A stretch of DNA of 64,000 nt from Enterobacterales bacterium (lineage in GTDB: Bacteria; Pseudomonadota; Gammaproteobacteria; Enterobacterales; GCA-002770795). Below, piece by piece: positions 1 to 64,000 of the stretch. The position numbers were made by a program, and so were the translations under genes. Location: contig JBFFIY010000001.1 in assembly GCA_041556195.1 (NCBI GenBank), positions 31,877-95,876 on the forward strand, given 5' to 3'. The number at the start of each line of letters is the position of its first letter. Positions within the stretch are counted from its first letter, which is position 1. The notes below the pieces were generated by a model, which made no database searches, was not told the origin of the DNA, and was given only the letters and a program-made list of their open reading frames with translations.

Positions 1-3000
1 AGCGGTAGTGGTATTTAATAATACCGATGGTAATGTCCCAATTGCTATGGGAGGTACAAGTGAAACAACTATTCCATCAGCGGGTATTTCTCAAAATGCT
101 GGTGCCAGTGTTGTAGAAAGTTTAGCTGTTACCCCAGGTATAGAAGGAACAATAAATACACTACCTAATCTCAACTTTGGACAGGCTGATGATATAGCGA
201 GTTTTTCCTCACGTGGACCGACTAATTTCCCAGACATTATTGTGCCCTCTGTAGCAGCTCCCGGTGTTAGCATTTACGCGGCCTACGCCGATCAACATCG
301 AGGACATGATGTTACTGGTAATTCACCCTCAGATTTAGCCTTCTTAAGTGGCACGTCCATGGCTGGCCCTCATGTGGCTGGTGCCGGTGCATTGCTTAAG
401 TCAGCCCATCCAACATGGACGCCTGATAATATTCGCTCAGCATTAATGATGACAGCTACACAAGATGTCAGAAAAGAAGATGGTGTGACTCCTGCCGATG
501 CACTTGATATGGGTGCTGGCAGGATCCGTGTTGATATGGCAATTAATGCTGGTTTGGTGATGGATGAAACATTCGCAAATTACCAGGCGGCTAACCCGGA
601 TGAAGGTGGTGACCCTACAACGTTGAATATTGCCAGTATGGGTAATGGCGCCTGTCCTAGAACTTGCTCCTGGGAAAGAACATTTACAGCAACCGTTGAT
701 GCAGACTGGACAACTTCCGGGTTCTCTAATACGGGTGGTTTCACTGTAACTGTTTCTCCAGAGAGCTTTTCGTTAGTAGCAGGAGAGACTCAAACGGTCA
801 CAGTAACAGCTGATATGACTGGGTTCTCAACAGGAGAGGCGGCTTTTGGTGGTATTAATTTAACGGCTTCTTCGGCCTCGATTCCTGCAGCTCATCTGCC
901 AATTTATGCTGTGGCTAATACCAGCACGATCCCTGCTATTTTTGAAGCTAATATTAATCGTAGTGCGGGTTCAGTTATTATCCCTGATGTGACTGCTTTG
1001 GAAATCACTGACTTTACTACCAGTACATTTGGTTTGACTAAAGCGACTGTTTCACAATTATTTTCTGTAATGGATAGTGATAATTCTTCAGCTTACGATG
1101 ATATCACTGATGGCCAAACACTGAGTTGGGTGAACTTGTCAGCTGATAGTCTGATGCTGTTGGTTGAACTAGCAAATTCTGAATCACCAGATCTTGATTT
1201 GAGAGTGGGTCTTGACGATGGTGATGGAGTCCCTCAAGAAGATGAAGAAGTCTGTGAAGCGGCGACAGGAGCTGCTAATGAACGCTGTGAAATACCTGAA
1301 GCTGAAGCTGGTAACTATTGGGTGTTAGTACAAAACTGGCAGTCTTCAGGTGAAGATGCAGTTGATGCATATGATCTCTTAACGGGTTATGTTTCGGACC
1401 AATCTCAAGGCAACTTTACCGTATCTGCTCAAAGTAGCAGCATCAGTGAACAAACACCTTTTGATATTCGAGTTATCTATAATGATGATATGGTCGAAGG
1501 TGATGTATTTATTGGCGCCTTTGAGTCAGGTTCTTCAGCTGAAGATGCAGGTAACTTAGGAACTTCGGTTGTTATTCTGAGAAGAGATGCTGATGACGTT
1601 AGTCTTCAAGCAGATGTTGCAGAAGCGGCAGTTGGAGATAAAGTCAATTACACTATTAATGTTGCGCAAAACACTTCTAGAGAAGATCTTACTTATATCC
1701 TTGAAACGACTATTCCTGCGGGCATCACTTTAGATACAGATTCAGTTACTGCCAGTAGTGGTGAGTTGACAGTGGCTGGAAATGGGTTTGTCTGGTCTGG
1801 TGTTCAGGTTTCTGAATTTGGTCCAAATGTTCTAAAGGGTTATAACACCACTGATAACCGTACCGATGCCACTTGTGCTCTACCTGATTTTGGTCAGGGT
1901 GGGGGTTACCTGGATTTAGCCTTATTCGGTATAGGGCCATCAGATGTAGATGGTGATACAACTACCGGTAGTTTTGGTGTAGGTGCTACCTTCCTGGGTG
2001 ATACTTATGATGGCATAACTGTAACTGATGACGGATTTATCTTCTTTTCAGGCTCATCTGGAAGCGCTCCCTGGAATAACCAGTTCCTGCCAGATGCTGC
2101 TGAAGCTAATAATCTGGTCGCTCCTTTCTGGCGAGATATGTTTTTTGATGTTGCCAACGGTAGTACTTTGAGTGTGGCTACAGCTGGGCCAATCACAATT
2201 GTTGAATGGGATGATATGCATCATTGGCAATTTATCAATTCTGGCCCATTTGTAGATGATATTGCTGATTTCCAAGTGGTCTTTGACAATACCAATGGCG
2301 ACATTATGTATGCCTATGACAATGTGACTCATACATTTGGTGATCAATTAGGCGGTACAGTTGGTTGGGAAAATGCAGCTGGTAGCAATGGTGCTAATTA
2401 TGTCTACGTTGGTGCAGATCAAGCAGCAGTGGGTAGTGTCACTGAGATCCAGTCAGGTTTGATTATCTGTAATACATTTTTTAACAATGTGACTCCAGTC
2501 GTTATCAGCTTTAGCGGTACTGTTACCAATGCAGCAGCAGGTGACTCCATTAGCCCTATGGTGACAAGCAGAACCAATAATTTCGGTAGTGTAGAAGCAT
2601 CAACTGGTGATGAAGTTCGAGTTGCAAGTAACCTCGCAATAACGCCAATTGATAATACTTCAATTGCTGAAGATACCATGTTAACTGGTGTTACTGTTGA
2701 AGTAACAGACAATGACGCTGTAGCCAATACCATCACAGTAAGTTCCGATAGTGGAACTCTAAGTGATGTGGTTGATGCAGCATTTGATTTAACACCAGAT
2801 GCAGATTTTTATGGTGATATCACAGTTACTGTCACGGTTACCGATAACGACAAACCAGCTGACTCAACCAGTTCAAGTTTTGTTGTTACCGTAACACCTG
2901 TTAATGATGCTCCCGTTGCGGCTGCTTCATCAACTGGTGGTGATCAGGTTGGTCAGGGGAACCTGAGCTTGAGTGCTGCTGCAAGTTCTGATATAGACGG

Positions 3001-3289
3001 TGATGACCTTACTTTTAGCTGGTCTCAGATTTCTGGCCCTACAGTTACTATGTCGGGTACCAGTAGCGCAAACGCTTCAGTAGGTTCAGAAGACCTGTTA
3101 GCGGGAAGCCTGGAGTTCCAGGTTGTTGTCAGCGATGGTATGCTAACTGATACAGCCACAGTGGTAGTAGCAGTATCAGATCGGGTTGGACGAGATAATG
3201 GACCATTTAATAGTGGTGGTTCTGTTGGATTGTTCCTACTGGGTCTACTGGGTTTAGGTGCTTACGCACGTAGACGCCGAACTATGTAG
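1..3289 (+). CDS. Secreted subtilisin-like (peptidase S8) serine protease, 5' end cut by the window edge. C-terminal PKD/cadherin-like repeats and a GlyGly-CTERM-type sorting tail
   Basis: The frame is open to base 2. Catalytic-Ser motif GTSMAGPHVAG is present, so the Asp/His regions must lie upstream of the window. Repeat signatures VTPVNDAPVA and DIDGDDLTFSWSQISGP. Tail SGGSVGLFLLGLLGLGAYARRRR = Gly-Gly + TM helix + Arg cluster. Confidence 0.85.
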   Translation, partial: AVVVFNNTDGNVPIAMGGTSETTIPSAGISQNAGASVVESLAVTPGIEGTINTLPNLNFGQADDIASFSSRGPTNFPDIIVPSVAAPGVSIYAAYADQHRGHDVTGNSPSDLAFLSGTSMAGPHVAGAGALLKSAHPTWTPDNIRSALMMTATQDVRKEDGVTPADALDMGAGRIRVDMAINAGLVMDETFANYQAANPDEGGDPTTLNIASMGNGACPRTCSWERTFTATVDADWTTSGFSNTGGFTVTVSPESFSLVAGETQTVTVTADMTGFSTGEAAFGGINLTASSASIPAAHLPIYAVANTSTIPAIFEANINRSAGSVIIPDVTALEITDFTTSTFGLTKATVSQLFSVMDSDNSSAYDDITDGQTLSWVNLSADSLMLLVELANSESPDLDLRVGLDDGDGVPQEDEEVCEAATGAANERCEIPEAEAGNYWVLVQNWQSSGEDAVDAYDLLTGYVSDQSQGNFTVSAQSSSISEQTPFDIRVIYNDDMVEGDVFIGAFESGSSAEDAGNLGTSVVILRRDADDVSLQADVAEAAVGDKVNYTINVAQNTSREDLTYILETTIPAGITLDTDSVTASSGELTVAGNGFVWSGVQVSEFGPNVLKGYNTTDNRTDATCALPDFGQGGGYLDLALFGIGPSDVDGDTTTGSFGVGATFLGDTYDGITVTDDGFIFFSGSSGSAPWNNQFLPDAAEANNLVAPFWRDMFFDVANGSTLSVATAGPITIVEWDDMHHWQFINSGPFVDDIADFQVVFDNTNGDIMYAYDNVTHTFGDQLGGTVGWENAAGSNGANYVYVGADQAAVGSVTEIQSGLIICNTFFNNVTPVVISFSGTVTNAAAGDSISPMVTSRTNNFGSVEASTGDEVRVASNLAITPIDNTSIAEDTMLTGVTVEVTDNDAVANTITVSSDSGTLSDVVDAAFDLTPDADFYGDITVTVTVTDNDKPADSTSSSFVVTVTPVNDAPVAAASSTGGDQVGQGNLSLSAAASSDIDGDDLTFSWSQISGPTVTMSGTSSANASVGSEDLLAGSLEFQVVVSDGMLTDTATVVVAVSDRVGRDNGPFNSGGSVGLFLLGLLGLGAYARRRRTM

Positions 3290-3309
3290 TATTTTCCGTT
3301 AGGGAATTA

Positions 3310-3339
3310 AAAAGGGGCTGCTTTGCAGCCCCTTTTTTT
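3310..3339 (+). terminator. Rho-independent terminator of the protease gene
   Basis: 8-bp GC-rich stem ggggctgc/gcagcccc (3314-3321 / 3325-3332) with a 3-nt loop, followed by a T7 run. Confidence 0.8.
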
Positions 3340-3346
3340 GTTTGAA

Positions 3347-3593
3347 GATGAGAGTTGAGAGTTGCGAGACAAAAATGTAGGAGCAATTTTTGAACAGCTT
3401 TAGCTGGCCCGAAGGGGGAGCAACACGGATGTTGTGAATCTCCGAGTTACGAGATGCGAGATGTGAGATGTGAGATGCTCAAATTGTTGTTCTGCAAAAA
3501 CATATATCTTTCCTTAATTCCAATTTATGATCGCTCCCTTTAATTGGTGTGGAAAGAGGCTTTTTCTCGCATCTCGTACCTCGAACCTCGCAT
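3347..3593. repeat. Three blocks of tandem heptamers. Blocks 2 and 3 are in inverted orientation
   Basis: 3347-3370 gagagtt gagagtt gcgagac. 3444-3480 gagttac gagatgc gagatgt gagatgt gagatgc. 3566-3593 ctcgcat ctcgtac ctcgaac ctcgcat, the reverse-complement type. Confidence 0.7.
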
Positions 3594-3630
3594 TTGGCAG
3601 GATTAGACGAATATTTGTCTTATAAATGAC
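3593..3630 (+). promoter_or_regulatory. Conserved ~38-nt motif, copy 1 (TTTGGCAGGATTAGACGAA..GTCTTA..AATGAC)
   Basis: Near-identical core TTGGCAGGATT(A/T)GAC..GTCT(T/G)A..ATG(A/C) recurs at 3939-3975 and 9470-9508, all on the + strand. Confidence 0.5.
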
Positions 3631-3725
3631 AATAGAGTTTAAAGAAAAAGATTAATATGCACTTGTTTTCAAGGTTAATCCCTTTTAAACATCTCCTTAT
3701 TGATTTTATCAATAGATGTAGGGGC

Positions 3726-3821
3726 GGTGGAAATGTCAGGTTATAAGCGGAGCATGATAATGCTTACCCTTAATAAGCTTTATCTACAAAAGCTGACTAA
3801 ACTGACATTTCCACCTTTTTT
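3726..3821 (+). ncRNA. Candidate structured small RNA or complex intrinsic terminator
   Basis: Perfect 14-bp closing helix ggtggaaatgtcag (3726-3739) / ctgacatttccacc (3802-3815) enclosing two smaller hairpins (agcat..tgct; agcttt..aaagct), followed by T6. It lies ~100 nt downstream of motif copy 1 in an ORF-free region. Confidence 0.35.
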
Positions 3822-3938
3822 AGCCTCAAATCTGCCTGCCAGCCGGTAACCTTTCATTAATGTGTAATATTACCAATATGCCCTTTTGTGTTGCATGAAA
3901 TTTATTCAATTGTTAGTATCGCGGCCTCAAATAACCTA

Positions 3939-3975
3939 TTTTGGCAGGATTAGACGAAAAAAAGTCTGAATGACG
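3939..3975 (+). promoter_or_regulatory. Conserved motif, copy 2
   Basis: ttttggcaggattagacgaaaaaaagtctgaatgacg. A 17-codon mini-ORF with an AAGGGGA Shine-Dalgarno starts ~115 nt downstream (4092-4145). Confidence 0.5.
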
Positions 3976-4401
3976 ACAAAAAATTTCAACAACTGCTGTT
4001 AAAGTTTACATCAACTTGGAGCCCACACTTAACTGCGGGATCCAGGTTAAACAAACAACATTTGTTTTTTTCGTCAATTTTTAAGGGGAATATGATGAAA
4101 GACTTCAATGGTGCATTTATCTTTGCAGATAAACGCCGTCAATAATAGTCTTCCTAATTATTTTATTCAGATAAAACTCAAGCTGACCGTTTAAGGCCTG
4201 GTTTAGGTTTTCTTATCTACAATGATAAGCATCTGAATAATCCAATTGAATGATTAACTTATTAAGTTGATATGACGTTTCAAAACTCTCTTTAACCTCA
4301 GCTCGGGATAAGACAGGTCAGTAAATTACATTAAACACATAAATTTCAATAAATTACAGTAGTTTATATTTTACACATGTCAATAATTGGCTTAATGCTG
4401 G

Positions 4402-4443
4402 GATTTTTGTGCTTTTTAGCGTTACCTGAAAAGCACAAAAATC
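4402..4443. repeat. Perfect 15-bp inverted repeat (hairpin) upstream of a small ORF
   Basis: gatttttgtgctttt (4402-4416) / aaaagcacaaaaatc (4429-4443) with a 12-nt loop and no T-tract after it. Confidence 0.6.
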
Positions 4444-4515
4444 GCTGTATTGAGGGGCGTAGCTTATCCAGAGTTGAGGTTATTTAAAGTGGCTATAGAT
4501 ACAGAGGTGCTATTA

Positions 4516-4773
4516 ATGAAAATGATTAAGGTGATTTTGTTTGAGGAGGCTGCAATGTTTGGCAAGGTAGCTTCGGTTGTAAACAGCCAACAAATTTTTT
4601 CTAGATATGAAGAAGCGGTTGCTTTTTGTTCTCAACCCGATATTTACCGCTTTAGTGTGGAACAAAGATTTAGCTATATGCGGTCTTTCTATACTGTACA
4701 ATGTGAGGACCGGGGGGAGATTATAGTACCCCCTGATTCAGAGCTACCACGACCGCCTCCACCTAAAAAATAA
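4516..4773 (+). CDS. Hypothetical small protein (85 aa from the ATG with an SD; the track ORF begins at TTG 4450)
   Basis: AGAGGTG lies 8 nt before ATG 4516. Proline-rich C-terminus (PRPPPPKK). No recognisable family. Confidence 0.35.
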   Translation: MKMIKVILFEEAAMFGKVASVVNSQQIFSRYEEAVAFCSQPDIYRFSVEQRFSYMRSFYTVQCEDRGEIIVPPDSELPRPPPPKK

Positions 4774-4918
4774 ATATAAGTGAAAATTATTATTTGATAA
4801 GTGATAAACGCTCAGAATTATGAATTCAAATTTCAACAAGGCATTGCGGTATTAGTTATTAACAGGTACCGTCATTGTTTACTACTAAACTACGGATATT
4901 ATTGATCACATCTATTTA

Positions 4919-7900
4919 ATGGTTAAAATGACAAACAACTTCCACCTATTCTTCCTCAGTTTATTTTTTATCCTGATTTCTCAAAAGGTGAATTCCAATG
5001 CCATTTCAACAATAAACAGATCACAGATAGACACTGTAACTGCAAATAATTCACACATAATTAGATCGGCCCTGGATAGCTTTTTTGAAACAACTTATCG
5101 TTTTCAACAACTTCCCCAGGCTAAACAACTATCACATCTCGCCATTAATGATATTATTCAGGATCAAGAAGGTTTTATCTGGATAGCCACTAAGGATGGT
5201 TTGAATCGTTATGATGGTAATAATATTGTCGTCTATCGACCATCCTCAAACAATAATCGATTTTTAAGCCATTTTTATATCAACTGTTTATGGTTAGACA
5301 ATCAGGGAAAACTCTGGGTCGGAACTCAAAATGGGTTAAATCGCTACAATGCTAAGTTAGATAACTTTGAATTGTTTGGATTTTCAGGTTTGTTTGTCAC
5401 TTCCATTTTTGAAGATTCGAATCATCAATTATGGATAGGAACACGTAATAACGGAGCAAGTCTAATATCAGCTGACCGTACAACAATAGAACCCATTCAG
5501 TTCAATAATAACACATCAAATTCAAACGCACTTCTTGTATCCAAATTCACCGAAACTCCCAACCATAAAATATTGATAGCAACTCACCGTGGATTGTTGA
5601 TATTTAATAAAGAGCTAAACCAGTTAGAATATACTCAAATAGCCAACAAGAAAGATGAGAGTCTTTTACATAAATATACCACTCAATTATTATCTATTGA
5701 TAGAGAAAGAATTTTGGTGGGAACAAGAAGTGGGCTTTATCTGTTTGATCTTACTACAGGGAGCTATTCTGAATTATTTACAAAAATATTTAACAACAGA
5801 GACATTACCACCATCAATAAAATTGATACTGACAATATATTGGTTGGAACTAGTAATTCAGGATTATTTTTAATCAATTTGATTGCTCAAACTTATCAGT
5901 CATTTCATAAATCATCTTCAAATAAATTCGCAATTAGCAATAATCAAATCACATCCATTTTCCAATCAAACGATGGTTTAATCTGGATAGGAACGGCTGT
6001 GGGCATCAATATTCTCGATATCAGTTTGCAGACTTTTGGTCATGTTCAATCAACAAAAAATATCGAAAACTGTCTGGCTGGAAACATTATTTATGCCATC
6101 TTACATGATTCAAATAATGTACTGTGGATAGGATCCTTTGGACAGGCTTTGCATAAAATTGATTTTAAAAAAGGGACTTGTGAAAAAATCACTGACATCA
6201 ATAACTCTTCAACCGGCACTATCCCTAAAAAAACATCCCTTAAAAATGTGGTTTCTTTATTTGAGGATGAACATGGCGATATTTGGATTGGAACTCTCAA
6301 TGATGGTATTTATCGCTACCATCCACAGCAGGATAAATATGAGTTTTATCATATTATCTCAATTGTAAATTCAACAGAAAAAATAAAATTAGATGTTATT
6401 AAAGATATTAGTGGTAACTTAATGGGTAAAATTTGGATAGCTACCTTTCTACAAGGATTAATCGAATTCGATTTAAAAAAACAGCTCTTTTCACAGCACA
6501 TACCCACGAAAAAGGGAAATTCAGATAGTGATGACATTTTCGTCAAAGCGTTAAATAAAGTATCTATTGATAACAGTGGCAGTCTGTGGGTTACTACTTA
6601 TGCTCAGGGATTATGGAAATACATTTCGAAAAATGGAAATTTCATTCAGATCCAGCCCAAGGGTAAAGATACACCTCTTATTCCCAAACGACTCTACTCC
6701 ATTGATATAGACAAACAAAACACCATCTGGATAGGCTCTCAAGGCGAAGGTCTGTTCCGTTATAACCCTGAAACCGAGAAAACTACCCGTTATTCCATGG
6801 AAGATGGCTTGTTAAGCAATGTCATCTGGAAAACCATTGAGGATGCTGATGGCAATATCTGGATTTTTACCGAAAAAGGTTTATCTCGTCTTTCATTTCC
6901 CAGTGAAAAAATCGATACCTTTCTGGAAAGCGATGGTTTGCAGGCTGATGCTTTCACTCCTGCGGGTTCTTTTAATGAAAAACACCAGATCTTATGGACT
7001 GGCGGCATAAACGGTATTAATCATTTTAACCCTAAGGATATTGTTAAAAACAACCCCAGCAGAAAAGTAATCATTAATGATTTTGAACTGTTTTATCAGT
7101 CGGTAAAACCTAAACACCTTGCTCCAGATTCCCCCTTGGAACAGATGATTAATACCACTGAGTCAATCGATTTAAATTACGATCAGAATGTGTTTGCTTT
7201 CTCTTTTTCTGCGTTGGAATTTTTGCATCCTGAACGCATTAGTTATCAATTTAAACTGGAGGGGTATGATCAGAAATGGAATGAGGTGAGTTCGGATAGA
7301 CGTTATTCTAATTACACTAATATTGATCCGGGTAACTATACGTTTCGTGTTAAGGCTTCCAATATTGATGGTCTCTGGAATGGTCCTGAAACCAGTATTG
7401 ATATTTCAGTGGCTACACCCTGGTGGCAAACTCCCTGGGTTTATGCAAGTTATGTTATTTTGACTTTGCTGAGTATTTATTTTTTGGTGGTTTATCGTAC
7501 CCGTGCGTTAACTAAACGCTCACAGGAGCTGGAAAAATCGGTTCAGATCCGAACCGAAGAGCTGGCGACAGAAAAAGATAAGGTTGAACAACTCCTATCC
7601 AAAAAGAATGAAGAGTTTGCTAATGTCTCTCATGAATTTAGAACGCCTTTAACGCTTATTTTAGGCCCTGTTGCACAGATGTTAAGAAACCATCCCAGTG
7701 AGCAGGAAATTGCCCGATTAAATATCGTGCAAAGAAACGGCTATCGTCTATTGCGCATGGTTGATCAACTGCTAAACCTTGAAACCTTCCGCATTAAAGC
7801 CATTACTCAAAAGTCCCCCCAGCCCACGGGAAAAATCATTCGCCTTCTTACAGAAGCTTTTGCGGATTTAGCCGAAGAGAAAAACATACAGCTCAGTATT

Positions 7901-9238
7901 AAAAACATAGCTGAGGTGAATTTTGAATTTACCAATGATGCCCTGGAAAAGATTGTACTGAATCTCCTCTCTAATGCCATTAAATACAGCAAAGCCGGGG
8001 ACAGTATTAGCGTTGAAACCACTCGCACTTCAAATAATGAACTGAGTATTCAAGTTGTTGATACAGGCATTGGTATTCCTGCGGATAAACTTGATACCAT
8101 TTTTGAACGTTATAACCGTGTGCTGGATGAAAATAGCGAACAGGTGACTGGTGCAGGTATTGGCCTGGCGTTGGTAAAAAGTCTGGTGGAAGCCCATCAG
8201 GGACGTATTGATATTCAAAGTGAGTTGGGTAAAGGCACCCAAATCACTGTCTATTTACCCATTATTGGTGAAGTGGATGATAGCCAGGTGAGTTTGCATG
8301 CCAATGCTGAAATTGTGGCCATGGAGCTGATGGGGTTAACCAATCAAGGGGCCAGTTCTTCTGCCGAACAAAACCAAACGGAACAAAAACAGGAGTTAGA
8401 ACCTTCTCTTCAAGACCATCTTCTTCAGGTGAATCAAAAAACCAGTGTATTGGTAATTGAAGATAATGCGGATATGCGAAACTATATTGTTTCCAGCATC
8501 GAAGATGATTATCAAATTCTGACCGCAAGAGATGGTGCAGAGGGTCTTGAAATTGCCACTGCTGAAGTACCTGATTTAATCATTAGTGATGTGATGATGC
8601 CTAAAATGGACGGTTATGAAACCACGCACAGACTTAGAAGCAATGAGATTACCAATCATATTCCTATTATTCTGCTGACAGCACGGGGTGATAGAGAAAG
8701 TCGTTTAAAAGGCTGGCAAAACAAGGCCGATGAATATTTAACCAAACCCTTTGATGTTGAAGAGTTAAAAATTCGCTTAAAGAACCTTTTAGAAATCAGG
8801 AATATCCTCAAAAACCGTTTTGGTGAAATTGCATTCCAACCGCCAAAACAAGGGCAAGGGCAAAAACACCAACTCGTTCAAGAGATTGATGCATCTAGTA
8901 CCGAAGACAACATCGGCTTGCAACAGGAACAATTTATTACAAAGTTAAATGATATTCTGGAACCTCTTTATGCTGAACCTTCAACCACTGTTGCTATGAT
9001 AGCCTCTGAAGTTGCTATGAGTGAAAGGCAGTTTTTCAGGAAGTTAAAAAGTATTCTTAATATAACTCCCTCAGAATACATGAGACGTTATCGGCTGGAA
9101 AAATCAAAAACCATTTTAGATGAAGGCCATAGCATTCAATATGCAGCCATGGAAGTTGGTTTTGGAACTCAAAGTCATTTTGGACGATGTTTTAAGGCAC
9201 AATTTGGATGTTCGCCTAAGGACTATAAAAGTAGTTAA
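4919..9238 (+). CDS. Hybrid two-component system protein: periplasmic beta-propeller repeats + Y_Y_Y domain, TM helix, HisKA/HATPase kinase, receiver domain and AraC-type HTH
   Basis: Signal peptide. Repeated (W/L)WIGT..GL.R(Y/F) propeller motifs. YQFKLEGYDQKWN (Y_Y_Y). H-box FANVSHEFRTPL. G-boxes DTGIGI / GAGIGL. Receiver DLIISDVMMPKMDG..KPF. C-terminal AraC HTH (QSHFGRCFKAQFGCSPKDY). Confidence 0.9.
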   Translation: MVKMTNNFHLFFLSLFFILISQKVNSNAISTINRSQIDTVTANNSHIIRSALDSFFETTYRFQQLPQAKQLSHLAINDIIQDQEGFIWIATKDGLNRYDGNNIVVYRPSSNNNRFLSHFYINCLWLDNQGKLWVGTQNGLNRYNAKLDNFELFGFSGLFVTSIFEDSNHQLWIGTRNNGASLISADRTTIEPIQFNNNTSNSNALLVSKFTETPNHKILIATHRGLLIFNKELNQLEYTQIANKKDESLLHKYTTQLLSIDRERILVGTRSGLYLFDLTTGSYSELFTKIFNNRDITTINKIDTDNILVGTSNSGLFLINLIAQTYQSFHKSSSNKFAISNNQITSIFQSNDGLIWIGTAVGINILDISLQTFGHVQSTKNIENCLAGNIIYAILHDSNNVLWIGSFGQALHKIDFKKGTCEKITDINNSSTGTIPKKTSLKNVVSLFEDEHGDIWIGTLNDGIYRYHPQQDKYEFYHIISIVNSTEKIKLDVIKDISGNLMGKIWIATFLQGLIEFDLKKQLFSQHIPTKKGNSDSDDIFVKALNKVSIDNSGSLWVTTYAQGLWKYISKNGNFIQIQPKGKDTPLIPKRLYSIDIDKQNTIWIGSQGEGLFRYNPETEKTTRYSMEDGLLSNVIWKTIEDADGNIWIFTEKGLSRLSFPSEKIDTFLESDGLQADAFTPAGSFNEKHQILWTGGINGINHFNPKDIVKNNPSRKVIINDFELFYQSVKPKHLAPDSPLEQMINTTESIDLNYDQNVFAFSFSALEFLHPERISYQFKLEGYDQKWNEVSSDRRYSNYTNIDPGNYTFRVKASNIDGLWNGPETSIDISVATPWWQTPWVYASYVILTLLSIYFLVVYRTRALTKRSQELEKSVQIRTEELATEKDKVEQLLSKKNEEFANVSHEFRTPLTLILGPVAQMLRNHPSEQEIARLNIVQRNGYRLLRMVDQLLNLETFRIKAITQKSPQPTGKIIRLLTEAFADLAEEKNIQLSIKNIAEVNFEFTNDALEKIVLNLLSNAIKYSKAGDSISVETTRTSNNELSIQVVDTGIGIPADKLDTIFERYNRVLDENSEQVTGAGIGLALVKSLVEAHQGRIDIQSELGKGTQITVYLPIIGEVDDSQVSLHANAEIVAMELMGLTNQGASSSAEQNQTEQKQELEPSLQDHLLQVNQKTSVLVIEDNADMRNYIVSSIEDDYQILTARDGAEGLEIATAEVPDLIISDVMMPKMDGYETTHRLRSNEITNHIPIILLTARGDRESRLKGWQNKADEYLTKPFDVEELKIRLKNLLEIRNILKNRFGEIAFQPPKQGQGQKHQLVQEIDASSTEDNIGLQQEQFITKLNDILEPLYAEPSTTVAMIASEVAMSERQFFRKLKSILNITPSEYMRRYRLEKSKTILDEGHSIQYAAMEVGFGTQSHFGRCFKAQFGCSPKDYKSS

Positions 9239-9469
9239 GTAGCTCCACGGCAATTGTTTATCTCCATGGATGGAGAAATTAACTGCTATGCCATCCATGG
9301 TAATAAGTGCAGTCGAAGGAGCTATTTTCTGTCGTATTCAAACTAAAATGTAAGTACTCACTTTTTTGATCTTAAACTAAAAATAAATTCATCCTTTCAA
9401 ATTTCACTTCGAAGCATTCTCAACTGAATTTTTCACTTTTTAATCAAAAAATTTAATGAAATTTGTGCA

Positions 9470-9508
9470 TTTTGGCAGGATTTGACCAAAATTTGTCTTA
9501 TCAATGCG
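9470..9508 (+). promoter_or_regulatory. Conserved motif, copy 3
   Basis: ttttggcaggatttgaccaaaatttgtcttatcaatgcg, located ~120 nt upstream of the 9629 ORF. Confidence 0.5.
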
Positions 9509-9628
9509 AATTTTGTACCTGCTAGCTCTATAAAATGTACTTATCTAAACGGAATTAAACCGTGGTTAAAATTTGGGGAGTAACACTTCCCGTAGTAAAT
9601 TTTATTTTCAGATATAGGAGCAATAAAC

Positions 9629-9880
9629 ATGATGTACGATTTGCGTGAGAATTCTAATCAGGAATGTTTGTATTTCCGCAATAGCAGGTATTTAGCTAAA
9701 ATTGATGGTTGGTATTTTCAAACCAGAGAACGGGGGGATATTGGTCCCTTTTTCTCAAAAGAAGAAGCGCAGAAAGGCGTCAAAAGTTATGTGAGTAATT
9801 TGCTTAAAGAGTCTTATGTTTTATTAGAACAAATTATTTCAGAACGATCTCAGAAAGGATGCTGTAGAAAAATCAGCTGA
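9629..9880 (+). CDS. Small conserved hypothetical protein (DGWYF-TRE-G-GPF motif, DUF6316-like from memory)
   Basis: AGGAG lies 9 nt upstream of the ATG. Motif DGWYFQTRERGDIGPFFSKEEAQ. Confidence 0.5.
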   Translation: MMYDLRENSNQECLYFRNSRYLAKIDGWYFQTRERGDIGPFFSKEEAQKGVKSYVSNLLKESYVLLEQIISERSQKGCCRKIS

Positions 9881-9936
9881 ATAAATCTTAATTCTGGATT
9901 CAACTGATGGTAAGCCCCGAAGGGATTTAGGGGAAA

Positions 9937-10076
9937 GGATTGTTATTGCAGACAGGAGGTCTAATCAGGGATAGGTGGTTATTTCAAGGAAGAAGCATAG
10001 GAATATAGGGCAAGGGACTTGTCATTGCAGACAAGGAAGTCCAGTCAGGGATAGGTGGTTATTTCAAGGAAGAAGC
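9937..10076 (+). repeat. Two direct copies of a ~60-nt intergenic element
   Basis: 9937-9996 and 10015-10076. A perfect 33-nt core tcagggataggtggttatttcaaggaagaagc occurs at 9964-9996 and 10044-10076. gataggtgg recurs again at the terminator. Confidence 0.8.
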
Positions 10077-10089
10077 TAGCAGCAAGATA

Positions 10090-10114
10090 GGTGGCCATTG
10101 TGGCCACCTTTTTT
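10090..10114 (+). terminator. Rho-independent terminator between convergent genes
   Basis: ggtggcca/tggccacc 8-bp stem with a 3-nt loop, followed by T6. Confidence 0.75.
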
Positions 10115-10129
10115 AACTTCCTCAGATCT

Positions 10130-11728
10130 TTATTTCACACCATGCATACCTTTTTTAAGTATTGGGCTAATAAGGAAAAAGAATAGTGCAGCGGCACCAC
10201 CAATTTGAGCAGAAAAGATAAACAGATCTTCATATTTACCCAGGGCAAAGGCAATGTCGGTAATTTTTCCTGCTTCTGTTTTAATTGACGATAGTTTATT
10301 GAGTTCTGCTGCGAGAATTTCAGAGTAAGATGTGCCAAGAAACCAAACCCCCATCATTAAACTCATTACACTTTTGACAGAGAGTTGAGTAACCGCTGAA
10401 AGGCTAATGGGTGATAACATCATTTCTCCAATTTCCAGAACAAAATAAGCCAGTACCAGATACCAGATACTCATGAGTCCAGTTTCTAATGGTGATTGTG
10501 TACCCAGGGCAAGGATCAAAAATGAAAGGCCTGCGAACATGATCCCTAAGGCCATTTTAAGCGGCTTACTTGGATTGAGGCCGTTTTTATCTAATGTTGG
10601 CCAAAGCCAGGCAAAAAGTGGAGATAGCAGTAATATGAACATTGCTCCCAACGAGGTTAGTTGCTCTGCTTTCCAGTCGACACCGAATACTGTTCTATCC
10701 ATTACACGATCAGACAGTGCCACCCATGAACCGTAAGTTTGCTCATATAGGGCAAAAAAGATCAGTCCTGCCAGAATAAACATGAATAAAACAAACATTT
10801 GCTGACGTTCAACCCTGTGGCAACGTTTGATTAAAAACCAGGAAATACCTATTATCAGCACCAATGTGATGCTATGTAAAAACCATAAAACTGGAGTAGC
10901 GGAAGGTAGCCAACTCGCTATTTGAACCATTAAAGAGTGGGTTTGCACCAATCCCCATATAGTAAATAGACCGCCAATTGCTCCCAGGTAAATCCACTGT
11001 TCCAGGCTTATACCAAACTTACGTTTTAATAGTTTTTCGGGAATGGGGGATTTGCCATGGCCCTGTAAATATTTTTGTCCAAAAATAAAAACTAAAAGCC
11101 CAATGACCATTCCTATACCAGCGAGGCCAAACCCCCAACTCCAACCTTTTTTATAGGCGAGATAACCACATAGCAGGGGTGCTAGCCAGGCACCGGCATT
11201 GATGCCAGCGTAAAAAATAGTAAAGCCGGAGTCACGCCGAGGATCATTTTCAGGATAAAGGCGACCAACAATGGTGGATATGTTGGGTTTGAGAAACCCT
11301 ACGCCGGTAATAATTAACGCCAAAGAGAAGTAGAAAAATTGTAAAGCGCCTGTATCACGAATAATTTCACCGTTTACCAGTGAAGCCTGATGTCCTTCAT
11401 AGGCCATTCCCAGGTGACCTAATACCAGAAGACATCCCCCGAAAATAACGGCTTTTCGCATACCCAGGTATCGATCTGCCAGCATGCCTCCAATAACAGG
11501 AACTGCGTAAACTAAAGCGGCATAGGCACCAATCAGGTTATAACCATGTTCATCACTGAACATGTGGTATTTCACCAGATACATCAGGAGTAATGCCTTC
11601 ATTCCATAAAATGAAAAACGTTCCCACATTTCAGTGAAAAAACACACATAAAGACCTTTGGGATGACCAAAAAGTTGTGTTTCCGGAACAATAGTTGAAG
11701 AATGGCTGTCAGTGACGGTTTCGTTCAC
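10130..11728 (-). CDS. Proton-dependent oligopeptide transporter (POT/PTR2 family di-/tripeptide permease)
   Basis: N-terminal PTR2 signature GHPKGLYVCFFTEMWERFSFYGMKALL. Polytopic, about 14 TM helices. Confidence 0.9.
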   Translation of the reverse strand: MNETVTDSHSSTIVPETQLFGHPKGLYVCFFTEMWERFSFYGMKALLLMYLVKYHMFSDEHGYNLIGAYAALVYAVPVIGGMLADRYLGMRKAVIFGGCLLVLGHLGMAYEGHQASLVNGEIIRDTGALQFFYFSLALIITGVGFLKPNISTIVGRLYPENDPRRDSGFTIFYAGINAGAWLAPLLCGYLAYKKGWSWGFGLAGIGMVIGLLVFIFGQKYLQGHGKSPIPEKLLKRKFGISLEQWIYLGAIGGLFTIWGLVQTHSLMVQIASWLPSATPVLWFLHSITLVLIIGISWFLIKRCHRVERQQMFVLFMFILAGLIFFALYEQTYGSWVALSDRVMDRTVFGVDWKAEQLTSLGAMFILLLSPLFAWLWPTLDKNGLNPSKPLKMALGIMFAGLSFLILALGTQSPLETGLMSIWYLVLAYFVLEIGEMMLSPISLSAVTQLSVKSVMSLMMGVWFLGTSYSEILAAELNKLSSIKTEAGKITDIAFALGKYEDLFIFSAQIGGAAALFFFLISPILKKGMHGVK

Positions 11729-11930
11729 AGTGAAAAAATCCTTTGTGGTTTAGTATTATTTTAGGAAACCAGTCTATCCAATTGTGGGAATAAGTGCCAA
11801 TTGTCGGATAAATCAGTTTTTTACCATGCTTTGTGCTTCTGATTTTACCCTGTTCATGTAGTGTTCAGTTTACTTATGCTTTAATACATATTAGTGAGTA
11901 TTAAAATGTTGAACAAAGAGAGAAAACATC

Positions 11931-13469
11931 ATGCAAAAATTTATAGCCATTAGTTTTAGTCTTTTCATATGCCTCTCTTGTGCTGATGTGTTTGCTGTTG
12001 AACAACAACAAGGCCAGGTTCAGGGGGATGAATTACAGAAAGATGAAGCAAATAAGGTTGTAGCACATGAGGTTGTAGAAGATGCTTTCACTGAGGCTGA
12101 GTTGGAGCAAATGCTGGCACCAATAGCACTTTATCCTGATAGCCTGCTGACCCATATTCTTATTGCCTCAACCTATCCATTAGAAATTATTCAGGCAGAT
12201 CGCTGGGTGAAAAAAAATCCAGATCTGGAAGCTGATATGGCATTGGAGCAGATCGAGGGTGAAGATTGGGATCCCAGTGTTAAAGCATTGGTGCTTTTCC
12301 CACAAATTCTGGAAAGACTCAGTAATGAGCTGGAATGGACGCAAAAACTGGGTGACGCCTTTTTGCAAGATGAAGAATTACTGCTTTCAAGTATTCAATC
12401 CTTAAGACATAAAGCAGATCTGGCTGGAAATCTGGATAAAATGGAACACGTAGATATCAATCGTGAAGATGATACGATTGTTATAGAAACTATCGAGCGT
12501 GAAGTGGTTTATGTACCAACCTATGATACACGGGTTATTTATGGCCCCTGGTACTGGAGTTATAACCCTCCGATTTACTGGAATTATCCGCATCATTATC
12601 CTCATCACGGCTTATTTTATTATCACCCAAGAGTACATTTATCGTTTAATTTTCATTTCAGTGCTTTTCACTGGTATAACCGTCATATTGTGGTAACGCA
12701 GCCTTATCATCGTCATCATAGACGCCATGATGCACACAACTATCCTGATCGGAACTATCGCCGTGGTCGTCAAATCTTGCAGGACAATGAAGCCAGACGA
12801 TGGCGCCATAACCCAACTCATCGTCGTGGTGTGGCATATCGTAATAATCAAGTGCGTCAACGTTACAATAGCAACAGACCCAGTGTGCATCAGAGGAATA
12901 TCACTCGTAGCAATGAACAGTCACTGACCACAAATAGACAGCAGGCGACACAACGAACTAGAGAACGATCTCAGCAGCCAAACGTCAGGCAGAATACTCG
13001 ACAGGAAAGATTGAGACAGCAACTGGATAATAACCGTATAAAAGAAACTAATCGTTTAAGAGAAACACGAGCGCGTACCAGACAGACGCCTGAAGATGAG
13101 TTAACCACTAATAGATCCACCAGAAGAGCCACTAGAAATGAACGAGACTCTTCCAGAAGTGCTCGAGATTTTTCCAGGAACAACAGAAGTTCCACACAGA
13201 TAGAAAGATCAGATCTTAATTCTGAGCGTCCGCCCAGGCAGAGAAATAACGCAGATAAACCGGCAAGAATTAAGCCACCAAAAGCTACACCACCAAGAGT
13301 TAAGCCACCAAAAAGTTCACAACAATCAACACGCAGGGAGAAACGCTCTTCCAGCTCAGATTATAAACGGTCTGAGAAAAAATCGAGTCAAGAGTCGAGT
13401 AAAAGATCGAGTGATAGTGATAATCGTTCATCGGATAGAAGAACATCTGGTCGCCAGTCAAGGCATTGA
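11931..13469 (+). CDS. DUF3300-domain secreted protein with a His/Tyr/Trp-rich middle and a long basic disordered tail
   Basis: Signal peptide. LAPIALYPDSLLTHILIASTYPLEIIQADRW is the DUF3300 core. About 230 aa of R/N/Q/S/T-rich C-terminus. Confidence 0.75.
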   Translation: MQKFIAISFSLFICLSCADVFAVEQQQGQVQGDELQKDEANKVVAHEVVEDAFTEAELEQMLAPIALYPDSLLTHILIASTYPLEIIQADRWVKKNPDLEADMALEQIEGEDWDPSVKALVLFPQILERLSNELEWTQKLGDAFLQDEELLLSSIQSLRHKADLAGNLDKMEHVDINREDDTIVIETIEREVVYVPTYDTRVIYGPWYWSYNPPIYWNYPHHYPHHGLFYYHPRVHLSFNFHFSAFHWYNRHIVVTQPYHRHHRRHDAHNYPDRNYRRGRQILQDNEARRWRHNPTHRRGVAYRNNQVRQRYNSNRPSVHQRNITRSNEQSLTTNRQQATQRTRERSQQPNVRQNTRQERLRQQLDNNRIKETNRLRETRARTRQTPEDELTTNRSTRRATRNERDSSRSARDFSRNNRSSTQIERSDLNSERPPRQRNNADKPARIKPPKATPPRVKPPKSSQQSTRREKRSSSSDYKRSEKKSSQESSKRSSDSDNRSSDRRTSGRQSRH

Positions 13470-13521
13470 TTAGTTTTCTTGAAGGCATCTCTTGAAGGTA
13501 TAGGGGCTTTCGAACGCACAA

Positions 13522-13555
13522 CAAAAAAAGGTGGCCAATGGCCACCTACTTTTGA
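13522..13555. terminator. Bidirectional-looking terminator hairpin, related to the one at 10090
   Basis: A-run + ggtggcc aat ggccacc + tactttt. Same ggtggcca..tggccacc stem sequence as at 10090-10108. Confidence 0.6.
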
Positions 13556-13634
13556 TTTCATCCTGAAATCGTTCTGCTCTTACACAGCTACAACTGCATC
13601 CTGCAACTTCCATATTTAATGCAATATCCTTATT

Positions 13635-13692
13635 GCTTCTTCCATGAGTGGTACTTTTCCTTAGTAGACTTCCTGCCTACAATGGCAAATCC
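13635..13692 (-). repeat. Diverged inverted copy of the 9937/10015 element
   Basis: The reverse complement ggatttgccattgtaggcaggaagtc...ggaagaagc aligns with ggacttgtcattgcagacaaggaagtc...ggaagaagc. The middle part is poorly conserved. Confidence 0.45.
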
Positions 13693-14034
13693 TTTGCCAT
13701 GTCCCTTTTCCCTTTCTTTATCCCTATGTCACTTCCTTGCGACAGAGTTAATTCTAGGGCAAAAGAATATTTGAACAATAGGGGGAAAAACTTATTTTAT
13801 TGGATTGTTATATATGAAAAATCAATATTTCTATATATAACATGAAGTTAGCCTTTGGATTTGAATGAAGTAGACAAAAGCTCTAATTCAAAATGTAGGA
13901 TCACCTCTAATGTCTTAAGATATATATGGCAATTGGAATGGACGATCTCTTACATGGCGCTGTCAATAAAGATTGTTATGCAGGCTTAATGAAGCCTATG
14001 TCAGGTAGTCTGTATTAGAAAAGTAAAAATGTGT

Positions 14035-16131
14035 TTACAATAAACGCATCTCCAAGGCCTCAAAAGTTGATTCCAGTTGAGGTGATGACCATTGAATGAA
14101 ATCAATTTTAGCATCCCATAAAGTGGTCAGATCATAATTAAATTCAACATTGGGGATTATTACACTTTTATTGTGTTGGTGGAAATCTCTCACTGTAGTG
14201 GTTAATTTATCCAGAAATTGACAGTTTTTGAATAATTGTTTCTGAAAGTCGTTGTTAAAAATGATGATATCGCAAGGGAATGTAATGCACTGTCTGGTTA
14301 AATCATTTTCCAGAGTAAAATCACTTAATGCTATTTGCGAACCCATATATTTGATTTCTTCACAAAAACGTTTGCAGTGATGAGGATGCGTTTGAAATGT
14401 ATTTGAACTTATTTCAAATATTAATTGGCTATGCATGGTATCCATTTGGGATAATGTGTTTTTTAACCATACACAAAAAGAACGATCACAAATACTGGCG
14501 GATGTTAGATAAATAAAAAGTTTTGAATCTTTTTTAAAGTCTTTTTCATGAGTTATCTGTTTTAGAGCCTTGGTCAATACAAGCTTATCAAGTGAATGAG
14601 ATGTGAATGGATTGTTTTCTAAAGATTCAATTTTTTGCGGGTTAAATTTTTGGCTTTCCTGACCTGAAAAGTTAGCAATAGCCTGATACATGATTTCGCC
14701 TTCATTTGTAAGACCAATGATTTTATCGAAAGCCACCTCAAAGAGTTCCCAGGTTAAAGCATATTCGATCTGATCTATTAAGTCATGGTTTTTATTATGT
14801 TGAGATGCCAGTTTAAGAGGTTCGTAAAAACAGGTTTGATTTCCGCCGTTAGCAAGAGCTATATGATAAGCAGAATGGGCTTTAGCCATAAGCTGGTAGG
14901 CATTTCTCACCTGATGCTCAACCTTACAAACACCAACACTACAGGTGATAGAGACGGATAAATTTTCTACCATGGTTGCATGCGTTGAAAAATCGTTGGT
15001 GATTTTATCTGCTATCTTCATGACTTCGGATTGTTCATTGTCACGGACAAGGATTGCAAAAACTTGTTCTGAAAACCGAGAAATAGATGTTTGGTTAGCT
15101 AGTGTACTTTTTAATAAAATTGCTAACTCATAAATAACTTTGTCACTCGCAGCTAAACCAATATCAAGAATGGTGTTTTCAAAATTATCAAGTTTGATAA
15201 AAATGACATGGCTTGAAATTGGTTGTAATGCTGATTCTGATATTTCTTTTTCAAGTATTTTTATAAAAATTTCTCTTTGAAGTAACCCGGTCAGAGAATC
15301 CTTTTCAGGCTTTGGTTGGTTGGGTTTTTCTTGAATGTGTTGCTGGAATAATATTTGAACACAGTTTGTGTCGTTATGTTTGTTATTGATGAAACAGAGT
15401 TTCCAGGATTCGCTTCTTTCAGAAGATAATTCAAGTTGACAGATGATCTCTTTCTCTTGAATAGTTGATGAAAAATCAGTTAATAGAGATTTTATTTTAT
15501 GGGTGGATTTTTTTGAAATAATATCCATAAAAGGAGTCCACAGTGTTTTTTCAATATTAGATTCTCCCAATAAATTTGCATAAGCCTGATTTGCTTCGAT
15601 AACAATACCCTGGTCGACCAAAATTATGGGAGTAGGGTTTGACGCAATTAAAAAATCGTTTGTTGTCGCTATCTGTGTGAGTGCATTTTTAAACTGGAAG
15701 TGGCCTTGCAATATTTCAGAATGTTGGATAACTTTTTTTAGAGTTAGAGAGAGTAATTTTTTGCTTTCAATATGAACTGCATCAAAAGCACCTAATTCCA
15801 TTAAGTTCAACCTTCTAATTTCCATGTCAGTGTGATGAGTATTCTCAACAATAAAAAAGGGAGTTGTAGGTTGTGTTTTTTGACAATGGATTATTGATTT
15901 GTAACTGACAGACGACTCAGCACAGCCAAGGCTTATTATCAGATCACAATCATTCCAATGTAATAATTTTGAGAAATTATCAAAGCTTTCAATGTGGTTG
16001 ATTTTACATTGATATCCAGCTGGAAGAGCATGACGTAAATGTTCATTCAATAGATGCCATTTGTCATCTATAACAAGAATATTTATGGTTTTAAGTTCCG
16101 TTTTTTTTGTTGTTTTTATGTTGTTTGTCAT
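14035..16131 (-). CDS. Receiver-like + PAS-like + degenerate GGDEF + degenerate EAL-like protein (probably catalytically inactive c-di-GMP module)
   Basis: N-terminal ILVIDD receiver-like start. DSLTGLLQR at the GGDEF entry, but RFSEQVFAILV replaces the GGDEF motif. The C-terminal domain lacks an EAL/DDFGTG signature. Confidence 0.65.
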   Translation of the reverse strand: MTNNIKTTKKTELKTINILVIDDKWHLLNEHLRHALPAGYQCKINHIESFDNFSKLLHWNDCDLIISLGCAESSVSYKSIIHCQKTQPTTPFFIVENTHHTDMEIRRLNLMELGAFDAVHIESKKLLSLTLKKVIQHSEILQGHFQFKNALTQIATTNDFLIASNPTPIILVDQGIVIEANQAYANLLGESNIEKTLWTPFMDIISKKSTHKIKSLLTDFSSTIQEKEIICQLELSSERSESWKLCFINNKHNDTNCVQILFQQHIQEKPNQPKPEKDSLTGLLQREIFIKILEKEISESALQPISSHVIFIKLDNFENTILDIGLAASDKVIYELAILLKSTLANQTSISRFSEQVFAILVRDNEQSEVMKIADKITNDFSTHATMVENLSVSITCSVGVCKVEHQVRNAYQLMAKAHSAYHIALANGGNQTCFYEPLKLASQHNKNHDLIDQIEYALTWELFEVAFDKIIGLTNEGEIMYQAIANFSGQESQKFNPQKIESLENNPFTSHSLDKLVLTKALKQITHEKDFKKDSKLFIYLTSASICDRSFCVWLKNTLSQMDTMHSQLIFEISSNTFQTHPHHCKRFCEEIKYMGSQIALSDFTLENDLTRQCITFPCDIIIFNNDFQKQLFKNCQFLDKLTTTVRDFHQHNKSVIIPNVEFNYDLTTLWDAKIDFIQWSSPQLESTFEALEMRLL

Positions 16132-18221
16132 ATTATATATGCTAAATTCTGATGGTTTACTTGAGAATGTTGTGCCAAATATTCAGTGAATTCACTTGCT
16201 TTCATTGGTTTTCCAAACAAATATCCTTGTATTTTGTTACATCCCGCTCGATATAATTGAAGAAATTGGTGTTTATCTTCAATGCCTTCAGCTATTACAT
16301 TGATATTTAGAGCATGACTCATGGCAATAATGGCTTCCACTATAGCCATGTCATCACTATTGTGAGCTATATTTTTAATAAAGGATTGATCGATTTTTAA
16401 AGTGTTAACAGGTAATTTTTTTAGATAACTTAAAGAGGAGTACCCTGTGCCGAAATCATCTATTTGTAGACCGATTCCCATGTTATCGAATTTGTGAAGG
16501 ATTTCTGTTGTTATAGAAGACTCCTGCATCATATGATTTTCCGTTATTTCCAACTCCAACATTTTCGGATCCAGATTTGTTTTTTTCAATATCTCTTTAA
16601 CTGTTTCAATAATATCAAGATTTTTAAATTGAACTGGAGATAGGTTGATTGCAATTTTAAATCCTTCCGGCTCTAAATTTTGCCATTGCATGGCTTGATA
16701 ACAGGCTTCTTTAATTATCCAATTACCGATGGGAATGATTAGTTCATTCTCTTCTATTATAGGAATGAAATCAATTGGAGAAATTAATCCCTTTGATGGG
16801 CTATTCCAACGTAATAAAGCTTCAGCAGATAAAATTTTCCCCGTTTTTATATCTAACTGAGGCTGGTAATATAGCTCAAGCTCGTTATTTTCTATGGCAT
16901 GATGTAATTGATTTTCCATTGCAAATCTTGATAAAAACAACTTGTCCTGATGGTTTTTATAAAGATGAAAACTGTTTTTTCCAATTCCTTTAGCATAGTT
17001 AACTGCATGCTCTGCACGTTGCAATAATTCTTCGACATTAGTTTTATTGGTTTTATTTAAAACTATACCAATACTCACATTAATATGAGCTTCTTGATCA
17101 TTAAAATGAAAAGGAGCGTTAAATGCTTTCTGAAGTCTTTCTACGATTAAATAAGCATGTTGTTTTGATTTCACTTCGTCAACTAGAAAACAAAATTCAT
17201 CAGCGCCAAAACTTGCTAAAATATCATTTTTTCTGGCTTTTTGAGAAAGTCTTTTCGCTGCAGAAATGATAATTTGATTGCCAGCTTCATGGCCAAATAC
17301 TTTGTTAATTTTTTTAAAGTCATTAATATCAATATGGAGTATTGCAAAATCTGGTTGATCATCTTCTACTTTGCTTATTCTGTTTTTAATGGCTTCTATA
17401 AATTTATTTCGGTTTGGAAGTCCTGTTAAAGGATCACAATTTGAAAGATAAGATAATTTATCCAGTGTATTTTTTTTATCGCTTATATCGTTGAAGGCGA
17501 AAATGTAACCAGCTACACTGCCGTCTTTTTCCAGATATTTATGTATTCTTACCCATGCTGGGAAAATCTCTCCATTTGCCAGCTTGTTGTTTGTTTCTCC
17601 TTCCCATTCTCCAACCAGTTGTAACTGTTGTAAGATGTTTTTTTTAGAATGATTACCATTAATTGAGGAGCAGATAGAGTTTATATTTTTACCTCTTACA
17701 TCTTCAATTTGAAATTTGGTAGTTAAAGAGAAGGCTTTGTTGGCCTGTTTTATTGTAAATAAATCATCTGTTATTATGATGGCTTCACTTGTGGCTGCTA
17801 GTATTTCATTTGCCAGAAAATTATCTCTGTTGTTAACGTTTTTGTTTTCATGCACCAAAATTAAAAAACGTTTCTTAGAGTCGGTGCTTACATAGTAGAT
17901 TTTTCCTGTTACAGAAAAAATCGAACCATTCTTTTTTCTTCGATAGGTATTTAGGACAAGAGATTTTTTCTTTCCGAGTTTTAGAGGTGAGAATGTTTTT
18001 CTGAAAAATTGATGGTTATGTTCATTATTTAAAAAGTCAATTCGCATGTTTTCTAATTCATTTCTAGAGTACCCCGTGCTAGAAATCAAGCCTTCACTGA
18101 CATTCTCAATTAACAGTGATTCAGGGTTCACCGTATAGATGTCAAGTTTTGAATTCTCTATTAATTTTATAGAAATAGAGGCGATCCTGGATTTTTGTGA
18201 AATGGCTGTTTTTTGCATCAT
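16128..18221 (-). CDS. PAS-GGDEF-EAL protein (diguanylate cyclase/phosphodiesterase)
   Basis: DPLTGLPNR, SFGADEFCFLV (GADEF variant), YYQPQ, AEALLRW, ELEITE, DDFGTGYSSLSYLKKLP. Its TGA overlaps the next ATG (ATGA at 16128-16131). Confidence 0.9.
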   Translation of the reverse strand: MMQKTAISQKSRIASISIKLIENSKLDIYTVNPESLLIENVSEGLISSTGYSRNELENMRIDFLNNEHNHQFFRKTFSPLKLGKKKSLVLNTYRRKKNGSIFSVTGKIYYVSTDSKKRFLILVHENKNVNNRDNFLANEILAATSEAIIITDDLFTIKQANKAFSLTTKFQIEDVRGKNINSICSSINGNHSKKNILQQLQLVGEWEGETNNKLANGEIFPAWVRIHKYLEKDGSVAGYIFAFNDISDKKNTLDKLSYLSNCDPLTGLPNRNKFIEAIKNRISKVEDDQPDFAILHIDINDFKKINKVFGHEAGNQIIISAAKRLSQKARKNDILASFGADEFCFLVDEVKSKQHAYLIVERLQKAFNAPFHFNDQEAHINVSIGIVLNKTNKTNVEELLQRAEHAVNYAKGIGKNSFHLYKNHQDKLFLSRFAMENQLHHAIENNELELYYQPQLDIKTGKILSAEALLRWNSPSKGLISPIDFIPIIEENELIIPIGNWIIKEACYQAMQWQNLEPEGFKIAINLSPVQFKNLDIIETVKEILKKTNLDPKMLELEITENHMMQESSITTEILHKFDNMGIGLQIDDFGTGYSSLSYLKKLPVNTLKIDQSFIKNIAHNSDDMAIVEAIIAMSHALNINVIAEGIEDKHQFLQLYRAGCNKIQGYLFGKPMKASEFTEYLAQHSQVNHQNLAYII

Positions 18222-18606
18222 AATGTACTACCTATAGCTACATTTTTAATGGTAAATCCCTTACTTAAACCTAGAGATAAAGAGTTTACGAGTTCAAAAC
18301 ATTACGTTTCTAACCAGAATGAGCAAATATCAGGCCAGTCGTATTAGATATGTGTTATTAATATGTAATTTAAAATATTTAGTTGTAATTTGTTGATATT
18401 TAACAATATTTGCGTTGTTCACTACTGGCACCATGGCAACTTTCTTTTTATTATCAAGTTGTTTGGCAACTAGATTTTACCAATTGTGATTATTCATTCT
18501 CAAAACTGGTAATCCAGATAAGCTTTGTTAATATCTTTGTTATAAACTGAGTTTATTGATATTTATGAGGAAGCATGAATGGTATTTTTAATGGTTAGGG
18601 GTATAT

Positions 18607-20058
18607 TTAGCCCTTCCAGTTATCCCGAATGAGTTCTCTTGGGAGTTTGTTTTTTAAACGAGATCCAACAACTCGGGTTAAGCCAAGAGGGTATCCTTGC
18701 AATTTAATTAGACAATCTCCCTTAAAATCTAAAGTTTTTTCAAGAGGAAGATCTTTTCCTGTGATGAATTGTTGTAATTGTGTTTTAGTGATTTCAATGT
18801 AACCCCGATGGAATTGTGCTCCAAAAGCCATGGCGAATTCATGACTGATCCTGAAATCTGTATTTTTCCCTTTTTGTCTGACTTCCCCCAGTTTTATACC
18901 AGAGCGATTAGGTTGTAGTTTTTTAAGCAGACCATTCAAATGTTGTGGAAACATCCACAACTCGCTGTGCTTAGGTTGTTCTTTGGTTAATAGAACCCCG
19001 GAGAAAGCGGTGATATTAAAGTTAAATTGCTGCGTTAAAAACTCTTCAAAACTTTGTTTTAACTGAGTACTCATATGGTTCCAATGGCCACTGGTTTCAA
19101 TATTTAAGGGAGTAGATGTTTCCAGTTGACCTTGTTTTTGGAAGCAGGCCACAAAGAAGCCCTCGCTATCAAACAGGTGGGGCAAAATATGTAGGTAACC
19201 TTCTTTTGTTGCTGCTTTTTCGGCCTGTGAAAATAATTGTTCTAATGGAACTACGCTGCATTGATTGTGATATTTTTCTAATAAAAATTGACAAACCTGC
19301 TGGTTTTCTTCTCTTGAAATGGTGCATGTTGAGTACACCAGACGGCCGCCAGGTTTGAGTGCTTCAAAAGCTGAAATAATTAGCTCTTTTTGTAGTTTCG
19401 CCATTTGTAGTACTGGTTTGATTGACCAGTTTTTTAAAGCATCGGTGTTTTTTCTAACCGTGCCTTCACCAGTACAGGGGGCATCTAATAAGATGGCATC
19501 GAAACTTTCTTTAGCAATTGAACCAAAGTCCCGGCCATCCTTATGTGTCAGGCAACTGTTGATAGATCCTGTTCGACATAGGTTTCCATAAAGATATTTT
19601 AAACGTGAAGCGGAAATCTCGTTTGCAATAACCAGGGTTTGATTTTGTGTTTTTGCAATGAGCTGAGTGGTTTTTGAGCCTGGAGATGCGGCCATATCCA
19701 GAACTCTTTGTGGTGTTTCGCTCATAAAATTGAGTAATGCTTCAGGTGGCAGCATTGAGCTTGCTTCCTGTACATAAAACAGGCCCAGAATATGCTCGAT
19801 ACAGTTGCCAATAGATGTTTGCGCTTCTTCTGCCTCGGGCCGTTCCAGCCAAAATCCTTGTTCACACCAGGGGATGGGAGTGAGTTTCCATTGGTATTTT
19901 TTCACGCGTTCAAGGAAGTCAGGCGTTGAAATTTTAAGTGTGTTGACTCTGATACTTTTACGAAGAGGGCGTTGGCAGATCGCAAAAAAATCTGCCAGTT
20001 CATCCTTTGCAAGTTGACGACTAATATGGTCGATATAGTCCTGTGAAATTTCACTCAT
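18607..20058 (-). CDS. rsmF: 16S rRNA (cytosine1407-C5)-methyltransferase RsmF (NOL1/NOP2/Sun family)
   Basis: CQRPLRKSIRVNTLKIS..LTPIPWCEQGFWLER..GLFYVQEASSMLP closely tracks E. coli YebU/RsmF. The 483-aa length fits. Confidence 0.88.
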   Translation of the reverse strand: MSEISQDYIDHISRQLAKDELADFFAICQRPLRKSIRVNTLKISTPDFLERVKKYQWKLTPIPWCEQGFWLERPEAEEAQTSIGNCIEHILGLFYVQEASSMLPPEALLNFMSETPQRVLDMAASPGSKTTQLIAKTQNQTLVIANEISASRLKYLYGNLCRTGSINSCLTHKDGRDFGSIAKESFDAILLDAPCTGEGTVRKNTDALKNWSIKPVLQMAKLQKELIISAFEALKPGGRLVYSTCTISREENQQVCQFLLEKYHNQCSVVPLEQLFSQAEKAATKEGYLHILPHLFDSEGFFVACFQKQGQLETSTPLNIETSGHWNHMSTQLKQSFEEFLTQQFNFNITAFSGVLLTKEQPKHSELWMFPQHLNGLLKKLQPNRSGIKLGEVRQKGKNTDFRISHEFAMAFGAQFHRGYIEITKTQLQQFITGKDLPLEKTLDFKGDCLIKLQGYPLGLTRVVGSRLKNKLPRELIRDNWKG

Positions 20059-20075
20059 ATTATCGTAGTCGTGTT

Positions 20076-23000
20076 TTATTCATCATTTAATGACAGCAGT
20101 GCGGTGTTACCACCAATCGCTGCTGTATTGTTGGAGATGGTGCGTTCGGTGCAAAAACGGTGCAGGTAGAAAGGGCCTCCGGCTTTTGGACCAGTTCCCG
20201 ATAGTCCCTGTCCACCAAAGGGTTGCACGCCCACTACTGCACCAATCATATCGCGGTTAATGTATATATTTCCTACTCTCACATTATTGGCAATATAGTT
20301 AGCAAAACCCTCATTACGGCTGTGTATGCCCAGGGTCAGGCCATAACCATAGTTGTTGATATCCTGTACAACCTTTTTAATTTCTTTCGATTTATATCTA
20401 ACGATGTGTAAGATGGGGCCAAAATTTTCCTGGGTGAGGTCATTGATACTATCAATCTCAAATGCCGTTGGCGGTAAAAAATACCCAATAGTTGGATCAA
20501 CGGTCATAGGTGCCTGGGCCAGAAGTTTTCTGGTTTTGCTCAGTTTATCAATATGAGCCTGTAAATCATCTCTGGCAGCCTTATCAATGACGGGTCCGGA
20601 GTCGGTAGCTAATAAACTAGGATCACCCAATTGCCATTCAGCCATTGCGCCTTTTAATAGCTCCAGTACTCTGGGTGCCAGCTCTTCTTGTATATAGGCA
20701 ATTCTCAAAGCAGAACAACGCTGACCGGCACTGGTGAATGCTGAGCGCATAATGTCGGCAACGATTTGTTCAGGTAAGGCAGAGCTGTCTACGATCATAC
20801 AGTTTTGACCACCGGTTTCAGCAATCAGGGAACCAATTGGCGCGTCAGTTCTGGCGGCTAATGTCTGGTTGATCTGAACAGCGGTTTCGGTGGAGCCGGT
20901 AAAAGAGACGCCTGCGATACGGCGATCTGTTAATATCTTTTTGCCAATTAACGAGCCACGACCAGGTATAAAGTGTAAAACTTCCTTGGGTACGCCTGCC
21001 TGATGTAAGATCTCAACAGCTTTGTAACCGATTAAGCTGGTTTGTCCGGCAGGTTTTGCCAATACCGCATTACCTGCAGCGATTGCCGCAGCTATCTGGC
21101 CTGTGAAAATGGCTAATGGGAAATTCCATGGGCTAATACAGGCAAAAACTCCTCGACCTTCCAGCCGTATGGTATCTCTCTGGCCCGTAGGTCCTGGCAG
21201 AATGATATCTTTAAAATCTTTTTCTGCCTGGGTTGCATAATAACGCAGAAAATCTACAGCTTCTCTGACTTCAGCAATGCCATCTTCATAGGTTTTACCT
21301 GCTTCACGGGTACAAATGGCAATTAATTCAGCTTCCTGCTGTTCCATTATGTCCGCTGCTTTTCTTAAGCATGTGGCTCTTGTTTCTACCGGGGTATCCC
21401 GCCAGCTTTCATAATTGTTATAGGCAACTTCGAGGGATTGTAGTAATTGTTTCTCATTGATTTCGCAGCGTGTCCCAATCTTTTGTTTGATATCATAGGG
21501 GCACCAACAATCTGTAAAACTTTCCTGATTCATCAATTTTTCCCCATTGATGATGGGGGTAGCATGCCATTGTTTATCAAGATAGCTGGAAACGGCTTTG
21601 ACAAAAGGTACCTTGTCAGACTCAGCTCTTAAGTTGCTACCCTTTGAATTCAATCGACTGCTACTTTCTGTATGGGCGGTATACATATCAGGTGGTAAAG
21701 GGATTTTATGATTGGCCAGTGTCTTACAGGCTTTCAACGAATTGACAGGGTGCAGCGCCAGAGATTCAGGCGTTATACTTTCATCTACAAGCTGGTGGAT
21801 AAAAGAAGAGTTAGAACCATTTTCTAACAAACGTCGAACCAGATAGGGCAGTAACTCATTATAGAGTCCGACTGGTGCATAGATGCGACAACTAACCGGG
21901 GTATTTAATTCTCGTTGTTCTGCGAGTACTTCATTGTACAAAACCTCCCCCATGCCATGTAATCGTTGAAACTCAAAATTCCGGTTGCTTCCACTTAAAG
22001 ATAAAATGCTGGCAATGGTTTGGGCGTTATGGGTGGCAAACTGAGGGTAGAGTCGGCCTTCGAGAGTTAATAAATATTTGGCACAGGCAAGATAAGAAAC
22101 ATCACTGGCGGCTTTGCGGGTAAATACGGGATAACTATCATAACCACCCTGTTGCGACCATTTGATTTCAGAGTCCCAGTAAGCCCCCTTAACTAGTCTA
22201 ACAGGTATGCGAGTACCAACTTCGGTTGATAACTGGTTGAGCCAACATAAAATGGGTAAAGCTCTTTTAGAGTAGGCCTGAACCACAATTCCTAATCCAT
22301 CCCAATCTTTGCAAACGGGATGGCGATAGAGCTGCTCAAATAATTCAAGAGAGATTTCCAGTCGGTCGGCCTCTTCCGCATCAATACTAATGGCGACATC
22401 AACTTCTCTGGCCTGAGTGATTAACTGGTTGAGGCGCTGTCCTAATTCTTCCAGAACGCGTTCTCGCTTGAAGACATCGTAACGGGGATGTAGTGCTGAA
22501 AGCTTGATCGAGATACTGGGTGGGTGTACTCCTTCAGGTTGTTCTTGCTGGCCTAATGTTTTAATAGCATTAGAATAAGCTTCCTGATAATTTCTGGCAT
22601 CTGTTTCAGTAAAGGCTGCTTCACCTAACATATCAAAAGAATGTGTGTAGCCTTTTTTGTGAGAGTCCTTCCCACGTTTAAGTGCTTCATTAATGGTGCG
22701 TCCTAACACAAACTGCTTACCCATAAATTTCATAACCTGATTTAATGCGGTTCTTAATACAGGTTCACCAGCTTTATTCAGTGTTTTGGCGAGAAGGTTA
22801 GTAGATTTATCGGTAAAGTCTGCATCAAGTTTGACGAATTTTCCTGTTAAGACCAGTCCCCAGGAGGAGGCATTAACCAGCCAGGAATCACTTTTACCCA
22901 AATAACTGGACCAATCCGCAGAAGCTAGTTTGTCTTTAATTAAACTATTGGCGGAATTAGCATCGGGTATTCTCAGTAGTGCTTCTGCCAGACACATTAG

Positions 23001-23270
23001 CACCACCCCTTCAGAGGTGTCTAAACTATATTGATGGAGGAAAGATTCAATGGTATCTCGTTGATCGCTTTTAGAGCGAACACGGTTAATCAGATCGATA
23101 GTATGTTTAGTGACCTTTGGAAAAGTTTCGCTATCTGACTCTGCCAAATCTATTAATTCTTGCAAATAAGCTGATTCATCAACCTGGTAATTTTCAAAAA
23201 TAAGCGTTTTCCAGTCATCAAGACTATTTGCTAATGGGGTGTCTGATAAAACTTGCGATGCTTTAAACAT
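20076..23270 (-). CDS. putA: Bifunctional proline dehydrogenase / 1-pyrroline-5-carboxylate dehydrogenase PutA (no N-terminal RHH DNA-binding domain)
   Basis: About 1060 aa with a PRODH barrel followed by an aldehyde-dehydrogenase domain (FTGSTE, EAGGQN-type ETGGQN, CSALR). I prefer ATG 23270 (AAAGG upstream) to the track's TTG at 23324. Confidence 0.9.
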   Translation of the reverse strand: MFKASQVLSDTPLANSLDDWKTLIFENYQVDESAYLQELIDLAESDSETFPKVTKHTIDLINRVRSKSDQRDTIESFLHQYSLDTSEGVVLMCLAEALLRIPDANSANSLIKDKLASADWSSYLGKSDSWLVNASSWGLVLTGKFVKLDADFTDKSTNLLAKTLNKAGEPVLRTALNQVMKFMGKQFVLGRTINEALKRGKDSHKKGYTHSFDMLGEAAFTETDARNYQEAYSNAIKTLGQQEQPEGVHPPSISIKLSALHPRYDVFKRERVLEELGQRLNQLITQAREVDVAISIDAEEADRLEISLELFEQLYRHPVCKDWDGLGIVVQAYSKRALPILCWLNQLSTEVGTRIPVRLVKGAYWDSEIKWSQQGGYDSYPVFTRKAASDVSYLACAKYLLTLEGRLYPQFATHNAQTIASILSLSGSNRNFEFQRLHGMGEVLYNEVLAEQRELNTPVSCRIYAPVGLYNELLPYLVRRLLENGSNSSFIHQLVDESITPESLALHPVNSLKACKTLANHKIPLPPDMYTAHTESSSRLNSKGSNLRAESDKVPFVKAVSSYLDKQWHATPIINGEKLMNQESFTDCWCPYDIKQKIGTRCEINEKQLLQSLEVAYNNYESWRDTPVETRATCLRKAADIMEQQEAELIAICTREAGKTYEDGIAEVREAVDFLRYYATQAEKDFKDIILPGPTGQRDTIRLEGRGVFACISPWNFPLAIFTGQIAAAIAAGNAVLAKPAGQTSLIGYKAVEILHQAGVPKEVLHFIPGRGSLIGKKILTDRRIAGVSFTGSTETAVQINQTLAARTDAPIGSLIAETGGQNCMIVDSSALPEQIVADIMRSAFTSAGQRCSALRIAYIQEELAPRVLELLKGAMAEWQLGDPSLLATDSGPVIDKAARDDLQAHIDKLSKTRKLLAQAPMTVDPTIGYFLPPTAFEIDSINDLTQENFGPILHIVRYKSKEIKKVVQDINNYGYGLTLGIHSRNEGFANYIANNVRVGNIYINRDMIGAVVGVQPFGGQGLSGTGPKAGGPFYLHRFCTERTISNNTAAIGGNTALLSLNDE

Positions 23271-23541
23271 AGTCGTCAAACCTTTGGATCTATGACCACA
23301 GCTGTGGTGAGTTAGTAACATCAAATCCAGTAACCATATTCATGGTTGCTTTTCGTGGATTCAAAATGTAATCTCTGTTTTAGTTTTTGCTGGCGCTTGA
23401 TATAACAAAAGAGGATTATACCCCTTGTTGGTTATTTTCAAAGCGCATTATTGTCTTATTTTTAAGCCGTTTTTATTAGAACTGGTCGGTGTTGTTGGCC
23501 TATACAGAGTCCCATTTAACCCAAAACTTAAGAGTTCGTAA

Positions 23542-24114
23542 ATGTCCTGGATCAAAACCATAGAATTAGAAGAATCTGAAGGGAAGCTTAAGAAGATTTA
23601 CCAGAGAGCCAAGGGGCCAAATGGTAAGGTAGATAATATTATGCTTGCTCATAGCTTGCGTCCACATTCCATGGAAGGCCATATGTCGCTGTATAAGAAT
23701 GTATTACATCATGCAAACAATGAGTTACCCAAGTGGTATCTGGAAACTATTGGGGTTTATGTGAGTTTGTTAAATCAATGTCATTATTGTATTGAACATC
23801 ATTATGCGGGTTTAAAACGACTGTTAGAAAATGATGGTCATGCTGAAAAAATTAATAAAGCCTTAGTTGAAGGTGATCTTGAATCAGAATTTTCAGGGGC
23901 CGAATTGTCGGGACTGCAGTATGCCAAAGCCCTAACTGTTGCTCCAGCATCGGTTACAGAGGAAATAATTCAAGATTGTCGTGAACAGGGATTTGATGAT
24001 GGGAAAATTCTCGAAATTAATCAGGTCACGGCCTATTTCAATTATGCTAACCGGACTGTTCTGGGGTTAGGTGTGACTCTTAAGAATGAGACACTGGGAC
24101 TATCTCCCACATAA
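23542..24114 (+). CDS. Carboxymuconolactone decarboxylase/AhpD-like peroxidase-related protein
   Basis: CHYCIEHH (CxxC-H) motif. Length and layout match the CMD-domain peroxidase-related family. Confidence 0.7.
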   Translation: MSWIKTIELEESEGKLKKIYQRAKGPNGKVDNIMLAHSLRPHSMEGHMSLYKNVLHHANNELPKWYLETIGVYVSLLNQCHYCIEHHYAGLKRLLENDGHAEKINKALVEGDLESEFSGAELSGLQYAKALTVAPASVTEEIIQDCREQGFDDGKILEINQVTAYFNYANRTVLGLGVTLKNETLGLSPT

Positions 24115-24118
24115 CTCA

Positions 24119-24140
24119 GTTCTTCGTGTTCTTCGTACCC
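24119..24140. repeat. Solo arm of the cttcgtgttcttcgt(g/a)ccc repeat family
   Basis: gttcttcgtgttcttcgtaccc matches the right arm of the 62817-62950 element with 1 mismatch over ~19 nt. Confidence 0.6.
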
Positions 24141-24278
24141 AAAGCACTCGCTGTGTTCATGGGGCAGGCTCTGGTGAAAATCTCTTAAACAGAATTCAGG
24201 TTACATAGTTTCAGTTAATACTAAAAACTCATGTTAACAATTAAGCTGGAGGTTAACTCCAGCCGCTAAATCCAGCCG

Positions 24279-24911
24279 TTAATTCCATCCATCGTGTTTC
24301 TTTCTGGTTCTCCCCAAAAACAATCCAATGAATAAACCAACGAAAGCGACGATGCCGCCCATGTAAAAAGGTTCAAATCGTTTGTTATCGGAGAGTCGTA
24401 AATATTTTTGTTGTTCAATTTCAAGTTTGTTCTGTAGTTCCGTTACCTGGCCTTGTAGGCTATTGTATTGTTTAGTCAGAGCATTAATTTGTTTTTGCTT
24501 TTCTGACTGTAATAAAGAGTGATTGGTAGCCTCTTTTTTAAGTTTTACAAGTTCCTTTGTGACATTTTCCAGCTGTTCTACAGCACCGGAATTATTGACC
24601 AAAAATGCCGTTTGGATCCAGCCGGTTTTACCATTACCAAGTTCGACATGTGTGGTTTTATTTTCAACATCATGCTCCAATACAGTGATCTTGGTTCCAG
24701 ATGTTAAACGGCCAATAAAGCGGTAGGCATTGGTTGGGCCACTGCGTAAATCAACTTCAAGCGCATCGGTGACATACATGATGTCATTTGTCGCAGAAAA
24801 GAGAGGCGAACTCCAACATAAAAGTAGTATTGAAGAAAAAGTGCAGCGTATTTTTACACCTGACATTTTCTTATTAAATAGTTTTGATAATAAAGCTCGC
24901 ATATTCATCAA
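24279..24911 (-). CDS. SH3-domain protein with coiled coil and C-terminal membrane anchor (YgiM-like)
   Basis: Signal peptide, SH3-like YVTD..LRSGP..G..V..L core, Q/E/K-rich coiled coil, then the TM helix GGIVAFVGLFIGLFLG. Confidence 0.7.
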   Translation of the reverse strand: MMNMRALLSKLFNKKMSGVKIRCTFSSILLLCWSSPLFSATNDIMYVTDALEVDLRSGPTNAYRFIGRLTSGTKITVLEHDVENKTTHVELGNGKTGWIQTAFLVNNSGAVEQLENVTKELVKLKKEATNHSLLQSEKQKQINALTKQYNSLQGQVTELQNKLEIEQQKYLRLSDNKRFEPFYMGGIVAFVGLFIGLFLGRTRKKHDGWN

Positions 24912-24973
24912 AATATACCTTTAAATAGTGCTATTTGTTGTGCTTATCTAAGAGTCATGCTCTGTCAGGAGCT

Positions 24974-25020
24974 ATACCCGTGATACCTGGAAATCCCGCA
25001 TTTCAAAGTATCACGGGTAT
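24974..25020. repeat. Perfect 13-bp inverted repeat between pit and the SH3 gene
   Basis: atacccgtgatac (24974-24986) / gtatcacgggtat (25008-25020) with a 21-nt loop. Confidence 0.6.
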
Positions 25021-25032
25021 ATATTATAATAG

Positions 25033-26304
25033 CTATGCTAAAAACACACCTTTCAGGGCATAAAAGAACAAAATAGCAAGAAGACCACCAGCAGGCAGGG
25101 TGATAATCCAGGACAGTGCTATGGTTCTGAGAACGCCTAAATCCAATGCTGCAATTCCTCGGGCTAAACCTACCCCTAAAACAGCGCCAACCAGAGTATG
25201 GGTTGTTGAAATAGGTAATCCGGTTGAAGAGGCAATAACAACGGTTGTACCTGCTGCAAGTTCAGCGGCAAAACCTCGACTAGGTGTGAGCTCAGTAATT
25301 TTTTTACCAATGGTAGCCATTACTTTATGGCCGTAGGTTACTAATCCAAAAACAATTCCCAGCGCACCCAGGAGAAGTATCCATGGTGGTAAGGGAGATT
25401 TTGCACCAATTTGACCACCTTCATTAACAATGCTGACAACTGCCGCGAGGGGGCCAATGGCATTGGCTACATCATTAGAGCCATGAGCGAAAGCCATACC
25501 GCAAGCTGTGGTGATCATCAAAATGGCAAAAACTTTTTCGACACTGGCAAAATGGTAATCCTGATTTTCACCCTCCTCAACTTTTATTTTGTTGATGAAG
25601 TAAACGCCTGTTAATGCCACAGCAAGTCCAACAAAAAGAGCAATAGAGAGTGATTCTCCAGTAGATAATTTTATACCAACATGTTTCAAGCCCTTAAATA
25701 CTGTGACAAGTGACAAAATAAAACCAGTTAAAAACATATAGAAAGGAACATATTTTTTGGCATTTTTGACCGGATCATCAGTTTCAAAAATCAGTTTACG
25801 TACACTTTGAATTAAGAAAAAGGATAGGGTACCTGCTAATATTGGAGATACGACCCAACTGGCAACAATGGTTCCTACCTTGCCCCATTGTACTACATCC
25901 ATTCCGATCCCAACGGCACTAAAACCTACTATTGCACCGACGATTGAGTGAGTAGTTGATACTGGCCAGCCAAAATATGAGGCTATCATGAGCCAGATCC
26001 CGGCGGCTAATAAAGCCGAAATCATACCAAAGACCAGTAAATCAGGACTATCCACCATCATATTTGCATCAATGATCCCTTTTCTGATGGTGGATGTTAC
26101 TTCACCGCCAGCCAGAAAAGCCCCGGTAAATTCAAAGATAACCGCAATAATAATGGCACGACGAACAGTTAAAGCGCCTGCTCCAACAGAAGTACCCATG
26201 GCATTAGCAACATCATTTGCGCCTACACCCCAGGCCATTAACAATCCAACGAGTGCTGCCAACCAGATAAGTGTTTGTCCGTGTTGAGTAAAAAATTCGA
26301 CCAC
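25033..26304 (-). CDS. pit: Inorganic phosphate transporter, PiT (PHO4) family
   Basis: Duplicated GANDVANA signature (GVGANDVANAMGTSVG and HGSNDVANAIGP). Polytopic, 423 aa. Confidence 0.9.
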   Translation of the reverse strand: MVEFFTQHGQTLIWLAALVGLLMAWGVGANDVANAMGTSVGAGALTVRRAIIIAVIFEFTGAFLAGGEVTSTIRKGIIDANMMVDSPDLLVFGMISALLAAGIWLMIASYFGWPVSTTHSIVGAIVGFSAVGIGMDVVQWGKVGTIVASWVVSPILAGTLSFFLIQSVRKLIFETDDPVKNAKKYVPFYMFLTGFILSLVTVFKGLKHVGIKLSTGESLSIALFVGLAVALTGVYFINKIKVEEGENQDYHFASVEKVFAILMITTACGMAFAHGSNDVANAIGPLAAVVSIVNEGGQIGAKSPLPPWILLLGALGIVFGLVTYGHKVMATIGKKITELTPSRGFAAELAAGTTVVIASSTGLPISTTHTLVGAVLGVGLARGIAALDLGVLRTIALSWIITLPAGGLLAILFFYALKGVFLA

Positions 26305-26456
26305 TTTAGTTCACCTTCAATAGGGTTAACATTTTATGCTTATTCGCTATTTATGCGTAATTAGCTATGAAATGTTGAAATAGTTAAACCAATTAAACCA
26401 CTAAATTCCCCAGAATTTAGCGGGTTAAAGATATTGATATCAAAAGTTTAAATTTT

Positions 26457-27137
26457 TTAGTTGGCCATCATGATTTCAAGGCGAGTTCCTACACTTTGAG
26501 CTCGATCAGCCAGTTCGCCAATCCAGTCAAGAATTTTGTAGAAAAAAATCACATCAACGGGAGGCAGATCTTTTTCAAGATCAAATAATTTTCTTCTTAA
26601 CACTCTTTGCATGGTATCTGTATCGGATTCAATGGCCGAGAGTTCTTTGATCATTTTTTCAACCAATTGGACTTCTCTACCTCTAAATCCTGTTGCGAGC
26701 AATTCATCTAATTCGTGGATAGCAATTTTAGCCTGAGCACAGGCATCAACACTACGATTGATGTAGGCAGTGAATGCTTCTGATACTGATTCAGGAAATT
26801 GCATTTGTCTACCCAATGACAATCCAGCTATATCTTGTGCTTTGTTGGCAATCTTATCCTGTTTGCTGAGAAGATCTAATAGATCTGAACGCGAAACAGC
26901 CAGAAATAATCCTTTGGGAAGGCTTAAACGGAGCTCTCTTTTAATGGAGTCGGCCTTGCTTTCTAACAGGCAGATCTCATCATAGCTTTTTTCTGCCTGT
27001 TCCCAATTACCGGCTTTAGCATATTCAAAAAAACCAGGGAGAAGCTTGGCACAGCGGTGAACCATGGTCATATGTTGTTGAATGGGGTCCAGCGGTGACT
27101 TAGCCAAAAGGCCAAATAAAGGTGTCATTGCAGCCAT
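26457..27137 (-). CDS. PhoU-like phosphate transport regulator (DUF47/TIGR00153 family), the usual partner of PiT
   Basis: 226-aa helical protein located immediately upstream of pit in the same orientation. The N-terminus (..LFG.L..SP) is typical of this family. Confidence 0.75.
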   Translation of the reverse strand: MAAMTPLFGLLAKSPLDPIQQHMTMVHRCAKLLPGFFEYAKAGNWEQAEKSYDEICLLESKADSIKRELRLSLPKGLFLAVSRSDLLDLLSKQDKIANKAQDIAGLSLGRQMQFPESVSEAFTAYINRSVDACAQAKIAIHELDELLATGFRGREVQLVEKMIKELSAIESDTDTMQRVLRRKLFDLEKDLPPVDVIFFYKILDWIGELADRAQSVGTRLEIMMAN

Positions 27138-27331
27138 TAAATTTGCTCAGAGTAATTTGTATTGTGCAGATTATAGCGAGTATTTTGGTTTTGCTCCAAA
27201 AATATTTAATATAAAAATCTTTTAGTAAAATACAGATCCTGGTTTGAGCTTTGTATTTACAGAGTAATTGAGAGTAAACCAGAGTAGAATAGCCCAAATC
27301 ATTTGGAGCCAATTAAAGCCTGTTCAGCTAA

Positions 27332-28180
27332 ATGCACACAAAAAATCAATTTGCATTAAATTGCAAAGGCAAACAATTAGATCTTTCTCAGCCTAAAATA
27401 ATGGGTATTTTGAATGTAACCCCCGATTCATTTTCTGATGGTGGTCGTTTTGTCAATCCTGAACAAGCGATTATCAGGGCAGAGCAAATGATTCAGCAGG
27501 GAGCTGACATTTTGGATATTGGAGGTGAATCCACCCGTCCTGGTGCTGAAGAAGTGAGTGAGCAGCAGGAATTAGATCGTGTTATCCCTCTGATTGAAAT
27601 GCTTAAAGATTTGCCACCCCCCATCTCAGTTGATACTCGTAAAGCTAAAGTAATGCAAGAGGCCATTGCTGCCGGAGCTTGCATGATAAATGATGTCAAC
27701 GCTTTGAACTGCGCTACAACCAGGCAGGTTGCGGCCCAATTAGATGTACCCGTTTGTTTGATGCATATGCAGGGAAAGCCTGAAACGATGCAAAGTGAGC
27801 CTCATTATGATGATGTATTTGGTGAAGTGAGCAGTTTCTTAAGCCAGCAAGCACAAGCCGCACAGGCAGCAGGAGTAAAAAGTAGCAACATTATTTTAGA
27901 TCCTGGATTTGGATTTGGTAAGACTCTGGCGCATAATGTGGCACTTTTTAAACAATTACCAAAACTGGTCAGTTTAGGATATCCAATATTAGTGGGTCTA
28001 TCCAGAAAAAGAATGTTAGGCGCAATAACAGGTAAAGACGTTGCCGAGAGAATGCCGGCAAGTATTTGTAGTGGGCTTTTAGCCATTCAAAATGGTGCTA
28101 GTATATTAAGAGTGCATGATGTGGCAGAGACAAAAGATATGCTTCGTATTTTGGAAACATTGACCATTAACTTATCCTGA
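27332..28180 (+). CDS. folP: Dihydropteroate synthase
   Basis: IMGILNVTPDSFSDGG, DIGGESTRPGA, LSRKR. Conserved position before glmM. Confidence 0.93.
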   Translation: MHTKNQFALNCKGKQLDLSQPKIMGILNVTPDSFSDGGRFVNPEQAIIRAEQMIQQGADILDIGGESTRPGAEEVSEQQELDRVIPLIEMLKDLPPPISVDTRKAKVMQEAIAAGACMINDVNALNCATTRQVAAQLDVPVCLMHMQGKPETMQSEPHYDDVFGEVSSFLSQQAQAAQAAGVKSSNIILDPGFGFGKTLAHNVALFKQLPKLVSLGYPILVGLSRKRMLGAITGKDVAERMPASICSGLLAIQNGASILRVHDVAETKDMLRILETLTINLS

Positions 28181-28230
28181 ACTCAGGTTAACTTAGGTCG
28201 AACCAATGAATTTTCTAAGTTGGAGTAAAA

Positions 28231-29574
28231 ATGAGTCGTAAATATTTTGGAACTGATGGTGTTCGAGGCAGGGTAGGACAATCTCCTATAACTGCTGATT
28301 TTGCCCTGAGATTAGGTTGGGCAACTGGAAAGGCGCTTGCAGCCAGCGGTAGTAAAAAAGTGCTGATTGGAAAAGACACGCGTATTTCAGGTTACATGTT
28401 CGAGGCAGCACTACAAGCGGGATTAATTGCAGCCGGAGTAGATGCTGTGCTATTAGGGCCTATGCCCACTCCCGGTATAGCCTATCTAACCCAGACTTTT
28501 CGAGCCAGTGCCGGCATTGTTATTAGTGCATCTCACAATCCTTATTATGACAATGGCATTAAGTTTTTTAATGAAGACGGTACTAAACTGGATGATGAAA
28601 TCGAGCTGGAAATTGAGCGCTGGTTGGATCAACCCATGGATACAGTTGCGACGGATCAACTTGGTAAGGCGAGGCGACTTAGTGATGCCCGAGGCCGTTA
28701 TATAGAATTTTGTAAAAGCCGAGTCCCTAGAAGTTTTTCCTTAAAGGGTTTGAAAATTGTCCTGGATTGTTCACATGGCGCTACCTACCATATTGCCCCG
28801 GCGGTTTTTGAAGAGTTAGGGGGAGATATTATCGCCATAGGTATTGAACCTGATGGTATTAATATCAATAATAACTGCGGCTCTACTCACCCGGAATTTC
28901 TTAAACAAACAGTACTGGAACATCAAGCTGATCTGGGTATTGCTTTTGATGGTGATGGCGATAGGGTTTTGATGGTTGATAGATTTGGCAATATTCTTGA
29001 TGGAGATCTGTTGTTATATATATTAGCTGCTCATGAAAAAAAGTCGGGTCGTTTAAAAGGCGGGGTGGTTGGCACATTGATGAGTAATTTGGGGCTTGAA
29101 CTGGCCTTAAAGGAGCTGGATATTCCTTTTGTTCGGGCTAACGTTGGTGATCGTCATGTTATGGCATTACTAAAAAAGCATGATTGGTATTGGGGCGGAG
29201 AAGGCTCCGGGCATATTATTTGCCGTGAATCGACCAGTACAGGTGATGGTATTGTTGCTGCTCTTCAAGTTTTGGTGAGTTTGGTAGAGAGCGGTCAACA
29301 ACTGCATCAGGCTGTTGCTGATGTTACAGTGATGCCGCAAGTATTAATCAACGTAGTAGTGAGTCATCGTTTCGATCCCCTATCCAACCCAAAAATTAAA
29401 CAAGCTATTGAAGAAGTAGAAAAAGAACTAAAAGATAAAGGAAGAGTACTATTAAGAGCATCAGGCACCGAACCCTTGATCAGAGTCATGGTAGAAGGTG
29501 AAGACAAAAGCGAAATTAGCCGCCTTGCAGAGAAGTTGGCAGATACAGTTAAGACTTTTGGGGCTGAAATTTAA
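28231..29574 (+). CDS. glmM: Phosphoglucosamine mutase
   Basis: YFGTDGVRG start, active-site [22 protein letters not shown]. Confidence 0.95.
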
Positions 29575-29670
29575 AATTGGGCGCTAGTAGGGCACAGGAT
29601 CTGTGTTTTTGCTTGTAAGTTGTTTTTGACTCTTGTAATATTGCGCCCCCTCTGACAGGAGTTAGTTACT

Positions 29671-30426
29671 GTGAGAAAACGTTTAGTAATAGGTAACTGG
29701 AAATTACATGGCTCATTGAGTGAAAATGCTCAATTAGTACAGGATCTGATCACAGATCTAAAGGTTCTTTCTTCGGAAAATCAACCTCAGGTAGCCATTT
29801 GTCCACCTTTTGTTTATTTGTCATCATTAGCACAGCTGCTAGAGAGTACGCCTTTGAGTCTTGGTGCTCAGGATGCTTTTGAACAAGAAAAAGGTGCATT
29901 TACCGGTGAAGTGTCTGCATCAATGCTTGCAGAATTTAATGTGAAATATGTACTTGTAGGTCATTCCGAACGACGTACTTTGTTTGGTGATACGGATCAA
30001 CGAGTAGCTGCCAAGTTTGAGGCAGTTAAAAAACAAGGGTTAATTCCTGTACTTTGTATTGGTGAAACTTTGCAACAAAGGGAATCAAATCAGACTCAGG
30101 ATGTTATTATTGCTCAATTACAATCGGTGGTTGACGTTGTGGGTGCCGAGGCGTTAGCAACTTCTGTAATTGCCTATGAACCGATTTGGGCAATTGGCAC
30201 AGGTAAAACAGCAACAACGCAGCAGGCTCAACAAGTTCATGCTTTAATCAGGAACTGGTTGACTGAGCGAGTAGGAGAGAAGGCTTTGACTACCCAAATC
30301 CTATATGGAGGTAGTGTAAAACCAGACAACGCGGCAGAATTATTCACTCAGCCAGATATTGATGGTGGGCTGATAGGCGGAGCTTCACTGGAAGCTGAAT
30401 CATTTTTAGCCATTTGCTATAGTTAA
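29671..30426 (+). CDS. tpiA: Triosephosphate isomerase (GTG start)
   Basis: GNWKLHG, VGHSERR, AYEPIWAIGTG, YGGSV. Confidence 0.93.
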   Translation: MRKRLVIGNWKLHGSLSENAQLVQDLITDLKVLSSENQPQVAICPPFVYLSSLAQLLESTPLSLGAQDAFEQEKGAFTGEVSASMLAEFNVKYVLVGHSERRTLFGDTDQRVAAKFEAVKKQGLIPVLCIGETLQQRESNQTQDVIIAQLQSVVDVVGAEALATSVIAYEPIWAIGTGKTATTQQAQQVHALIRNWLTERVGEKALTTQILYGGSVKPDNAAELFTQPDIDGGLIGGASLEAESFLAICYS

Positions 30427-30468
30427 AGCTACAACACATAGCTAATAACAAAGAAAGATAGGTTTATT

Positions 30469-30924
30469 ATGTACGAAATTTTATTAGTTTCATTTCTTAT
30501 TGTAGCAATATCCTTAGTATTGCTGATTTTAATTCAACACGGAAAAGGAGCCGACATGGGCGCTTCCTTTGGTGCGGGTGCTTCTGCAACTGTGTTTGGT
30601 TCTTCCGGTTCTGGGAATTTTTTAACCCGAACAACGGGTATTCTGGCAACTCTGTTTTTTGTTATTGCTTTGAGCCTGGCTTATCTGACAGCTAATCAAA
30701 ACAAAGGGGTTAAAGATACGGCTTCCAAGATTGAAGATATCACTAAACCTGCGGTTGAAGAAATTCCTGCAACAGAAAACACTGGTATTCCGGCTGTTGA
30801 TACCAAGATTGATACACAAAGTCTGGAGAGTGCAATACCAGATGCAATGGAAACTACTGAAGCGGTGGATGCAGTTAAAACGATCAATGAAGAAGATAAG
30901 CCTGCTGAAGATGAAGACAAATAG
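30469..30924 (+). CDS. secG: Preprotein translocase subunit SecG with an extended acidic C-terminus
   Basis: LLILIQHGKGADMGASFG signature and a second TM helix. 151 aa including a T/E/D-rich tail. Confidence 0.88.
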   Translation: MYEILLVSFLIVAISLVLLILIQHGKGADMGASFGAGASATVFGSSGSGNFLTRTTGILATLFFVIALSLAYLTANQNKGVKDTASKIEDITKPAVEEIPATENTGIPAVDTKIDTQSLESAIPDAMETTEAVDAVKTINEEDKPAEDEDK

Positions 30925-30974
30925 TTCAAAAATTTTAAATTTGGTAGTGTGCTAAAAACACTACTAACTGTTAT

Positions 30975-31059
30975 GCCGAAGTGGTGGAATTGGTAGACAC
31001 GCTAGCTTGAGGGGTTAGTGGCGTAAGCCGTGCCGGTTCAAGTCCGGCCTTCGGCACCA
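30975..31059 (+). tRNA. tRNA-Leu (anticodon GAG), CCA encoded
   Basis: Acceptor gccgaag/cttcggc. Anticodon stem ctagc/gttag with loop ttGAGgg. Long variable arm. T-arm gccgg-ttcaagt-ccggc. Same secG-tRNA-Leu adjacency as in E. coli. Confidence 0.93.
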
Positions 31060-31092
31060 TTTTTAAAATAAATACTGATAACAAATCTTGAT

Positions 31093-31117
31093 AAAAATAG
31101 CCTGGATGCTATTTTTT
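31093..31117 (+). terminator. Rho-independent terminator after tRNA-Leu
   Basis: aaaaatagc / gctattttt 9-bp stem with loop ctggat, running into a T-tract. Confidence 0.6.
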
Positions 31118-31283
31118 GAGGTTATATAGTAATTAGAATAATAAGTTCTGGTTCAAAATCCAGGAAAAAAATTGTTTATTGGGAATATCGTCAAGCTTTT
31201 CTATACTGAGTTGACAGAGATCACCTAAAGCGAAATTATTTGCTTTAAAATTCAGCACCAATCGATATGATAAGGGCACACAA

Positions 31284-31640
31284 ATGCTAGAAAACTATCT
31301 GCCAATATTGGTTTTCATTGTCATGGGCATCGCCATTGGCGTTGGACCTATACTTGCCGGTTTCATCCTTGGACCACATAAACCCGACGAAGATAAATTA
31401 AAACCCTATGAATGTGGTTTTGATGCTTTTGAAGATGCCCGTATGAAGTTTGATGTGCGTTTTTATCTGGTTGCCATTCTATTTATTATTTTTGATTTGG
31501 AAGTTGCCTTTTTGTTTCCCTGGGCTGTTGTTCTGGATAACATCGGCTGGTTTGGATTTTGGAGCATGATGGTATTTTTTGGGCTGTTGGTCATTGGTTT
31601 TATTTATGAATGGAAAAAAGGAGCACTGGAATGGGAATAG
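31284..31640 (+). CDS. nuoA: NADH-quinone oxidoreductase subunit A
   Basis: 118 aa, 3 TM helices, PYECGF motif. First gene of the nuo cluster. Confidence 0.93.
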
Positions 31641-32158
31641 AAGGCATTCTCAAAGAAGGTTTCGTCACCACCTCTCTTGATTCTGTGATTAACTGGGCTA
31701 GAACTGGTTCCATGTGGCCTATGAGTTTTGGATTGGCCTGCTGTGCCATTGAGATGATGCAGGCTGGTGCCGCACGTTATGACATAGACAGATTTGGAAT
31801 GATTTTCAGGCCCAGCCCAAGGCAATCTGATGTGATGATTGTTGCGGGTACTTTAACTAACAAAATGGCTCCAGCCTTAAGGCGTGTTTATGATCAGATG
31901 ACTGAACCTCGTTGGGTTATTTCCATGGGTTCTTGTGCCAATGGTGGTGGTTATTATCATTATTCTTACTCTGTAGTTCGGGGGTGTGACAGAATTGTGC
32001 CAGTTGATGTTTATGTGCCCGGCTGTCCACCCACCGCTGAAGCACTTTTATACGGCATTATTCAGCTAAAAAATAAAATTGTACGTACCAATACCATTGC
32101 TCGTCAGGAAACTGCAGTTATTAATAATGAAAAGGTACAGCAAGGGGAGTTGGTATGA
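31631..32158 (+). CDS. nuoB: NADH-quinone oxidoreductase subunit B
   Basis: [26 protein letters not shown] (N2 cluster cysteines). I prefer ATG 31631 (GGAG 7 nt upstream) to the track start at 31610. Confidence 0.92.
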
Positions 32159-32907
32159 GAGCCGAATTACTCCTTGAAGCCGTGAAAACAGCTTTTGCCG
32201 ACATCCTCAGCGACAAGAGTACCCAAGTGGTATTGGATGTAAATGAAGTAACGTTAGAAGTTTCTTCGGCTAATTATTTTTCTGTGTGCCAGCGCCTGAG
32301 AGATGAAGAGCAATTTCGATTTGATGAAATGATCGATTTATGTGGAATGGATTACTCGACTTATGGCATGGCTGAATGGGTCACAGACGCTGCTTCTGAA
32401 ACTGGCTTCGAACGTGCTGTACATACAGACACTGAACAGGTATCAACCTGGACAAAACCCAGGTTTGCCGCAGTTGTGCATTTGCTTTCCCTTACTCATA
32501 ACCAACGAATAAGAGTTCGTGTTTTTGCTGAAGATGAAGAGTATCCGCTGATCCCCAGTATTACTGAACTGTGGAATGGTGTGGCATGGTTTGAGAGAGA
32601 AGCTTTTGATCTGTACGGTATTTTATTTGAAGGTCATGCAGATTTACGTCGAATTTTGACAGATTATGGTTTTGTTGGTCATCCGTTTAGAAAAGACTTC
32701 CCATTAATCGGCAATGTTGAAATGCGTTATGACGCCACTCAAAGACGTTGTATTTATGAAGAAGTTTCTATAGAACCTCGTATCCTTGTTCCTCGTGTTA
32801 TTCGCGGACAGGATAAATCTAAGGCTGTAGCTCCAACTAATGATGAAGCTGTAACTGAAGAAGCTGCTACTGAAAAAAACAGTGTAGAGGAAAAGAACAA
32901 TGGGTGA
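32155..32907 (+). CDS. nuoC: NADH-quinone oxidoreductase subunit C (separate from D)
   Basis: [42 protein letters not shown] overlap with nuoB. Confidence 0.92.
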
Positions 32908-34153
32908 TATTCGTAATTACACGCTTAATTTCGGCCCACAACATCCGGCTGCTCACGGCGTATTGCGCCTGATTTTAGAGCTTGATGGTGAAACGGTTAT
33001 GGGTGCAGATCCTCATATTGGATTATTGCATCGTGCCACTGAAAAACTAGCTGAAAGCAAACCGTATAATCAGAGTATTGCTTATATGGATCGTCTCGAT
33101 TATGTCTCCATGATGTGTAATGAACATGGTTATGTCATGGCAATCGAAAAGCTTATGGGGATACAGGTACCTCTGAGAGCACAATATATTCGGGTAATGT
33201 TTGATGAAATTACGCGACTTCTCAACCATCTGATGTGGATTGGTGCTCATGGACTGGATATTGGAGCCATGAATGTATTCATCTACGCTTTCCGTGATAG
33301 AGAGCCATTGTTAGATGCTTATGAAGCCGTATCTGGAGCAAGAATGCACGCCGCCTATTATCGTCCTGGTGGAGTATATCGTGATTTACCGGATTCCATG
33401 CCTCATCATGAAGTTTCTAAATGGCACAATGCTGCAGAAGTCGCCAAAATGAATGAAAATCGTCAAGGTTCTTTGCTTGATTTCCTGGAAGATTTTTGTA
33501 ATGAATTTATTCCCCACGTCGATGACATTGAAACGTTGTTAACCGATAACAGAATTTGGAAACAACGTACCGTGGGAATTGGCGTAGTTTCTCCGGAAAG
33601 AGCTTCTCAGCTCGGATTTACCGGTCCTATGTTAAGAGGTTCCGGCGTTGCCTGGGATCTGCGAAAAAAACAACCCTATGAAGTTTATGACAAAATGGAT
33701 TTTGATATTCCAGTTGGTAAAAATGGTGATTGTTATGATCGCTATTTGGTCAGAATGGAAGAAATGCGTCAGTCCGAGCGAATTATTCGCCAATGTATTG
33801 ACTGGCTTAGAGTGAATGAAGGACCTGTTATTGTGCAGGATCTTAAAGTCGCTCCTCCATCACGAAAAAATATGAAACAAGACATGGAATCCATGATTCA
33901 TCACTTTAAATTGTTTACTGAAGGTTATAGCGTACCAGAGGGTGAAGCCTATGCCGCAATTGAACATCCTAAAGGAGAATTTGGTGTCTATCTGGCTTCT
34001 GATGGTGCAAATAAACCTTATCGTATGAAAATTCGCGCTCCGGGTTTTGCTCATTTATCTGCTATGGAAGAAATGGTTAAAGGCCATATGTTGGCTGATG
34101 TGGTTGCCATTATTGGAACCATGGATGTGGTATTTGGGGAGATTGACCGATAA
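32900..34153 (+). CDS. nuoD: NADH-quinone oxidoreductase subunit D
   Basis: [26 protein letters not shown]-terminal VFGEIDR. Confidence 0.95.
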
Positions 34154-34707
34154 TGACTAAACAAACCGCAAATCCAATAACCAAAACTTCTGTGGCTGAA
34201 TATCAAAAGGCCTTTGTAGAACTTGTGAGCCTGGAAGCTGCTGCAGAATTAGATGTTTGGACAGCTAAATATCCTGCAGATAAAAAACGTTCGGCAGTGA
34301 TGGCGGGATTGATGATAGCTCAAGAATCCAATGGTGGACGATTAACCACAGAGCTGATGGATGCAGTGGCTGATTATCTGCAAATTTCTCATATCGCAGC
34401 GTACGAAGTTGCCAGTTTCTACTCCATGTACAACATGAAGGAAGTTGGCAAGTATGTGATTAATGTCTGTACCAATATTTCTTGTATGCTTCGAGGTTCA
34501 GATGAGGTAATGGAGCATCTTAAAGAACGCTTAAAAATTAATGTGGGAGAAACTTCCGCAGATGGCATGTTCACTTTAAAAGAAGTGGAATGTCAGGGTG
34601 CCTGTGCGGGAGCGCCTATGTTCGAGGTAGACAAGGTTTACCATGAAAATTTAACCGCCGAAAGTATCGATAATATACTTGATCGTCTGGCCAAACCGGC
34701 TAGTTGA
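34153..34707 (+). CDS. nuoE: NADH-quinone oxidoreductase subunit E
   Basis: 2Fe-2S cysteines in [10 protein letters not shown] ... [10 protein letters not shown]. Confidence 0.92.
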
Positions 34708-34717
34708 GGAAAGAGAT

Positions 34718-35989
34718 ATGCATGAGCAAGTTTGTTTTAGAACTTTAAAACTGGATAAGCCCTGGTCACTTGAGACATATGAGAGTGTCGGTGGTTATGC
34801 AGTTTGGCGTAAAATTTTGAAAGAACAAACACCACCGGAGGAAATTATTGAAACATTAAAATTATCCTCTTTACGTGGGCGAGGGGGAGCAGGTTTCCCT
34901 ACTGGGCTAAAGTGGAGCTTCATGCCCAGAAATGCAGACATTCAAAAATACGCAGTTTGTAATTCAGATGAAGGTGAACCGGGTACCTGTAAAGATCGTG
35001 ATATTTTGCGTTATAACCCGCATCAATTAATCGAAGGTATGGCTATCGGCGGATATGTGATGGGTGCCACCGTTGGTTACAATTATATTCGTGGTGAATT
35101 TTATGAACCCATTGAACGTTTTGAAGCAGCACTAAAAGAAGCTTATGAACAGGGGTTTTTAGGAAAAAATATCATGGGCACCAATGTCGACTTTGACCTT
35201 TACAGTCATTATGGTGCAGGGGCCTATATTTGTGGTGAAGAAACGGCACTATTAGAATCCCTGGAAGGTAAAAAAGGTCAACCCAGATTCAAACCGCCAT
35301 TTCCGGCGAACTATGGTGTTTTTGGAAACCCCACCACCATTAACAATACTGAAACCTTTGCATCGGTTCCTGTCATTCTTGAAAAGGGTGGGCAATGGTT
35401 TGCAGATTTAGGTATTCCTCGAAACGGTGGTAGTAAACTTTTTTCTGTCACTGGGCATGTTGAAAAACCTGGAAATTTTGAAGTTAATTTGGGAACCCCT
35501 TTTAAAGACTTATTAGAAATGGCTGGGGGGATCTGGAAAGGTCGTAAACTCAAAGCCGTCATTCCTGGTGGTTCCTCTACACCGGTATTACCTGCTGATG
35601 TGATGATGGATCTCACTATGGATTATGATGCCATCGGTAAAGCAGGTTCCATGTTAGGTGCAGGTTCTGTCATTGTGATGGACGAGACAACCTGTATGGT
35701 TAAAGTACTGGCTCGTTTAGCAGATTTTTATCATGAAGAATCTTGTGGCCAATGTACGCCATGTCGAGAAGGTACTGGTTGGTTAGCACGTATGTTACAT
35801 CGTATCGTTGCCGGAAAAGGGCATATAGAAGATCTGGAAAAACTCGATCAGGTTGCTGAAAGCATTCGTGGTCGGACAATTTGTGCGCTGGGAGATGCTG
35901 CGGCAATGCCAGTTCAGGGAATGTTGAAGTACTACAAACATGAATTTGAATACTACATTGAACATGGTCGTTCTATGGTGAATAGTTAA
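34718..35989 (+). CDS. nuoF: NADH-quinone oxidoreductase subunit F
   Basis: [10 protein letters not shown] (FMN site), [24 protein letters not shown] 34718 has a GAGG SD, while the track start at 34679 lies inside nuoE. Confidence 0.93.
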
Positions 35990-36045
35990 ACAGAAGTACT
36001 CTTAAGTCATAGTTTTTAAATTATAAGTAACAAGTGGGAACAGCG

Positions 36046-38226
36046 ATGGTAAACATCGAAATTGATGGTAAAAAACTGACAGCCGAACCGGGCTCAATGA
36101 TTATTGAAGTAGCAGATCTGAACGACGTTTACATTCCTCGTTTTTGCTACCACAAGAAATTATTTGTTGCGGCAAATTGTCGTATGTGTCTGGTAGAAGT
36201 TGGCAATATTCCTAAGCCTGTTCCTGCCTGTGCCACACCTGTTGCCGAAGGTATGGTGGTTCAAACTCAATCAGATATTGCTCGAGATGCACAAAAATCT
36301 GTTATGGAATTTTTGTTAATCAACCATCCTCTGGACTGCCCGATTTGTGATCAGGGTGGAGAATGTGAATTACAAGATATTGCTATGGGTTATGGTGGCG
36401 ATAGCTCTCGTTATGAAGAGACAAAACGTGTTGCCCTGGATAAAGATATTGGCCCCTTAATTTCGACAGAAATGACCCGTTGTATTCACTGTACTCGTTG
36501 TGTGCGTTTTGGAGCTGAAATTGCCGGTGTTCGTGAAATGGGTATGTTAGGTCGTGGTGAAACGGCAGAAATAGGTACCTTTATTTCTAAATCTGTTGAC
36601 TCAGAAGTTTCAGCCAACATCATTGATTTATGTCCAGTTGGTGCATTAACCGCAAAACCTTCTCGTTATAGCGCCAGAGCCTGGGAATTAAAATCATACG
36701 CTTCCATAGCTGCTCATGATTGCCTTGGTTCTAACATTGAATTACATGTTAGAAATGATCGTGTGATGAGAGTGGTTCCTAAAGAAAATGAGTCTATCAA
36801 TGAAGTTTGGTTATCAGATAGAGATAGATTTTCTTATGAAGCTCTTAATTCTGAACAGCGTTTACAACAACCCAAAATTAAAGAAAATGGCGAATGGAAA
36901 ACCGTTGATTGGCAGACAGCATTAAAGCGTGTTGTAGGTGGTTTGAATTCTGTTTTACAATCTCATGGCAAAGAAGCATTAGGTGCATTGGTTTCTGCTA
37001 ACTCAACTGTTGAAGAAATGTTTCTAGCGCAAAAACTTATACGTCAGTTAGGCTCCAACAATATTGATCATCGTTTAGGTCAGGCGGATTTTTCCGATGA
37101 TAAAAATGATCCTTTATTTCCTGAATTAGGATGTGATATTGCCGCTCTGGAAGATCAGGGCGCTGTATTGTTAGTCGGTTCAAACCTTCGCAAAGAACAA
37201 CCTCTGGCTGCAGTAAGATTACGTAAAACTACTCGTCAGGGAAAGATTTTTGCCATCAATCAAAATGATTATGCGTTTAATTTTAAACTCAGTGCTAACC
37301 AGATTGTGGCAGCCAATGAATTTGCCAATCAACTTGCCGCAGTGCTCAGTGCCGCAGTGACAAAAACAGACGTCACTTTATCAGATGATTGGAAAACTTT
37401 AATTGAAAATGTAGAAGTGCAAGAAGCACACAAGAAAATAGCCAATGCATTAGTTGAATCCTCCGATGCCGCCATTATTTTTGGGGCAATCGCGCAGTCC
37501 CATCCAGATTTTTCAACATTAAGATCTTTGGCTGTCAAACTTGCAAAAGTTACTGGTGCCAGTTTTGGCCGATTAACTGCTGGCGCAAATAGTGCTGGTG
37601 CTTATCTGGCTGGCGCTGTGCCACATCGAGATCCTTTGGTTATTGCAAAAGATCTACCTGCTGGAAAAAATGCTCGCCAGATGCTCAGCGGTGATATTAA
37701 AGGACTATTGTTGTTAAACGTTGAGCCAGGACAGGATGCTCTGGAAAGTGAAACAGCTTTAAAAGCCATGCAAGATGCAGAGTTTGTAGTAGCACTTACC
37801 GCATTTTCTGATAGTGAAGTGGCTGATTATGCCGATGTCATGTTACCTGCAGCCATTTTTGCAGAAACCTCTGGTTCATTTGTTAATGTTAACGGTACAT
37901 TACAATCGTTTAAAGGTGCTGTCACACCAGTTGGTGAAGCTAGACCTATCTGGAAAATATTGAGAGTACTTGGTAACTTTATGGAGCTACCCGGTTATGA
38001 ATATGTCTCTTCAGAAGATGTATTGGCTGAAATGGAAAAAAGCTGCTCAAATAAAATTAAAAAGCCAACTTACAAAGCGCCAATCAGCCTGACTTTAGCA
38101 GCAGAACTTGATAAAAAACCAAGTGTTAAAGAAGTGTCGATTTACCAGGCAGATCCACTGGTACGTCGAGCGAAATCTTTACAAGCAACCGCTGATGGCA
38201 AACTTGCCAGCAGCAACGCAGAATAA
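36046..38226 (+). CDS. nuoG: NADH-quinone oxidoreductase subunit G (75-kDa type)
   Basis: CYHKKL..CRMCLVE, HPLDCPICDQGGECELQD, CIHCTRCVRF. I prefer ATG 36046 to GTG 36034. Confidence 0.92.
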   Translation: MVNIEIDGKKLTAEPGSMIIEVADLNDVYIPRFCYHKKLFVAANCRMCLVEVGNIPKPVPACATPVAEGMVVQTQSDIARDAQKSVMEFLLINHPLDCPICDQGGECELQDIAMGYGGDSSRYEETKRVALDKDIGPLISTEMTRCIHCTRCVRFGAEIAGVREMGMLGRGETAEIGTFISKSVDSEVSANIIDLCPVGALTAKPSRYSARAWELKSYASIAAHDCLGSNIELHVRNDRVMRVVPKENESINEVWLSDRDRFSYEALNSEQRLQQPKIKENGEWKTVDWQTALKRVVGGLNSVLQSHGKEALGALVSANSTVEEMFLAQKLIRQLGSNNIDHRLGQADFSDDKNDPLFPELGCDIAALEDQGAVLLVGSNLRKEQPLAAVRLRKTTRQGKIFAINQNDYAFNFKLSANQIVAANEFANQLAAVLSAAVTKTDVTLSDDWKTLIENVEVQEAHKKIANALVESSDAAIIFGAIAQSHPDFSTLRSLAVKLAKVTGASFGRLTAGANSAGAYLAGAVPHRDPLVIAKDLPAGKNARQMLSGDIKGLLLLNVEPGQDALESETALKAMQDAEFVVALTAFSDSEVADYADVMLPAAIFAETSGSFVNVNGTLQSFKGAVTPVGEARPIWKILRVLGNFMELPGYEYVSSEDVLAEMEKSCSNKIKKPTYKAPISLTLAAELDKKPSVKEVSIYQADPLVRRAKSLQATADGKLASSNAE

Positions 38227-38246
38227 TTGTTTAGGGGCATCAGAAT

Positions 38247-39272
38247 ATGATGGATACCATACTGGACTTATTGTGGATAGTGGTAAAAATTGCCGCCATT
38301 CTGTTACCGGTATTTACTGCGGTGGCCTACACCACCTATGCCGAAAGAAAACTGATCGGTTATACCCAGTTACGTGTTGGCCCTAATCGCGTTGGTTGGA
38401 GAGGTTGGTTGCAGCCCATTGCTGATGCAGTGAAGCTGGTAATGAAAGAAATTATTATTCCAACAGGCTCCAATAAAATTCTATTCCTTGTAGGACCAAT
38501 GCTATTTATTGCGCCATCATTGGTGGCCTGGTCAGTTATTCCTTTTGATCAGGGGTTGGTGCTGGCGGATATCAATATTGGTTTAATGTTTTTGTTAGCC
38601 ATGACCTCTATTGGCGTTTACGGGGTTATAATTGCAGGCTGGGCCTCTAATTCAAAATATGCCTTTATGGGAGCATTACGTAGTGCCTCACAAATAGTGT
38701 CTTATGAAATTGCCATGGGTTTTGCTTTGGTCGGCGTTTTGCTGGTGAGCCATAGTTTGAATCTGACAGAAATTGTTGAGGGGCAAAGTGGAAGCTTCTT
38801 AACCTGGAATTGGTTGCCCCTGTTTCCATTAATGCTGATCTACTGGATTTCTGCGGTAGCAGAAACCAATCGTGCTCCTTTTGATGTTGCTGAAGGTGAG
38901 TCTGAAATTGTAGCGGGTTTTCACGTTGAATATGCGGGCATGACTTTTGCTGTTTTCTTCCTGGCGGAATACGCCAATATGATTTTGTTAGCGGTATTAA
39001 CCAGCTTAATGTTCTTTGGTGGTTGGTTATCTCCCCTGCAAGGCATACCTTACCTTGAAACTGTAGGTGAAATGGTTCCTGGTATTGTCTGGTTATTGAT
39101 TAAGGCGAGTTTCTTTGTATTCGTTTATCTATGGTTTAGAGCGACTTTCCCACGTTACCGCTATGATCAAATTATGCGATTAGGTTGGAAAATCTTTATA
39201 CCAGTTACCATCGTCTGGCTGTTAGTGGTGGCCTTCGCCTCCAAAATGCAATTAGCACCTTGGTTTAATTAA
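38247..39272 (+). CDS. nuoH: NADH-quinone oxidoreductase subunit H
   Basis: [43 protein letters not shown]. Confidence 0.95.
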
Positions 39273-39344
39273 GAACTGTTTAATTAGAAATTGTTCAACT
39301 AGAAGCTGTTCAATCAGGAACTGTTTAACTAGGAAATATTATCA

Positions 39345-39836
39345 ATGCGATTTATTAGAGATTTCATTAATACTTTCTTCTTGCTGGAGCTAGTGCGTGG
39401 TTTGCAGTTGACTTGGCGTCATATGTGGATGAAAAAAATTACCATCCAGTATCCAGAAGAAAAAACGCCTATGTCTCCACGTTTTCGCGGTTTACATGCA
39501 TTACGTCGTTATGAGAATGGTGAGGAAAGATGTATTGCCTGCAAATTATGCGAAGCCGTTTGTCCTGCATTAGCCATAACCATTGAGGCAGGTCCAAGAG
39601 CAGAAGATGGCCAAAGAAGAACCACCAAATATGAAATTGACCTGTTTAAATGTATTTTTTGTGGATTTTGTGAAGAATCCTGTCCGGTTGATTCCATAGT
39701 AGAAACCAGAATTTTTGATTATCACTTTGAAAAACGTGGTGAAAACATTATGACCAAAGGCAAACTACTGGCCATTGGTGATCGCTATGAAGAGCAAATT
39801 GCTGAAGACTTGAAAGCTCAATCGGCTTATAGATAG
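39345..39836 (+). CDS. nuoI: NADH-quinone oxidoreductase subunit I
   Basis: Two 4Fe-4S motifs, [12 protein letters not shown] and [12 protein letters not shown]. Confidence 0.95.
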
Positions 39837-39894
39837 CTTTATATAAATTCAAAACTCCTTAGAAAATTGAAATATAGAAAAGAGAAAACAACTT

Positions 39895-40557
39895 ATGGGC
39901 ATTGAACAAATCGTTTTTTATGCATTCTCAAGCTTGCTGATTTTATCCGCTTTGGCGGTTATCACGGTGCGTAATTCAGTGCGAGCAGTATTATGGCTTA
40001 TTTTATGTTTTTTCTGTGCTGCAGTTATCTGGATGTTACTTGAAGCAGAGTTTTTAGCGATATCATTAATTTTGGTTTATGTGGGTGCGGTGATGGTGTT
40101 ATTCCTGTTTGTAGTGATGATGCTGGATATCGATTATGCAGCCATTAAGCAAGGTTTTACCCGATACCTTCCTTTGGGAATTCTGGGAATTGTGGCATTA
40201 TTTGGCGGGATCTATTCACTGATTAATAGCGGTATTTTCAACCTCGCCAACATGCCATTGCCAGCTGCGCATCCTGCTGACTACAGCAATATTCGTGAAT
40301 TGGGTATGTTGCTTTACACCCATTATTTTTATCCTTTTGAAATTGCAGCGGTACTATTACTGGTCGCCATTATTGCAGCGATTAGTTTAACTTTCCGTGG
40401 CAGTCGAGATCGAAAAGTGCAAAAAATTCATGAACAGGTAAAGGCTAATAAATCATCAAGATTACGAGTTCTTAAGATGGATGCCGAAGTGGAATTACCA
40501 TTAACACCAACAAATTCAGAGGCGGATTCAGATGATACTGAAGAAGTTAAAGGATAA
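39895..40557 (+). CDS. nuoJ: NADH-quinone oxidoreductase subunit J
   Basis: Position in the operon. 5-TM profile with LVYVGAVMVLFLFVVMML. Acidic C-terminal extension. Confidence 0.9.
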   Translation: MGIEQIVFYAFSSLLILSALAVITVRNSVRAVLWLILCFFCAAVIWMLLEAEFLAISLILVYVGAVMVLFLFVVMMLDIDYAAIKQGFTRYLPLGILGIVALFGGIYSLINSGIFNLANMPLPAAHPADYSNIRELGMLLYTHYFYPFEIAAVLLLVAIIAAISLTFRGSRDRKVQKIHEQVKANKSSRLRVLKMDAEVELPLTPTNSEADSDDTEEVKG

Positions 40558-40581
40558 CAGAGAGGTTTACTGGAGAATATT

Positions 40582-40887
40582 ATGATTGCTTTATCCGACT
40601 ATCTCACTGTGAGTGCCATATTGTTTGCGATTAGTATCGCTGGCATCGTGATTAACCGTAAAAATGTTATCACCCTGTTGTTATGTGTTGAGCTGATGTT
40701 GCTGGCTATAAACACCAATTTCATAGCCTTTTCTCGCTATATGGGGGACTCGGCTGGACAGATATTTGTTTTCTTTATTCTCACCGTAGCTGCGGCAGAA
40801 GCGGCTATTGGTTTGGCGATTTTAGTGGTGTTGTTTAGAAGCAGAGGCACCATTGATATCGAAGAACTAGATTCATTAAAGGGCTAG
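40582..40887 (+). CDS. nuoK: NADH-quinone oxidoreductase subunit K
   Basis: 101 aa, 3 TM helices, [12 protein letters not shown] and [15 protein letters not shown]. Confidence 0.93.
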
Positions 40888-40892
40888 CACTG

Positions 40893-42851
40893 ATGGAAAA
40901 CACGCTATTAGCAATCGTCTTGGCACCACTGTTTGGATCTATTCTTGCGGGGCTGCTGGGTAAACAAATCGGTCGTAGTGGCTCACATATGGTCACCATT
41001 CTGGGTGTCGGTATTGCCTTTGTCCTGTCTGTTATTGTGTTTAAACAGATCACCATGGACGGCGCAGAAATCTTTAATCAAACTATTTATACCTGGGCAC
41101 AAATCGGTGGACTAAATTTTGAAGTGGGATTTCTGATTGATAACCTTACCGCTATGATGATGGTGGTAGTAACCTTTGTTTCGCTTATGGTGCATATCTA
41201 TACCATTGGTTACATGAAAGATGATCCGGGTTATCAGCGTTTCTTCAGTTATATTGCCCTGTTTACCTTCTCAATGTTGATGTTGGTGATGTCTAATAAC
41301 TTCCTACAGTTATTCTTCGGTTGGGAAGCCGTTGGTCTGGTCTCTTATTTATTGATTGGTTTCTGGTACAAAAAGCCCACTGCCATCTACGCTAATCTGA
41401 AAGCATTTCTGGTGAATCGTGTTGGTGATTTTGGTTTCTTGCTTGGAATTGCCGGCGTGTTGGCTTTCTTTGGTACGCTGGATTACGCTTCTGTATTTGA
41501 AAAAGCACCAGAGCTTGCCGCTACTGGTGCAACCATGAATATCTGGGGTGATGCCAACTGGTCAGTACTCACGGTGATTTGTATTGGTTTATTTATTGGC
41601 GCAATGGGTAAATCTGCTCAGGTGCCGTTACATGTGTGGCTACCTGATTCAATGGAAGGTCCGACGCCTATATCTGCTCTGATCCACGCCGCAACCATGG
41701 TAACAGCTGGTGTGTTTATGGTGGCTCGTATGTCTCCTCTGTTTGAGCTATCTGAAGTTGCGTTGTCTATGGTGCTAATTGTTGGAGCTACCACCGCTTT
41801 ATTTATGGGATTTTTGGGTGTAGTTCAACATGACATTAAAAAAGTGGTGGCTTATTCCACTTTATCGCAACTGGGTTACATGGTTGTTGCACTAGGTGCT
41901 TCTGCTTATGCTGCTGGTGTATTTCATCTGATGACCCATGCATTTTTTAAAGCATTATTATTCCTGGCTGCAGGTTCTGTCATTATCGGTATGCATCATG
42001 AACAGGATATGCGCAAAATGGGTGGCCTACGTAAGTATATGCCTATTACCTATATCACCATGTTGCTAGGAACCCTGGCCTTGATTGGTACTCCGCTGTT
42101 TTCAGGTTTCTATTCAAAAGATATGATCATCGAAGCGGCTAAAGCCTCTCATATCTATGGTTCTGGTTATGCCTACTTCGCTGTTATTGCCAGTGTTTTT
42201 GTAACCACGCTATATAGTTTCAGATTATTGTTCCTGGTCTTTCATGGAAAAGAACGTTTTGACGAGCATACTCGCGATCACTTAAAAGAATCACCAGCGG
42301 TAGTCTGGGTACCATTAGTATTACTAGCCATTCCTTCAGTTGTCATAGGTGCTTATTATATTGAGCCTATGTTGTTTGGAGATTTCTTTAAAGGTGCTAT
42401 ACATGTTGATGCCTCTCATGATGTGTTGGCTGAGCTTTCACATCATTACCATGGCGCAGTGGCTATGGCTACTCATGCTTTAACGACTTTACCCTTTTAC
42501 CTGATGATTTCTGGCATTGTAGTTTCCTGGCTCTTCTATCTTAAAATGCCACATGTGCCAGCGAAAATTGTCGATAAAATTTCAGTGGTTTATACATTGC
42601 TAACTAATAAGTATTATTTCGATGACTTTAATCAAAAAGTGTTTGCTAATGGTGCGGTGCGTTTAGGTGGTGAATTATGGAAGTGGGGCGATTCTAAATT
42701 AATTGATGGTGTATTAGTTGATGGAAGTGCAGCAGCAGTTGGAACAATTGCAGGTTGGATGAGAAAGATTCAAACGGGCTATCTCTATCATTATGCCTTC
42801 TCAATGTTAATTGGTTTGATTGGTCTAATCGGCTGGTGGTATTGGAATTAA
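40893..42851 (+). CDS. nuoL: NADH-quinone oxidoreductase subunit L
   Basis: Antiporter-like subunit. FFGWEAVGLVSYLLIGFW, GKSAQVPLHVWLPDSMEGPTP. Confidence 0.94.
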   Translation: MENTLLAIVLAPLFGSILAGLLGKQIGRSGSHMVTILGVGIAFVLSVIVFKQITMDGAEIFNQTIYTWAQIGGLNFEVGFLIDNLTAMMMVVVTFVSLMVHIYTIGYMKDDPGYQRFFSYIALFTFSMLMLVMSNNFLQLFFGWEAVGLVSYLLIGFWYKKPTAIYANLKAFLVNRVGDFGFLLGIAGVLAFFGTLDYASVFEKAPELAATGATMNIWGDANWSVLTVICIGLFIGAMGKSAQVPLHVWLPDSMEGPTPISALIHAATMVTAGVFMVARMSPLFELSEVALSMVLIVGATTALFMGFLGVVQHDIKKVVAYSTLSQLGYMVVALGASAYAAGVFHLMTHAFFKALLFLAAGSVIIGMHHEQDMRKMGGLRKYMPITYITMLLGTLALIGTPLFSGFYSKDMIIEAAKASHIYGSGYAYFAVIASVFVTTLYSFRLLFLVFHGKERFDEHTRDHLKESPAVVWVPLVLLAIPSVVIGAYYIEPMLFGDFFKGAIHVDASHDVLAELSHHYHGAVAMATHALTTLPFYLMISGIVVSWLFYLKMPHVPAKIVDKISVVYTLLTNKYYFDDFNQKVFANGAVRLGGELWKWGDSKLIDGVLVDGSAAAVGTIAGWMRKIQTGYLYHYAFSMLIGLIGLIGWWYWN

Positions 42852-42982
42852 GAGTTAAGTTTAATAACGAACCGGATAATCCTATTTTGTCTGTGACAGC
42901 TAAATAGGAAGCAATATTAAAAAAACGAAAACCTAAAAGGTTTTCAATAACAGTTTTCAATAACAGTGTTGGAATAATAAAT

Positions 42983-44509
42983 ATGCCATTACTCAGTTTG
43001 TTAATTTGGGTCCCGATTTTAGGTGCAGTTGCTATGGTTGTCATGGCAGGTGAAAGAAATCCGGGTCTATCCAAAGTCTTGTCCCTGTTTATTGGGCTAG
43101 TTACCTTTGCGCTTTCTTTGTCGCTTTATTCAGGTTTTGATAGCAGTACAGCAGCAATGCAATTTACTGAAACTGCCGATTGGCTGCCGAGTTTGGGCAT
43201 TCAATATGCATTAGGTGTCGATGGGTTTTCACTGCCTCTTATCATGTTGACATCTCTGATTAATGTGATTGTCATTATCGCTGGTTGGAATGTAATAAAA
43301 GATCGCCCTTCGTTTTATATGGCCGCTTTTTTAGTGATGACCGGTTTGATGAATGGTGTGTTTGCTGCACTTGATGCCATTTTATTTTATGTGTTCTGGG
43401 AAGGCATGTTGATCCCAATGTTTTTGATTATCGGGATCTGGGGTGGACCAAGACGCATCTATGCCACCATTAAGTTTTTCCTTTATACCTTTTTGGGTTC
43501 CGTATTTATGCTTATCGCCCTCATCTACATGGGCATTCAGCAGGGTAACTTCTCTATCCTGGGCATGCATAACCTGCCATTGAGTCTGGAAGCACAAACT
43601 TATATATTTTTCGCCTTCCTGATTGCTTTTGCCGTAAAAGTACCTATGTTTCCAGTACATACATGGTTACCGGATGCGCACGTTGAAGCACCTACCGGTG
43701 GTTCAGTGGTACTGGCAGCTATTATGTTGAAAATGGGAACCTATGGTTTCATTCGTTTTTCACTGCCCATTACACCTGATGCTGCCATGGAATATAGCTG
43801 GTTTATCATTGCCCTATCGTTAATTGCAGTAGTTTATATTGGTTTGGTTGCACTGGCCCAAAAAGACATGAAAAAACTTATTGCATACTCATCCATTGCT
43901 CACATGGGTTTTGTGACCCTGGGTTTCTTCATTATTTTTGCCTTAATGAGCGATAATTCTACAGATGCTGCTCGTATGGCGATGCAGGGTGGGCTGTTTC
44001 AAATGATATCTCATGGTTTTATCTCAGCAGCAATGTTCTTGTGTGTTGGGGTGCTTTATGACCGAGTTCATTCACGAAATATTTATGATTATGGTGGTGT
44101 GGTAAATACTATGCCTAAATTCGCTGCATTTTTTATGCTGTTTGCAATGGCAAATGCAGGTCTTCCTGGTACATCCGGCTTTGTTGGTGAATTTTGGGTC
44201 ATACTTGCAGCCTATCAGGCAAACTTCTGGTATGCAGTACTTGCTGGAACAACCTTGATTGTTGGAGCAGCCTATACTCTCTGGATGTATAAAAGAGTAG
44301 TTTTTGGTGATGTGATTAATGACAATGTTGCTAAATTGGAAGATATCAGTGGAAGAGAGACTTTATTCTTAACTGTCTTGGCTGTTGTTACCCTTATATT
44401 TGGTCTCTGGCCTCAACCTCTGGTTGAAGTCATGCAGGCTTCTGTTGAACATCTTCTACAATGTGGAATTCAATCTAAACTGCCTGGAATAACTGGAGTG
44501 TGCCACTAA
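42983..44509 (+). CDS. nuoM: NADH-quinone oxidoreductase subunit M
   Basis: FAVKVPMFPVHTWLPDAHVEAPT, YSSIAHMGF. Confidence 0.94.
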   Translation: MPLLSLLIWVPILGAVAMVVMAGERNPGLSKVLSLFIGLVTFALSLSLYSGFDSSTAAMQFTETADWLPSLGIQYALGVDGFSLPLIMLTSLINVIVIIAGWNVIKDRPSFYMAAFLVMTGLMNGVFAALDAILFYVFWEGMLIPMFLIIGIWGGPRRIYATIKFFLYTFLGSVFMLIALIYMGIQQGNFSILGMHNLPLSLEAQTYIFFAFLIAFAVKVPMFPVHTWLPDAHVEAPTGGSVVLAAIMLKMGTYGFIRFSLPITPDAAMEYSWFIIALSLIAVVYIGLVALAQKDMKKLIAYSSIAHMGFVTLGFFIIFALMSDNSTDAARMAMQGGLFQMISHGFISAAMFLCVGVLYDRVHSRNIYDYGGVVNTMPKFAAFFMLFAMANAGLPGTSGFVGEFWVILAAYQANFWYAVLAGTTLIVGAAYTLWMYKRVVFGDVINDNVAKLEDISGRETLFLTVLAVVTLIFGLWPQPLVEVMQASVEHLLQCGIQSKLPGITGVCH

Positions 44510-45948
44510 TGTTTTTATCGCCGGATCTCACTCCGCTATCAGCGGAAATATTTATGCTGGTCATGGCCTGTGTGGTTATGATTGTTGATCTGTACTTTGC
44601 TGATGCTGAACACCGTCTTACTTATTGGATAACTCAATTATCATTAGTTGTTGCTATTTTTATATCTGTTGATCAGCTTTCAACAGAAACGGCAGTTCTT
44701 TTTGATGGCACTTATATCGTTGATTACTTGGCAGGGATCTTAAAGATAGGCATTTATGTATCGGCTATGATTGCCTTACTCTATGCTCGTGACTATATCG
44801 CTGAAAGGAAATTTTTGCGCGGTGAATACTACATGCTCGCATTGTTTGCCGTTTTGGGCATGATGGTAATGGTTTCGGCTCACAACTTATTGACTATCTA
44901 TCTGGGACTTGAACTATTGTCCCTGCCACTTTATGCCATGGTGGCGATGGAACGTAACAACGGCAATGCTGCAGAAGCAGCCATGAAATATTTTGTGATG
45001 GGAGCCATTGCTTCTGGTTTCCTACTTTATGGCATGTCTCTACTTTATGGTGCCACCCAAACCCTGGATATTGCTACTCTGTCACAAGCCGTTGCAAATG
45101 TTGGTGATAATCAATTAATGGTTAACTTCGCACTGATGTTTATTGTGGCAGGGCTGGCCTTTAAGTTAGGTGCTGTTCCTTTCCATATGTGGTTGCCAGA
45201 TGTTTATCATGGAGCGCCAACGGCAGTCACCCTGTTTATTGGTAGTGCACCAAAAATTGCCGCCTTTGGTATGGTTATTCGCCTGCTGGTTCAAGGTTTA
45301 GAGCCGCTGATAGAACAATGGCAAACACTGTTGATGATTATGGCAATTTTATCAATGGCAGTGGGTAACATAGTTGCCATTGCCCAGCTCAATTTAAAAA
45401 GAATGCTGGCCTATTCCACCATTGCTCATGTAGGCTATTTTCTAATGGGTATTATCTCTGGTACAGATGCAGGTTATGCCGCTTCAATGTATTACATCCT
45501 TATTTACGCATTGATGACACTGGCCAGTTTCGGAATGATTGTATTCTTATCAAGAGCAGGATTTGAATCAGACAATATTAGCGACTTTAAAGGATTAGCC
45601 AGGCGCAGTCCCTGGTATGCTGCAATGACACTGTTCACCATGATGTCACTCGCTGGTGTACCTCCATTCATTGGTTTCTGGCCTAAACTGGAAGTCATTA
45701 TGGCCGCAATCAACGGTGGTTTTTTGAATATGGCCATTTTCGCAGTAGTAATGTCACTTATAGGCGCATTTTATTACCTGAGAATAATCAAAGTTATGTA
45801 CTTTGAAGATGCAGAAGAAACCATGAAACCTATCGTAGTAGCATCCGATGTCCGTTTGTTAATGATAATGAATGGATTGGCGATGTTAGGCTTAGGGTTA
45901 GTACCTGGCTGGTTATTGCAATATTGTTTAACGGCATTTGGTGTTTAA
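44509..45948 (+). CDS. nuoN: NADH-quinone oxidoreductase subunit N
   Basis: GAVPFHMWLPDVYHGAPT, YSTIAHVGY. ATG 44509 (TAATG overlap, GGAG 10 nt upstream) is preferred to GTG 44500. Confidence 0.93.
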   Translation: MFLSPDLTPLSAEIFMLVMACVVMIVDLYFADAEHRLTYWITQLSLVVAIFISVDQLSTETAVLFDGTYIVDYLAGILKIGIYVSAMIALLYARDYIAERKFLRGEYYMLALFAVLGMMVMVSAHNLLTIYLGLELLSLPLYAMVAMERNNGNAAEAAMKYFVMGAIASGFLLYGMSLLYGATQTLDIATLSQAVANVGDNQLMVNFALMFIVAGLAFKLGAVPFHMWLPDVYHGAPTAVTLFIGSAPKIAAFGMVIRLLVQGLEPLIEQWQTLLMIMAILSMAVGNIVAIAQLNLKRMLAYSTIAHVGYFLMGIISGTDAGYAASMYYILIYALMTLASFGMIVFLSRAGFESDNISDFKGLARRSPWYAAMTLFTMMSLAGVPPFIGFWPKLEVIMAAINGGFLNMAIFAVVMSLIGAFYYLRIIKVMYFEDAEETMKPIVVASDVRLLMIMNGLAMLGLGLVPGWLLQYCLTAFGV

Positions 45949-45979
45949 ACTCAGAAAAACCATTTAAATTATAGAGTCA

Positions 45980-46007
45980 AAAAAACCGCATTTATTGCGG
46001 TTTTTTT
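45980..46007 (+). terminator. nuo operon terminator (copy 1 of a duplicated hairpin)
   Basis: aaaaaaccgca tttat tgcggttttttt. A near-identical sequence ccgcattcattgcggtttttta occurs at 59312-59335. Confidence 0.75.
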
Positions 46008-46103
46008 ATGCCAGTAAAAGTGTCTTAGTTTGTCATATATGTGCAGGGCTTTATTTTATACGATTACTTGAATATCTCCTAATGTATATATATACTTTTA
46101 GAT

Positions 46104-46376
46104 ATGTGGGAGATTTTAGAAAAGAAAACTGTAAAAAAAACACTTAGAAAAGCACCAAGGACGGTGCTTATCCGCTATGAGGCCTGGAAGAGAATTGTTG
46201 AACTAGAAGGTCCACAAGGGTTAAGGCTCATCAAAGGCTTTCACGATGAGTCACAGCAAGGTAACTGGAAGGGATTTCGGTCATCGCGCCCTGGGTTACA
46301 ATGGCGTGTGATTTATAAGGTAGCTAAGGGTGAATTACAAATATTTGTATTTGAGGTGAATCCGCATGAATATTAA
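46104..46376 (+). CDS. RelE/ParE-superfamily toxin (HigB-like gene order, toxin first)
   Basis: 90 aa. LKGFHDESQQGNWKGFRSSRPGLQWRVIYKV...IFVFEVNPHEY is typical of RelE-fold mRNA interferases. Overlaps the next gene by 11 nt. Confidence 0.7.
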   Translation: MWEILEKKTVKKTLRKAPRTVLIRYEAWKRIVELEGPQGLRLIKGFHDESQQGNWKGFRSSRPGLQWRVIYKVAKGELQIFVFEVNPHEY

Positions 46377-46623
46377 CGATTTTGAACCAGCAAAAGTTAA
46401 CGTTTCTATCACACCTGGCGAAATGTTAAAAACATTACGAGAACTTCAAGAGTTAACTCAAGATCAGTTAGCTCAGGCAACGGGTATTAGCCAGTCAAAC
46501 CTGTCTGGCATGGAAACTAACGCCAAAAGTATTGGTAGGGAACGCGCATTAATATTGGCCAAAGCACTCAAAGTACACCCTGCAGTGATACTTTTTCCTG
46601 ATTATCAGATCGAGGCGGCATGA
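46366..46623 (+). CDS. XRE-family HTH antitoxin (HigA-like)
   Basis: LTQDQLAQATGISQSNLSGMETN helix-turn-helix. 85 aa. Translationally overlapped with the toxin. Confidence 0.75.
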   Translation: MNINDFEPAKVNVSITPGEMLKTLRELQELTQDQLAQATGISQSNLSGMETNAKSIGRERALILAKALKVHPAVILFPDYQIEAA

Positions 46624-47234
46624 TGTCATTCTTTGTCTTCAACAAATATCTTGTCGGCACGGAAGTAGCTAACCTCAATTCGGAATAAGCCAGGCCGCTC
46701 AATACAGTGATTTTCGTACCTTTCTGCGTTAAGTTTATTCAAAATAGCCAGTTACCCCAAACATGGTAAGTTGGTAATATATTGATTTATATAGGTTGAA
46801 TTAAACTATGTCATGTCGAATTTTTAACTTTTTGTGTAGAAGAGAGCATAACTATTCAATAGATATTTAGGGTAAGTCTATGGCTGATCTCGGATTTTTG
46901 GATAATCGATAACTTAATGCAAGGTAGTTTGTTGAGTTGTCCAGAAGGTCGTTTATTGTACATTTGAGTTTTTAACGCTTATAGTGTTTATCCTCAGACT
47001 TCCTATTACAATGAGAGCACAAAGATTAAATTCCAATTTTTGATTTTGTTTGGAAAGGGAGTGTAATAGCAAGAACAGACAAACAAAACTGTTTGTTAGT
47101 CTTTAGTAAGTATAACTTGGGTTTGTGTTGGATTTACCAACAAGTCATTAGTTAATTGAGTTACACGAACTTATACTTTAAAGATATCTGGTTGAAGGGA
47201 TAGAGGAAAAAACAAGAATACTTCAAGGAAATTT

Positions 47235-47840
47235 ATGGAAATAACAGAAGATAAAAAAAATAACATTGAAATTGCTGAATTCATCAAACAAACAAAAAAT
47301 TTAGATTGGTCTAATCAGATTGATTCATTGAATACATTACATGATGAAACAATCAGATTGATTATGTATCAAATCGCTTACTATGATGGAATTCGCCAAA
47401 AGCATAAAAAATTGTCGAAGTGGCTACGGATAGGAATGCTCATTTTTGGCGCTTGTGGAATGATTTCACCCCTCGCTGAAGGAACACAGTTAAATTTTCT
47501 TTCCCCATATGGTTACATATTACTTGTAATTTCTGGCGTTTTTCTAACAGCAGACAAGCTGTTTGGTGGTACTTCAGGTCACATCAGATATTCAATGGTT
47601 TGGTTAAAACTTGAAAAACTTGTTGCATCAAGAAGTCTTAAATGGAATGAATTGATAAAAAACCATCAAAATTCCGCCGAAAAAAACCAGACAGAAAATA
47701 AAATGTTTCAGTTTATTGTTAAGACAATAGAAGAATTATACGCTCTTATTTTAAATGAAACATCCGAATGGGATCATGCCCTTACTTCGGCGATTGAGCA
47801 TGTTGGTAAACAGATAGGTTCTAAACAGAAGGAGATTTAG
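47235..47840 (+). CDS. SLATT-like two-TM effector/accessory protein (RdrD-like position)
   Basis: 201 aa: N-terminal helix, two adjacent TM helices (WLRIGMLIFGACGMISPLA; YGYILLVISGVFLTADKLFG), helical C-terminus. AAGGAA SD. Sits directly upstream of the ATPase/deaminase pair. Confidence 0.55.
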   Translation: MEITEDKKNNIEIAEFIKQTKNLDWSNQIDSLNTLHDETIRLIMYQIAYYDGIRQKHKKLSKWLRIGMLIFGACGMISPLAEGTQLNFLSPYGYILLVISGVFLTADKLFGGTSGHIRYSMVWLKLEKLVASRSLKWNELIKNHQNSAEKNQTENKMFQFIVKTIEELYALILNETSEWDHALTSAIEHVGKQIGSKQKEI

Positions 47841-48096
47841 TATCAGTTTTAATATTATTCTTTCTCTAATTTGGGCTCAAAAAGAGGCTTCAACAAAATA
47901 CTCGATAATTATTAATAATCTTTATCTGGTTCAGGATGACAACACTTTGAACCCCGCTGTTAAGAACAGAAATGGTTCTTTGTATTATCTGTATTGAGTT
48001 CAAAAATAAAAAAGATATAAATAAAAGATTTTTACTAGAAAGTAATGTTCAGCTACAAAAATACTTTAAATTTTATCGTATTAAAGGAGTTAGATT

Positions 48097-51000
48097 ATGG
48101 GAAATAATGCTAAAGGGCCTAAAATTGTTTTGGATCGCTCGCGTAGATCACGAGCATTTGGAGATGATGAACGATTATGGAAAGATGACCTCAAACGTTT
48201 GGTTGATATGATTAAGACCCATGTGGATAGTCTTGATAGTAAAGTCTCAGAAAAGAAAGATGAAATTACTGATGAAAAACCAACGTTAGCAATTGCCATT
48301 TTCAGCCCAGCAGGTTCCGGTAAGAGTAGTCTATTAAAAACTCTGGTTTACGAAGCTCAGAAAGAATTTAAAAATAAGCAAGAAAATTTAAAAAACGTCT
48401 CTTCACTCGACATTCTTCAACCTGCACGTTTTGGTGATAACGGTCAGTTGGTTTATGCAATGGTAGCAGCAGGTCTTAAAGCTCATAAAGAAAAACGCGG
48501 AGAAGATCTGGATTATGATGTTCTCACACCCCTTCTCAAGAAATACCGAGCTCTTTCAGACGATTTGCGTATCATTAGAGGAGATAAGATCTCTGATAAC
48601 CTGGAGTCGCATGAACTGACGACTGAAGTTGTTTTAAGACACACAAGTGGTCTGAATATCGGAAAAAAAATAGAAGCTTTTGTTAATGCCTTGGCCGATG
48701 ATTTAAATTCTGAAAGTAATAATAACTCAGTGGTTTTGCTACCAGTGGATGATTTGGATCTTGATCCTGAACAATTGATAAAGGGTCTGAGCCAGCTTCA
48801 AGCCTATTTGCGCCATCCACGATTAGTGCCCGTTTTTTGTTTTACTGATGGTTTGGCTGAGGATATTCTTTCAAACCATTATATTCAATCATTAAAGAGC
48901 GCAGATAGAAAACGCCGCAATAATGGACAAATGGAAGCAAGCGAGCAGTTGGCTATTCAATATTTATCCAAATGTTTTCCTGTTCGTACTCGCTTGAGAT
49001 TAGGGGCTGTTCCAGCGTCTTTACAAACGGGGCAACTCAAGAAGAACACTAGCGGGGAAGAGCAAGAACAAGTACTCCATCTATTATTGGCGGCCAGCTT
49101 TTTACTTTTTGGTGTGAGTGATCGTGAAGCTCGACACCCTGTTCGTGCTGTTCTTCGTCCATCAACAGTCCGCCGTCAGTTTCATATCATTGATTCGTTA
49201 GAACAAGCAGGAGTCAAGAAACTTATTTGTCAGCAGATAATAAAGTCATACGATTCAAACAGTCCATCTTATAATGAGCTCAAAAAATCTTTAAAGTTTA
49301 CACGAAAATATCCATGGGTAAATTATTTTGATCGGGCAGTTTGGGGGGTGTTAAATGTTCATCGAGACGTCATTCAGGAATACGGAATGCAAATGGAAGA
49401 TCTTTATAGCTGGTCCCCTTCAGCATTACGCCGTGTTCTTCTTGATGCCCTTCTTGAGCTACCAGATAAAATACAATTTGGACTCTGGCGTCGTTGGCGC
49501 AATATGACAGATAGTCGTCATAATCAGGTGATTTCTCTTTTAGCGGCTAATACTCACAGACCATGGTTAATAGGCGAACGACCCAGCGGAGAAGACTATA
49601 GCCAGCTCATGATTGCTAAACAGGAAAAAAACGGAGAGGATCCTAATAAAATTTATGGGACAATAGATGCTTATTTGGCATTGCTCTGGTTTGTGAATTT
49701 AACCTTGGGTTTTTATTTACCATTGAACCGTTCAGTTTTTCGGGAGTTGAGGGAATCAAAACACAACAAGGAACATTTGGGGGCAACAGGGTGGTCCCTC
49801 CATAACGCAGCCATCCAGGCAATTCAAACAGCAGATGAGGATCGCGAGTTTTTCCCCACAGGTATGCTGTTTCTTGACTCTATATCTTATGCGACGGCAT
49901 TGACAACAACACCCAGAATGAATGCTTGTTATATCTTAGATGGCGTTATTACAGAATGTGCTGAAGAAAAATTATCGCTTAAGAAAGCTAAGATTGAAAT
50001 TTTAAGTAGACGAACAAATGCATTGTTGGGAGAGTATAAAAAAAATCCTGCTGACGCGATAGCTTCTTTTACAAAAAAACTATCCTTGAAGACCAAGAAA
50101 ACAGATAAATGGCTTGAAGGTGTAATAGAAGAAGCACTTGAAGCATATAAAGTGGCTGCAGACTTTGAGATAAAAGGAAAATTAACTGAAGAAGAAGAAA
50201 AAACAGATAAAAAAGTTAATAAGAGTACTTCCTATAAGAAGATTGAAACACTTGTTGAGACTTATTTAAAAAAGCATGAGTACACCAAAGCTTATGGGTT
50301 TATAAAGGAAGAATTAGATGAGGATGGAGATATAACTAGTTCAGAAAAAGAAATAATCAAAAAAGAACTGATAGAACTTAAAACAAGAGTCACTAGCCTC
50401 AAAGCCACTGCAAGAATGGTTCACGATGATCAATTTTTATTAAGGGTATGGACATGTCATGGTTATAATCGAGGGCGGTTTTGGGCTGCGGTTTCATTAT
50501 GGCGAGGACTGGGTTTGATAGGAGAATTAATAGAGTCACATAGGAAGTGGCAATCTGAAAATTCTGATAAAAAAAAGAGCGATAAACAAGACGATTCTAC
50601 AACTGAAGGTTCAGATAAAAAAGCTACACCGGATGAAATAATGGTGAAAAACATCATTGGTATTTTACATTCCCACTCCTTGAAAGGTCTTGTTCCGGGT
50701 AAAGGTTTGAGCGAGCCGTCTAGTCGAAGAGACACTCTGGAGTTGGCATTTCCTCGTTGGAATACGAAAAATCAAAGAGATGCTATTTTGCGCCTTGCTG
50801 CCAGGTTAAAAAATTGGCTGGATAGTGCTTCAGAATTCAAAGTCGCTCCCTTACAACAAAATAGTCAGGAGAGTAAGTTGGACTGGGGTCAATGTTTTAT
50901 CCGCAGATTACAAGGTGAATATATTGCTGGATCGTTATGGCAGTGGTTGGATGTGGAGCATTTCGAATATCAGGGCGATCAATATAATAAAAATAGGCGT

Positions 51001-51906
51001 TCTCAATGGAATGCGGGGGTTGCCTTGACGAGTTGGATCCGAGTGCTTCAACGTTATTTTAAAGGAAACAATGAAATTCGTTGGTTGTTGGATACTTGCC
51101 CACTAACCAGTCCTTTTTTATCACGTTCAGGAAGCGGTTTTCTTCATGCTCAGCTAAGTGAAAAACCCTATATCAAAGTGTTGGGTTACGTTAAATCACT
51201 TATTGAGGATGATGCAAAAAAGGATGCTGCAAAAGAGGATGATGCAGAAAAAGATGATAAAAAAGAACCCGCACTCATAAGAAGTGCCCAACAATTTAGG
51301 AAAATGAATGTTGCCATATTAGAGCTTTGGAAAAAAGAATCTAGCTGGGGCTCACCTACAAATCCTACACGAGAAGAGGCTAATATTTTTGCGAAAGAGA
51401 TCATTAATAATTTGCTTGGTATTGGTAGTAAACCTGGAGCAGAAAAAGAAAGGCTGGAAAAAATTTTTGGTAGTCAGAACTATTTGAAATTTTTTGATGA
51501 AAAAATACAGAATAATGAAAAAAATCTAAAATATTTTATTAGATTGTTAGATATTGCTAAAAATGTAAAGCTTTCACTGAAAAAACACAATAAGAATACC
51601 GAAGAGTACAATGATAGCTTCAATGAGCATTATAAACGGAGTTTATTGGATTCTTTTAATCCAAGAGTTGTGGAATCAGGTATCAAAACAGATTCTGATA
51701 TGGGGGATCAAATAATTGATAGTGCCAATGATGTTCTTGACAGAAAATCTGTCTGTTTTGAACTGGCCAATATGATCCTACAGTATTTGAAGGTATCCAC
51801 ACATGCATCTGCAGCCAGTTTGTTTTATCAGATCCCTCGTGTGCGACGCAGTGATTTCTTTGATGAAGAAAAGAAGAAAGAAGCGGATAGTGAAACACAA
51901 CAATGA
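48097..51906 (+). CDS. rdrA: RdrA-like large P-loop ATPase (RADAR ATPase component), unusually long with K/E/D-rich insertions
   Basis: AAGGAG SD. Walker A FSPAGSGKSS (48304-48327). Walker B VVLLPVDDLD (48730-48759). 1269 aa. ATGA overlap with the downstream deaminase gene. Confidence 0.7.
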   Translation: MGNNAKGPKIVLDRSRRSRAFGDDERLWKDDLKRLVDMIKTHVDSLDSKVSEKKDEITDEKPTLAIAIFSPAGSGKSSLLKTLVYEAQKEFKNKQENLKNVSSLDILQPARFGDNGQLVYAMVAAGLKAHKEKRGEDLDYDVLTPLLKKYRALSDDLRIIRGDKISDNLESHELTTEVVLRHTSGLNIGKKIEAFVNALADDLNSESNNNSVVLLPVDDLDLDPEQLIKGLSQLQAYLRHPRLVPVFCFTDGLAEDILSNHYIQSLKSADRKRRNNGQMEASEQLAIQYLSKCFPVRTRLRLGAVPASLQTGQLKKNTSGEEQEQVLHLLLAASFLLFGVSDREARHPVRAVLRPSTVRRQFHIIDSLEQAGVKKLICQQIIKSYDSNSPSYNELKKSLKFTRKYPWVNYFDRAVWGVLNVHRDVIQEYGMQMEDLYSWSPSALRRVLLDALLELPDKIQFGLWRRWRNMTDSRHNQVISLLAANTHRPWLIGERPSGEDYSQLMIAKQEKNGEDPNKIYGTIDAYLALLWFVNLTLGFYLPLNRSVFRELRESKHNKEHLGATGWSLHNAAIQAIQTADEDREFFPTGMLFLDSISYATALTTTPRMNACYILDGVITECAEEKLSLKKAKIEILSRRTNALLGEYKKNPADAIASFTKKLSLKTKKTDKWLEGVIEEALEAYKVAADFEIKGKLTEEEEKTDKKVNKSTSYKKIETLVETYLKKHEYTKAYGFIKEELDEDGDITSSEKEIIKKELIELKTRVTSLKATARMVHDDQFLLRVWTCHGYNRGRFWAAVSLWRGLGLIGELIESHRKWQSENSDKKKSDKQDDSTTEGSDKKATPDEIMVKNIIGILHSHSLKGLVPGKGLSEPSSRRDTLELAFPRWNTKNQRDAILRLAARLKNWLDSASEFKVAPLQQNSQESKLDWGQCFIRRLQGEYIAGSLWQWLDVEHFEYQGDQYNKNRRSQWNAGVALTSWIRVLQRYFKGNNEIRWLLDTCPLTSPFLSRSGSGFLHAQLSEKPYIKVLGYVKSLIEDDAKKDAAKEDDAEKDDKKEPALIRSAQQFRKMNVAILELWKKESSWGSPTNPTREEANIFAKEIINNLLGIGSKPGAEKERLEKIFGSQNYLKFFDEKIQNNEKNLKYFIRLLDIAKNVKLSLKKHNKNTEEYNDSFNEHYKRSLLDSFNPRVVESGIKTDSDMGDQIIDSANDVLDRKSVCFELANMILQYLKVSTHASAASLFYQIPRVRRSDFFDEEKKKEADSETQQ

Positions 51907-54827
51907 GCCGTTCTGAATTACCCCTCAAAGTTTTGAGTTTATTAGGGCCTATTTTATCCTGGGTGGAAGGGAGTGCAGCAACAGCAGTGCCCGAAGCATG
52001 GAAGGATAAAATTAGCAATGACAATATTAGAAGCCTAGCTTTTCAGTCTGATAATCAGCTCATCAGTTCATTGCAACAACGAGCCTGGTTGTTGCATGAA
52101 TTACCGACTTACTCCCTGGATAATGTGGATGAAATTATGGCTCTGTCTGGTCGGCCTAAGCCTTCTATGCCCGACAGTGCTCTATGGCTGCCGCTAAATA
52201 AGCAACTCAATCCTCCAACTGATTATAATTTGATTAATGTATTTCACCAATTAGCTCAGCGCTATCTTTGTTGGAATGGCAGTGAGGTAGTGATTAAAGG
52301 AAAGCACGTAATAGAGCTGCATGCACTTGGTTTACGTATGCCGCTTTCATTTATGGTGCAACATTTTTATGCTTGCTCGGTTGCCAGTGGAGAAAAAAAA
52401 CTGGAAGATGTTTCTGCATTGATTGAATCCATTAATCTGCTTTCTTCAAATTCAAGATCTATAAGTAATGTTATCAATAAGGGGCTCAGTGAGGGGCATC
52501 TTCATCTCAATTCAATCCATGCAACTGAAAATTCCTGGGCGGATCACCTGCTACTACCGATAGACACTCGGCCTAAACAATTCAGCGTAGTCGATTGGCG
52601 TTTATTGCGTTTTGGACGTGCGGTGGCTCGGACTCTGGCACTGGCAACTACTCTGGTTCGTGCTAATATTGAGATTTCTGCACAGGATGGTATAGCAATC
52701 CATAATGCTTTGGACAACATGTATTGTGCGAAAGATTTATCTTCAATGGAGGAATTTGAGCGACAACATCAAATATATTTTGATAATATCGTTCAAGATC
52801 CAAAGTTTTTTGGTGACTTAAGCTCAGTTGATAATTTGCCTGATGGGGAGTTTTTTTCAGACGGTTTTTCCAGAAGAAAGGTTAAAGGTCAGCGTTTCGG
52901 GTTATTTTATTGGCTGGATCCCTGGCGTCAAACAAACTGGCCAGTTTTTAATGATAACTCGAAGTACCCTAAGCTAAATAATTCCAATAAACGTAGGCGC
53001 TTTATTTCTAATTTGCATTTAGTTAGCCATTTGGCACTTTTACAAACCCCGCCAATAACGCATACCTGTGACAACTCTCATGATCAACATGATACAAAAA
53101 ACCATGCTACAGGCCGTTTTTTACACCGTTCGTTGTTCAGATATCTGATTGCGCAAACTCATCACTGGCAACAGGCTGTACAACAGGGACGAACCACTGG
53201 TTTACGTAATTTCAAAGTCTATTTTGATAGTAATCAACGAAACCCAATAGAGCCTACTGTCAGAGAAAATGCCGAGGCAGTCTTTAAGCAGATCAGCCAT
53301 TGGCAAGGTCTTGATGTGCTGGAAGGCCGAGTTAGCCCTCCCAGGATTCCAGCCAAAGATCTGCTTCCCTGGATCCAGGAATTTGTCAGAAAAATCAAAA
53401 ATGGGAATAAAATAAAAAAATTTGGCTTAGTGATTCATTTTATCAAAGACGAGGAACCCAAAAGTCATCGAGACGATTCATCAATACGGCTGGCTAGGTA
53501 TGGTTTATTACGTAAGAGATATCGGAGTGAAGCATTCCATCTTTATCATATTTTAAAAAAATCTTCTGTAGAAAATCCATTTATTGTTGGTATAGATGCT
53601 GCCAATCTTGAACTTGCAACACCTCCCGAAGTGTTTGCTCCTATATTTCGTTTTTTACGTGATGAGCCCATAGAAATACTTCGGCCTCAACGATTTGATA
53701 GTAATTTTGGAGATAACAAAAAGCTTCATTTGGCGATTAAACATTTGGTGCGACACAGGCATCTTGGTATGACTTATCACGTTGGTGAAGAATTCAGACA
53801 TATTTTATCAGGACTCAGAGCAATCGATGAAGTTTTAGAGTTCCTTAATCCCCGATCTGGTGACAGGATTGGGCATGGGATAGCTTTAGGATTAGAGCCA
53901 AAAGTATGGTTAGAGCAAACAGGATATCAGGCACTGATGCCTAAGCAGGAGTGGCTCGATACCCTCGTCTGGATTTTCCATTATCTGGGTTCGGGTGACG
54001 AACAGGTTAAAAGCTTAAATATAGAATATGAAATTGAGCGCCTTGCACGGGAGATTTATCAGCATGGAGGCGAGGATTCAAAAAACTCCATTAACCCTCA
54101 TTTATTATGGAATGCCTGGCTTCTTCGGCAACTTGATCCTGGATCTATTTACCTGGACGAAAAACTCAATAGTTTCCAATTTCAACCTTTAACTGGAGTA
54201 GATGCCGAAGCCTGGCGGTGGAACCGTATTACAAACAAAATAGTTAATGAAATTAATGAAAAAGTAGGAAATAATCCACCTTCTAAGCTTTTGAGCCAGT
54301 ACTGGTGTGATGCTAAAGTACGAGCCGCAGGTAACAAATTATGTCTGATTGATATGGAAGATGAGTCTGAGAATTGGCTTGAAATATGCCGAAAAGCACA
54401 AAAAATAATGCAAAATCGAGTGATTAAGCGTCAAATGGTTGTAGAAGTAAATCCATCATCTAACTTTAGTATCGGATCGATGAGTCGTTTTACAGAACAT
54501 CCTATTTTTAATATGGTATTTGATCACGAGGGAAATTGGCAACGCCGTTTGCGAGTTACTATCAACACAGATAACCCTGGAACTGCCAATACAAGTCTAT
54601 CCCATGAATATTATTTGCTGGGAGAGGCTCTCATGGGCATGGGACGACCTGAAAGCGAGGTCCTTGAATGGCTTGAATGGTTACGTCAATGTGGAGAAGA
54701 GAGCTCGTTTGTTCGCCACTTGCCAGAAATTGAGCACTGGGCTATGAAGACTGTTGTTGCTGAAATCAGAAAAACATTTCCAGGAAAGGATGGTATCTTT
54801 AAATGGTATAAATCAGAAAATAAATAA
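51903..54827 (+). CDS. rdrB: RdrB-like divergent adenosine deaminase (RADAR effector)
   Basis: All ADA-fold motifs in the canonical order: GHLHLN (HxH, 52497-52505), YHVGEE (53778-53789), DRIGHG (53862-53879), VNPSSN (54447-54464), NTDNPG (54564-54581). 974 aa. Confidence 0.75.
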   Translation: MSRSELPLKVLSLLGPILSWVEGSAATAVPEAWKDKISNDNIRSLAFQSDNQLISSLQQRAWLLHELPTYSLDNVDEIMALSGRPKPSMPDSALWLPLNKQLNPPTDYNLINVFHQLAQRYLCWNGSEVVIKGKHVIELHALGLRMPLSFMVQHFYACSVASGEKKLEDVSALIESINLLSSNSRSISNVINKGLSEGHLHLNSIHATENSWADHLLLPIDTRPKQFSVVDWRLLRFGRAVARTLALATTLVRANIEISAQDGIAIHNALDNMYCAKDLSSMEEFERQHQIYFDNIVQDPKFFGDLSSVDNLPDGEFFSDGFSRRKVKGQRFGLFYWLDPWRQTNWPVFNDNSKYPKLNNSNKRRRFISNLHLVSHLALLQTPPITHTCDNSHDQHDTKNHATGRFLHRSLFRYLIAQTHHWQQAVQQGRTTGLRNFKVYFDSNQRNPIEPTVRENAEAVFKQISHWQGLDVLEGRVSPPRIPAKDLLPWIQEFVRKIKNGNKIKKFGLVIHFIKDEEPKSHRDDSSIRLARYGLLRKRYRSEAFHLYHILKKSSVENPFIVGIDAANLELATPPEVFAPIFRFLRDEPIEILRPQRFDSNFGDNKKLHLAIKHLVRHRHLGMTYHVGEEFRHILSGLRAIDEVLEFLNPRSGDRIGHGIALGLEPKVWLEQTGYQALMPKQEWLDTLVWIFHYLGSGDEQVKSLNIEYEIERLAREIYQHGGEDSKNSINPHLLWNAWLLRQLDPGSIYLDEKLNSFQFQPLTGVDAEAWRWNRITNKIVNEINEKVGNNPPSKLLSQYWCDAKVRAAGNKLCLIDMEDESENWLEICRKAQKIMQNRVIKRQMVVEVNPSSNFSIGSMSRFTEHPIFNMVFDHEGNWQRRLRVTINTDNPGTANTSLSHEYYLLGEALMGMGRPESEVLEWLEWLRQCGEESSFVRHLPEIEHWAMKTVVAEIRKTFPGKDGIFKWYKSENK

Positions 54828-54911
54828 GATGGTAAGACTGCACAATATTTTTGGGTATCTATATATCTATAGTTTATATAGTGCTTATTTCAAAATATCA
54901 TCAAAATAACT

Positions 54912-55199
54912 ACAAGCAACATTTAATGAATTGATACGTCATTAACATGCTTAGTAGCAATTAACCCCCATTTATTGGTTTTAAGGAAAAAACATGAATC
55001 CAGATCTTACAAAAATAGGACGTTTTGATTGTTCATTTATAATAGTTATGATCAGGGATTTTTCCTGGTATTACTAGCAGTTGTGTTGTTTGAACTGGGC
55101 CTGCGATTTGTCATAGTTCTCTATGAATTTAACTACCCTCAGCAAAAAGAGACAGCCCAAATAGCCGAAGATCTGGCAGTAGATGTAGTTAATATTATG
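54912..55199 (+). repeat. Direct repeat, copy 1 (~288 bp): diverged duplicate of the promoter and 5' end of the 59429 gene
   Basis: Aligns with 59348-59635 at roughly 85-90% identity by manual alignment, including a 50-nt perfect core ttgtttgaactgggcctgcgatttgtcatagttctctatgaatttaacta. Confidence 0.9.
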
Positions 55200-55334
55200 G
55201 CTAATAAAAAATCCAATTCAAGTCCGGATTCAACTATAACAACACCAGCGATGCGCATTGGATTGGCGGACCAAGTTTTTGACGGAAGTGGTATATTAAA
55301 CTTCAACCTATATAAGAAAATTTTAAGTGTTTAA
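54994..55334 (+). pseudogene. Frameshifted, 3'-truncated fragment of the HAMP-domain gene (paralogous to 59429-60652)
   Basis: ATG 54994 gives MNPDLTKIGRFDCSFIIVMIRDFSWYY*. A T5 run versus T6 in the intact copy shifts the frame. The homologous frame continues as track ORF 55029-55334, then diverges after ..VDVVNIM. Confidence 0.8.
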
Positions 55335-55644
55335 TAAAAATATAAGAGGGATTCAAATGAATACTGGGGATTATAAAAAATACATCAAGGGAATCTTTGA
55401 TAATGTCTTTGTTTATAGCTTAATTGACACATTTTTCACCATACTTTATGCCAATTCATAATTGGGGGGGTAATATTTCTGTATACATTTGCAATTGGTG
55501 ATAGCTCGTTAATACGGGAAAAGCACATCTTAGTATCAGTTCAAATTTTTCTTGGTATTTATTTTTTTGTGATTTCAATTACTTCTCTTAACGCTTATAT
55601 AAAGTTTAAAAGGAACTTTGGAACCTCAAAGCAGGAATGAACCA

Positions 55645-58221
55645 ATGTTTGAACATATAAAGCAGGCACTGGAAAGAGAGGCTACTAGAGAAAGTCAGCA
55701 GGTAATCGACTCGATGAAAAACAGTGACTATCTCGCGATTTCCCATCACATTTCTTCTTTAATAATCGCTATTGTAGCTTTTTGTTTGATCGTGACAGCT
55801 GTGAGCATTTCAAGCCAAAAGGGTAGTGGCTCAGTCATCGGTTATGGATTGCTGCTAGTTGCTGCATTATTAGTTCTATTTCATGAAGCTAATAAGCGAA
55901 GAGTTAGTTATATAAACAAATATGCTTATCTAATTATCAGGATTAAGTGTTTTTGGATAAGACATTGGTATGCTGATTATTTAGCTAAGTATTTTTGGGT
56001 TAGTTTCGCTTTACTAATAATTATATTGGGAGCATTGCTACTGACACATGTTACAGGACAGAACGGGTGGGTTTTGCCAGAAGTTTATCAAGGTGAAAAA
56101 TTTTCTTCGTCAGTAAATATGGTCATAACTACCGCATCTGGGCTGCTCGCGGCTCAAATAGCTCTGTTTAGTTTCATGATGCAGCAAGTGCTAAGTAAAT
56201 ATTCTGGAGTTGTCGCTCAAACCGTTGCTAGCCATAGAGTATTTAAATTGCTAGCTCTTTTTCCTGCCTTAGGGTTATTAATTCCATTTGTGCTGCATAA
56301 CTTTGGTGCTCCTAAGTCGATTGAAAGTCAAATACTGCCAGTCATTGGTTTCATGTTGTTCTTAGGCCTTTTATTAACAGTCATGGTAGCCAAATCAGGA
56401 TTGAGTGAAAATCTTACCATTAGATACTTTGGTGTAGCCTCGTCAAATAAGCTTGTTAAAGCAATACCAACTCCTCTTAAAATGAATTCAAATTTTGCAA
56501 AGCGTTTGTGGAGGACTTTACATTATTTAGGATTAGATTTTAGAAATAAAGACCGTTTTCAAATTATCAATGTACCAGCAAACGGATCAAATATAACTAT
56601 GGAGTCGTTAAGTGCTGCATTAGGTGTAGCCAATAAGGCAGTAGTAGAAGGACAGCATGATGTCTTCGTTTCCAGTTTGATATCAATAGAAATAATTATG
56701 AAGGCCTATGCTGTTAGGCGAAAATTATATTGCAGCAGTGAAGATGAAGTGTTTATCTACCTGAATTATCAATTTGCCGCGCTAATAGAGTTGACGGCAA
56801 AAATTCCTAATCAATATTTAATATCCAATTTAACTAGTTCAATTGGCAAAACTGCAAAATTAACGTATTGCGTTGGTAACATACCAGAAGAGTTAGTTGA
56901 GGAGCACCATCATGAGAATGCTAATAACTTTGCAACTGCATTATGGATGGGGTTACTAGTCCAAAGCTTTGAACATACGCACACTCTGACCAGGAGCACA
57001 GCTGCACACGCCTCATTAAGACAAATGTCCGAAATAGCAAGCACATCTATTGCTAACAAAGATTCAGACTTAATAACCATTACTTACCTACCTTCAGTAA
57101 AGAAAGTATTTGCACAGTGCGTTGTAAGAATAGCGGACGCATATCATAAAGATCTAGCTGGGCAATGCCTAATAAATTTAATGTCGAATTTGATGAATAT
57201 TACGTTTTATCGAGATTCACTAAGGGGAACACATCAAGACTCTTTTGAAGAGGTATTAAACCATATCACTGAACTATCAAACCTTTATTTAACAGCCGAC
57301 TCAATGGGATCAATAACTCTAAATGACCCATTAAATATAGTCCTTAGCAAAACAGCCGAAAACCAATGTTGCATTCAAGAAGTATTTTTCATGATTGCTA
57401 ATAAAAAAATCAGCAATACTCACTCCTATCGAGTTGCCGTATCCGATATGGAAAAAATTGTTGATGAACTAGCGACTATGGGATGGTTTGCCGTAAATGC
57501 TAATGTATATACATCGGCATATTATTTAGAGGCTCTTTTTGAAATCCTTTATATAGTAACTAGAGGACTACCTAGTAAATTCGAAGAGTTTGATCAACTT
57601 GAAGTGCAGCAAAGAGCCCCGTTCGGGCTACCAGAAAATTCAATATCTACAGAACAAAGGCTGATTGAACATATATGCAATAAGTTAAATGAATTGGCTA
57701 CACTTTTCTATCAGTCACAACGAATGACTATAGATTGGCAACAGTCAGTGTATTCATCAATTGGTATATTGATATTGCGCTATGCCGAATGCCAAGAAGA
57801 ATTTATAAAAAGTAAAATTTCAGAAACAGTTCACATCATATATTCGCTTGTAAGATCTGACATTGAGTCCGGAAATCGGACTCAATACGATAGTGAAAAA
57901 TACCTTCAATTAGCAGCAGCCTGGATGAAATATTATGAAATAGATAATGACCTGACTGTCGAGATTGAAAATTTTCTAGCTAATAACAGAGGATACTATA
58001 GAGGTTATGGCGGCTCGCGGGAAAGGTATGGCTTATTCGGTTACCCAACGTTACAGCACTATGATTTTTACCTATATCCCCTAAAAAACATACGCCATCC
58101 ACAGATAATGTCTGAAGAGCATTGGCAAAATTTTAGAGATTTCGGTAATCGATTAGTAAACGATGATGTTCTTTTGCCGTTTGCTAATAACCTTAGGGAA
58201 ATGGCCGAAAATTTAGCTTAA
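55645..58221 (+). CDS. Large polytopic membrane protein of unknown function (about 6 N-terminal TM helices + ~570-aa helical soluble domain)
   Basis: ATG 55645 (AGGA upstream) is preferred to the track's TTG at 55618. TM helices include LIIAIVAFCLIVTAVSI, VIGYGLLLVAALLVLF, MVITTASGLLAAQIALFSFMM and ILPVIGFMLFLGLLLTVMVA. No catalytic motif recognised. Confidence 0.6.
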   Translation: MFEHIKQALEREATRESQQVIDSMKNSDYLAISHHISSLIIAIVAFCLIVTAVSISSQKGSGSVIGYGLLLVAALLVLFHEANKRRVSYINKYAYLIIRIKCFWIRHWYADYLAKYFWVSFALLIIILGALLLTHVTGQNGWVLPEVYQGEKFSSSVNMVITTASGLLAAQIALFSFMMQQVLSKYSGVVAQTVASHRVFKLLALFPALGLLIPFVLHNFGAPKSIESQILPVIGFMLFLGLLLTVMVAKSGLSENLTIRYFGVASSNKLVKAIPTPLKMNSNFAKRLWRTLHYLGLDFRNKDRFQIINVPANGSNITMESLSAALGVANKAVVEGQHDVFVSSLISIEIIMKAYAVRRKLYCSSEDEVFIYLNYQFAALIELTAKIPNQYLISNLTSSIGKTAKLTYCVGNIPEELVEEHHHENANNFATALWMGLLVQSFEHTHTLTRSTAAHASLRQMSEIASTSIANKDSDLITITYLPSVKKVFAQCVVRIADAYHKDLAGQCLINLMSNLMNITFYRDSLRGTHQDSFEEVLNHITELSNLYLTADSMGSITLNDPLNIVLSKTAENQCCIQEVFFMIANKKISNTHSYRVAVSDMEKIVDELATMGWFAVNANVYTSAYYLEALFEILYIVTRGLPSKFEEFDQLEVQQRAPFGLPENSISTEQRLIEHICNKLNELATLFYQSQRMTIDWQQSVYSSIGILILRYAECQEEFIKSKISETVHIIYSLVRSDIESGNRTQYDSEKYLQLAAAWMKYYEIDNDLTVEIENFLANNRGYYRGYGGSRERYGLFGYPTLQHYDFYLYPLKNIRHPQIMSEEHWQNFRDFGNRLVNDDVLLPFANNLREMAENLA

Positions 58222-58276
58222 CCTACTAAAAAATGAATACTAAATTATACGGCTAGCGAAAGAAGAGTGGATTTTT

Positions 58277-59167
58277 ATGGAATTAGCGACGATTAACAAA
58301 GAATTGGAAATGATCAATAGTGAACTTTCTGAAAGAGACGTACCTATTCATGCGCGTCCAATCCATGCAATTATGGAATTTGGTAAAAAACACAAATTAT
58401 CTCTCCCTATTGTTTCTACTGGAAGATCTTCTGCTGATAATAATTACCCAATTGAAAATGAATATATTACTGATGCCATTCATGCTTGGTATGAAAACAT
58501 GTATTCAGATTCATTAAAAATTGCGCCTGATATTGGAAAAACGCTTGTTCTTGTAAATGGCGACCCAATGGCTATGAGACTTCCATTGATCTATGGACAG
58601 TGTGAGATACAGTGGGATATTATTAAAACGGGGATTACAGGTGCAAAAGGATTTAATAAGGGGCCCAATATTCTAAATGTGATAGATGTTATTGATGGGC
58701 TTACTATTACAATGGCTAAAAATATTAGCCATGATGCAGCAAGAAACATTGTGCATTGGTTTCTTCAATCCTACGAAACACATAACTTTATTACCAATTT
58801 AGACCAGGCATTAGTCAAACAGGCTCTAACAGACTTAAAAGACGCTGTTTCGCATATAACTAGCCAACTTGCTAATTATGGGCAAGCTCGCTGGTCAACC
58901 CTTCAAGCCTGTGAAAAGTTGATGAAAGCCTACATGGTAGATAAAGAAATTCCTTATAGAAACGGTCACTATCTGGAAAAAGTTGCAAAAAATGCTGAAA
59001 TTGATTCTAAAGAAATGCTGTCTTTGTTGCCAGATATTCAATGTCCTGCAAGTGTTAGATATGGAGAAGTAAAACCGACCAAATTAGAGGCAATTAAGGC
59101 ATACCAATCCACAATGGTTTTCTTATCTTACCTGGTAAAAATGTGGCCGGTTAAAGGTTGTACGTAG
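58277..59167 (+). CDS. Unknown protein with a HEPN-like C-terminal domain
   Basis: The C-terminal ~70 aa follow the classic HEPN layout: DLKDA..., QACEKLMKAYM (58904-), GHYLEKVA (58964-), VRYGE (59054-59068). The N-terminal ~190 aa are unrecognised. Confidence 0.5.
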   Translation: MELATINKELEMINSELSERDVPIHARPIHAIMEFGKKHKLSLPIVSTGRSSADNNYPIENEYITDAIHAWYENMYSDSLKIAPDIGKTLVLVNGDPMAMRLPLIYGQCEIQWDIIKTGITGAKGFNKGPNILNVIDVIDGLTITMAKNISHDAARNIVHWFLQSYETHNFITNLDQALVKQALTDLKDAVSHITSQLANYGQARWSTLQACEKLMKAYMVDKEIPYRNGHYLEKVAKNAEIDSKEMLSLLPDIQCPASVRYGEVKPTKLEAIKAYQSTMVFLSYLVKMWPVKGCT

Positions 59168-59310
59168 TAAGTGTTTGTATTTATATAACTAATTGAATGA
59201 ATTTTGATTTGAAATAGTGCTACTTCAAGTAAATATTCGCAATAAAATCAATAAGTTTATAAATTGAAAAAGCCGACGCATAATGCATCAGCTCCAAGTT
59301 CAGTAAATAG

Positions 59311-59336
59311 CCCGCATTCATTGCGGTTTTTTATGT
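59311..59336 (+). terminator. Terminator hairpin, duplicate of the nuoN terminator
   Basis: cccgca ttcat tgcgg + T6. 59312-59339 matches 45986-46013 with 2 mismatches and 1 indel by eye. Confidence 0.7.
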
Positions 59337-59347
59337 CCAAAAAACCA

Positions 59348-59635
59348 ACAAGCAACATTTAATGAGTTGATACGTCAGTAACATGTTTCGTAGTAATTAA
59401 CACCATTTTATGCTTATAAGGAAAGAACATGGCGCCAGATTTTACAAAAATAGGACGTTTTGACCGTTCATTTATAGTAGTTATGATCAGGGATTTTTTC
59501 CTGGTCTTATTGGCTGTCGTATTGTTTGAACTGGGCCTGCGATTTGTCATAGTTCTCTATGAATTTAACTATCCTCAGCAAAAAGAAACTGCACAGGTGG
59601 CCGAAGACCTGGCTGTTGATGTAGTTAACATTATG
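59348..59635 (+). repeat. Direct repeat, copy 2 (native promoter and 5' end of the HAMP gene)
   Basis: Partner of 54912-55199. Confidence 0.9.
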
Positions 59636-60652
59636 CGTAATAAGGGCGGACCGGTAGCCTCTAGTACATTTTACCCAATATTGAAAAAAAATCACGAAGC
59701 TATAGGTTATGAAGTTTCCATAGAACCGTCGGACGAAACCGTATCATCCATAGAAAAAATATTTAGTTTTACCCCAAGAGGTATTCCAGCCGAATGGTCT
59801 ATAGGCAAATTTCATGAAGAAACCGTTGAAATACGTGCGGATAAATTTTGTTTATCTTGTCACATTGATGCTAAATTAGGTGCTGTTTTAGGAAAAATAA
59901 AAGTTAGAAGTTACCTAAGCCATCATCTTGAGAGTTGGTGGGCCGAAGTGGGTTTAACCGCTGTATTAGGTTTGGGTAAAATATTATTTCATACCACCAT
60001 TTTATTCTTTTTATTAAAAGTTAGAATGGAACCCATGTTATCTTTACGTTCAGTGGTGGCATCCCTGGCAAAAGCAGGGGCAGATCTACATCATCGTGCT
60101 ACATTAAGATCTGAAGATGAGTTTTCCGAACTTGCCCGTGACTTAAATCACTTCCTTGATCGTTTGTGTTTAATATTGGAAGATGTTGGTAACGTATTAG
60201 AAAAAATTACAGTGTTAAATTTACGATTAACTCAGGTTAACTCTCAAATAGAAAATAAATTTGAAGTTATTCAGGGGTTATCTCAACAAGCAAACAAAGT
60301 GATGTTTGAAGGAAACACGCGTTTACCTCTGTTATCGTTTGAGTGGAAAAATTCAATGCAATTGGCGTTAACTATGTTAAAAAATTCAATAGATGATCCT
60401 GAAAAACTTGTAGAATTTGATATTAAAATGGAACAAATCTGGCAGCAGTTTGACGCAACAGCAGCTCAACTGCAAAATTTGAATCAGAGCCACAATAAAG
60501 CGAGTGAAGGGTTAACTCATATGAATTCAGAGTTACATGATTTTGAGCATTACCTGACAGAAATGAGTCATCTTGAAGAAAAAATGGAAAATATTTCTGA
60601 GCAGGGACAAAAATTAATCAATAGGTTAACTGGAAAATCAATTGAGTCATAA
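59429..60652 (+). CDS. Membrane protein with a CxxCH-containing periplasmic loop, HAMP domain and C-terminal coiled coil
   Basis: TM1 FFLVLLAVVLFELGLRFVIVL. FCLSCHIDA (CxxCH). TM2 LTAVLGLGKILFHTTILFFLL. HAMP-like MEPMLSLRSVV...EDEFSELARDLNHFLDRL. Confidence 0.65.
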   Translation: MAPDFTKIGRFDRSFIVVMIRDFFLVLLAVVLFELGLRFVIVLYEFNYPQQKETAQVAEDLAVDVVNIMRNKGGPVASSTFYPILKKNHEAIGYEVSIEPSDETVSSIEKIFSFTPRGIPAEWSIGKFHEETVEIRADKFCLSCHIDAKLGAVLGKIKVRSYLSHHLESWWAEVGLTAVLGLGKILFHTTILFFLLKVRMEPMLSLRSVVASLAKAGADLHHRATLRSEDEFSELARDLNHFLDRLCLILEDVGNVLEKITVLNLRLTQVNSQIENKFEVIQGLSQQANKVMFEGNTRLPLLSFEWKNSMQLALTMLKNSIDDPEKLVEFDIKMEQIWQQFDATAAQLQNLNQSHNKASEGLTHMNSELHDFEHYLTEMSHLEEKMENISEQGQKLINRLTGKSIES

Positions 60653-60704
60653 AATTCCTCAGCCGTAGAAGTGTATAAAAAATAATAATAACAATAGGAC
60701 CGTC

Positions 60705-61979
60705 ATGAATTCAGTTAAAGAATGTGAATTAGAATATGCCAGAGATCTGGATCAAAGAGATCCGCTGGCCCATTTTAGAGATAAGTTTGTTAATGGCGAT
60801 CAGGAGCTTATTTATCTTGATGGTAACTCATTGGGGCGGCTGCCCAGGAATACCAACGAAAGATTAAAACAGGTCATTGAAAAAGAATGGGGTGAACGGC
60901 TTATTCGTTCCTGGAACGAGAATTGGTTTGCAGCGCCTGAACGTATTGGTGGAAAAATTGCCGAACTGTTAGGCGCTAAACAATCAGAAGTGATTATTGC
61001 CGATTCCACATCGGTTAATCTATATAAACTTGGGTTAGCAGCAATCAACAAACAATCTACACGCACTAAAGTGATCACAGATAACATTAACTTCCCATCA
61101 GATATCTATATTTTGCAGGGAATTATAAAACTGGCCGACAGAGATTGTAGCCTTGAAATTATAGAGTCAGAGGATGGTATTCACGGCCCACAGCAACAAA
61201 TAATAGATGCTATTGATGAGGAAACAGCTTTCGTTTGTCTGACTCATACCGCATTTAAAAGTAGTTACACTTACGATATTGAATTAATCACCAGAAAAGC
61301 CCATGAAATGGGTGCTATGGTACTTTGGGACTTGAGTCATTCAGTAGGTGCTGTTCCCGTTGATTTGCAGAAAGCTAATGTTGATCTTGCAGTAGGGTGT
61401 ACCTATAAATATTTAAATGGTGGTCCAGGTGCTCCAGCATTTTTATATGTTCGAGAAGATCTGCAGGAAGAATTAAGCAATCCGGTATCTGGTTGGATGG
61501 GACAGAAAAACCTGTTTGAGTTTGGACTAAATTATGAATCTGAAAAAGGAATAAGGCGATTTTTGACGGGAACACCTCCGATTTTATCATTATGTGCCAT
61601 TGAACCAGGACTCGATTTAATTCGAGAAGCAGGTATGATGAGAATTCGACAAAAATCGGTTGAACTGAGTGAATACCTGATTAAGCTGTGGCAGCATTAT
61701 CTTGAGCCATTAGGGTTCAGGCTTAACTCACCATTAGAAATCGATAACAGAGGCCCTCATATCTCTCTGGGACATGATTGTGCTCATCAAATCGACCTTG
61801 CTCTTATACAAGAGAAGAATGTGCTGCCAGATTTCCGTGCACCTGATAATATACGCTTAGGTATTCCACCCTTGTATACTTCATTTGAAGATGTATATAA
61901 AGCTGTTCGAGCATTTGAACAGGTAGTCAGGGAAGAACGATTTGTGAAATACAAACTAGGTAGCTCAATTGTAACTTAA
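60705..61979 (+). CDS. kynU: Kynureninase
   Basis: LDQRDPLAHFRDKF..IYLDGNSLGRLP start. PLP-lysine region CTYKYLNGGPGAPAFLYV. 424 aa. Confidence 0.88.
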   Translation: MNSVKECELEYARDLDQRDPLAHFRDKFVNGDQELIYLDGNSLGRLPRNTNERLKQVIEKEWGERLIRSWNENWFAAPERIGGKIAELLGAKQSEVIIADSTSVNLYKLGLAAINKQSTRTKVITDNINFPSDIYILQGIIKLADRDCSLEIIESEDGIHGPQQQIIDAIDEETAFVCLTHTAFKSSYTYDIELITRKAHEMGAMVLWDLSHSVGAVPVDLQKANVDLAVGCTYKYLNGGPGAPAFLYVREDLQEELSNPVSGWMGQKNLFEFGLNYESEKGIRRFLTGTPPILSLCAIEPGLDLIREAGMMRIRQKSVELSEYLIKLWQHYLEPLGFRLNSPLEIDNRGPHISLGHDCAHQIDLALIQEKNVLPDFRAPDNIRLGIPPLYTSFEDVYKAVRAFEQVVREERFVKYKLGSSIVT

Positions 61980-61989
61980 CGGATCTCAA

Positions 61990-62302
61990 GTGAATCAAAC
62001 TTTAAAAACGTTCTTAACCATATACTTGATAATTTCTTATCCTCTAACCCCTTATCAATTGAGTGCGGCTAAACAGCCTGATATTTTATTGATGAGGGAG
62101 CGAGCCGAGAAGATTGATGAACTCACTCAACTGAGAGTGAAAAAATTACTGCCATCCCTGATGAAAAAATCTGATATAGACATGTGGCTGTTAATTAGTC
62201 GAGAGTATAATGCTAGAAGAAGATGCTGTTTTTGATAAAACAGGCGTATGGTATTTAGATGGCAGACAAACAGAATTTTTACTTATTAAACCAACTGAAT
62301 AA
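61990..62302 (+). pseudogene. Remnant of an M24-family (Xaa-Pro/aminopeptidase P-like) peptidase with a large internal deletion
   Basis: The N-terminal ~74 codons (signal peptide ...LMKKSDIDMWLLISREYN) are joined out of frame to a C-terminal tail (..EDAVFDKTGVWYLDGRQTEFLLIKPTE*). About 340 codons expected between them are missing. Confidence 0.6.
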
Positions 62303-62335
62303 AAAGCAGTGCCAAACAGGGTGAATCAGGAATAA

Positions 62336-62788
62336 ATGAATACTAAACAAAGTAGTGAAACCAAAGGTTTCGATTTTTCAAAAAAGCATAAAGTCTCCGT
62401 GTGGGTATCTCAGAACCCCTATGAAACAATTCCAGATGAATACTTCGAAGAAAACTTTAATCATAAAGAAACCCGTGCCACCAATCAATGGTCAGATAAT
62501 TTTAAAATGAATTATTTTAACCCGGAAAACATGGAAACCAATGGTGCACAAGAAGGTACAGTATCGATCAAACAAGCCGCTGGACAATGCTCATTTTCTT
62601 CATCATATATTGATGTATTAATGAGCAAATCGAGAAAAAAGAATCTGGAAGATGTTAGCTGGATTGTTTTGTTGTTTGAATATGAATACAGCATGAAAAC
62701 CACAGGTATAGAGAAAGATGAATACCTGACTTTCTTGGGAGCTTTTGATTATGATGAAGAAGCGGAAAATGTTTATGAAGTTGAATAA
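62336..62788 (+). CDS. Imm22-like polymorphic-toxin immunity protein (orphan)
   Basis: KVSVWVSQNPYETIPDEYFEENF...SDNFKMNYFNPENME follows the pattern I recall for Imm22 proteins (vS.W.G.f.s.eel.eY.e...f..dF.i.y.d.d..E). Confidence 0.5.
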   Translation: MNTKQSSETKGFDFSKKHKVSVWVSQNPYETIPDEYFEENFNHKETRATNQWSDNFKMNYFNPENMETNGAQEGTVSIKQAAGQCSFSSSYIDVLMSKSRKKNLEDVSWIVLLFEYEYSMKTTGIEKDEYLTFLGAFDYDEEAENVYEVE

Positions 62789-62816
62789 TGTTGAAGCTAA
62801 TATCTATTTATATTTA

Positions 62817-62950
62817 CCACGAAGGGCACGAAGAACACGAAGGTTTTTAAAGTAATAAAAAACAGATGATTTAGACAGTCAATAGAAAAAATCCCATACA
62901 ATAATATTGGTCTGGTTTATTTGTCTTCGTGTTCTTCGTGCCCTTCGTGG
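62817..62950. repeat. MITE/REP-like element: perfect 26-bp terminal inverted repeats built from cacgaag sub-repeats, 82-nt AT-rich spacer
   Basis: ccacgaagggcacgaagaacacgaag (62817-62842) is the exact reverse complement of cttcgtgttcttcgtgcccttcgtgg (62925-62950). Confidence 0.85.
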
Positions 62951-62984
62951 TGCAAATTTTCTTAAATAAAATCAGGGTTAGGTT

Positions 62985-63218
62985 ATGAATGAACATCAAT
63001 CTAAAGATCCATTACACGGCATGACTTTAGAAAAAATTGTCGCTAGTTTGTCAGAACATTATGGCTGGGAAGAGTTAGGTAGGCGTATTAAAATCGGTTG
63101 TTTTAATAGAGATCCTTCCGTTAAATCGAGCTTGAAGTTTTTAAGGAAAACGCCCTGGGCCAGGGAGAAGGTTGAGGCGTTGTTTGTTGAGATGCAAAGG
63201 GAGGTAAATGGAGAGTAG
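62985..63218 (+). CDS. DUF2132 (VF530-like) small protein
   Basis: [48 protein letters not shown] is the family signature as I recall it. Confidence 0.75.
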
Positions 63219-63391
63219 GGGATGTTTAAGTCAGGTTTGTTTTTCCAAAAAATCTCTTATACAAAAATATTAAAGCATTTAAAGCGGCACGTTGAGTTGA
63301 CTTTGCATTTGCGTGAAATAATTGCACTGTCTAATTCATGAAAACAGCGGAATGATTCCGCATAAGTAGCTGTTAAGAGGAGGGAATAAAT

Positions 63392-63760
63392 ATGATTGAT
63401 TTTAATAATAAAGGTTTTTTTAAGCTAAAACAAAATGATGAATATGCAGATAAAATTAGTGCTCTGTAAATAGAAGGCGAATCTATCATCGATTCGTATA
63501 AATCGATGCGTGATGGAGTGATATTCACAAATAAAAGAATTATTTCAGTAAACGTTCAAGGAATTACAGGAAGTAAAAAAGATTTCACATCATTGCCGTA
63601 CAAAAATATTGTTGCATATTCCATTGAAACATCTGGAACTTTTGATCTTGATGCTGAACTTGAAATATATTTTTCATCGATTGGAAAAATAAAGTTCGAA
63701 TTTAAAGGCAATGCAGATATCGCCAATATATCGAAGCATATTTCACAACATCTATTGTAA
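63392..63760 (+). pseudogene. Bacterial PH-domain (YokE-like) protein interrupted by an in-frame TAA
   Basis: ATG 63392 (GAGGAGG SD) and track ORF 63506-63760 are in the same frame. The only break is TAA at 63467-63469 (..KISAL*IEGESIIDSYKSMRDGVIFTNKRII..). Confidence 0.6.
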
Positions 63761-64000
63761 ATTACGTTTATCTCTTAACCAGGCCATTAAACAATTACAA
63801 AGGACACACATTTTATAAAAGGTCAATCTAGCTTCAATAGTTGGTTTTATTATTTATAGATTTTTCAACCTGAAAAGTAAGAATTTGATTTGTATTGAGT
63901 GAAATAGCCGAACTTATGGCGAGAAAAAGAATAAAAAGTGATTTTATTTTTTATGTTTAAAGGGAATTGTTGGTTTCTGTTCGACTAGCCAGTATTAGTC

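Follow-up and report, generated by a model that had tools for sequence, protein, structure and literature searches.

Many defence islands have been reported between core genes with no mobility gene of their own, and the route by which they arrived is an open question. Defence hotspots flanked by core genes are described in P. aeruginosa (cDHS; PMC10250203), E. coli (PMC10121019) and Acinetobacter (PMC11723918). The locus analysed here resembles them in that several defence or defence-like modules lie between two housekeeping-type genes, at one site that appears to have received at least two independent acquisitions, with flanking core DNA transferred along with them. It differs in that its nearest available relatives do not share the synteny of the flanks, and in that half of its content seems to have come by way of a transposon that targets the terminator itself, not 'the locus'. 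Moreover, hotspots are defined by occupancy and by variation of cargo across strains, and no close relative of this genome was found in the databases searched.

Group IIC introns home to the stem-loops of intrinsic terminators; they are retroelements, consisting of a ribozyme and a reverse transcriptase. Like the transposon family described below, they find safe sites downstream of genes at rho-independent terminator hairpins, but they insert after the hairpin and not in its loop, and have neither inverted repeats nor a target duplication. IS256-family elements have inverted repeats of about 24-40 nt and make target duplications of 8-9 bp, a range that takes in the 24-nt repeats and 9-bp duplications of the present family. 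The Dada transposons of eukaryotes encode DDE transposases distantly related to IS256/MuDR (PMC3706591). They too have very specific targeting, to small structured-RNA genes (snRNA and tRNA genes, where the targets of this family are terminators), and short target duplications; unlike this family they are eukaryotic, have a DEDDy exonuclease inside the catalytic domain, and duplicate 6-7 bp. Tn7-like transposons (PMC8649781) also settle at a safe place after a conserved gene, with variable defence cargo, but here the machinery is a different one and appears to be a single protein, and the target any terminator loop as opposed to one attachment site.

We consider it probable that the interval described here is a composite, in which two independently acquired islands were put in tandem by recombination between two related lineages. 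The locus would then answer the question for one case at the level of the sequence: the hairpin of an operon terminator served as the target of a transposon, which was subsequently immobilised by microhomology-mediated recombination with DNA of a related lineage.

Organisation of the locus

The window (the whole 64,000-nucleotide stretch of DNA analysed) contains the end of the nuo operon, followed by an interval of 13 kb and a membrane-protein gene, here called the sensor. The core flanks are as follows.

44509-45948, plus strand: nuoN, last gene of the nuo operon, left core flank (from the ORF list)
45979-46007, plus strand: term1, the intact intrinsic terminator of nuoN, A7-CCG-CATTTATTG-CGG-T7, uninterrupted (read directly)
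59429-60652, plus strand: HAMP-domain membrane protein (the sensor), right core flank (Pfam HAMP, 1e-06)

The 13-kb interval after the nuo operon is made of two unrelated foreign pieces, probably joined by an old recombination. There are two islands and not one, because a duplication (H1/H2, below), one copy of which lies between them, takes in the first 71 codons of the sensor. Immediately after term1 the sequence reads TATGCCA|GTAAAAGTG, which is the left junction of island A. A second copy of the terminator at 59305-59332 (term2), 86% identical to term1 and with a different loop and spacer, is followed by ATGTCCA-AAAAACCAACAAGCAAC.

Much of the original prediction agrees with this layout. 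It placed accessory, defence-rich DNA directly after the nuoN terminator, and RADAR and toxin-antitoxin genes indeed follow nuoN, which ends at 45948. Its left junction and its ancestral-type copy after term2 read as it gave them, its clean insertion of about 8.9 kb corresponds to island A, and the tRNA-Leu that it noted upstream lies at 30975-31059. The toxin-antitoxin pair and RADAR-like module that it listed are matched by family profiles, and its unknown cassette has no family match. The profiles of GC content and codon usage that it proposed as a check do not distinguish the islands from the core genes.

All the proteins checked, nuoM and nuoN included, are singletons at 90% identity among about 15 billion sequences. 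The exact nuoN protein is present in the searched collection as a singleton cluster, its best relative being 79% identical, and the sensor has 542 homologues, the best non-self matches being 76% and 67% identical. The nuoN-sensor adjacency is absent in the nearest relatives of nuoN (79%, 72%) and of the sensor (76%, 67%), in which the neighbouring genes differ, and a metagenome search with the locus sequence gave no match. The term1/H1 and term2/H2 pairs are an internal sign that at least two lineages shared this adjacency. That the site was used repeatedly is likewise indicated by internal evidence only: two lineages gave different cargo.

Island A

Island A carries a toxin-antitoxin pair and a RADAR-like module.

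46014-54901, plus strand: island A, 8,888 bp between the T-run of term1 (followed by TATGCCA) and the sensor upstream region
46104-46376, plus strand: RelE/StbE-family toxin, 90 aa (NCBIfam TIGR02385, 1.9e-07, 31.5 bits, cut-off 27.9)
46366-46623, plus strand: HTH (HigA-like) antitoxin, 85 aa (Pfam HTH_3, 2.8e-12)
47235-47840, plus strand: SLATT_2 membrane protein (NCBIfam 3.8e-20, 72 bits, cut-off 40; Pfam 1.1e-09)
48097-51906, plus strand: RdrA-like ATPase, 1,269 aa (NCBIfam RdrA 9.8e-18; PADLOC RdrA 2.4e-10)
51903-54827, plus strand: RdrB adenosine deaminase, 974 aa (NCBIfam RdrB 1e-58; PADLOC 7e-34)

The junctions were defined against 59324-59356, where the copy is uninterrupted. From 54902 the sequence CAAAATAACTACAAGCAAC is found again, so that the left-hand insertion is 8,888 bp long, in a spacer of about 7-10 nt. 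No inverted repeat, target duplication or mobility gene was detected in the island.

The toxin gene comes first and overlaps the HTH antitoxin gene by 11 nt, the arrangement of a type II toxin-antitoxin system; the NCBIfam HigA match of the antitoxin (6.3e-07) is under its cut-off. The genes for RdrA and RdrB are neighbours with a 4-nt overlap, as in RADAR. In the deaminase, the metal-binding and catalytic motifs are kept in comparison with 8fnv (GHLHLN/THQHLN, YHVGEEF/YHVGEDF, NTDNPG/GSDDPG), and the match to PDB 8fnv/8fnw, the RdrA/RdrB structures (PMC9994260), is at 1.8e-25. The resemblance of the ATPase to RdrA is confined to its first ~330 residues, with the Walker A motif SPAGSGKSS; it has no PDB match by sequence, and ~900 of its residues match nothing in the searches. 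Neither protein reaches its NCBIfam equivalog cut-off (RdrA 64 vs 600 bits, RdrB 200 vs 800 bits), and by these sub-threshold scores the system is probably a distant variant of RADAR.

A SLATT-associated subtype of RADAR was reported by Gao et al. 2020, as far as the summary in PMC7699616 describes it, and the order SLATT, ATPase, deaminase is common to this subtype and to island A. The SLATT_2 protein is accordingly predicted to be the accessory gene of a SLATT-associated RADAR, with the difference that the island A proteins are far under the equivalog cut-offs and that the RdrA-like protein has 1,269 residues. The known defence systems in which the interval is enriched are RADAR (RdrA, RdrB, SLATT) and the type II toxin-antitoxin pair, and it is to be expected from the sequence that the cargo has an anti-phage role.

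Duplication of the sensor 5' region

Between the two islands lies a partial copy of the sensor gene.

54902-55207, plus strand: H1, a second, diverged copy of codons 1-71 of the sensor and of the region upstream of them
59338-59643, plus strand: H2, the corresponding upstream region and codons 1-71 of the sensor, continuous with the intact gene

H1 and H2 are 86% identical over 306 nt, and H1 is inactive, its frame being shifted by the loss of 1 nt from a T-run. The differences between them are mostly synonymous (15 synonymous codon differences vs 6 non-synonymous, with 17 of 26 differences at third positions), and therefore two lineages contributed DNA. At its downstream end H1 is fused in frame to a remnant of a putative transposase gene at the microhomology ATGnnnAATAA (55197-55207), where the sensor has ATGCGTAATAAG and the putative transposase gene ATGACAAATAAA, with 8 of 11 nt in common. 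H1 and H2 also have an identical run of 50 nt (55086-55135 = 59522-59571, p ~ 0.014). The simplest model of a merger does not predict this run.

Island B

Island B has the appearance of a transposon that has lost its left part.

55208-59314, plus strand: island B, the 4.1-kb right part of a transposon
55197-55334, plus strand: remnant of the putative transposase gene, last ~46 codons (aligns with the transposase C-terminus of L103 and a 41-aa ORF of L095)
55357-55640, plus strand: small membrane-protein gene, 93 aa in relatives (tblastn, in two frames)
55645-58221, plus strand: 858-aa cargo protein, with a multi-pass membrane region at the N-terminus and then an all-alpha solenoid
58277-59167, plus strand: 296-aa protein with a C-terminal HEPN domain (Pfam HEPN 9.9e-05, 22.9 bits, cut-off 22)
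59269-59295, minus strand: subterminal hairpin of the right transposon end (minus-strand T-run; terminator scan)
59291-59314, plus strand: right terminal inverted repeat GCTCCAAGTTCAGTAAATAGCCCG, 24 nt, the only copy in the window
59315-59332, plus strand: right copy of the target sequence, 9-bp CATTCATTG, and then CGG of the right stem and T6 (assigned by analogy to complete elements)

The right repeat is 100% identical to that of L095 and to both element ends in L097-L109, these being metagenome stretches that contain relatives. L095 keeps the identical repeat though its homologue of the 858-aa gene is only 73% identical in DNA. With nhmmer the repeat is matched at E = 2.2e-14 and only once in the window; a search tolerating 3 mismatches likewise gave one match there and zero in shuffles. 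By analogy with complete elements, the sequence following the repeat would be the right half of a nuoN-type terminator (term2) split by the transposon.

A complete element would have two terminal repeats and a target duplication. Only the right repeat and one target 9-mer remain in the window, so that island B counts as a truncated relic and no longer as an element. It would be without a recombinase because its left repeat, and about 94% of its putative transposase gene, were lost in a later illegitimate recombination.

These results change the original prediction of a single recombinase-less hotspot without IS ends: the sequence at 59291-59314 is a perfect 24-nt terminal inverted repeat, and the 4.1 kb on the right are what is left of a truncated transposon, whose repeat and one target copy lie at 59291-59323. 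What stands is that the interval has no intact integrase or transposase gene and no ORF that matches any recombinase family; what does not is the lack of any trace, since the C-terminal remnant of a putative transposase gene lies at 55197-55334. A missed recombinase or IS was named in that prediction as counting against it, and what had been missed is a repeat and a gene remnant, not an intact recombinase. Of the profile searches for hidden recombinases that it proposed, a six-frame Pfam scan of all the gaps of the interval was empty, but the profile of the transposon family matches the remnant at E = 9.8e-07, its sole match in the six-frame window.

The small membrane-protein gene is broken by a 2-nt insertion near 55451 (284 vs 282 nt in L088, L095 and L103). 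No family match to the 858-aa protein was found in the searches run. Its family is rare (8 word-index matches; 87 representatives in 1.84 billion), and its AF2 model (pLDDT 68) gave fold matches to repeat proteins only. The intact element of L103 carries the same pair, of 93 and 855 aa, as cargo, and we regard this rare 93+858-aa membrane module as a candidate new defence system. The HEPN gene is extra with respect to L103 and L095, being absent there between the 855/858-aa gene and the right repeat. The HEPN protein and the module, which is found elsewhere beside GmrSD, ArdA and BrxC-like genes, are also defence-like.

The transposon family

The family repeat is a perfect terminal inverted repeat of 24 nt, CGGGCTATTTACTGAACTTGGAGC. 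A 20-mer from it is present in 13 metagenome stretches, in five of which there are inverted pairs 0.9-6.5 kb apart. In the alignment, all 15 distinct ends share 24-25 identical nucleotides, after which come a hairpin that varies and a T-run, and in all family members a terminator-like hairpin, variable in sequence, lies just inside each end. The intact element in L103 (4476-10168) consists of repeat, 823-aa protein, 93-aa protein, 855-aa protein and repeat. The cargo of the family is variable (0.9-11.5 kb) and includes Dsr1-like and DUF4238 proteins and the 93+858-aa module.

Complete relatives have two repeats, and the 9 bp that they duplicate at the target are centred on the loop of a terminator. 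The duplications are GCCCAAGGC (after purF), CTATTACAG, GTCAATTGA, ACTTTATGT (after fur), CTGCAATAG and CAACATTGC. A subfamily represented by L110, in which the ~830-aa protein is 53% identical, has the repeat CGGGCTATTGAGTCAACTCGGAGC and the duplication CTAATAAAT, and follows the same terminator-loop rule. In total, a 9-bp duplication is present in seven independent insertions. The mobility of the family and its target rule are read from this comparative anatomy. The family is apparently undescribed and, by this rule, inserts into the hairpin loops of transcription terminators. The element's own hairpins inside its ends could restore termination for the flanking genes.

The putative transposase

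In every full-size element the gene for the ~830-aa protein lies just inside one repeat. The protein has an N-terminal DnaQ/DEDDh exonuclease, zinc ribbons and an IS256-like transposase fold. The AF2 model has a pLDDT of 87 and a pTM of 0.73, and Foldseek matches it to the IS256-family ISCth4 transposase (6xgx, 6xg8, 6xgw) with E of 8e-5 to 1e-3 over 390-470 columns, the TM-scores of this multi-domain match being low (0.35-0.40). Residues D473, D600 and E741 are invariant or nearly so, and form a candidate D/D/E in the RNase-H-like core. On the basis of the model, we infer that this protein is the transposase.

The likeness to IS256 is at the level of the fold, and concerns the C-terminal ~450 residues. 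Membership by sequence (Transposase_mut, or a DDE with C/DxxH) was rejected: Pfam at E <= 0.01 matched RNase_T only, and a PDB profile search with the family found no transposase. Unlike IS256, the family has the exonuclease and zinc ribbons fused at the N-terminus, carries cargo of up to ~9 kb, inserts specifically in terminator loops, and has terminator-like hairpins inside both ends. NCBI annotates the family proteins as 'exonuclease domain-containing protein', and so they have gone unrecognised as belonging to a mobile element; relatives without the exonuclease domain carry the JGI name 'transposase-like'.

We therefore put forward tentatively, at slightly less than even chances, that this is an undescribed bacterial DDE family, in which an exonuclease-zinc ribbon-IS256-like transposase recognises terminator hairpins, inserts in the loop with a 9-bp duplication, and ferries cargo. 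If so, defence genes could land in the terminator of any gene, and some of the islands that look 'recombinase-less' would be the decayed remains of elements of this kind. The target would be a structural class found after thousands of genes, used by a family that rebuilds terminator-like hairpins at both ends and carries defence-like cargo. Pairs of CGGGCTATT-N10-GGAGC repeats provide a simple signature for cataloguing this cargo.

History of the locus

We propose the following history, in which donor, recipient, order and direction of events are our reading of the product. In one lineage, a cargo transposon carrying the 93-aa + 858-aa membrane module and the HEPN gene would have entered the loop of the nuoN terminator, while another lineage had the 8.9-kb island A between an intact terminator and the sensor gene. 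DNA of one lineage would then have recombined into the other, with one homologous crossover in the conserved flank and one illegitimate crossover at ATGnnnAATAA, joining codons 69-72 of the sensor to the 3' end of the gene for the putative transposase. In this merger about 350 bp, comprising H1/H2 and the terminator, would be duplicated, and the left inverted repeat would be lost together with about 94% of that transposase gene, leaving island B immobile. Homology-facilitated illegitimate recombination of this type reportedly occurs in naturally transformable bacteria, and is said to have been described in Acinetobacter by de Vries and Wackernagel in 2002. The likeness lies in one homologous anchor and one short imperfect microhomology, with foreign DNA beside the anchor; here the process is deduced from a single historical product.

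The locus could instead be a classical recombinase-less defence hotspot, all 13.3 kb of which was exchanged through homologous recombination in its flanks alone, without the help of a mobile element. The interval without an intact recombinase, the clean, repeat-free junctions of island A, and the H1/H2 divergence pattern, in which flanking core DNA moved along with the cargo, are all as expected of such hotspots, of which other species provide documented examples (PMC10250203, PMC11723918). Island B contradicts this reading, with its perfect transposon repeat, followed by the 9-bp target in the terminator loop, and with its transposase-gene tail, and the nearest relatives are without nuoN-sensor synteny; as an account of the whole interval we consider it unlikely. 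No more probable is a Campbell-type event, in which a circle closed by the ATGnnnAATAA join, containing the transposase tail, cargo, right repeat, half-terminator and about 300 nt of the sensor 5' region, integrated by RecA-dependent recombination in the sensor 5' region of a genome with island A. Its geometry yields the observed product, and a crossover within the 50-nt identical run would leave exactly the pattern seen, of 86% repeats diverged on both sides of the run. On the other hand, it adds a step, circle formation, to what homology-facilitated illegitimate recombination does in one; the identical run is equally explicable by later gene conversion between linked repeats; and the sequence does not discriminate the lineage origin of the H1/H2 halves.

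It is highly improbable that a duplication inside one genome, followed by neutral decay and with no import, gave rise to H1 and to the second copy of the terminator. H1 is certainly a pseudogene, with a 1-nt deletion and a truncation at codon 71, but 17 of the 26 differences are at third positions and 15 of the 21 changed codons are synonymous, which points to purifying selection on two functional genes and not to pseudogene decay. In addition, the boundaries of the duplication coincide with the transposon end and the transposase-gene breakpoint. The chance that two co-existing strains, one with island A and one with the transposon, were merged into a chimeric contig is only a little greater. 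The source is apparently a single 98-kb contig without close relatives, and the Logan graph branches at the 50-nt repeat, as two strains would also give; the H1|transposase-tail junction (55197-55207) is covered by no Logan contig and is seen in one NCBI assembly only. Against this, that junction shares only 8 of 11 nt, far under any assembler k-mer, and 72 nt of H1-specific sequence lie between the 50-nt repeat and the junction. The right junction is confirmed in an independent assembly, by a Logan contig (L120) that is identical over 56557-59551.

Two islands downstream of nuoN

Downstream of the nuoN gene, which ends at 45948, lies a canonical intrinsic terminator, A7-CCG-CATTTATTG-CGG-T7, at 45979–46007. 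After this terminator comes TATGCCA, and then new sequence starting at 46014. A second copy of the terminator loop, right stem and T-run is found at 59315–59332, and continues unbroken into ATGTCCA-AAAAACCAACAAGCAAC and then into the sensor gene (encoding a HAMP-domain membrane protein), which forms the right core flank. When checked against the window sequence, the coordinates and junction strings of the original prediction proved correct, as did its tRNA-Leu upstream. The sequence CAAAATAACTACAAGCAAC recurs at 54902, and therefore the left block is an insertion of 8,888 bp into a spacer of about 10 nt, in agreement with the clean insertion of about 8.9 kb that had been proposed. The ancestral-type sequence does resume, as predicted, but the length of the repeat had been under-read: 54902–55207 (H1) and 59338–59643 (H2) match over 306 nt with 86% identity, covering the sensor upstream region and the first 71 codons. 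Because the repeat reaches into sensor codons, the interval must be divided into two islands, A and B, which are kept apart by H1, a 5′ piece of the sensor gene that has become a pseudogene. What had been read as one recombinase-less hotspot is indeed accessory, defence-bearing DNA, but it comprises two islands, of which B is a truncated transposon with the tail of a putative transposase gene.

Features of the locus
30975–31059, tRNA-Leu
46014–54901, island A, containing the next five features
RelE/StbE-type toxin (TIGR02385, above cut-off), overlapping an HTH/HigA-like antitoxin
610-bp gap without detectable remnant
SLATT_2 protein (family match)
RdrA-like protein of 1,269 aa, of which the first ~330 residues match RdrA
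RdrB deaminase, aligning to the solved RdrB structures 8fnv/8fnw (1.8e-25), with conserved HxH, HVGE and DNPG motifs
55208–59314, island B, containing the next three features
55357–55640, small membrane-protein gene (93 aa in relatives), with a 2-nt insertion near 55451 compared with the other loci L088, L095 and L103
858-aa protein: multi-pass membrane region at the N-terminus, then an all-alpha solenoid
296-aa protein, HEPN domain at the C-terminus
59429–60652, sensor gene

Profiles of GC content and codon usage, suggested earlier as a check, show the islands to be like the core genes and are uninformative on foreignness. An Rfam search for RNA elements gave only chance-level matches.

Island B belongs to a transposon family found in terminators

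Island B ends in 24 nt, GCTCCAAGTTCAGTAAATAGCCCG (59291–59314), that are 100% identical in L095, the closest homologous locus (73% DNA identity), and homology ends exactly at this repeat in both. It is a terminal inverted repeat of a transposon family, contrary to the prediction that no IS ends are present. In a metagenome scan, the 20-nt core of the repeat was found in 13 stretches, 5 of which have inverted pairs 0.9–6.5 kb apart; two further inverted pairs, on long contigs, span 11.5 kb. CGGGCTATTTACTGAACTTGGAGC is common to all 15 distinct ends; next to it come a hairpin, which varies in sequence, and a T-run. No match to the inverted repeat was found in viral contigs.

In every complete copy the flanking 9-bp direct repeat consists of the hairpin loop of an intrinsic terminator together with adjacent stem bases. 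Examples, with the 9-bp repeat in brackets, are the terminators of fur, AAAAAAACCG[ACTTTATGT]CGGTTTTTT, and of purF, GGGT[GCCCAAGGC]ACCC; further sites include one behind the gene for a TonB-dependent receptor. The same plan is followed by a subfamily (L110) whose ~830-aa protein is only 53% identical, with repeat CGGGCTATTGAGTCAACTCGGAGC and duplication CTAATAAAT in a terminator loop. In the window, what follows the right repeat is CATTCATTG-CGG-T6, the loop and right stem of a terminator of the nuoN type; island B thus ends on the right at a true transposition junction, located in the nuoN terminator. Insertion would cost little, since termination of the neighbouring genes would be restored by the subterminal hairpins. 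Our literature searches brought up no account of a terminator-targeting, DnaQ-fused transposon, which does not mean that there is none. Further copies could be sought as inverted pairs of CGGGCTATT-N10-GGAGC. It is the mechanism exposed by the relic, rather than the relic, that is of most interest.

The putative transposase

Every full-size element encodes a protein of about 825–840 aa just inside one repeat. Residues 8–172 form a DnaQ/DEDDh exonuclease (Pfam 4.5e-24; Pol III epsilon 1j53, 4.9e-34). The remainder contains conserved cysteine pairs and the invariant or near-invariant residues D473, D600 and E741; at the sequence level the protein has no match to Pfam Transposase_mut or to PDB transposases. 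Database names are "exonuclease domain-containing protein" (NCBI) and, for relatives without the exonuclease domain, "transposase-like" (JGI). The AlphaFold model is confident (pLDDT 87, pTM 0.73), and beyond the exonuclease matches it resembles the IS256-family transposase ISCth4 (6xgx, 6xg8, 6xgw; E 8e-5 to 1e-3; 390–470 aligned columns). With IS256 elements the family has in common its fold, the length of its repeats and the size of its duplication, but its sequence, its fused domains, the cargo that it can carry and its target set it apart. IS256-like chemistry is consistent with the 9-bp duplication. The family may use IS256-like DDE chemistry aimed at terminator hairpins. Cas2-DEDDh fusions are among the PDB matches of a profile search with the family, and Dada transposons pair a 3′–5′ exonuclease with an integrase-like enzyme (PMC3706591); both are precedents for such a pairing.

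Truncation of island B and a proposed merger of two lineages

An intact counterpart of island B in L103 has the order repeat, 823-aa protein, 93 aa, 855 aa, repeat. The window contains no second copy of the repeat, in a search allowing three mismatches and with an nhmmer profile. Only the tail of the putative transposase gene is present, MANKKSN...TTPAMRIGLADQVFDGSGILNFNLYKKILSV*, aligning to the L103 C-terminus MTNKKSN...TTPAVRIGLASQNFTVSDILSFNLFKKILNT*; it is the sole six-frame match to the family profile in the window (E = 9.8e-07). The tail is fused to H1 at 55197–55207, where ATGnnnAATAA is common to the sensor gene (ATGCGTAATAAG in H2) and the L103 transposase gene (ATGACAAATAAA), as is typical of junctions formed at microhomology.

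Of the codons that differ between H1 and H2, 15 are synonymous and 6 non-synonymous; third positions account for 17 of the 26 differences. This synonymous bias implies that each was a working gene in a lineage of its own before the two were joined. The terminator loops differ (CATTTATTG and CATTCATTG), as do the two spacers. In the simplest history, the transposon would have entered the nuoN terminator of one lineage, and island A would have lain between terminator and sensor gene in another. A single recombination, with one homologous and one illegitimate side, would then have merged the two. It would have duplicated about 350 bp, and the left repeat would have been lost together with most of the putative transposase gene.

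The same product would arise by a Campbell-type crossover at a 50-nt run (55086–55135 and 59522–59571) that is identical inside the 86%-identical repeats (p ~ 0.014), but this run could equally be due to later gene conversion, and we consider this variant rather unlikely. Much less probable still is an assembly artefact, in which two co-existing strains were merged into a chimeric contig. The H1/tail junction is known from one assembly only, but its overlap (8/11 nt) is too short for an assembler join, and an independent Logan contig matches 56557–59551 exactly, ending inside the 50-nt repeat. The 50-nt run may be a tract of gene conversion or crossover, and it has the length needed for precise RecA deletion of island B.

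Island B would now be immobile and is probably decaying, because the 93-aa gene is frameshifted; the 2-nt insertion itself reflects either a decaying module or an assembly error. The island B genes may now be transcribed from the sensor upstream region that is duplicated in H1. In L095 (1–63 on the minus strand, and 187–312) the putative transposase gene is likewise cut, to its C-terminal ~41 codons, and the truncation adjoins an IS3-type OrfA gene (HTH_Tnp_1, E = 0.0011); this type of element has therefore been immobilised a second time, independently.

Cargo

The 858-aa family is rare: a word index gives 8 proteins, and there are 87 representatives out of 1.84 billion. A small upstream gene always precedes its members, and neighbours include serine recombinases, integrases, ArdA, and GmrSD or BrxC-like genes. 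A search for function by fold was unsuccessful, the AF2 model (pLDDT 68) matching only designed or TPR-like repeat proteins. A 59%-identical homologue with its small partner gene is found in Salinimonas iocasae CP039852 (L087, 12731–13612), close to a TerB/BrxC-like/DEAD-helicase cluster. The transposon repeat is absent there, and the module adjoins a weak tyrosine-recombinase-like gene (Phage_integrase, 8e-4), so that transposons of this family are not its only vehicle. The HEPN gene of island B (~950 bp, 58225–59175) sits between the 858-aa gene and the right subterminal hairpin, and is absent from L103 and L095.

Other copies carry different cargo: a Dsr1-like protein of 968 aa (PADLOC 1e-23; L107, 306–3212), a DUF4238/SEC-C protein of 793 aa (L098, 5753–8134), a PEP-CTERM protein, and metabolic genes. 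The 11.5-kb copies, on MAAB01001195.1 and Ga0209395_1000021, have apparent regulator and sugar-metabolism genes, judged by N-terminal sequence alone. Another type has a single small ORF and no transposase: the 0.96-kb non-autonomous copy in the terminator after fur (L108, 242–1201) has two perfect repeats, and its sole ORF (175 aa) has no family match.

Island A

SLATT-associated RADAR is a recognised subtype (PMC7699616). The RdrA-like and RdrB proteins score far under the curated equivalog thresholds, and the RADAR of island A is therefore a distant variant, a new member of this subtype. It and the toxin-antitoxin pair would be expected to act as described for their families. For about 900 residues of the RdrA-like protein, neither the RdrA profiles nor the PDB give a match; its gene contains 15-nt tandem repeats (51205–51264) encoding a K/D/E/A-rich low-complexity stretch. 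No inverted repeats or target duplication were found at the ends of island A; 46044–46060 bears a loose resemblance to the transposon repeat, which nhmmer did not support. Logan contig breaks at 46714 and 47016 were rejected as strain variation, since the Logan assembly is simply fragmentary.

Relatives and the hotspot question

The locus resembles core-gene-flanked defence hotspots (PMC10250203, PMC10121019, PMC11723918), but the adjacency of nuoN and the sensor gene, a defining feature of those hotspots, is kept in none of the nearest relatives of nuoN (79% and 72% identical) or of the sensor (76% and 67%). A genome scan for the nuoN-downstream interval gave no nuoN relative above 79% and none with the sensor gene downstream, and a metagenome scan for a conserved H1/H2 32-mer found nothing. 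All window proteins checked, including nuoM and nuoN, are singletons at 90% identity among ~15 billion sequences; exact-protein look-ups returned only short Logan contigs from the same sample. As for recombinases, the prediction holds in so far as no ORF or gap matches a recombinase family (Pfam, NCBIfam, PADLOC, PHROGs, and six-frame Pfam of gaps), but not for the tail of the putative transposase gene, besides which no transposase remnant was found. A 107-aa ORF after nuoN in L001 was considered as a RAYT transposase, without support from Pfam.

Other features of the window

An orphan Imm22/DUF4284 immunity-protein gene (62336–62788; Pfam 1.5e-28) lies downstream of the kynureninase gene and may be a relic of a polymorphic-toxin locus. 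Just before it is an 81-aa ORF without family match (61990–62235). Two adjacent PAS-GGDEF-EAL paralogues (14035–18221) have a GC content of 0.32–0.33, markedly under that of their neighbours.

Follow-up and report, generated by a model that had tools for sequence, protein, structure and literature searches.

Three co-oriented open reading frames downstream of nuoN in a gammaproteobacterium raise the question of whether they form an anti-phage system of the RADAR type, and of how far such a system would have diverged from the known ones. We analyzed them within the stretch of 64,000 nucleotides in which they lie (the window). ORF calls in the window gave three genes on the + strand, and the order, coordinates, ATGA overlap and motifs that a sequence-only reading had quoted for them were exact to the base:

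47235..47840, + strand: rdrD-like accessory gene, predicted 201-aa SLATT_2 membrane protein (Pfam, NCBIfam, homology to the SLATT_2 protein of locus L082)
48097..51906, + strand: rdrA-like gene, predicted 1269-aa AAA+ ATPase (PADLOC, NCBIfam, hhalign, AF2/Foldseek)
51903..54827, + strand: rdrB-like gene, predicted 974-aa adenosine deaminase (PADLOC, NCBIfam, PDB sequence match, hhalign, AF2/Foldseek)
51903..51906, + strand: ATGA start/stop overlap of the rdrA-like and rdrB-like genes, suggesting translational coupling (sequence reading)

RADAR is defined by rdrA and rdrB encoded in tandem, and this arrangement was found in the window, where the ATG of the rdrB-like gene overlaps the TGA of the rdrA-like gene by 4 nt. 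The identical overlap is present in 6 further loci of the same clade (L002, L007, L011, L022, L024 and L028; 7 loci with the window), and the ATPase gene lies directly upstream of the deaminase gene in every clade locus with sufficient flank; the two genes are always adjacent in the clade and often translationally coupled. We consider it highly probable that the region encodes a SLATT-associated RADAR anti-phage system (rdrD-, rdrA- and rdrB-like) of a deeply divergent uncultured lineage, and that these genes and a RelE/HigA-like toxin-antitoxin pair were inserted together, as an 8.9-kb cargo, downstream of the nuoN terminator in a gammaproteobacterium. The RADAR-like three-gene reading proposed at the outset was borne out by profiles, profile-profile comparison, predicted fold, active-site alignment, conserved adjacency and accessory homology.

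By sequence and predicted structure, the 974-aa protein is homologous to RdrB over its full length and has the RdrB fold, beyond the ADA core alone. PADLOC RdrB models matched it at E 7e-34 and 4e-29, while the NCBIfam RdrB model (NF041744) scored it at 199.6 bits, below its cut-off of 800. Sequence search against PDB chains returned E. coli RdrB (8fnv/8fnw, E 1.8e-25), and hhalign against 51 canonical RdrBs gave a probability of 100% (E 9.1e-86) over 787 columns. Foldseek comparison of its AF2 model (pLDDT 88) ranked E. coli RdrB first (8hr7/8fnv, E 5.6e-24, TM (target) 0.70-0.74), the next class being ADA enzymes at E ~1e-5. The deaminase motifs GHLHLN (aa 198-203), YHVGEE (625-630), DRIGHG (654-659), VNPSSN (849-854) and NTDNPG (888-893) place the catalytic positions at HxH aa 199/201, H626 and E629, H658, and D890-N891. 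In E. coli RdrB, H152, H154, H498 and H530 are the Zn-binding His tetrad and E501 is the catalytic Glu. A phmmer alignment to 8fnv set H199, H201, H626, H658 and E629 of the window protein on H152, H154, H498, H530 and E501, respectively, so that all five published RdrB active-site residues align with what had been read as adenosine-deaminase metal and catalytic motifs; tetrad and Glu are both present in the window deaminase.

Less remained of the features that had made this deaminase look atypical. It had been taken for unusually long, but the 51 canonical RdrBs sampled average 935 aa, with most at 780-995 aa, and 974 aa falls within their range. The ~195 aa upstream of HxH are typical: HxH lies at a median position of 187 in clade members and of 203 in canonical RdrBs. 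The Asn in place of Asp in TDNP is real but not unique to the window copy. Within the clade this position is Asn in 51 and Asp in 34 sequences, with several switches and scattered N in the D group, and SDNP is found in 3/51 canonical RdrBs; a coherent sub-clade of about 46 sequences, the window included, is uniformly Asn. We rejected a reading of TDNP as the sign of an inactive or degenerate enzyme, since every other catalytic residue is invariant and a large, intact sub-clade has Asn fixed at this position.

In MAPDA, a related deaminase, Asp296 makes a hydrogen bond to purine N7 and D296A abolishes activity. It counts against the RADAR reading that this purine-N7-contacting Asp is Asn in the window deaminase, the MAPDA evidence being for D296A. 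From the MAPDA findings and the uniformly Asn sub-clade one could argue that the exchange has retuned the pocket of a RADAR-derived system, whose deaminase would then act on another purine nucleotide, e.g. a modified or phage-specific adenine analogue, instead of ATP/dATP. We regard this as highly improbable given that the repeated Asp/Asn interchange in the clade and the SDNP of canonical RdrBs fit a near-neutral exchange, that Asn, on chemical grounds, could still donate a hydrogen bond to N7, and that the metal ligands and the catalytic Glu are all unchanged. A regulated purine-metabolism module, in which an ATPase would control a housekeeping adenosine or AMP deaminase and defence would play no part, is barely conceivable. 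The catalytic core is indeed that of the ADA/AMP-deaminase superfamily, and the housekeeping enzymes (Add/ADA, ADAL/MAPDA, AMPD) share the amidohydrolase TIM-barrel core and the same motif order; however, they are smaller by a factor of 2.5 to 3 (ADA, adenine deaminase and MAPDA have about 310-370 aa) and have neither the RdrB-specific insertions nor a partner ATPase. Their NCBIfam scores against the window deaminase are far below cut-off, the adenosine deaminase model (Add, TIGR01430) reaching 37.1 bits against a cut-off of 216.55 over aa 837-907 only, and the structural match to RdrB (E 6e-24) surpasses that to any ADA by about 18 orders of magnitude. The genes also share a low-GC insertion with a toxin-antitoxin pair, are absent after nuoN in related (distant) genomes, and are rare and patchy, occurring in 26/185,579 species representatives.

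Sequence and model together show that the 1269-aa protein has an RdrA-type AAA+ domain, with both Walker motifs intact and a helical insertion at the crown position; in the model its overall fold is RdrA-like. Walker A (SPAGSGKSS, aa 70-78, nt 48304-48330) and Walker B (VVLLPVDDLD, aa 212-221, nt 48730-48759) lie in an ATPase domain of ~aa 15-330 that is followed by a helical C-terminal region. In a 66-sequence ATPase alignment D218/D219 were invariant and G73-S78 at least 90% conserved; in the 87-sequence alignment of clade deaminases H199, H201, H626, E629 and D890 were invariant and H658 at least 90% conserved. Because key residues are this well conserved across the clade alignments, the motifs of the two proteins are not chance. 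The RdrA assignment held in profile searches over the ATPase domain: the PADLOC RdrA match (E 2.4e-10) covered aa 22-325 only, NCBIfam RdrA (NF041743) was the best family at 64 bits against a cut-off of 600, and hhalign against 39 canonical RdrAs gave a probability of 99.5% (E 8.5e-23) over columns 16-329 only, the insertion region included. The C-terminal ~900 aa were without sequence or profile similarity to canonical RdrA (hhalign probability 0.1%), which counts against the RADAR reading. Compared by sequence with PDB chains, the ATPase gave low-complexity matches only (a DDAKKDAAK linker in CD3 constructs), so that RdrA is not detectable at the sequence level.

In the AF2 model of the ATPase (pLDDT 81.7), a helical insertion (H118-203) sits between beta-2 and the Walker B strand, which is the site of the insertion that forms the published RdrA crown. 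The top 20 PDB matches of the model by Foldseek were all RdrA (E 6.6e-13 to 1.7e-8; TM 0.5-0.63, rmsd 8-14 A), the first non-RdrA match being ClpX at E 1e-2. For the C-terminal lobe, Foldseek aligned about 1100 columns of the predicted model to the whole 834-aa RdrA chain, and the TM (target) of up to 0.63 exceeds what the ATPase domain, about 45% of the RdrA chain, could give alone. In published RdrA this alpha-helical lobe forms the second layer of the ring, and its sequence is not conserved even between E. coli and S. suis. The impression of a long ATPase was right in so far as 1269 aa exceeds the canonical RdrAs sampled (39 proteins, 830-1175 aa), but the excess comes only from lineage-specific K/E-rich insertions at aa 624-763 and ~1033-1173, about 226 extra aa that are helical or low-complexity.

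The 201-aa protein, which had been noticed for its SLATT layout, is a bona fide SLATT_2 protein, scoring above the curated cut-offs of both Pfam (E 1.1e-9, 38.9 bits, cut-off 25) and NCBIfam (72.2 bits, cut-off 40). A SLATT-domain membrane protein beside rdrAB is what distinguishes the rdrD subtype. The window protein is 25% identical (E 1e-21) to the SLATT_2 protein whose gene immediately precedes rdrA in L082, a canonical RADAR locus, and clade locus L013 encodes a SLATT_2 protein at the matching position. The gene is co-oriented with the rdrA-like gene and lies 256 bp upstream; the gap holds weak promoter-like sites, and no terminator-like site was found in it. In about half of 23 clade loci no small membrane gene lies within 1 kb, at least six Acidobacteriota clade loci carry an uncharacterised ~220-aa 4-TM 'FVELLVIGFG' family, and further loci carry other small TM proteins. 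The Acidobacteriota accessory proteins tested matched no Pfam, PADLOC or NCBIfam family. The notion that they are SLATT or Csx27-like was dropped, the L002 protein being without similarity to the window SLATT protein.

These loci bear on whether the SLATT gene belongs to the system at all. It might be independent of its neighbours, either as an effector in its own right or as a relic of some other system, leaving the two-gene rdrAB pair as the functional unit; the promoter-like sites in the gap and the clade loci without a small membrane gene would agree with this, and two-gene RADAR functions in E. coli, C. rodentium and S. suis. We judge this unlikely, as the gap lacks a terminator-like site, the SLATT_2 genes of L013 and L082 hold the matching upstream position and rdrD is a published RADAR component; moreover, a different small membrane protein takes the SLATT position in other clade loci, suggesting that a membrane partner is selected for. 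A more far-reaching proposal, to our mind rather improbable, is that the RdrA-RdrB machine, or its product, gates the membrane accessory, which would serve as an interchangeable output module. RADAR would then be two-stage, with deamination triggering membrane permeabilisation, the Asp/Asn alternation could tune the nucleotide converted, and ITP/dITP would act as a signal and not as poison alone. Alternative membrane accessories on one core offer a natural comparison that could make the accessory role testable.

A SLATT-associated RADAR would in itself be no novelty: systems of rdrA, rdrB and rdrD have been published as a subtype (Gao et al. 2020), e.g. 'RADAR2' of Pluralibacter gergoviae. These have the three components seen in the window (SLATT accessory, RdrA AAA+ ATPase, RdrB deaminase), and rdrA directly precedes rdrB in both, whereas the window cores fall in a separate clade and the RdrA is alignable in the ATPase domain only. 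The likeness to P. gergoviae RADAR2 is one of component set, the SLATT_2 homology having been measured against the protein of canonical locus L082. The best structural match for both core proteins is RADAR of E. coli P0304799.3 (8fnt, 8fnv, 8fnw, 8hr7, 8hr8), with which they share the Zn His tetrad and catalytic Glu, Walker A/B and the helical insertion at the RdrB-docking 'crown' site. With that system the window RdrB shares 18% structure-based identity and the window RdrA 10-12%; the window differs from it further in the K/E-rich insertions of its RdrA, in NTDNPG where E. coli has GSDDPG, and in an accessory gene that E. coli lacks; oligomers and a complex are proposed for it by analogy. Cad1 is described as a CARF-fused adenosine deaminase of type III CRISPR that converts ATP to ITP, and it resembles the window system as a defence-associated ADA-fold enzyme acting on ATP, an activity presumed by analogy for the window. 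Similarity is weak and local, confined to about 70 residues around the strand that bears TD(D/N)P near the C terminus (PADLOC CARF_ADA E 1e-9, aa 836-908; Cad1 structure 9c67, E 0.057). No CARF domain was matched in the window deaminase by Pfam or NCBIfam, the locus has no CRISPR context, and control would come from a separate AAA+ ATPase in the window system, in contrast to cyclic oligoadenylate in Cad1.

By analogy with E. coli RADAR, in which a heptameric RdrA ring and a dodecameric RdrB shell form a supramolecular complex (PMC9994260), the RdrA ring would dock via its helical 'crown' insertion onto the RdrB shell, and upon phage infection the complex would deaminate ATP/dATP to ITP/dITP (PMC9994260). 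These products may poison the nucleotide pools and so block phage replication. Phage sensing would most likely fall to the helical lobe at the RdrA C terminus, and the probable role of the SLATT protein is to add or strengthen a membrane-permeabilising, abortive-infection output; RdrD has been proposed as pore-forming in published work. The picture of the RADAR mechanism is unchanged by this locus.

What is new is the lineage, deeply divergent and so far unannotated, and not the kind of defence system. The clade is small and sharply bounded, with about 65 full-length representatives among 1.84 billion, and all 26 species-representative genomes that hold members are MAGs, mostly of Acidobacteriota. 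Its proteins were unnamed by every source compared. Identity between the window RdrB and canonical RdrBs is about 25-32%, and BLAST-level matches are confined to the C-terminal half. That both core proteins score far below the NCBIfam equivalog cut-offs counts against the RADAR reading; these cut-offs (600/800 bits) are annotation thresholds tuned to close relatives, and several ATPases of canonical RADAR loci are likewise missed by the PADLOC RdrA models. The lineage lies outside the curated NCBIfam equivalogs and inside the RdrA/RdrB superfamily. It also counts against RADAR that searches of phage records, IMG/VR contigs and plasmids found no clade members and hence no direct sign of mobility. 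RADAR is rare (<1% of genomes, 270 of about 38,000); the clade shows that it is under-counted in environmental bacteria, current annotation missing this lineage through NCBIfam scores below cut-off and partial PADLOC RdrA matches. Sequences this distant from E. coli that keep the catalytic residues can help to separate essential from lineage-specific features of RdrA and RdrB.

At the insertion site, nuoM and nuoN lie directly upstream of the island, and GC falls from ~0.42 to 0.32-0.41 across it. The following elements delimit or accompany the RADAR genes:

45979..46006, + strand: nuoN terminator hairpin, left boundary of the inserted cargo (sequence; direct repeat D8, 86% identity)
46104-46376, + strand: RelE-like toxin, co-inserted neighbour (NCBIfam RelE_StbE, 31.5 bits, cut-off 27.9)
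46366-46623, + strand: HigA-like HTH antitoxin, co-inserted neighbour (NCBIfam HigA-type HTH, E 6e-7; Pfam HTH_3, E 2.8e-12)
54902..55207, + strand: 5' copy of a HAMP gene, right boundary of the RADAR-bearing cargo (direct repeats D1-D3, DNA alignment)

The toxin and antitoxin genes overlap each other, and the pair is a co-inserted neighbour, not a RADAR component. The related genomes that lack the module after nuoN share 77-82% NuoL identity and are too distant to show an 'empty' nuoN-HAMP site. Intergenic regions held no notable small ORFs, and an Rfam scan of 45900-59500 gave one sub-threshold chance match only. Repeated sequence marks both ends of the cargo: a diverged copy of the nuoN terminator hairpin lies at 59305-59332 (the D8 repeat), and 54902-55207 duplicates, with a frameshift and at 85-88% identity, the promoter and the first ~72 codons of the HAMP-domain gene (59338-59643). 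An ORF at 55029-55334, considered as a fourth component, was rejected as a frameshifted remnant of the HAMP gene 5' end, with 48/50 protein residues identical.

The sequence-only reading had proposed a divergent RADAR-like module made of three genes, and all three open reading frames were found exactly where it had placed them:

47235-47840, plus strand, SLATT (rdrD-like) gene, 201 aa
48097-51906, plus strand, rdrA-like ATPase gene, 1269 aa
51903-54827, plus strand, rdrB-like deaminase gene, 974 aa

The sequence itself confirmed that the ATG of the deaminase overlaps the TGA of the ATPase (ATGA), a 4-nt overlap common to seven loci of the clade, as we term the divergent RADAR lineage of these two proteins. 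Every Walker and active-site motif quoted earlier was found at a defined position. Alignment of 66 ATPase and 87 deaminase homologs revealed that these motifs fall on invariant or nearly invariant columns, indicating that they did not match by chance. Wherever a clade locus has enough flanking sequence, a window-type ATPase gene lies directly upstream of the deaminase gene; the pairing is obligate in the clade.

The claim that the deaminase is a RADAR protein held at every level of comparison. The protein matched both PADLOC RdrB models (E 7e-34 and 4e-29), its best NCBIfam family was RdrB, and a plain sequence search retrieved E. coli RdrB (8fnv/8fnw, E 1.8e-25). Profile-profile comparison of the clade (87 sequences) with known, canonical RdrBs (51 sequences) gave 100% probability and E 9.1e-86 over 787 columns, spanning clade positions 49-948, and the homology is therefore essentially full-length. 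The first structural matches of the AlphaFold model (pLDDT 88, pTM 0.91) were RdrB chains (E 5.6e-24, target-normalised TM 0.70-0.74), with ordinary adenosine deaminases ranking next at E about 1e-5. Residues H199, H201, H626, H658 and E629 align with E. coli RdrB H152, H154, H498, H530 and E501, which cryo-EM identified as the zinc tetrad and, for E501, the catalytic glutamate (PMC9994260).

The ATPase is more distant from known RADAR proteins than the deaminase. PADLOC RdrA (E 2.4e-10) and NCBIfam RdrA (64 bits) matched residues ~20-330 only, and comparison of the ATPase profile with 39 canonical RdrAs gave 99.5% probability and E 8.5e-23 over columns 16-329 only, with no profile-profile similarity in the C-terminal ~900 residues. 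This restriction to the ATPase domain fits the published limits of RdrA conservation, as conservation among RdrAs is confined to that domain and the C-terminal lobe is conserved between E. coli and S. suis in structure but not in sequence (PMC9994260). In the model of residues 1-1200 (pLDDT 81.7), the top 20 PDB structure matches were all RdrA (E 6.6e-13 to 1.7e-8), their alignments running the full length of the 834-aa chain and reaching TM 0.63; the first other match was ClpX at E 1e-2. Given these whole-chain alignments, the two-part RdrA architecture appears to be kept overall in the modelled ATPase. A search of PDB sequences with the ATPase gave no true match. At 51205-51264 the rdrA-like gene contains a short 15-nt tandem repeat whose product is the low-complexity stretch DDAKKDAAKEDDAEKDDKK; artificial linkers of CD3 constructs matched it spuriously in the PDB search.

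Three features had been singled out as atypical, and comparison with the canonical sample (51 RdrBs, 39 RdrAs) left only part of one standing. Canonical RdrBs average 935 aa and are mostly 780-995 aa long, so that the deaminase is of ordinary length at 974 aa, whereas the ATPase (1269 aa) is indeed longer than the 830-1175 aa of the sampled RdrAs. Residues 624-763 and ~1033-1173 account for its length: they are K/E-rich helical and low-complexity insertions that add up to about 226 aa and are common to fewer than 30% of clade members. The ~195 aa upstream of the HxH motif proved normal, the motif lying at a median position of 187 in clade members and of 203 in canonical RdrBs. Nor is the TDNP motif unique: the residue is Asn in 51 clade sequences and Asp in 34, a large sub-clade including the window being all Asn and its sister group mostly Asp with scattered Asn, and SDNP occurs in 3 of the 51 canonical RdrBs. 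In the related enzyme MAPDA the corresponding Asp hydrogen-bonds the purine N7, and D296A abolishes activity; Asn would still be able to donate a hydrogen bond to N7. The repeated Asp/Asn exchange argues that the two residues are nearly equivalent and speaks against inactivation.

Homolog searches yielded 66 ATPase and 86 deaminase relatives. No ATPase relative carried the name RdrA in any source, and the few named deaminase relatives were labelled 'adenosine deaminase' or 'hypothetical protein', none of them RdrB. The E-values of the deaminase relatives show a gap from 1e-121 to 3e-18. When 1.84 billion cluster representatives were searched exhaustively with an HMM of the ATPase, only 111 reached E <= 1e-30, and some 65 of these matched over their full length; below the clade, matches were confined to positions ~5-330 at no more than 115 bits and were canonical RdrAs. 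Judged by these searches, the clade is a discrete lineage. Among 185,579 GTDB species-representative genomes it was found in 26 loci, all in MAGs and none in a cultured isolate, which may explain why neither experiments nor annotation had picked up the lineage. About 18 of the 26 are from Acidobacteriota, the rest including Alteromonadaceae, Haliangium and a 'Proteobacteria' MAG. The other 54 retrieved loci are canonical RADAR-type, with identities of 24-32% and a match lying mostly in the query's C-terminal half. Phage records, IMG/VR and plasmids yielded no clade member. The nearest relative of the window deaminase (58%) is from an Alteromonadaceae MAG. The window's NuoL is 77-82% identical to those of Aeromonadales and Gammaproteobacteria MAGs, and the host is an uncultured gammaproteobacterium.

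The proposed SLATT accessory was also borne out. The small protein scored as SLATT_2 above both curated cut-offs (Pfam and NCBIfam) and is 25% identical (E 1e-21) to the SLATT_2 protein encoded directly upstream of rdrA in L082, a canonical RADAR locus of a Methylococcaceae MAG; in the clade locus L013 a SLATT_2 protein likewise lies upstream of the ATPase. Of the three RADAR subtypes in the literature one is SLATT-associated, and its RdrD is regarded there as an auxiliary protein that putatively forms pores. Among 23 non-redundant clade loci, about half lack any small membrane gene within 1 kb, at least six encode an unrelated 4-TM protein of ~220 aa (~200-260 aa across the family) with the conserved N-terminus 'FVELLVIGFG', and two or three more encode different small TM proteins. 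The 4-TM genes, from Acidobacteriota MAGs, lie either upstream or downstream of the RADAR-like pair:

L002, 7313-7927
L006, 11000-11602
L009, 3870-4535
L011, 826-1500
L019, 4054-4836
L020, 1900-2568
L024, 11127-11774, minus strand

The conserved N-terminus of this family reads MTTTHLFVELLVIGFGALAW. Members scanned, namely those listed except L019 and with L011 searched in NCBIfam only, matched no Pfam, PADLOC or NCBIfam family. Since SLATT_2, 4-TM or other small TM proteins are encoded beside the pair in different loci, the membrane partner is recurrent yet interchangeable in the clade. The 4-TM family may represent a new RADAR accessory class. On the most novel, though improbable, reading, the interchangeable accessories would act as effectors under the control of the RdrA-RdrB machine or of the inosine nucleotides it produces.

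Together, sequence and models place the locus within the RADAR superfamily, with the SLATT-associated architecture and a function assigned by analogy. It falls short only of the curated NCBIfam equivalog score thresholds, and these, like PADLOC's models of RdrA, overlook other ATPases of RADAR type as well. Known RADAR systems are 22-28% identical to one another (PMC9994260), and deep divergence is therefore expected in this family. What is new is the unannotated RADAR lineage, SLATT-associated RADAR itself being already published. Neither of the two PADLOC RdrA models matched the large rdrA-position proteins of three canonical-looking loci:

L034, 3775-6981
L079, 3598-6924
L082, 4076-6868

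These misses, and the annotation of only one of eight plasmid RdrB-type genes as rdrB, indicate that the tools now in use probably undercount RADAR. By analogy with E. coli RADAR (PMC9994260), RdrA rings and RdrB shells would assemble and dock through a crown insertion, predicted as helices 118-203 in the ATPase model. Infection, sensed by the RdrA C-terminal lobe, would trigger conversion of ATP/dATP to ITP/dITP, and the SLATT protein would permeabilise the membrane, as the literature proposes for RdrD.

The module lies in an island directly downstream of nuoM and nuoN and a terminator hairpin, in which GC drops from about 0.42 to 0.32-0.41. Duplicated sequences divide the segment inserted between nuoN and a HAMP-domain gene into two cargoes:

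45979-46006, nuoN terminator, 28 nt, with an 86% identical copy at 59305-59332
46007-54901, RADAR cargo (RelE/HigA-like pair, SLATT gene, rdrA, rdrB)
46104-46376, RelE/StbE-like toxin gene at the left end of the RADAR cargo
46366-46623, HigA-like HTH antitoxin gene, overlapping the toxin gene
54902-55207, 306 nt after rdrB, copy of 59338-59643 (85-88% identical, 1-nt frameshift)
55208-59304, second cargo, set apart from the RADAR cargo by the HAMP-gene copy
55618-58221, second-cargo gene, 867 aa, about seven TM helices predicted in the N-terminal part, large soluble C-terminal part
58277-59167, second-cargo gene, 296 aa, weak HEPN match (Pfam E 1e-4, 22.9 bits vs cut-off 22)
60705-61979, kynureninase, downstream

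The segment 59338-59643 comprises the HAMP-domain gene's promoter and its first ~72 codons, and the copy of this segment, together with that of the terminator, sets the bounds of the RADAR cargo. The ORF at 55029-55334, considered as a fourth component, is thus a frameshifted remnant of the HAMP gene. Diverged duplicates bracketing two cargoes indicate that the interval from nuoN to the HAMP gene is a hotspot of insertion or recombination. In related genomes, nuoN is followed by housekeeping genes. The HTH protein also matches PADLOC regulator models (HTH_VI, CapH-like) and could therefore instead regulate transcription of the RADAR genes. The 867-aa and 296-aa proteins had no match in PADLOC, NCBIfam or PDB sequences and have no known relative; their genes are a candidate uncharacterised defence pair beside RADAR. 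Past kynureninase lie an 'Immunity protein 22' gene (62336-62788; DUF4284, E 1.5e-28) and a bacterial PH-domain gene (63506-63760), hinting at polymorphic-toxin immunity genes nearby.

Follow-up and report, generated by a model that had tools for sequence, protein, structure and literature searches.

Diverged duplicate of a HAMP gene start between two cargo blocks downstream of nuoN suggests merging of two haplotypes by homologous exchange

PMC10250203 poses the still open practical question of how defense islands come together between conserved chromosomal genes when they carry no mobility genes. The 64-kb window is the whole stretch of DNA that was analyzed here. Two blocks of cargo lie in it between nuoN and a gene for a HAMP-domain membrane protein, and no integrase, transposase or resolvase was detected from 45949 to 59428 with Pfam, NCBIfam or PADLOC profiles. 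Because the island encodes no recombinase, host recombination functions would have done the work. We hypothesize that two cargo-bearing haplotypes of the nuoN–HAMP site were merged, probably by homologous exchange plus one illegitimate joint.

Gene order and the repeated gene start

The annotated order (table 1) is nuoN, a terminator (term1), RelE/HTH, SLATT_2, RdrA-like, RdrB, a HAMP′ fragment, cassette 2, a second terminator (term2) and the intact HAMP gene. This confirmed the layout of the original prediction, which ran from term1 through a toxin–antitoxin (TA) and RADAR block, a frameshifted 5′ copy, cassette 2 and term2 to the intact gene. The first block (island 1) starts at most ~10 nt past the T-run of term1; its RdrA-like protein scored 64 bits against an NCBIfam RdrA cut-off of 600.

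Table 1. Features of the nuoN–HAMP interval, with positions in the 64-kb window
Feature	Position	Strand	Evidence or remark
nuoN, last nuo operon gene, left conserved flank	44500–45948	+	Pfam Proton_antipo_M, E 1e-76
term1, nuoN intrinsic terminator, allele alpha	45979–46013	+	Stem-loop 45986–46000 and T-run
RelE/StbE-like toxin	46104–46376	+	NCBIfam TIGR02385, E 2e-7
HTH antitoxin	46366–46623	+	Pfam HTH_3, E 3e-12
SLATT_2 membrane protein	47235–47840	+	Pfam PF18183; NCBIfam NF033633, E 4e-20
Divergent RADAR-like pair	48097–54827	+	RdrA-like and RdrB
RdrA-like, 1269 aa	48097–51906	+	PADLOC RdrA, E 2e-10, N-terminal 300 aa only
RdrB, 974 aa	51903–54827	+	PADLOC, E 7e-34, 115 bits; A_deaminase domain
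Left copy: upstream region and codons 1–72 of HAMP allele alpha, pseudogene fragment	54899–55207	+	Repeat search, alignments
Perfect 50-nt core	55086–55135 = 59522–59571	+	Candidate crossover or gene-conversion tract
Illegitimate joint zone HAMP′/cassette 2, ATTATGGCTAATAA	55197–55210	+	HAMP homology ends, L012/L013 homology begins
Small ORF, 45 aa	55197–55334	+	Homologue of the 41-aa ORF preceding the module in L012
93-aa membrane-protein gene	55357–55640	+	Disrupted: +2-nt insertion near 55453, stop at 55459
858-aa protein	55645–58221	+	N-terminal multi-pass membrane region, C-terminal alpha-helical repeats
HEPN-domain protein, 296 aa	58277–59167	+	Pfam HEPN, E 1e-4
Cassette right end	59269–59314	.	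Hairpin 59269–59295 and 23–24-nt tail 59291–59314
term2, beta allele of nuoN terminator	59305–59339	+	Repeat search, motif scan, alignment
Right copy: upstream region and codons 1–72 of intact HAMP gene, allele beta	59335–59643	+	Alignments
Intact HAMP-domain membrane protein gene, 407 aa, right flank	59429–60652	+	Pfam HAMP

The two cargo blocks are separated by one of a pair of direct repeats, at 54899/54902–55207 and 59335/59338–59643 (306–309 nt, ~87% identity by repeat search and alignments). A repeat of ~290 bp with 85–90% identity and a 50-nt core had been proposed, and it was borne out at a slightly greater length; its coverage of the upstream region and gene start also stood, while the extent of ~80 nt plus ~69 codons gave way to 92–95 nt plus codons 1–72. 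The similarity is not of low complexity, it is the sole long repeat in the window and, like the terminator duplicate described below, it far exceeds chance expectation. Two 1-nt indels separate the copies, one noncoding near 54966–54970 and one in a coding T-run at 55059–55063 (T5 in the left copy, T6 in the right). The left copy is frameshifted, as had been claimed: from its ATG at 54994, the 1-nt deletion in the T-run leads to a stop at 55075–55077 (codon 28).

The terminator was likewise found in duplicate, in agreement with the original prediction. On the + strand the motif CCGCATTNATTGCGGTTTTTT has just two occurrences, 45986 and 59312 (none expected by chance), with its own palindromic reverse-strand match at 45980, and the homology spans 45975–46013 and 59302–59339. 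This duplicate is not a generic motif, because the nuoN terminator of the nearest relative is unrelated. If island 1 is taken out, term1 and the left copy line up collinearly with term2 and the right copy.

The source contig is probably metagenome-assembled, and it could be argued that an assembler joined coexisting strains over the 50-nt core, island 1 and cassette 2 lying on separate chromosomes. An independent k-mer assembly does break within the core (contig L175 terminates at 59551), and the left junction, HAMP′/cassette 2, and the path across the core are supported by the NCBI contig only. However, three contigs of that assembly (run SRR29257296) were 100% identical to 42298–46714, 47016–48474 and 56557–59551, confirming the nuoN–term1–TA and cassette 2–term2–HAMP junctions; same-run contigs match all other junctions at 100%. 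Moreover, the 72 nt from the core to the joint (55136–55207) show 14 differences to the right copy and lead straight into cassette 2, so in some genome a HAMP′ fragment is genuinely fused to the cassette. Had the assembly switched at the core, only the DNA to its left would be affected, not the existence of the duplication, and we regard such an artifact as quite improbable.

Divergence between the two copies

Considering that the two copies could be either alleles or products of a local duplication, the pattern of their differences is informative. Divergence was alike throughout: 4 of 28 positions in the terminator, ~14% in the upstream region and 12.5% in coding sequence. The coding differences were distributed 7:2:18 over the three codon positions, so that third positions accounted for 18 of 27 (P = 4e-4 against uniformity), and the codon changes comprised 16 synonymous and 6 nonsynonymous ones. 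Over the 72 codons, a sample that gives this selection test moderate support, dN/dS was 0.11 (NG86) or 0.14 (YN00), with dS of 0.42–0.51. Judged by this pattern, the divergence built up under purifying selection. Since the differences are mostly at third positions and dN/dS is low, the copies are diverged alleles from two lineages and not a decayed internal duplication. The perfect 50-nt core has P ~0.02–0.03 if divergence is uniform.

The contrary history, in which a ~330-bp segment was duplicated in situ when cassette 2 was inserted (e.g., by template switching) and the copies diverged later within one lineage, we consider very improbable. When changes were polarized by outgroups, which are distant and saturated at synonymous sites, the left copy had 4:2:6 and the right copy 1:0:6. 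The spread of left-copy changes across all codon positions, together with the frameshift, would suit an in situ origin; the extra position-1 and -2 changes and the single frameshift are also as expected from later decay of a displaced allele. Against in situ duplication, one neutral and one selected copy should give a dN/dS of at least ~0.5, and positions 1 and 2 should hold ~57% of the differences, whereas they hold 9 of 27 (P ~0.01; likelihood ratio 3–30). A dS of ~0.5 would also imply very long persistence of a 300-nt fragment free of selection, and of a frameshifted cassette, against the deletion bias of bacterial genomes.

The suggestion that the copies came from different genomes was thus upheld by the codon-position pattern and dN/dS, but the designation of the left copy as the foreign one was not, the structure being symmetric. 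Term1 adjoins the nuo operon and makes up a single collinear haplotype with the left copy, and therefore the left copy is equally possible as the resident allele. The import could have been either nuoN′–term1–island 1–HAMP′(1–72) or cassette 2–term2–P–HAMP.

Cassette 2 and its joints

The central gene of cassette 2 encodes a protein of 858 aa that gave no sequence match in Pfam, NCBIfam, PADLOC or PDB. Its AF2 model is all-helical (pLDDT 73), and Foldseek returned generic repeat proteins only; a role as a recombinase was rejected, as the model has no recombinase fold and no profile matched. The family comprises 9 proteins at 90% clustering and 89 clusters at 50%. The preceding 93-aa gene, disrupted here, is intact in L006–L013, where it lies 4 nt ahead of the large gene, while L174 has in its place a 72-aa gene overlapping the large one. 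These pairs of a small gene and a ~860-aa gene adjoin a serine recombinase in L006–9, lie beside integrase, ArdA, GmrSD and resolvase genes in L174, and in L011 occupy a Salinimonas island with TerB-domain, BrxC/BrxD-family and DEAD-helicase genes. The HEPN protein is rare (7 proteins; a solo gene in L177), and its gene is a nested addition when compared with the cassette in L012: the sequence 3′ of the HEPN gene aligns with the region 3′ of the 858-aa gene in L012. From its sequence relationships, cassette 2 is foreign cargo, a rare, uncharacterized gene pair recurring in mobile elements and defense islands; the cargo gave no match to a plasmid or phage.

The cargo boundaries were set with one comparator, L012 and L013 carrying identical sequence. 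On the left, ATG and TAATAA are common to HAMP (CGTAATAAGG) and the upstream/start region of the L012 cassette (TTTAATAAGG...ATGGC), and the start ATG of the 45-aa ORF is codon 69 of the HAMP′ fragment. On the right, the cassette 2/term2 joint falls in the left arm of the terminator (..AGCCCG|CATTC..); the hairpin before it folds best on the minus strand, where a U-run follows, and the tail is identical to L012 3318–3341. Homology to L012/L013 begins at the left joint and ends at the CCG in the terminator arm, and therefore both joints cut into unrelated contexts. Since the left joint coincides with the start codon of the first small ORF, cassette 2 lacks its own upstream region. No + strand terminator-like site was found at 54900–55650, and a consensus scan of the duplicated upstream segment gave no convincing sigma-70 site. 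It is plausible, as originally suggested, that cassette 2 may be transcribed from the upstream region of the left copy.

A displaced copy, cargo and a gene-restoring copy are also the layout made by elements that target gene ends. Tandem accretion of islands at tRNA genes, which Williams reportedly treated in 2002, is integrase mediated and leaves duplicated tRNA 3′ ends with identical att cores and integrase genes. The present locus is similar in that a partial copy of a target gene separates two islands, with the intact copy at the outer end, but identical att cores and integrase genes were not found at it. A 4.4-kb element (55208–59643) whose attP carried the terminator, the upstream region and HAMP codons 1–72 could have been inserted at the HAMP 5′ end by an integrase encoded elsewhere, displacing the host 5′ end leftward. 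Relatives of the 858-aa protein do reside in elements with integrases or serine recombinases, and the repeats finish in short identical stretches (GATGTAGTTAA, ATTATG and TAATAA); near their right ends, identical runs are only 6–11 nt and no inverted arm-type sites were identified. However, Pfam, NCBIfam, PADLOC and the structure model revealed no recombinase gene in or beside the segment, with no ORF of 55208–59300 matching a recombinase profile; the cargo joins mid terminator stem on the right and an ORF start codon on the left, identical cargo ends in L012 meet unrelated DNA, and no further case of such an element turned up at any site searched. Site-specific integration is therefore unlikely.

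The joints also bear on a two-step history. Cassette 2 might have been inserted in HAMP codon 69–72, inactivating the gene, which was later repaired by terminator–upstream–5′ HAMP DNA of a relative, joined at the right end of the cassette, although we hold this to be improbable. Such a sequence of events accounts for both cassette ends being the ends of L012 homology and for the retention of an intact HAMP copy. Its cost is three illegitimate joints and two transfers, against one exchange and one joint for the merging of haplotypes, and no remnant of HAMP from codon 73 onward was found beside the right end of the cassette.

A probable history and known systems

Returning to the merging of two haplotypes, alpha and beta would be diverged alleles of one segment: the nuoN terminator, the ~95-nt upstream region and the HAMP 5′ end. 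Lineage alpha would have carried the TA, SLATT and RADAR-like block directly past the terminator, and lineage beta cassette 2 in the terminator's left arm. Recombination between such related lineages, with different cargo at the intergenic site, would bring both alleles onto one chromosome. The homologous exchange may have occurred within the ~330-nt common segment, or deeper in the HAMP gene or nuoN, and at the illegitimate joint HAMP codon 69–72 would have become fused to the beginning of the first small ORF of cassette 2. There are two conceivable routes: single-crossover (Campbell-type) integration of a circularized cassette 2–term2–P–HAMP(1–72), or homology-facilitated illegitimate recombination (HFIR) of a linear fragment. 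Afterwards, the displaced 5′ fragment would have been inactivated by frameshift, the other copy keeping the HAMP gene whole. The Campbell-type or homology-facilitated reading proposed earlier thus fits the layout as the product of a single homologous exchange plus one illegitimate joint, with no recombinase gene. That the right copy runs on into the intact HAMP gene is consistent with homologous exchange.

The HAMP protein has 542 homologues, the closest at 76% identity and in another context, not beside nuoN; none above 76% amino-acid identity was found in the genomes and metagenome contigs searched. The nearest nuoN is 79% identical, its downstream DNA is unrelated, and in the nearest relatives (L014 and L015) synteny stops at the nuoN stop codon. 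The nuoN–HAMP adjacency was kept in no relative in the collections searched. Neither a pure alpha or beta haplotype nor an empty site or alternative cargo was found in these genomes and contigs, so the two-haplotype history rests on one sequence.

HFIR was reportedly studied by de Vries & Wackernagel (2002), Prudhomme et al. (2002) and Meier & Wackernagel (2003). In Escherichia coli, a single crossover with a circular molecule yields insertions flanked by 109–950-bp duplications of the homologous segment (PMC3240628). Cassette 2 is similarly flanked by direct copies (~310–330 bp), and no site-specific recombinase is needed (PMC3240628); in contrast, the copies here are 13% diverged alleles, the circle is hypothetical and the insert lacks plasmid functions. 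HFIR, as far as the accounts in PMC3240628 and PMC5361080 go, has one homologous and one illegitimate end. On those accounts the present locus would share a homologous end and an illegitimate end at a short common sequence (ATG/TAATAA), and it has foreign DNA trapped beside a conserved gene. In canonical HFIR, however, the recipient loses the DNA that separates anchor and joint, whereas here there is a duplication, with a joint that falls within sequence homologous to the anchor. For T6SS and Rhs arrays, it has been proposed that modules were stacked by HFIR-type events (PMC5361080). T6SS/Rhs/CDI displacement arrays likewise have modules stacked at one locus, remnants of conserved genes between them and alleles from different strains; however, theirs are displaced 3′ ends plus immunity genes of toxin systems (PMC5361080), while here the anti-phage cargo is divided by the start of an unrelated sensor gene, displaced together with its upstream region.

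Cargo between conserved flanks without mobility genes is also known from the "minimal mobile elements" of Neisseria, for which exchange by flanking homology has been proposed. The same was proposed for core defense hotspots, and cDHS1/2 of Pseudomonas aeruginosa resemble this locus in holding defense cargo between conserved flanks without mobility genes (PMC10250203). Flank-mediated exchange at such hotspots is expected to be scarless, but the present locus has a scar.

It may further be speculated, though we think it improbable, that cassette 2 with its ~330-nt host-derived arm is a recombinase-free mobile unit. Recombination of the flanking direct repeats would loop cassette 2 out as a circle, which would integrate again at this locus in related strains through a single homologous crossover, restoring an intact HAMP gene on every occasion. 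If true, this would be a homology-armed defense cassette spreading within a genus by host recombination alone.

The locus is one well-resolved example of a known process and brings no new principle. The pair of a small membrane protein and a ~860-aa protein is an uncharacterized module and a candidate anti-phage system. Recombination through homologous flanks is as a rule traceless, but here a trace is retained: the seam of the two cargo blocks can be read from a displaced, diverged 5′ fragment of a gene and from a second allele of the terminator. The blocks thus appear likely to have come from two lineages ~13% apart in DNA, stacked by host recombination and not by an integrase.

The repeated segment and its two alleles

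The direct repeats predicted on either side of cassette 2 were borne out and are slightly longer than originally proposed: the left and right copies align over 306–309 nt at ~87% identity with two single-base indels and a perfect 50-nt core, and no second long repeat occurs anywhere in the 64-kb window. The right copy consists of the ~95-nt upstream region and codons 1–72 of an intact HAMP-domain gene. In the left copy (HAMP′), one T is missing from a T-run, so the frame opened by its ATG ends at an early stop. The duplication of the nuoN terminator was also confirmed, as CCGCATTNATTGCGGTTTTTT was found at 45986 and 59312 only, against a chance expectation of none; the nuoN terminator of the nearest relative is an unrelated sequence. 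When island 1, the RelE/HTH, SLATT_2 and RADAR-like block, is removed, the first terminator allele (term1) and the left copy become collinear with the second allele (term2) and the right copy, and the divergence is alike throughout. We therefore regard them as two haplotypes of a single short stretch that spans terminator, upstream region and 5′ HAMP, and designate them alpha (term1 and left copy) and beta (term2 and right copy).

Positions and contents of the features in and around the nuoN–HAMP interval (window coordinates)
Feature	Position	Content
TTTGGCAGGATTAGACGAAAATTTGTCT... motif, three copies	3593–3642, 3940–3989, 9471–9520	Flank very large ORFs 8–3289 and 4919–9238
nuoN	44500–45948	
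term1	45979–46013	Terminator homology span 45975–46013
Island 1	Start within ~10 nt past term1 T-run; end ~54897	RelE/HTH pair; SLATT_2 protein and divergent RADAR-like pair (together 47235–54827; RdrA-like 1269 aa, RdrB 974 aa)
Possible terminator remnant	54878–54890	
Left copy	54899/54902–55207	ATG 54994; promoter-like site 55025–55052; T-run 55059–55063; stop 55075; core 55086–55135
Left seam	55197–55210	
Cassette 2	Between the two copies	45-aa ORF; 93-aa membrane-protein gene; 858-aa gene; 296-aa HEPN gene (58277–59167)
Partial direct copy of tail	59233–59246	
Right-end hairpin and adjoining tail	59269–59314	L012 3296–3341
23–24-nt tail	59291–59314	
term2	59305–59339	Terminator homology span 59302–59339
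Right copy	59335/59338–59643	Promoter-like site 59460–59487; core 59522–59571
HAMP-domain gene	59429–60652	407 aa
Immunity protein 22 (DUF4284) gene	62336–62788	

The two alleles differ in the manner of genes under selection. Third codon positions hold 18 of the 27 coding differences (P = 4e-4 against a uniform spread), the changed codons are synonymous in 16 cases and non-synonymous in six, and dN/dS over the 72 codons was 0.11 (NG86) or 0.14 (YN00), with dS of 0.42–0.51. If the segment had been duplicated in situ, the truncated copy would have been neutral and ~57% of the differences would be expected on positions 1 and 2, where 9 of 27 were found (P ~0.01 under this model); the likelihood ratio (3–30) favours two selected lineages over duplication in place. 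A decayed internal duplicate is thus disfavoured by the codon-position pattern and the low dN/dS. Polarised against distant outgroups, the changes at positions 1, 2 and 3 numbered 4:2:6 in the left copy and 1:0:6 in the right, which suggests that the left copy gained some unconstrained changes and, together with the frameshift, fits its later decay.

The assembly of the locus was also considered. An independent assembly of SRR29257296 yielded three contigs with 100% identity to window positions 42298–46714, 47016–48474 and 56557–59551; the last of these stops within the perfect core, as expected of a k-mer assembler at a repeat, and the left-joint ORF is on record solely from the NCBI source contig (exact-protein look-up). 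An assembly switch at the core could have linked island 1 and cassette 2 falsely. Such a switch cannot make the joint between HAMP′ and the cassette, because 14 of the 72 nt lying between the core and the joint are different in the right copy.

Seams of the cassettes and the search for related loci

The closest DNA relative of cassette 2 (comparison loci L012/L013, 73% identical) aligns with the window only between the two joints, and the cargo boundaries were drawn from this one comparator. At the left seam, HAMP homology stops and L012 homology starts within ATTATGGCTAATAA, where a single ATG serves as codon 69 of HAMP and also opens the first small ORF in the cassette; TAATAA is common to the HAMP allele (CGTAATAAGG) and to L012 upstream of the ORF (TTTAATAAGG). 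At the right seam, a hairpin and a 23–24-nt stretch identical to L012 enter the left arm of term2 (..AGCCCG/CATTC.. in term2 vs ..AAACCG/CATTT.. in term1). Taken with the limits of island 1, these boundaries indicate that the ~150-nt nuoN–HAMP spacer was struck at two points ~25 nt apart.

Between the window and L012 the hairpin differs in stem sequence with pairing kept; the minus strand gives its best fold, followed there by a U-run. The tail is perfectly identical while neighbouring genes are only 73% identical, and a partial direct copy lies ~60 nt upstream. From these features, hairpin and tail look like the 3′ end of a minus-strand transcript severed by the joint. The tail was rejected as a repeated element end, being absent from viral contigs, all other loci and the rest of the window. 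An integron cassette, suggested by the promoterless start and the 3′ hairpin, was rejected as well: the tail departs from GTTRRRY, the sequence inspected shows no corresponding inverse core site, no integrase occurs among the ORFs examined (42983–63760), and the cassette is 4 kb long with several genes. Among the ORFs of the nuoN–HAMP interval there was no match to an integrase, transposase or resolvase.

Immediately left of the left copy, 13 nt may be a degenerate remnant of the terminator right arm (ATAGTGCTTATTT vs ATTGCGGTTTTTT, 9/13); if it is real, terminator sequence would bracket island 1 too. A target-site duplication around island 1 was not called, since a ~6–12-nt degenerate overlap and this 9/13 match are too weak. 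The RADAR-like system, with the SLATT_2 gene upstream, is divergent, RdrA models matching only the first 300 of 1269 aa and scoring 64 bits where the cut-off is 600. The Immunity protein 22 gene lies a short distance downstream of the HAMP–kynureninase pair, with no adjoining toxin gene among the ORFs examined. Elsewhere in the window, the intergenic TTTGGCAGGATTAGACGAAAATTTGTCT... motif may be a shared regulatory site.

No relatives were obtained by the HAMP protein scan of genome contigs, and a scan of metagenome contigs with a HAMP alignment returned only the known 76% relative, in a different context. The nearest HAMP homologues (76% and 67% identical) both lie in other contexts, and no full-length counterpart of the left-copy allele above 76% turned up among 5.8 billion clusters. 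The nuoN scan gave 80 loci, none with a HAMP, kynureninase or island gene downstream of nuoN; in the nearest (79% and 72% identity), synteny is lost at the nuoN stop codon. Neither an empty site, nor a pure haplotype, nor alternative cargo was found in the genome and metagenome contigs scanned.

Relatives and possible function of cassette 2

The 858-aa family is rare: a search of 5.8 billion clusters yielded 9 proteins, and at 50% identity the family comprises 89 clusters among 1.84 billion representatives. The protein had no match in any library searched, and a Pfam scan of 10 distant family members found no known domain. Its AlphaFold model (pLDDT 73) has a multi-pass N-terminal membrane region and C-terminal alpha-helical repeats, and its fold matches were generic repeat proteins only. 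A recombinase concealed in the cassette was rejected on the absence of a library match and on this helical-repeat model. A 93-aa gene precedes the large gene by 4 nt in L006–L013; the small gene of L174 encodes 72 aa and overlaps the large one. The pair adjoins a large serine recombinase and an integrase fragment in L006-9, and an integrase, ArdA, GmrSD and a resolvase in L174; in L011 it lies in a Salinimonas iocasae island with TerB-domain, BrxC/BrxD-family and DEAD-helicase genes. Because the pair of small membrane protein and ~860-aa protein is always located in mobile elements or defence islands, it forms a candidate uncharacterised defence module. No match to cassette 2 was found on plasmids or phages. 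The HEPN gene, nested in the 3′ region, is extra relative to L012; its protein family is very small (7 proteins), and the gene stands solo in L177.

In the 93-aa gene, two inserted nucleotides (AA near 55453, within 55450–55460) lead to a stop at 55459 and are found in no relative, and cassette 2 may be inactive in this genome, given this frameshift. The left joint leaves the cassette without its own upstream region. Because no terminator-like site was found on the plus strand at 54900–55650, read-through from the left copy into the cassette is plausible. A sigma-70 consensus scan of the duplicated upstream segment found no strong site, and promoter-like sites occur only in the coding part of both copies.

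Origin of the composite locus

The simplest history is a merger of two lineages: in one, island 1 would have been placed after the terminator, and in the other, cassette 2 in the terminator arm; one homologous exchange and one illegitimate joint would then have united them. Cassette 2 with term2, the upstream region and HAMP codons 1–72 could have entered as a circle by a single crossover of the Campbell type, and in E. coli experiments this route gave inserts with flanking 109–950-bp duplications of the homologous segment (PMC3240628). Alternatively, a linear fragment could have entered via homology-facilitated illegitimate recombination (HFIR). We rate the Campbell route somewhat above HFIR, because canonical HFIR deletes and does not duplicate. 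The 50-nt identical core (chance P ~0.02–0.03) is plausibly a crossover or conversion tract; identity profiles against the 67–76% relatives did not place the homologous crossover. The original prediction is supported in part: the derivation of the copies from two lineages is upheld, and the layout fits entry by the Campbell route or HFIR. The foreign status of the left copy is unproven, as the layout is symmetric and the left copy belongs to the same haplotype as term1, the terminator allele next to the nuo operon. The locus represents a known type of recombination scar within a cluster of defence genes, unsurprising in itself and informative on how such clusters are stacked.

Follow-up and report, generated by a model that had tools for sequence, protein, structure and literature searches.

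A nuoN–HAMP hot-spot insert that probably combines two unrelated pieces of mobile cargo, a conserved membrane-protein operon and a solo HEPN gene

Related HEPN proteins and membrane effectors

HepT toxins (type II/VII toxin–antitoxin systems) are DUF86 proteins that carry a canonical Rx4H motif and are always encoded adjacent to an MNT antitoxin. The AF0298-like HEPN clade is poorly understood and, to our knowledge, no test of its non-canonical active site has been reported. HEPN domains are frequent among defence effectors, and an alternative active site of the AF0298 type has been described (PMC3710099). The insert analysed here encodes a 296-aa protein that resembles the HepT/MntA pair (SO_3166/SO_3165; 5yep, 7bxo) in being a small HEPN protein on mobile DNA with weak structural similarity (TM ~0.5), but neither DUF86, Rx4H nor an MNT neighbour is found at its locus. 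With the HEPN-T clade (PF05168; AF_0298/2hsb, ST0689/1wol, TM0613/1o3u) it shares the four-helix HEPN bundle and a signature in which helix 2 carries Q.xEKxxK, a conserved His precedes helix 3 and R-Y precedes helix 4. Like the AF0298-like members, the 296-aa protein lacks the His of Rx4-6H but keeps a basic residue and an upstream His. It differs from the clade in its N-terminal domain of ~150 aa, the lack of an MNT partner gene and a near-threshold Pfam score.

The remainder of the insert comprises a small gene for a protein with two transmembrane (TM) helices and a large gene for an 858-aa membrane protein (the small+large pair). The closest described counterparts are Kiwa KwaA/KwaB, Zorya ZorAB and SLATT-type TM effectors, which are likewise polytopic inner-membrane proteins found in defence islands, with a presumed sensing or effector role at the membrane, and which are encoded by two-gene operons with a membrane component. 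Unlike these systems, the pair combines six TM helices, a 600-aa cytoplasmic solenoid and a 2-TM partner, with no PADLOC or fold match. The small protein recalls class II holins and pinholins in its length (70-125 aa), two TM helices, N-in/C-in orientation and basic C-tail, a likeness of architecture only, as it has no Pfam or PHROG holin match and no endolysin or phage context. The large protein has in common with DUF2254 (PF10011) the order of N-terminal TM helices and soluble domain, and the preliminary description noted a faintly similar loop motif, but no HMM match was obtained. This tentative link is not supported, as PF10011 matched neither the query, 10 distant relatives nor any of 35 diverse family members at E<=10.

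Anatomy of the insert

The DNA analysed, hereafter the window, is a 64,000-nt stretch from an Enterobacterales bacterium (GCA_041556195.1). Two co-oriented genes had been reported in a bracketed insert of ~4.1 kb, within a defence island and next to a RADAR-like module, and each of these elements was recovered: both ORFs are present and intact, a divergent RdrA/RdrB pair plus SLATT_2 lies upstream, and the setting is that of a defence/mobile island. The left flank is a decayed copy of the 5' end of the HAMP gene and the right flank a second copy of the nuoN terminator (Table 1), the overall order being T1 / island 1 / H' / cassette / T2 / H. The two HAMP-gene segments are ~87% identical; the left copy, which carries a 1-nt deletion in a T-run, runs on into foreign sequence as a chimeric ORF (55029-55334).

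Table 1. Positions of the insert, its genes and its brackets in the window
Feature	Position	Strand	Remark
Decayed copy of the start of the HAMP gene (first ~70 codons) with its upstream region; left bracket	54902..55211	+	
Micro-ORF/leader, 27 codons, just 5' of the small gene	55251..55334	+	
Gene of the small 2-TM partner, ~93 aa once repaired	55357..55640	+	frameshifted
Large membrane-protein gene, 858 aa	55645..58221	+	intact; ORF also open from 55618
Solo HEPN-T protein gene, 296 aa	58277..59167	+	intact; segment absent from closest large-gene locus
Right end common to L012: hairpin and 24-mer	59269..59314	.	
Second nuoN terminator copy	59305..59332	+	86% identical to 45979-46006
Intact HAMP-gene upstream region and 5' end (right bracket)	59338..59646	+	
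HAMP gene proper	59429-60652	+	

The borders of the insert are informed by its closest relatives, loci L012 and L013, which alone share the 27-codon micro-ORF (59% aa identity). Blastn aligns 55234-58203 with L012 and then, beyond the HEPN gene, 24 identical nt at 59291-59314; the first stretch of homology stops precisely where the large gene ends. The second match comes after a strong hairpin (59269-59295), a predicted intrinsic terminator for minus-strand transcription whose position is kept relative to L012, and the 24-mer GCTCCAAGTTCAGTAAATAGCCCG that follows it is identical in L012 and L013 and is overlapped by the left half of the second nuoN terminator copy. No inverted or direct copy of the 24-mer that could represent a left end or att site was found in the window, nor was an integrase remnant or recombinase detected in its island, and Rfam returned only a sub-threshold chance match over the island. 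A recombinase that accompanies the module was also sought, but those downstream in L001 and L011 are unrelated.

Full-length homologues of both intact ORFs occur elsewhere, at 20-73% identity for the large protein and 23-49% for the HEPN protein, and these are therefore real genes. ATG 55645 is the conserved start of the large gene, because its homologues all begin MFEHIKQ or MFDNI. The large protein contains six hydrophobic segments (residues 36-54, 61-79, ~115-138, 157-175, 199-217 and 230-248). The predicted topology is N-in, with six TM helices and, between TM4 and TM5, a conserved cytoplasmic loop, MMQQVLSKYSGVVAQTVASH. Averaged over 37 members, the predicted inside segments contain 5.1/6.9/2.5/9.1 K+R residues versus 0.6/1.3/0.5 for the outside loops. 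AF2 models the ~600 cytoplasmic residues C-terminal to the TM region as an all-alpha solenoid (pLDDT 70-94, the TM region itself having low confidence), in agreement with the earlier account of about six N-terminal TM helices preceding a long helical domain. The same account had left the protein unclassified, which holds after wider searches. It has no family in Pfam, NCBIfam, PADLOC or PHROGs, a PDB sequence search was empty, fold comparison retrieved only designed, TPR or HEAT-like repeat proteins from the PDB (TM<=0.24) and nothing from BFVD, and PADLOC-DB v2 contains no family matching either the large or the HEPN protein at E<=0.1. The large protein displays no recognisable enzymatic or pore motif, it keeps all family-conserved residues, and a literature search with characteristic peptide strings found no paper.

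The small gene is broken in the window by a 2-nt insertion (AA at 55453-55454) that leads to a stop at 55459-55461, and the module is therefore probably disabled or altered in this genome, although the frameshift could be an assembly error. Programmed frameshifting was considered and rejected, as the gene contains no slippery heptamer, and a G7 run cannot restore the frame because an in-frame stop comes before it. The protein has two TM helices, a predicted N-in/C-in topology and a basic C-tail (N.YIKFKR.F), and the stop codon of its gene lies 4 nt before the large-gene ATG, as in L001, L003 and L012. Disruption of the small gene beside an intact large gene fits a small protein that is a harmful effector or accessory, rather than an antitoxin. 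The preliminary description missed this third gene, although the start coordinate that it gave for the insert, 55357, is the small-gene ATG.

Occurrence of the membrane operon and the HEPN gene in other genomes

The large-gene synteny sample was small, comprising 11 other loci from a family of ~87 representatives, and in 11 out of 11 of these a small 2-TM gene lies immediately upstream of the large gene on the same strand (L001, L002, L003-7, L008, L011, L012/13, L014, L015, the P0018 contig, L017 and L018), with spacings that run from overlap up to ~50 nt. The small proteins are ~70-125 aa in length with two TM helices, and their homology is supported by BLAST or HMM for nine of the 11 loci; those of L001, L002 and L003 are homologous by BLAST, while a small-protein HMM matched L015 (E=1.4e-16) and L017 (E=3e-5). 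No Pfam or PHROG holin match was obtained with 10 small proteins. A conserved small+large operon accounts for about 55234-58221 and for the hairpin and 24-mer at the right end. The pair is very rare and patchy, extending from Gammaproteobacteria to Kiritimatiellota, a distribution that, as judged from the sequences, looks like horizontal transfer across phyla. A scan of genome collections added a single large-gene locus (L011), and a third homology search with a 35-sequence profile added only P0016; the diverse family alignments were too variable for pattern scans. Neither gene of the pair is present in phage genomes, searches of plasmids and phages returned nothing for the large protein, and scans of viral contigs found neither the large nor the HEPN family.

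Known defence genes lie near the large gene in the window and at four other loci; apart from L015 and L017, the other contigs are too short. The neighbours are Shango SngABC (L001), GmrSD/HEC-06 (L002), a fragmentary EcoRII-C remnant (L008) and an MTase with a DrmC-like PLD protein (L018). Among loci whose flanks are long, no more than about half contain recognised defence genes, and in L015 and L017 the large gene sits amid ordinary metabolic or housekeeping genes with no known defence genes nearby. Integrases, resolvases, ArdA or IS elements are found in L001, L002, L003, L011, L012 and L015.

The C-terminus of the 296-aa protein is a genuine PF05168/AF0298-type HEPN domain, as had been proposed. 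The protein consists of a family-specific N-terminal alpha/beta domain (~1-150), which has no detectable relative, and a C-terminal PF05168-type bundle (~152-289). The Pfam match (residues 178-287, E=9.9e-5) exceeds the gathering cut-off of 22 by a thin margin at 22.9 bits, and PF05168 was matched independently by six out of seven HEPN-family members. No further family was returned for the protein by Pfam, NCBIfam, PADLOC or PHROGs. A profile search against the PDB found 1wol and 1o3u, and the AF2 model (pLDDT 83.4; helices 152-173, 178-195, 201-222 and 269-289) contains a four-helix bundle that superposes on solved HEPN domains (Foldseek TM 0.71 for 1wol, 0.63 for 2hsb, 0.63 for 2q00 and 0.59 for 3o10). 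Conserved residues are E213, K214, K217, H232 and R263-Y264. With respect to the canonical Rx4-6H motif, R263 is conserved and no member has a His 5-7 residues downstream; the AF0298-type alternative, an upstream His (His232) and a basic residue, is present. Of the residues previously put forward for mutagenesis, the His of GHYL (His232) and the Arg of VRYGE (Arg263) are family-conserved, while the Arg of YRNGH is not.

Homologues of the HEPN gene are solo genes in L009, in L010, where the gene is split, and on Roseobacter and Pseudomonas plasmids; the HEPN sub-alignment, scanned against metagenomes, yielded nothing beyond the known L009. In the window the neighbours of the HEPN gene are the 858-aa gene and the terminator, with no NTase ORF or Pfam match to indicate an MNT gene, and an MNT/NTase gene is also absent beside the homologues in L009, L010 and L019-L021. 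On 31 Roseobacter-group plasmids, which represent essentially one lineage, the homologue lies within a co-oriented cluster in the order large ParB-like protein, H-NS, SSB, HEPN protein, DUF932, two RadC proteins, DUF6878, an orphan antitoxin and Xre/RES.

The preliminary description viewed the membrane protein and the HEPN protein as one sensor/effector system, a proposal that fails the synteny test: the HEPN gene is beside the large gene in none of the 11 other large-gene loci, and the large gene is absent from all four independent HEPN-homologue contexts. We consider the ~4.1-kb insert, at a variable nuoN-HAMP hot spot, to be probably a mosaic formed from two unrelated mobile cargo pieces, and not a membrane-protein and HEPN system. 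In the window, however, only 55 nt and no terminator separate the two genes; they are thus probably co-transcribed at this locus and may be functionally linked there. Together with their shared orientation and bracket, the disruption of the large gene's usual small partner and the frequency of HEPN domains among defence effectors (PMC3710099), this arrangement could reflect a lineage-restricted sensor and RNase effector in which the HEPN protein was recruited in place of the broken partner. Such a recruitment is very unlikely given the synteny counts, the maintenance of HEPN homologues as solo genes and the break in homology to the nearest relative exactly at the large-gene stop codon. It is also unlikely, if less so, that repeated recombination at the hot spot has left the cassette as decaying cargo without function. 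The frameshifted small gene, the pseudo-fragment that forms the left HAMP copy, the lack of any remaining recombinase in the island and the split HEPN homologue in L010 are all consistent with decay, but in this AT-rich genome the ORFs of 858 and 296 aa are both uninterrupted, retain every family-conserved residue and are each preceded by a plausible RBS. The locus illustrates that adjacency within a single island is no evidence for a system; the relevant partner of the large gene here is an easily overlooked, frameshifted gene of 93 codons.

Possible roles of the operon and the HEPN protein

The roles considered here are inferred from the observed anatomy, synteny, topology, fold and borders. 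Under the mosaic reading the small+large pair is a plausible candidate for a membrane-based defence or exclusion module. It would be a membrane-embedded sensor/effector in which the cytoplasmic solenoid would serve as a binding or sensing platform. Once triggered, the TM domain would damage the membrane together with the holin-shaped 2-TM partner, leading to abortive infection or keeping out incoming phage or mobile DNA. In its most specific form this proposal envisages an unrecognised, phylum-spanning, two-gene immune or exclusion system whose solenoid senses an invader component and gates the holin-like partner so that the membrane collapses, the window holding a naturally inactivated copy beside RADAR; we advance this version tentatively, as one possibility. 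A non-immune membrane function on mobile elements, such as entry or surface exclusion, immunity to membrane toxins, or an accessory role in envelope stress or transport, is likewise conceivable but somewhat doubtful. It is consistent with the non-defence neighbourhoods of L015 and L017, with the consistent linkage of the pair to integrases, transposases and ArdA and not to any one defence system, and with the lack of a nuclease, NTPase or other typical defence domain in either protein. Conversely, the pair adjoins RADAR, Shango, GmrSD, MTase/PLD or EcoRII remnants in five loci, it displays no transporter signature, and its extremely patchy, horizontal-transfer-like spread across phyla is typical of defence cargo. 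Should the pair serve in defence or exclusion, it would constitute a new system built from two protein families without annotated relatives and a fresh example of inner-membrane immunity. As the pair is compact (~3.1 kb) and intact in cultured bacteria, including Salinimonas iocasae (CP039852, 3023452-3026305), it is directly testable.

The HEPN protein most likely functions on its own, as a toxin or regulator that would bind or cleave RNA through the non-canonical His232/Arg263 site. This stand-alone HEPN-T gene moves independently, on plasmids and in other islands, and the architecture of the protein is new to the AF0298-like HEPN clade. The plasmid context of its homologues raises a possible anti-defence role: plasmid leading regions are enriched in SSBs, toxin–antitoxin genes, anti-defence genes and uncharacterised families (PMC11541004), and the Roseobacter-group homologue lies within the co-oriented SSB/RadC/antitoxin cluster described above. 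It is nevertheless rather unlikely that the protein serves conjugative elements as an establishment or anti-defence factor instead of being a defence toxin. While the lack of the canonical Rx4-6H motif is in keeping with such a factor, PLSDB types the Roseobacter plasmids as non-mobilizable, their records derive from essentially one lineage, and the conserved His/Arg pair of the alternative HEPN site fits a catalytic role.

The conserved membrane pair

Both open reading frames ascribed to the insert in the preliminary description are present, co-oriented, at the positions reported (see table below); a further small ORF had been missed, its ATG being the coordinate (55357) at which that description starts. 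Both families are very rare, a word-indexed search of 5.8 billion proteins returning 8 clusters for the large protein and 7 for the HEPN protein. When 1.84 billion representatives were searched exhaustively with a profile, the large protein had 87 matches, ∼37 of them full-length, down to 20% identity; no plasmid or phage match was found for it. The two proteins had been proposed to form a single defence system. This is not supported, as a HEPN gene adjoins the large gene in none of the 11 other loci examined that carry the latter. All 11 loci possess, immediately upstream on the same strand, a gene encoding 72–125 aa, the spacing ranging from an overlap to a gap of ∼50 nt.

Features of the window and loci carrying homologues of the large or HEPN gene
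Feature or locus	Position	Strand	Description
nuoN terminator	45979-46006		Repeated at 59305-59332
Toxin-like/antitoxin-like pair	46104-46623		Overlapping genes
SLATT_2 gene	47235-47840		Just upstream of RADAR pair
RADAR pair	48097-54827		RdrA, RdrB
HAMP copy	54902-55211		Matches 59338-59646 (HAMP upstream region and first ∼70 codons)
Chimeric ORF	55029-55334		101 codons
Micro-ORF	55251-55334		27 codons
Small gene	55357-55640	+	Split over two frames
Large gene	55645-58221	+	ORF; 858 aa counted from ATG
HEPN gene	58277-59167	+	ORF; 296 aa
HAMP gene	59429-60652		
L001			Large gene; Salinimonas iocasae chromosome (CP039852)
L002			Large gene; Logan contig
L003-7			Large gene; JGI contigs
L008			Large gene; NCBI assembly contig
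L011			Large gene; Gammaproteobacteria MAG
L012/13			Large gene; JGI and Logan contigs
L014			Large gene; ENA contig
L015			Large gene; complete genome CP121321; protein 36% identical
P0018 contig			Large gene; protein 25% identical
L017			Large gene; Kiritimatiellaceae MAG
L018			Large gene; JGI contig
L009 (= L016)			HEPN homologue between phage-sheath fragment and LysR gene
L010	607-1478		HEPN homologue split into ORFs of 216 and 89 aa; Pfam HEPN match in second
Roseobacter-group plasmids (n=31)			HEPN homologue, 33% identity
L019/L021	1177-14881		HEPN-bearing cluster, Pseudosulfitobacter/Sulfitobacter plasmids
Pseudomonas plasmid (n=1)			HEPN homologue, 23% identity, after tyrosine recombinase

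The small proteins share two TM helices, an N-in/C-in topology and a basic C-terminal tail, which in close relatives reads N.YIKFKR.F. Homology is evident by BLAST for the close loci and by HMM for L015 (E=1.4e-16) and L017 (E=3e-5, top of 799 ORFs), while the L018 protein, an uncalled 89-aa ORF, matches by position and architecture only. The window gene ends in a stop codon 4 nt before the large-gene ATG, as in L001, L003 and L012. It contains a 2-nt insertion (AA, 55453-55454) that converts ...TILYA-FIIGG... to ...TILYANS, followed by a stop at 55459-55461. As no slippery site or homopolymer explains the frame change, the gene is disrupted, or mis-assembled.

The large protein was described as unclassified, which is borne out by searches of Pfam, NCBIfam, PADLOC, PHROGs and PDB sequences, all of which returned no match. 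The suggested resemblance to DUF2254 was discarded, none of 35 diverse family members matching at E<=10. An alternative TTG at 55618 would extend the protein to 867 aa; since all homologues start MFEHIKQ or MFDNI, the start is 55645. The protein has six hydrophobic segments, and 37 full-length relatives follow the positive-inside rule cleanly, with mean K+R counts of 5.1 at the N-terminus, 6.9 in loop 2-3, 2.5 in loop 4-5 and 9.1 in the segment after TM6, against 0.6, 1.3 and 0.5 in loops 1-2, 3-4 and 5-6. From this distribution the protein is N-in, with a cytoplasmic C-terminal domain of ∼600 aa. In an AlphaFold model built from an 8-sequence alignment (mean pLDDT 66.9) residues ∼320–780 form a confident all-α solenoid and the TM part is of low confidence. 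From the PDB, Foldseek retrieved nothing beyond designed toroids and repeats of the TPR, HEAT or importin-like kind (TM<=0.24), and BFVD returned nothing. Few positions are invariant family-wide (R359, D367, G401, L756 and Y800-P801); near-invariant residues include Q171, F177, S187 and H197 in the cytoplasmic TM4-TM5 loop, together with Y355, Y362, R450, E633 and W760. This pattern suggests a conserved binding surface rather than a recognisable catalytic motif. A very distant relative, P0101 (934 aa), has an N-terminal extension of ∼150 aa in which two additional TM helices are predicted, together with a basic stretch; it may be a fusion of the small and large proteins, but the sequence similarity is not significant.

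In the window the operon neighbours RADAR. In S. iocasae a complete Shango system (SngA/B/C, PADLOC E=1e-90 to 7e-262) lies ∼4 kb downstream of it (L001 16641-22400); L002 has an adjacent GmrSD/HEC-06 enzyme together with ArdA, an integrase and a resolvase, L018 a methyltransferase and DrmC-like PLD nuclease, and L008 an EcoRII-C fragment. Integrases or IS elements lie nearby in L001, L003, L011, L012 and L015. These contexts are those of mobile or defence cargo; the association with defence is suggestive rather than established, because the L015 and L017 neighbourhoods are not defence regions. In L001 a recombinase-like gene, HTH genes and an AlpA-like gene separate the module from Shango. 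In L011 (9034-13756) the module makes up a minimal island of ∼4.7 kb, inserted between tex and a telA/DUF4178/DUF350 cluster; besides the small and large genes the island contains ORFs of 94 and 111 aa and a tyrosine integrase gene in convergent orientation.

No catalogued family or defence system includes the pair. It is like Kiwa/Zorya-type membrane systems only in having a polytopic membrane component in defence islands, and the small partner is like class II holins in architecture only. It is a rare, cross-phylum, uncharacterised two-gene membrane module and a reasonable defence candidate. In the mechanism we prefer, the operon would be a membrane-embedded sensor/effector: the cytoplasmic solenoid would bind an invader-derived or stress-derived ligand, and the TM domain and its holin-shaped partner would then permeabilise or otherwise disable the membrane, leading to abortive infection or exclusion. 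The window small gene is broken while the large gene keeps every family-conserved residue, a single observation that fits the small protein being a harmful effector or accessory rather than an antitoxin. We regard it as possible but rather unlikely that the pair is a membrane immune system of a new type whose effector is holin-like.

The HEPN protein

The assignment of the C-terminus of the 296-aa protein to HEPN holds. Its score against Pfam PF05168 is just at threshold (22.9 bits vs 22), six of seven family members match PF05168 independently, the family profile picks up ST0689 (1wol) and TM0613 (1o3u) in the PDB, and the AF2 model (pLDDT 83.4) superposes on 1wol, 2hsb, 2q00 and sacsin HEPN with TM 0.59–0.71. 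The family conserves Q..EK..K (E213, K214, K217), His232 and Arg263-Tyr264. Among the residues proposed for mutation, the His of GHYL (His232) and the Arg of VRYGE (Arg263) are therefore conserved, whereas the Arg of YRNGH is not. In AF0298-like members of PF05168 the motif His is missing and the basic residue retained, and a second conserved His, located N-terminally, offers a possible alternative active site (PMC3710099); the residues conserved in the 296-aa protein follow this pattern. Its first ∼150 residues form three helices and a small sheet and have no match. The domain architecture of the protein is new to an established HEPN clade (PF05168), whose fold it shares; the canonical Rx4-6H motif is absent, and, unlike HEPN-MNT modules, its gene has no MNT partner alongside.

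HEPN homologues occur alone in several settings. The L010 copy is an apparent frameshift or pseudogene. On the Roseobacter-group plasmids the gene sits in a conserved, co-oriented cluster encoding a large ParB-like protein, H-NS, SSB, the HEPN protein, DUF932, two RadC proteins, DUF6878, an orphan antitoxin and Xre/RES. Searching with the HEPN protein by tblastn gave a second match on 30 of 32 plasmid records.

In our preferred reading the HEPN protein would be a toxin or regulator that is self-contained, targets RNA and uses His232 and Arg263, its N-domain serving as a putative regulatory or sensing part. The main rival is that the protein is an establishment or anti-defence factor. The leading regions of conjugative elements are rich in SSBs, toxin-antitoxin genes, anti-defence genes and uncharacterised families (PMC11541004), and the rival draws on the plasmid neighbours, since the ParB/SSB/RadC/antitoxin set resembles such a leading or anti-defence region.

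Borders of the insert and layout of the island

The window matches its closest relative, L012/L013, at ∼73% DNA identity over 55234-58203, a stretch that takes in a short leader with the micro-ORF as well as both the small and the large gene, and that ends where the large gene ends. The match to L012 returns as an exact 24-nt stretch (59291-59314, L012 3318-3341). Because the match lapses between these points, the HEPN gene lies in a ∼1.1-kb segment absent from the L012 version. In both loci the 24-mer directly follows a strong hairpin, a minus-strand terminator (fold z-scores −4.4 and −4.9) whose position is the same and whose stem sequences differ; compensatory change is one possible reason for the difference, independent terminators another. 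At the right end two hairpins flank an identical 24-mer in both loci (window 59269-59332, L012 3290-3360), an arrangement in which a recombination site may be present. In the window, the duplicated nuoN terminator makes up the second hairpin, and as the last 10 nt of the 24-mer form its left half, the right junction with host sequence lies inside this hairpin. Most likely, the insert is a mosaic in which the conserved operon of small and large membrane genes is joined to a solo HEPN-T gene that moves independently; in the window's copy of the module the partner gene is broken, and the HEPN gene beside it is a separate, rare one.

The reported bracketing by duplicated host sequence and the defence/mobile island setting were both confirmed. 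The HAMP 5′ copy (∼87% identity) is a pseudo-fragment with a 1-nt deletion in a T-run, and the terminator copy is 86% identical. The order along the window is terminator, RADAR island, HAMP pseudo-copy, cassette, terminator and HAMP, with a HigB-like/HTH pair, a SLATT_2 gene and a divergent RdrA/RdrB pair upstream of the cassette; no recombinase remains in the island, and GC content is ∼36–42%. The chimeric ORF opens with codons from the N-terminal TM part of the decayed HAMP copy and continues into the micro-ORF (MRIGLADQVFDGSGILNFNLYKKILSV), which also precedes the small gene in L012/L013 (59% aa) and is not conserved in the other loci. The island's first genes, right after the nuoN terminator, encode a HigB/YafQ-like toxin of 90 aa with weak Pfam matches only and an antitoxin-like HTH_3 protein of 85 aa. 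The RADAR proteins are highly divergent: RdrA reaches 64 bits where the NCBIfam cut-off is 600, RdrB 199.6 where it is 800. At 1269 aa RdrA is also unusually long, with a K/E/D-rich insert partly encoded by 15-nt tandem repeats at 51205-51264.
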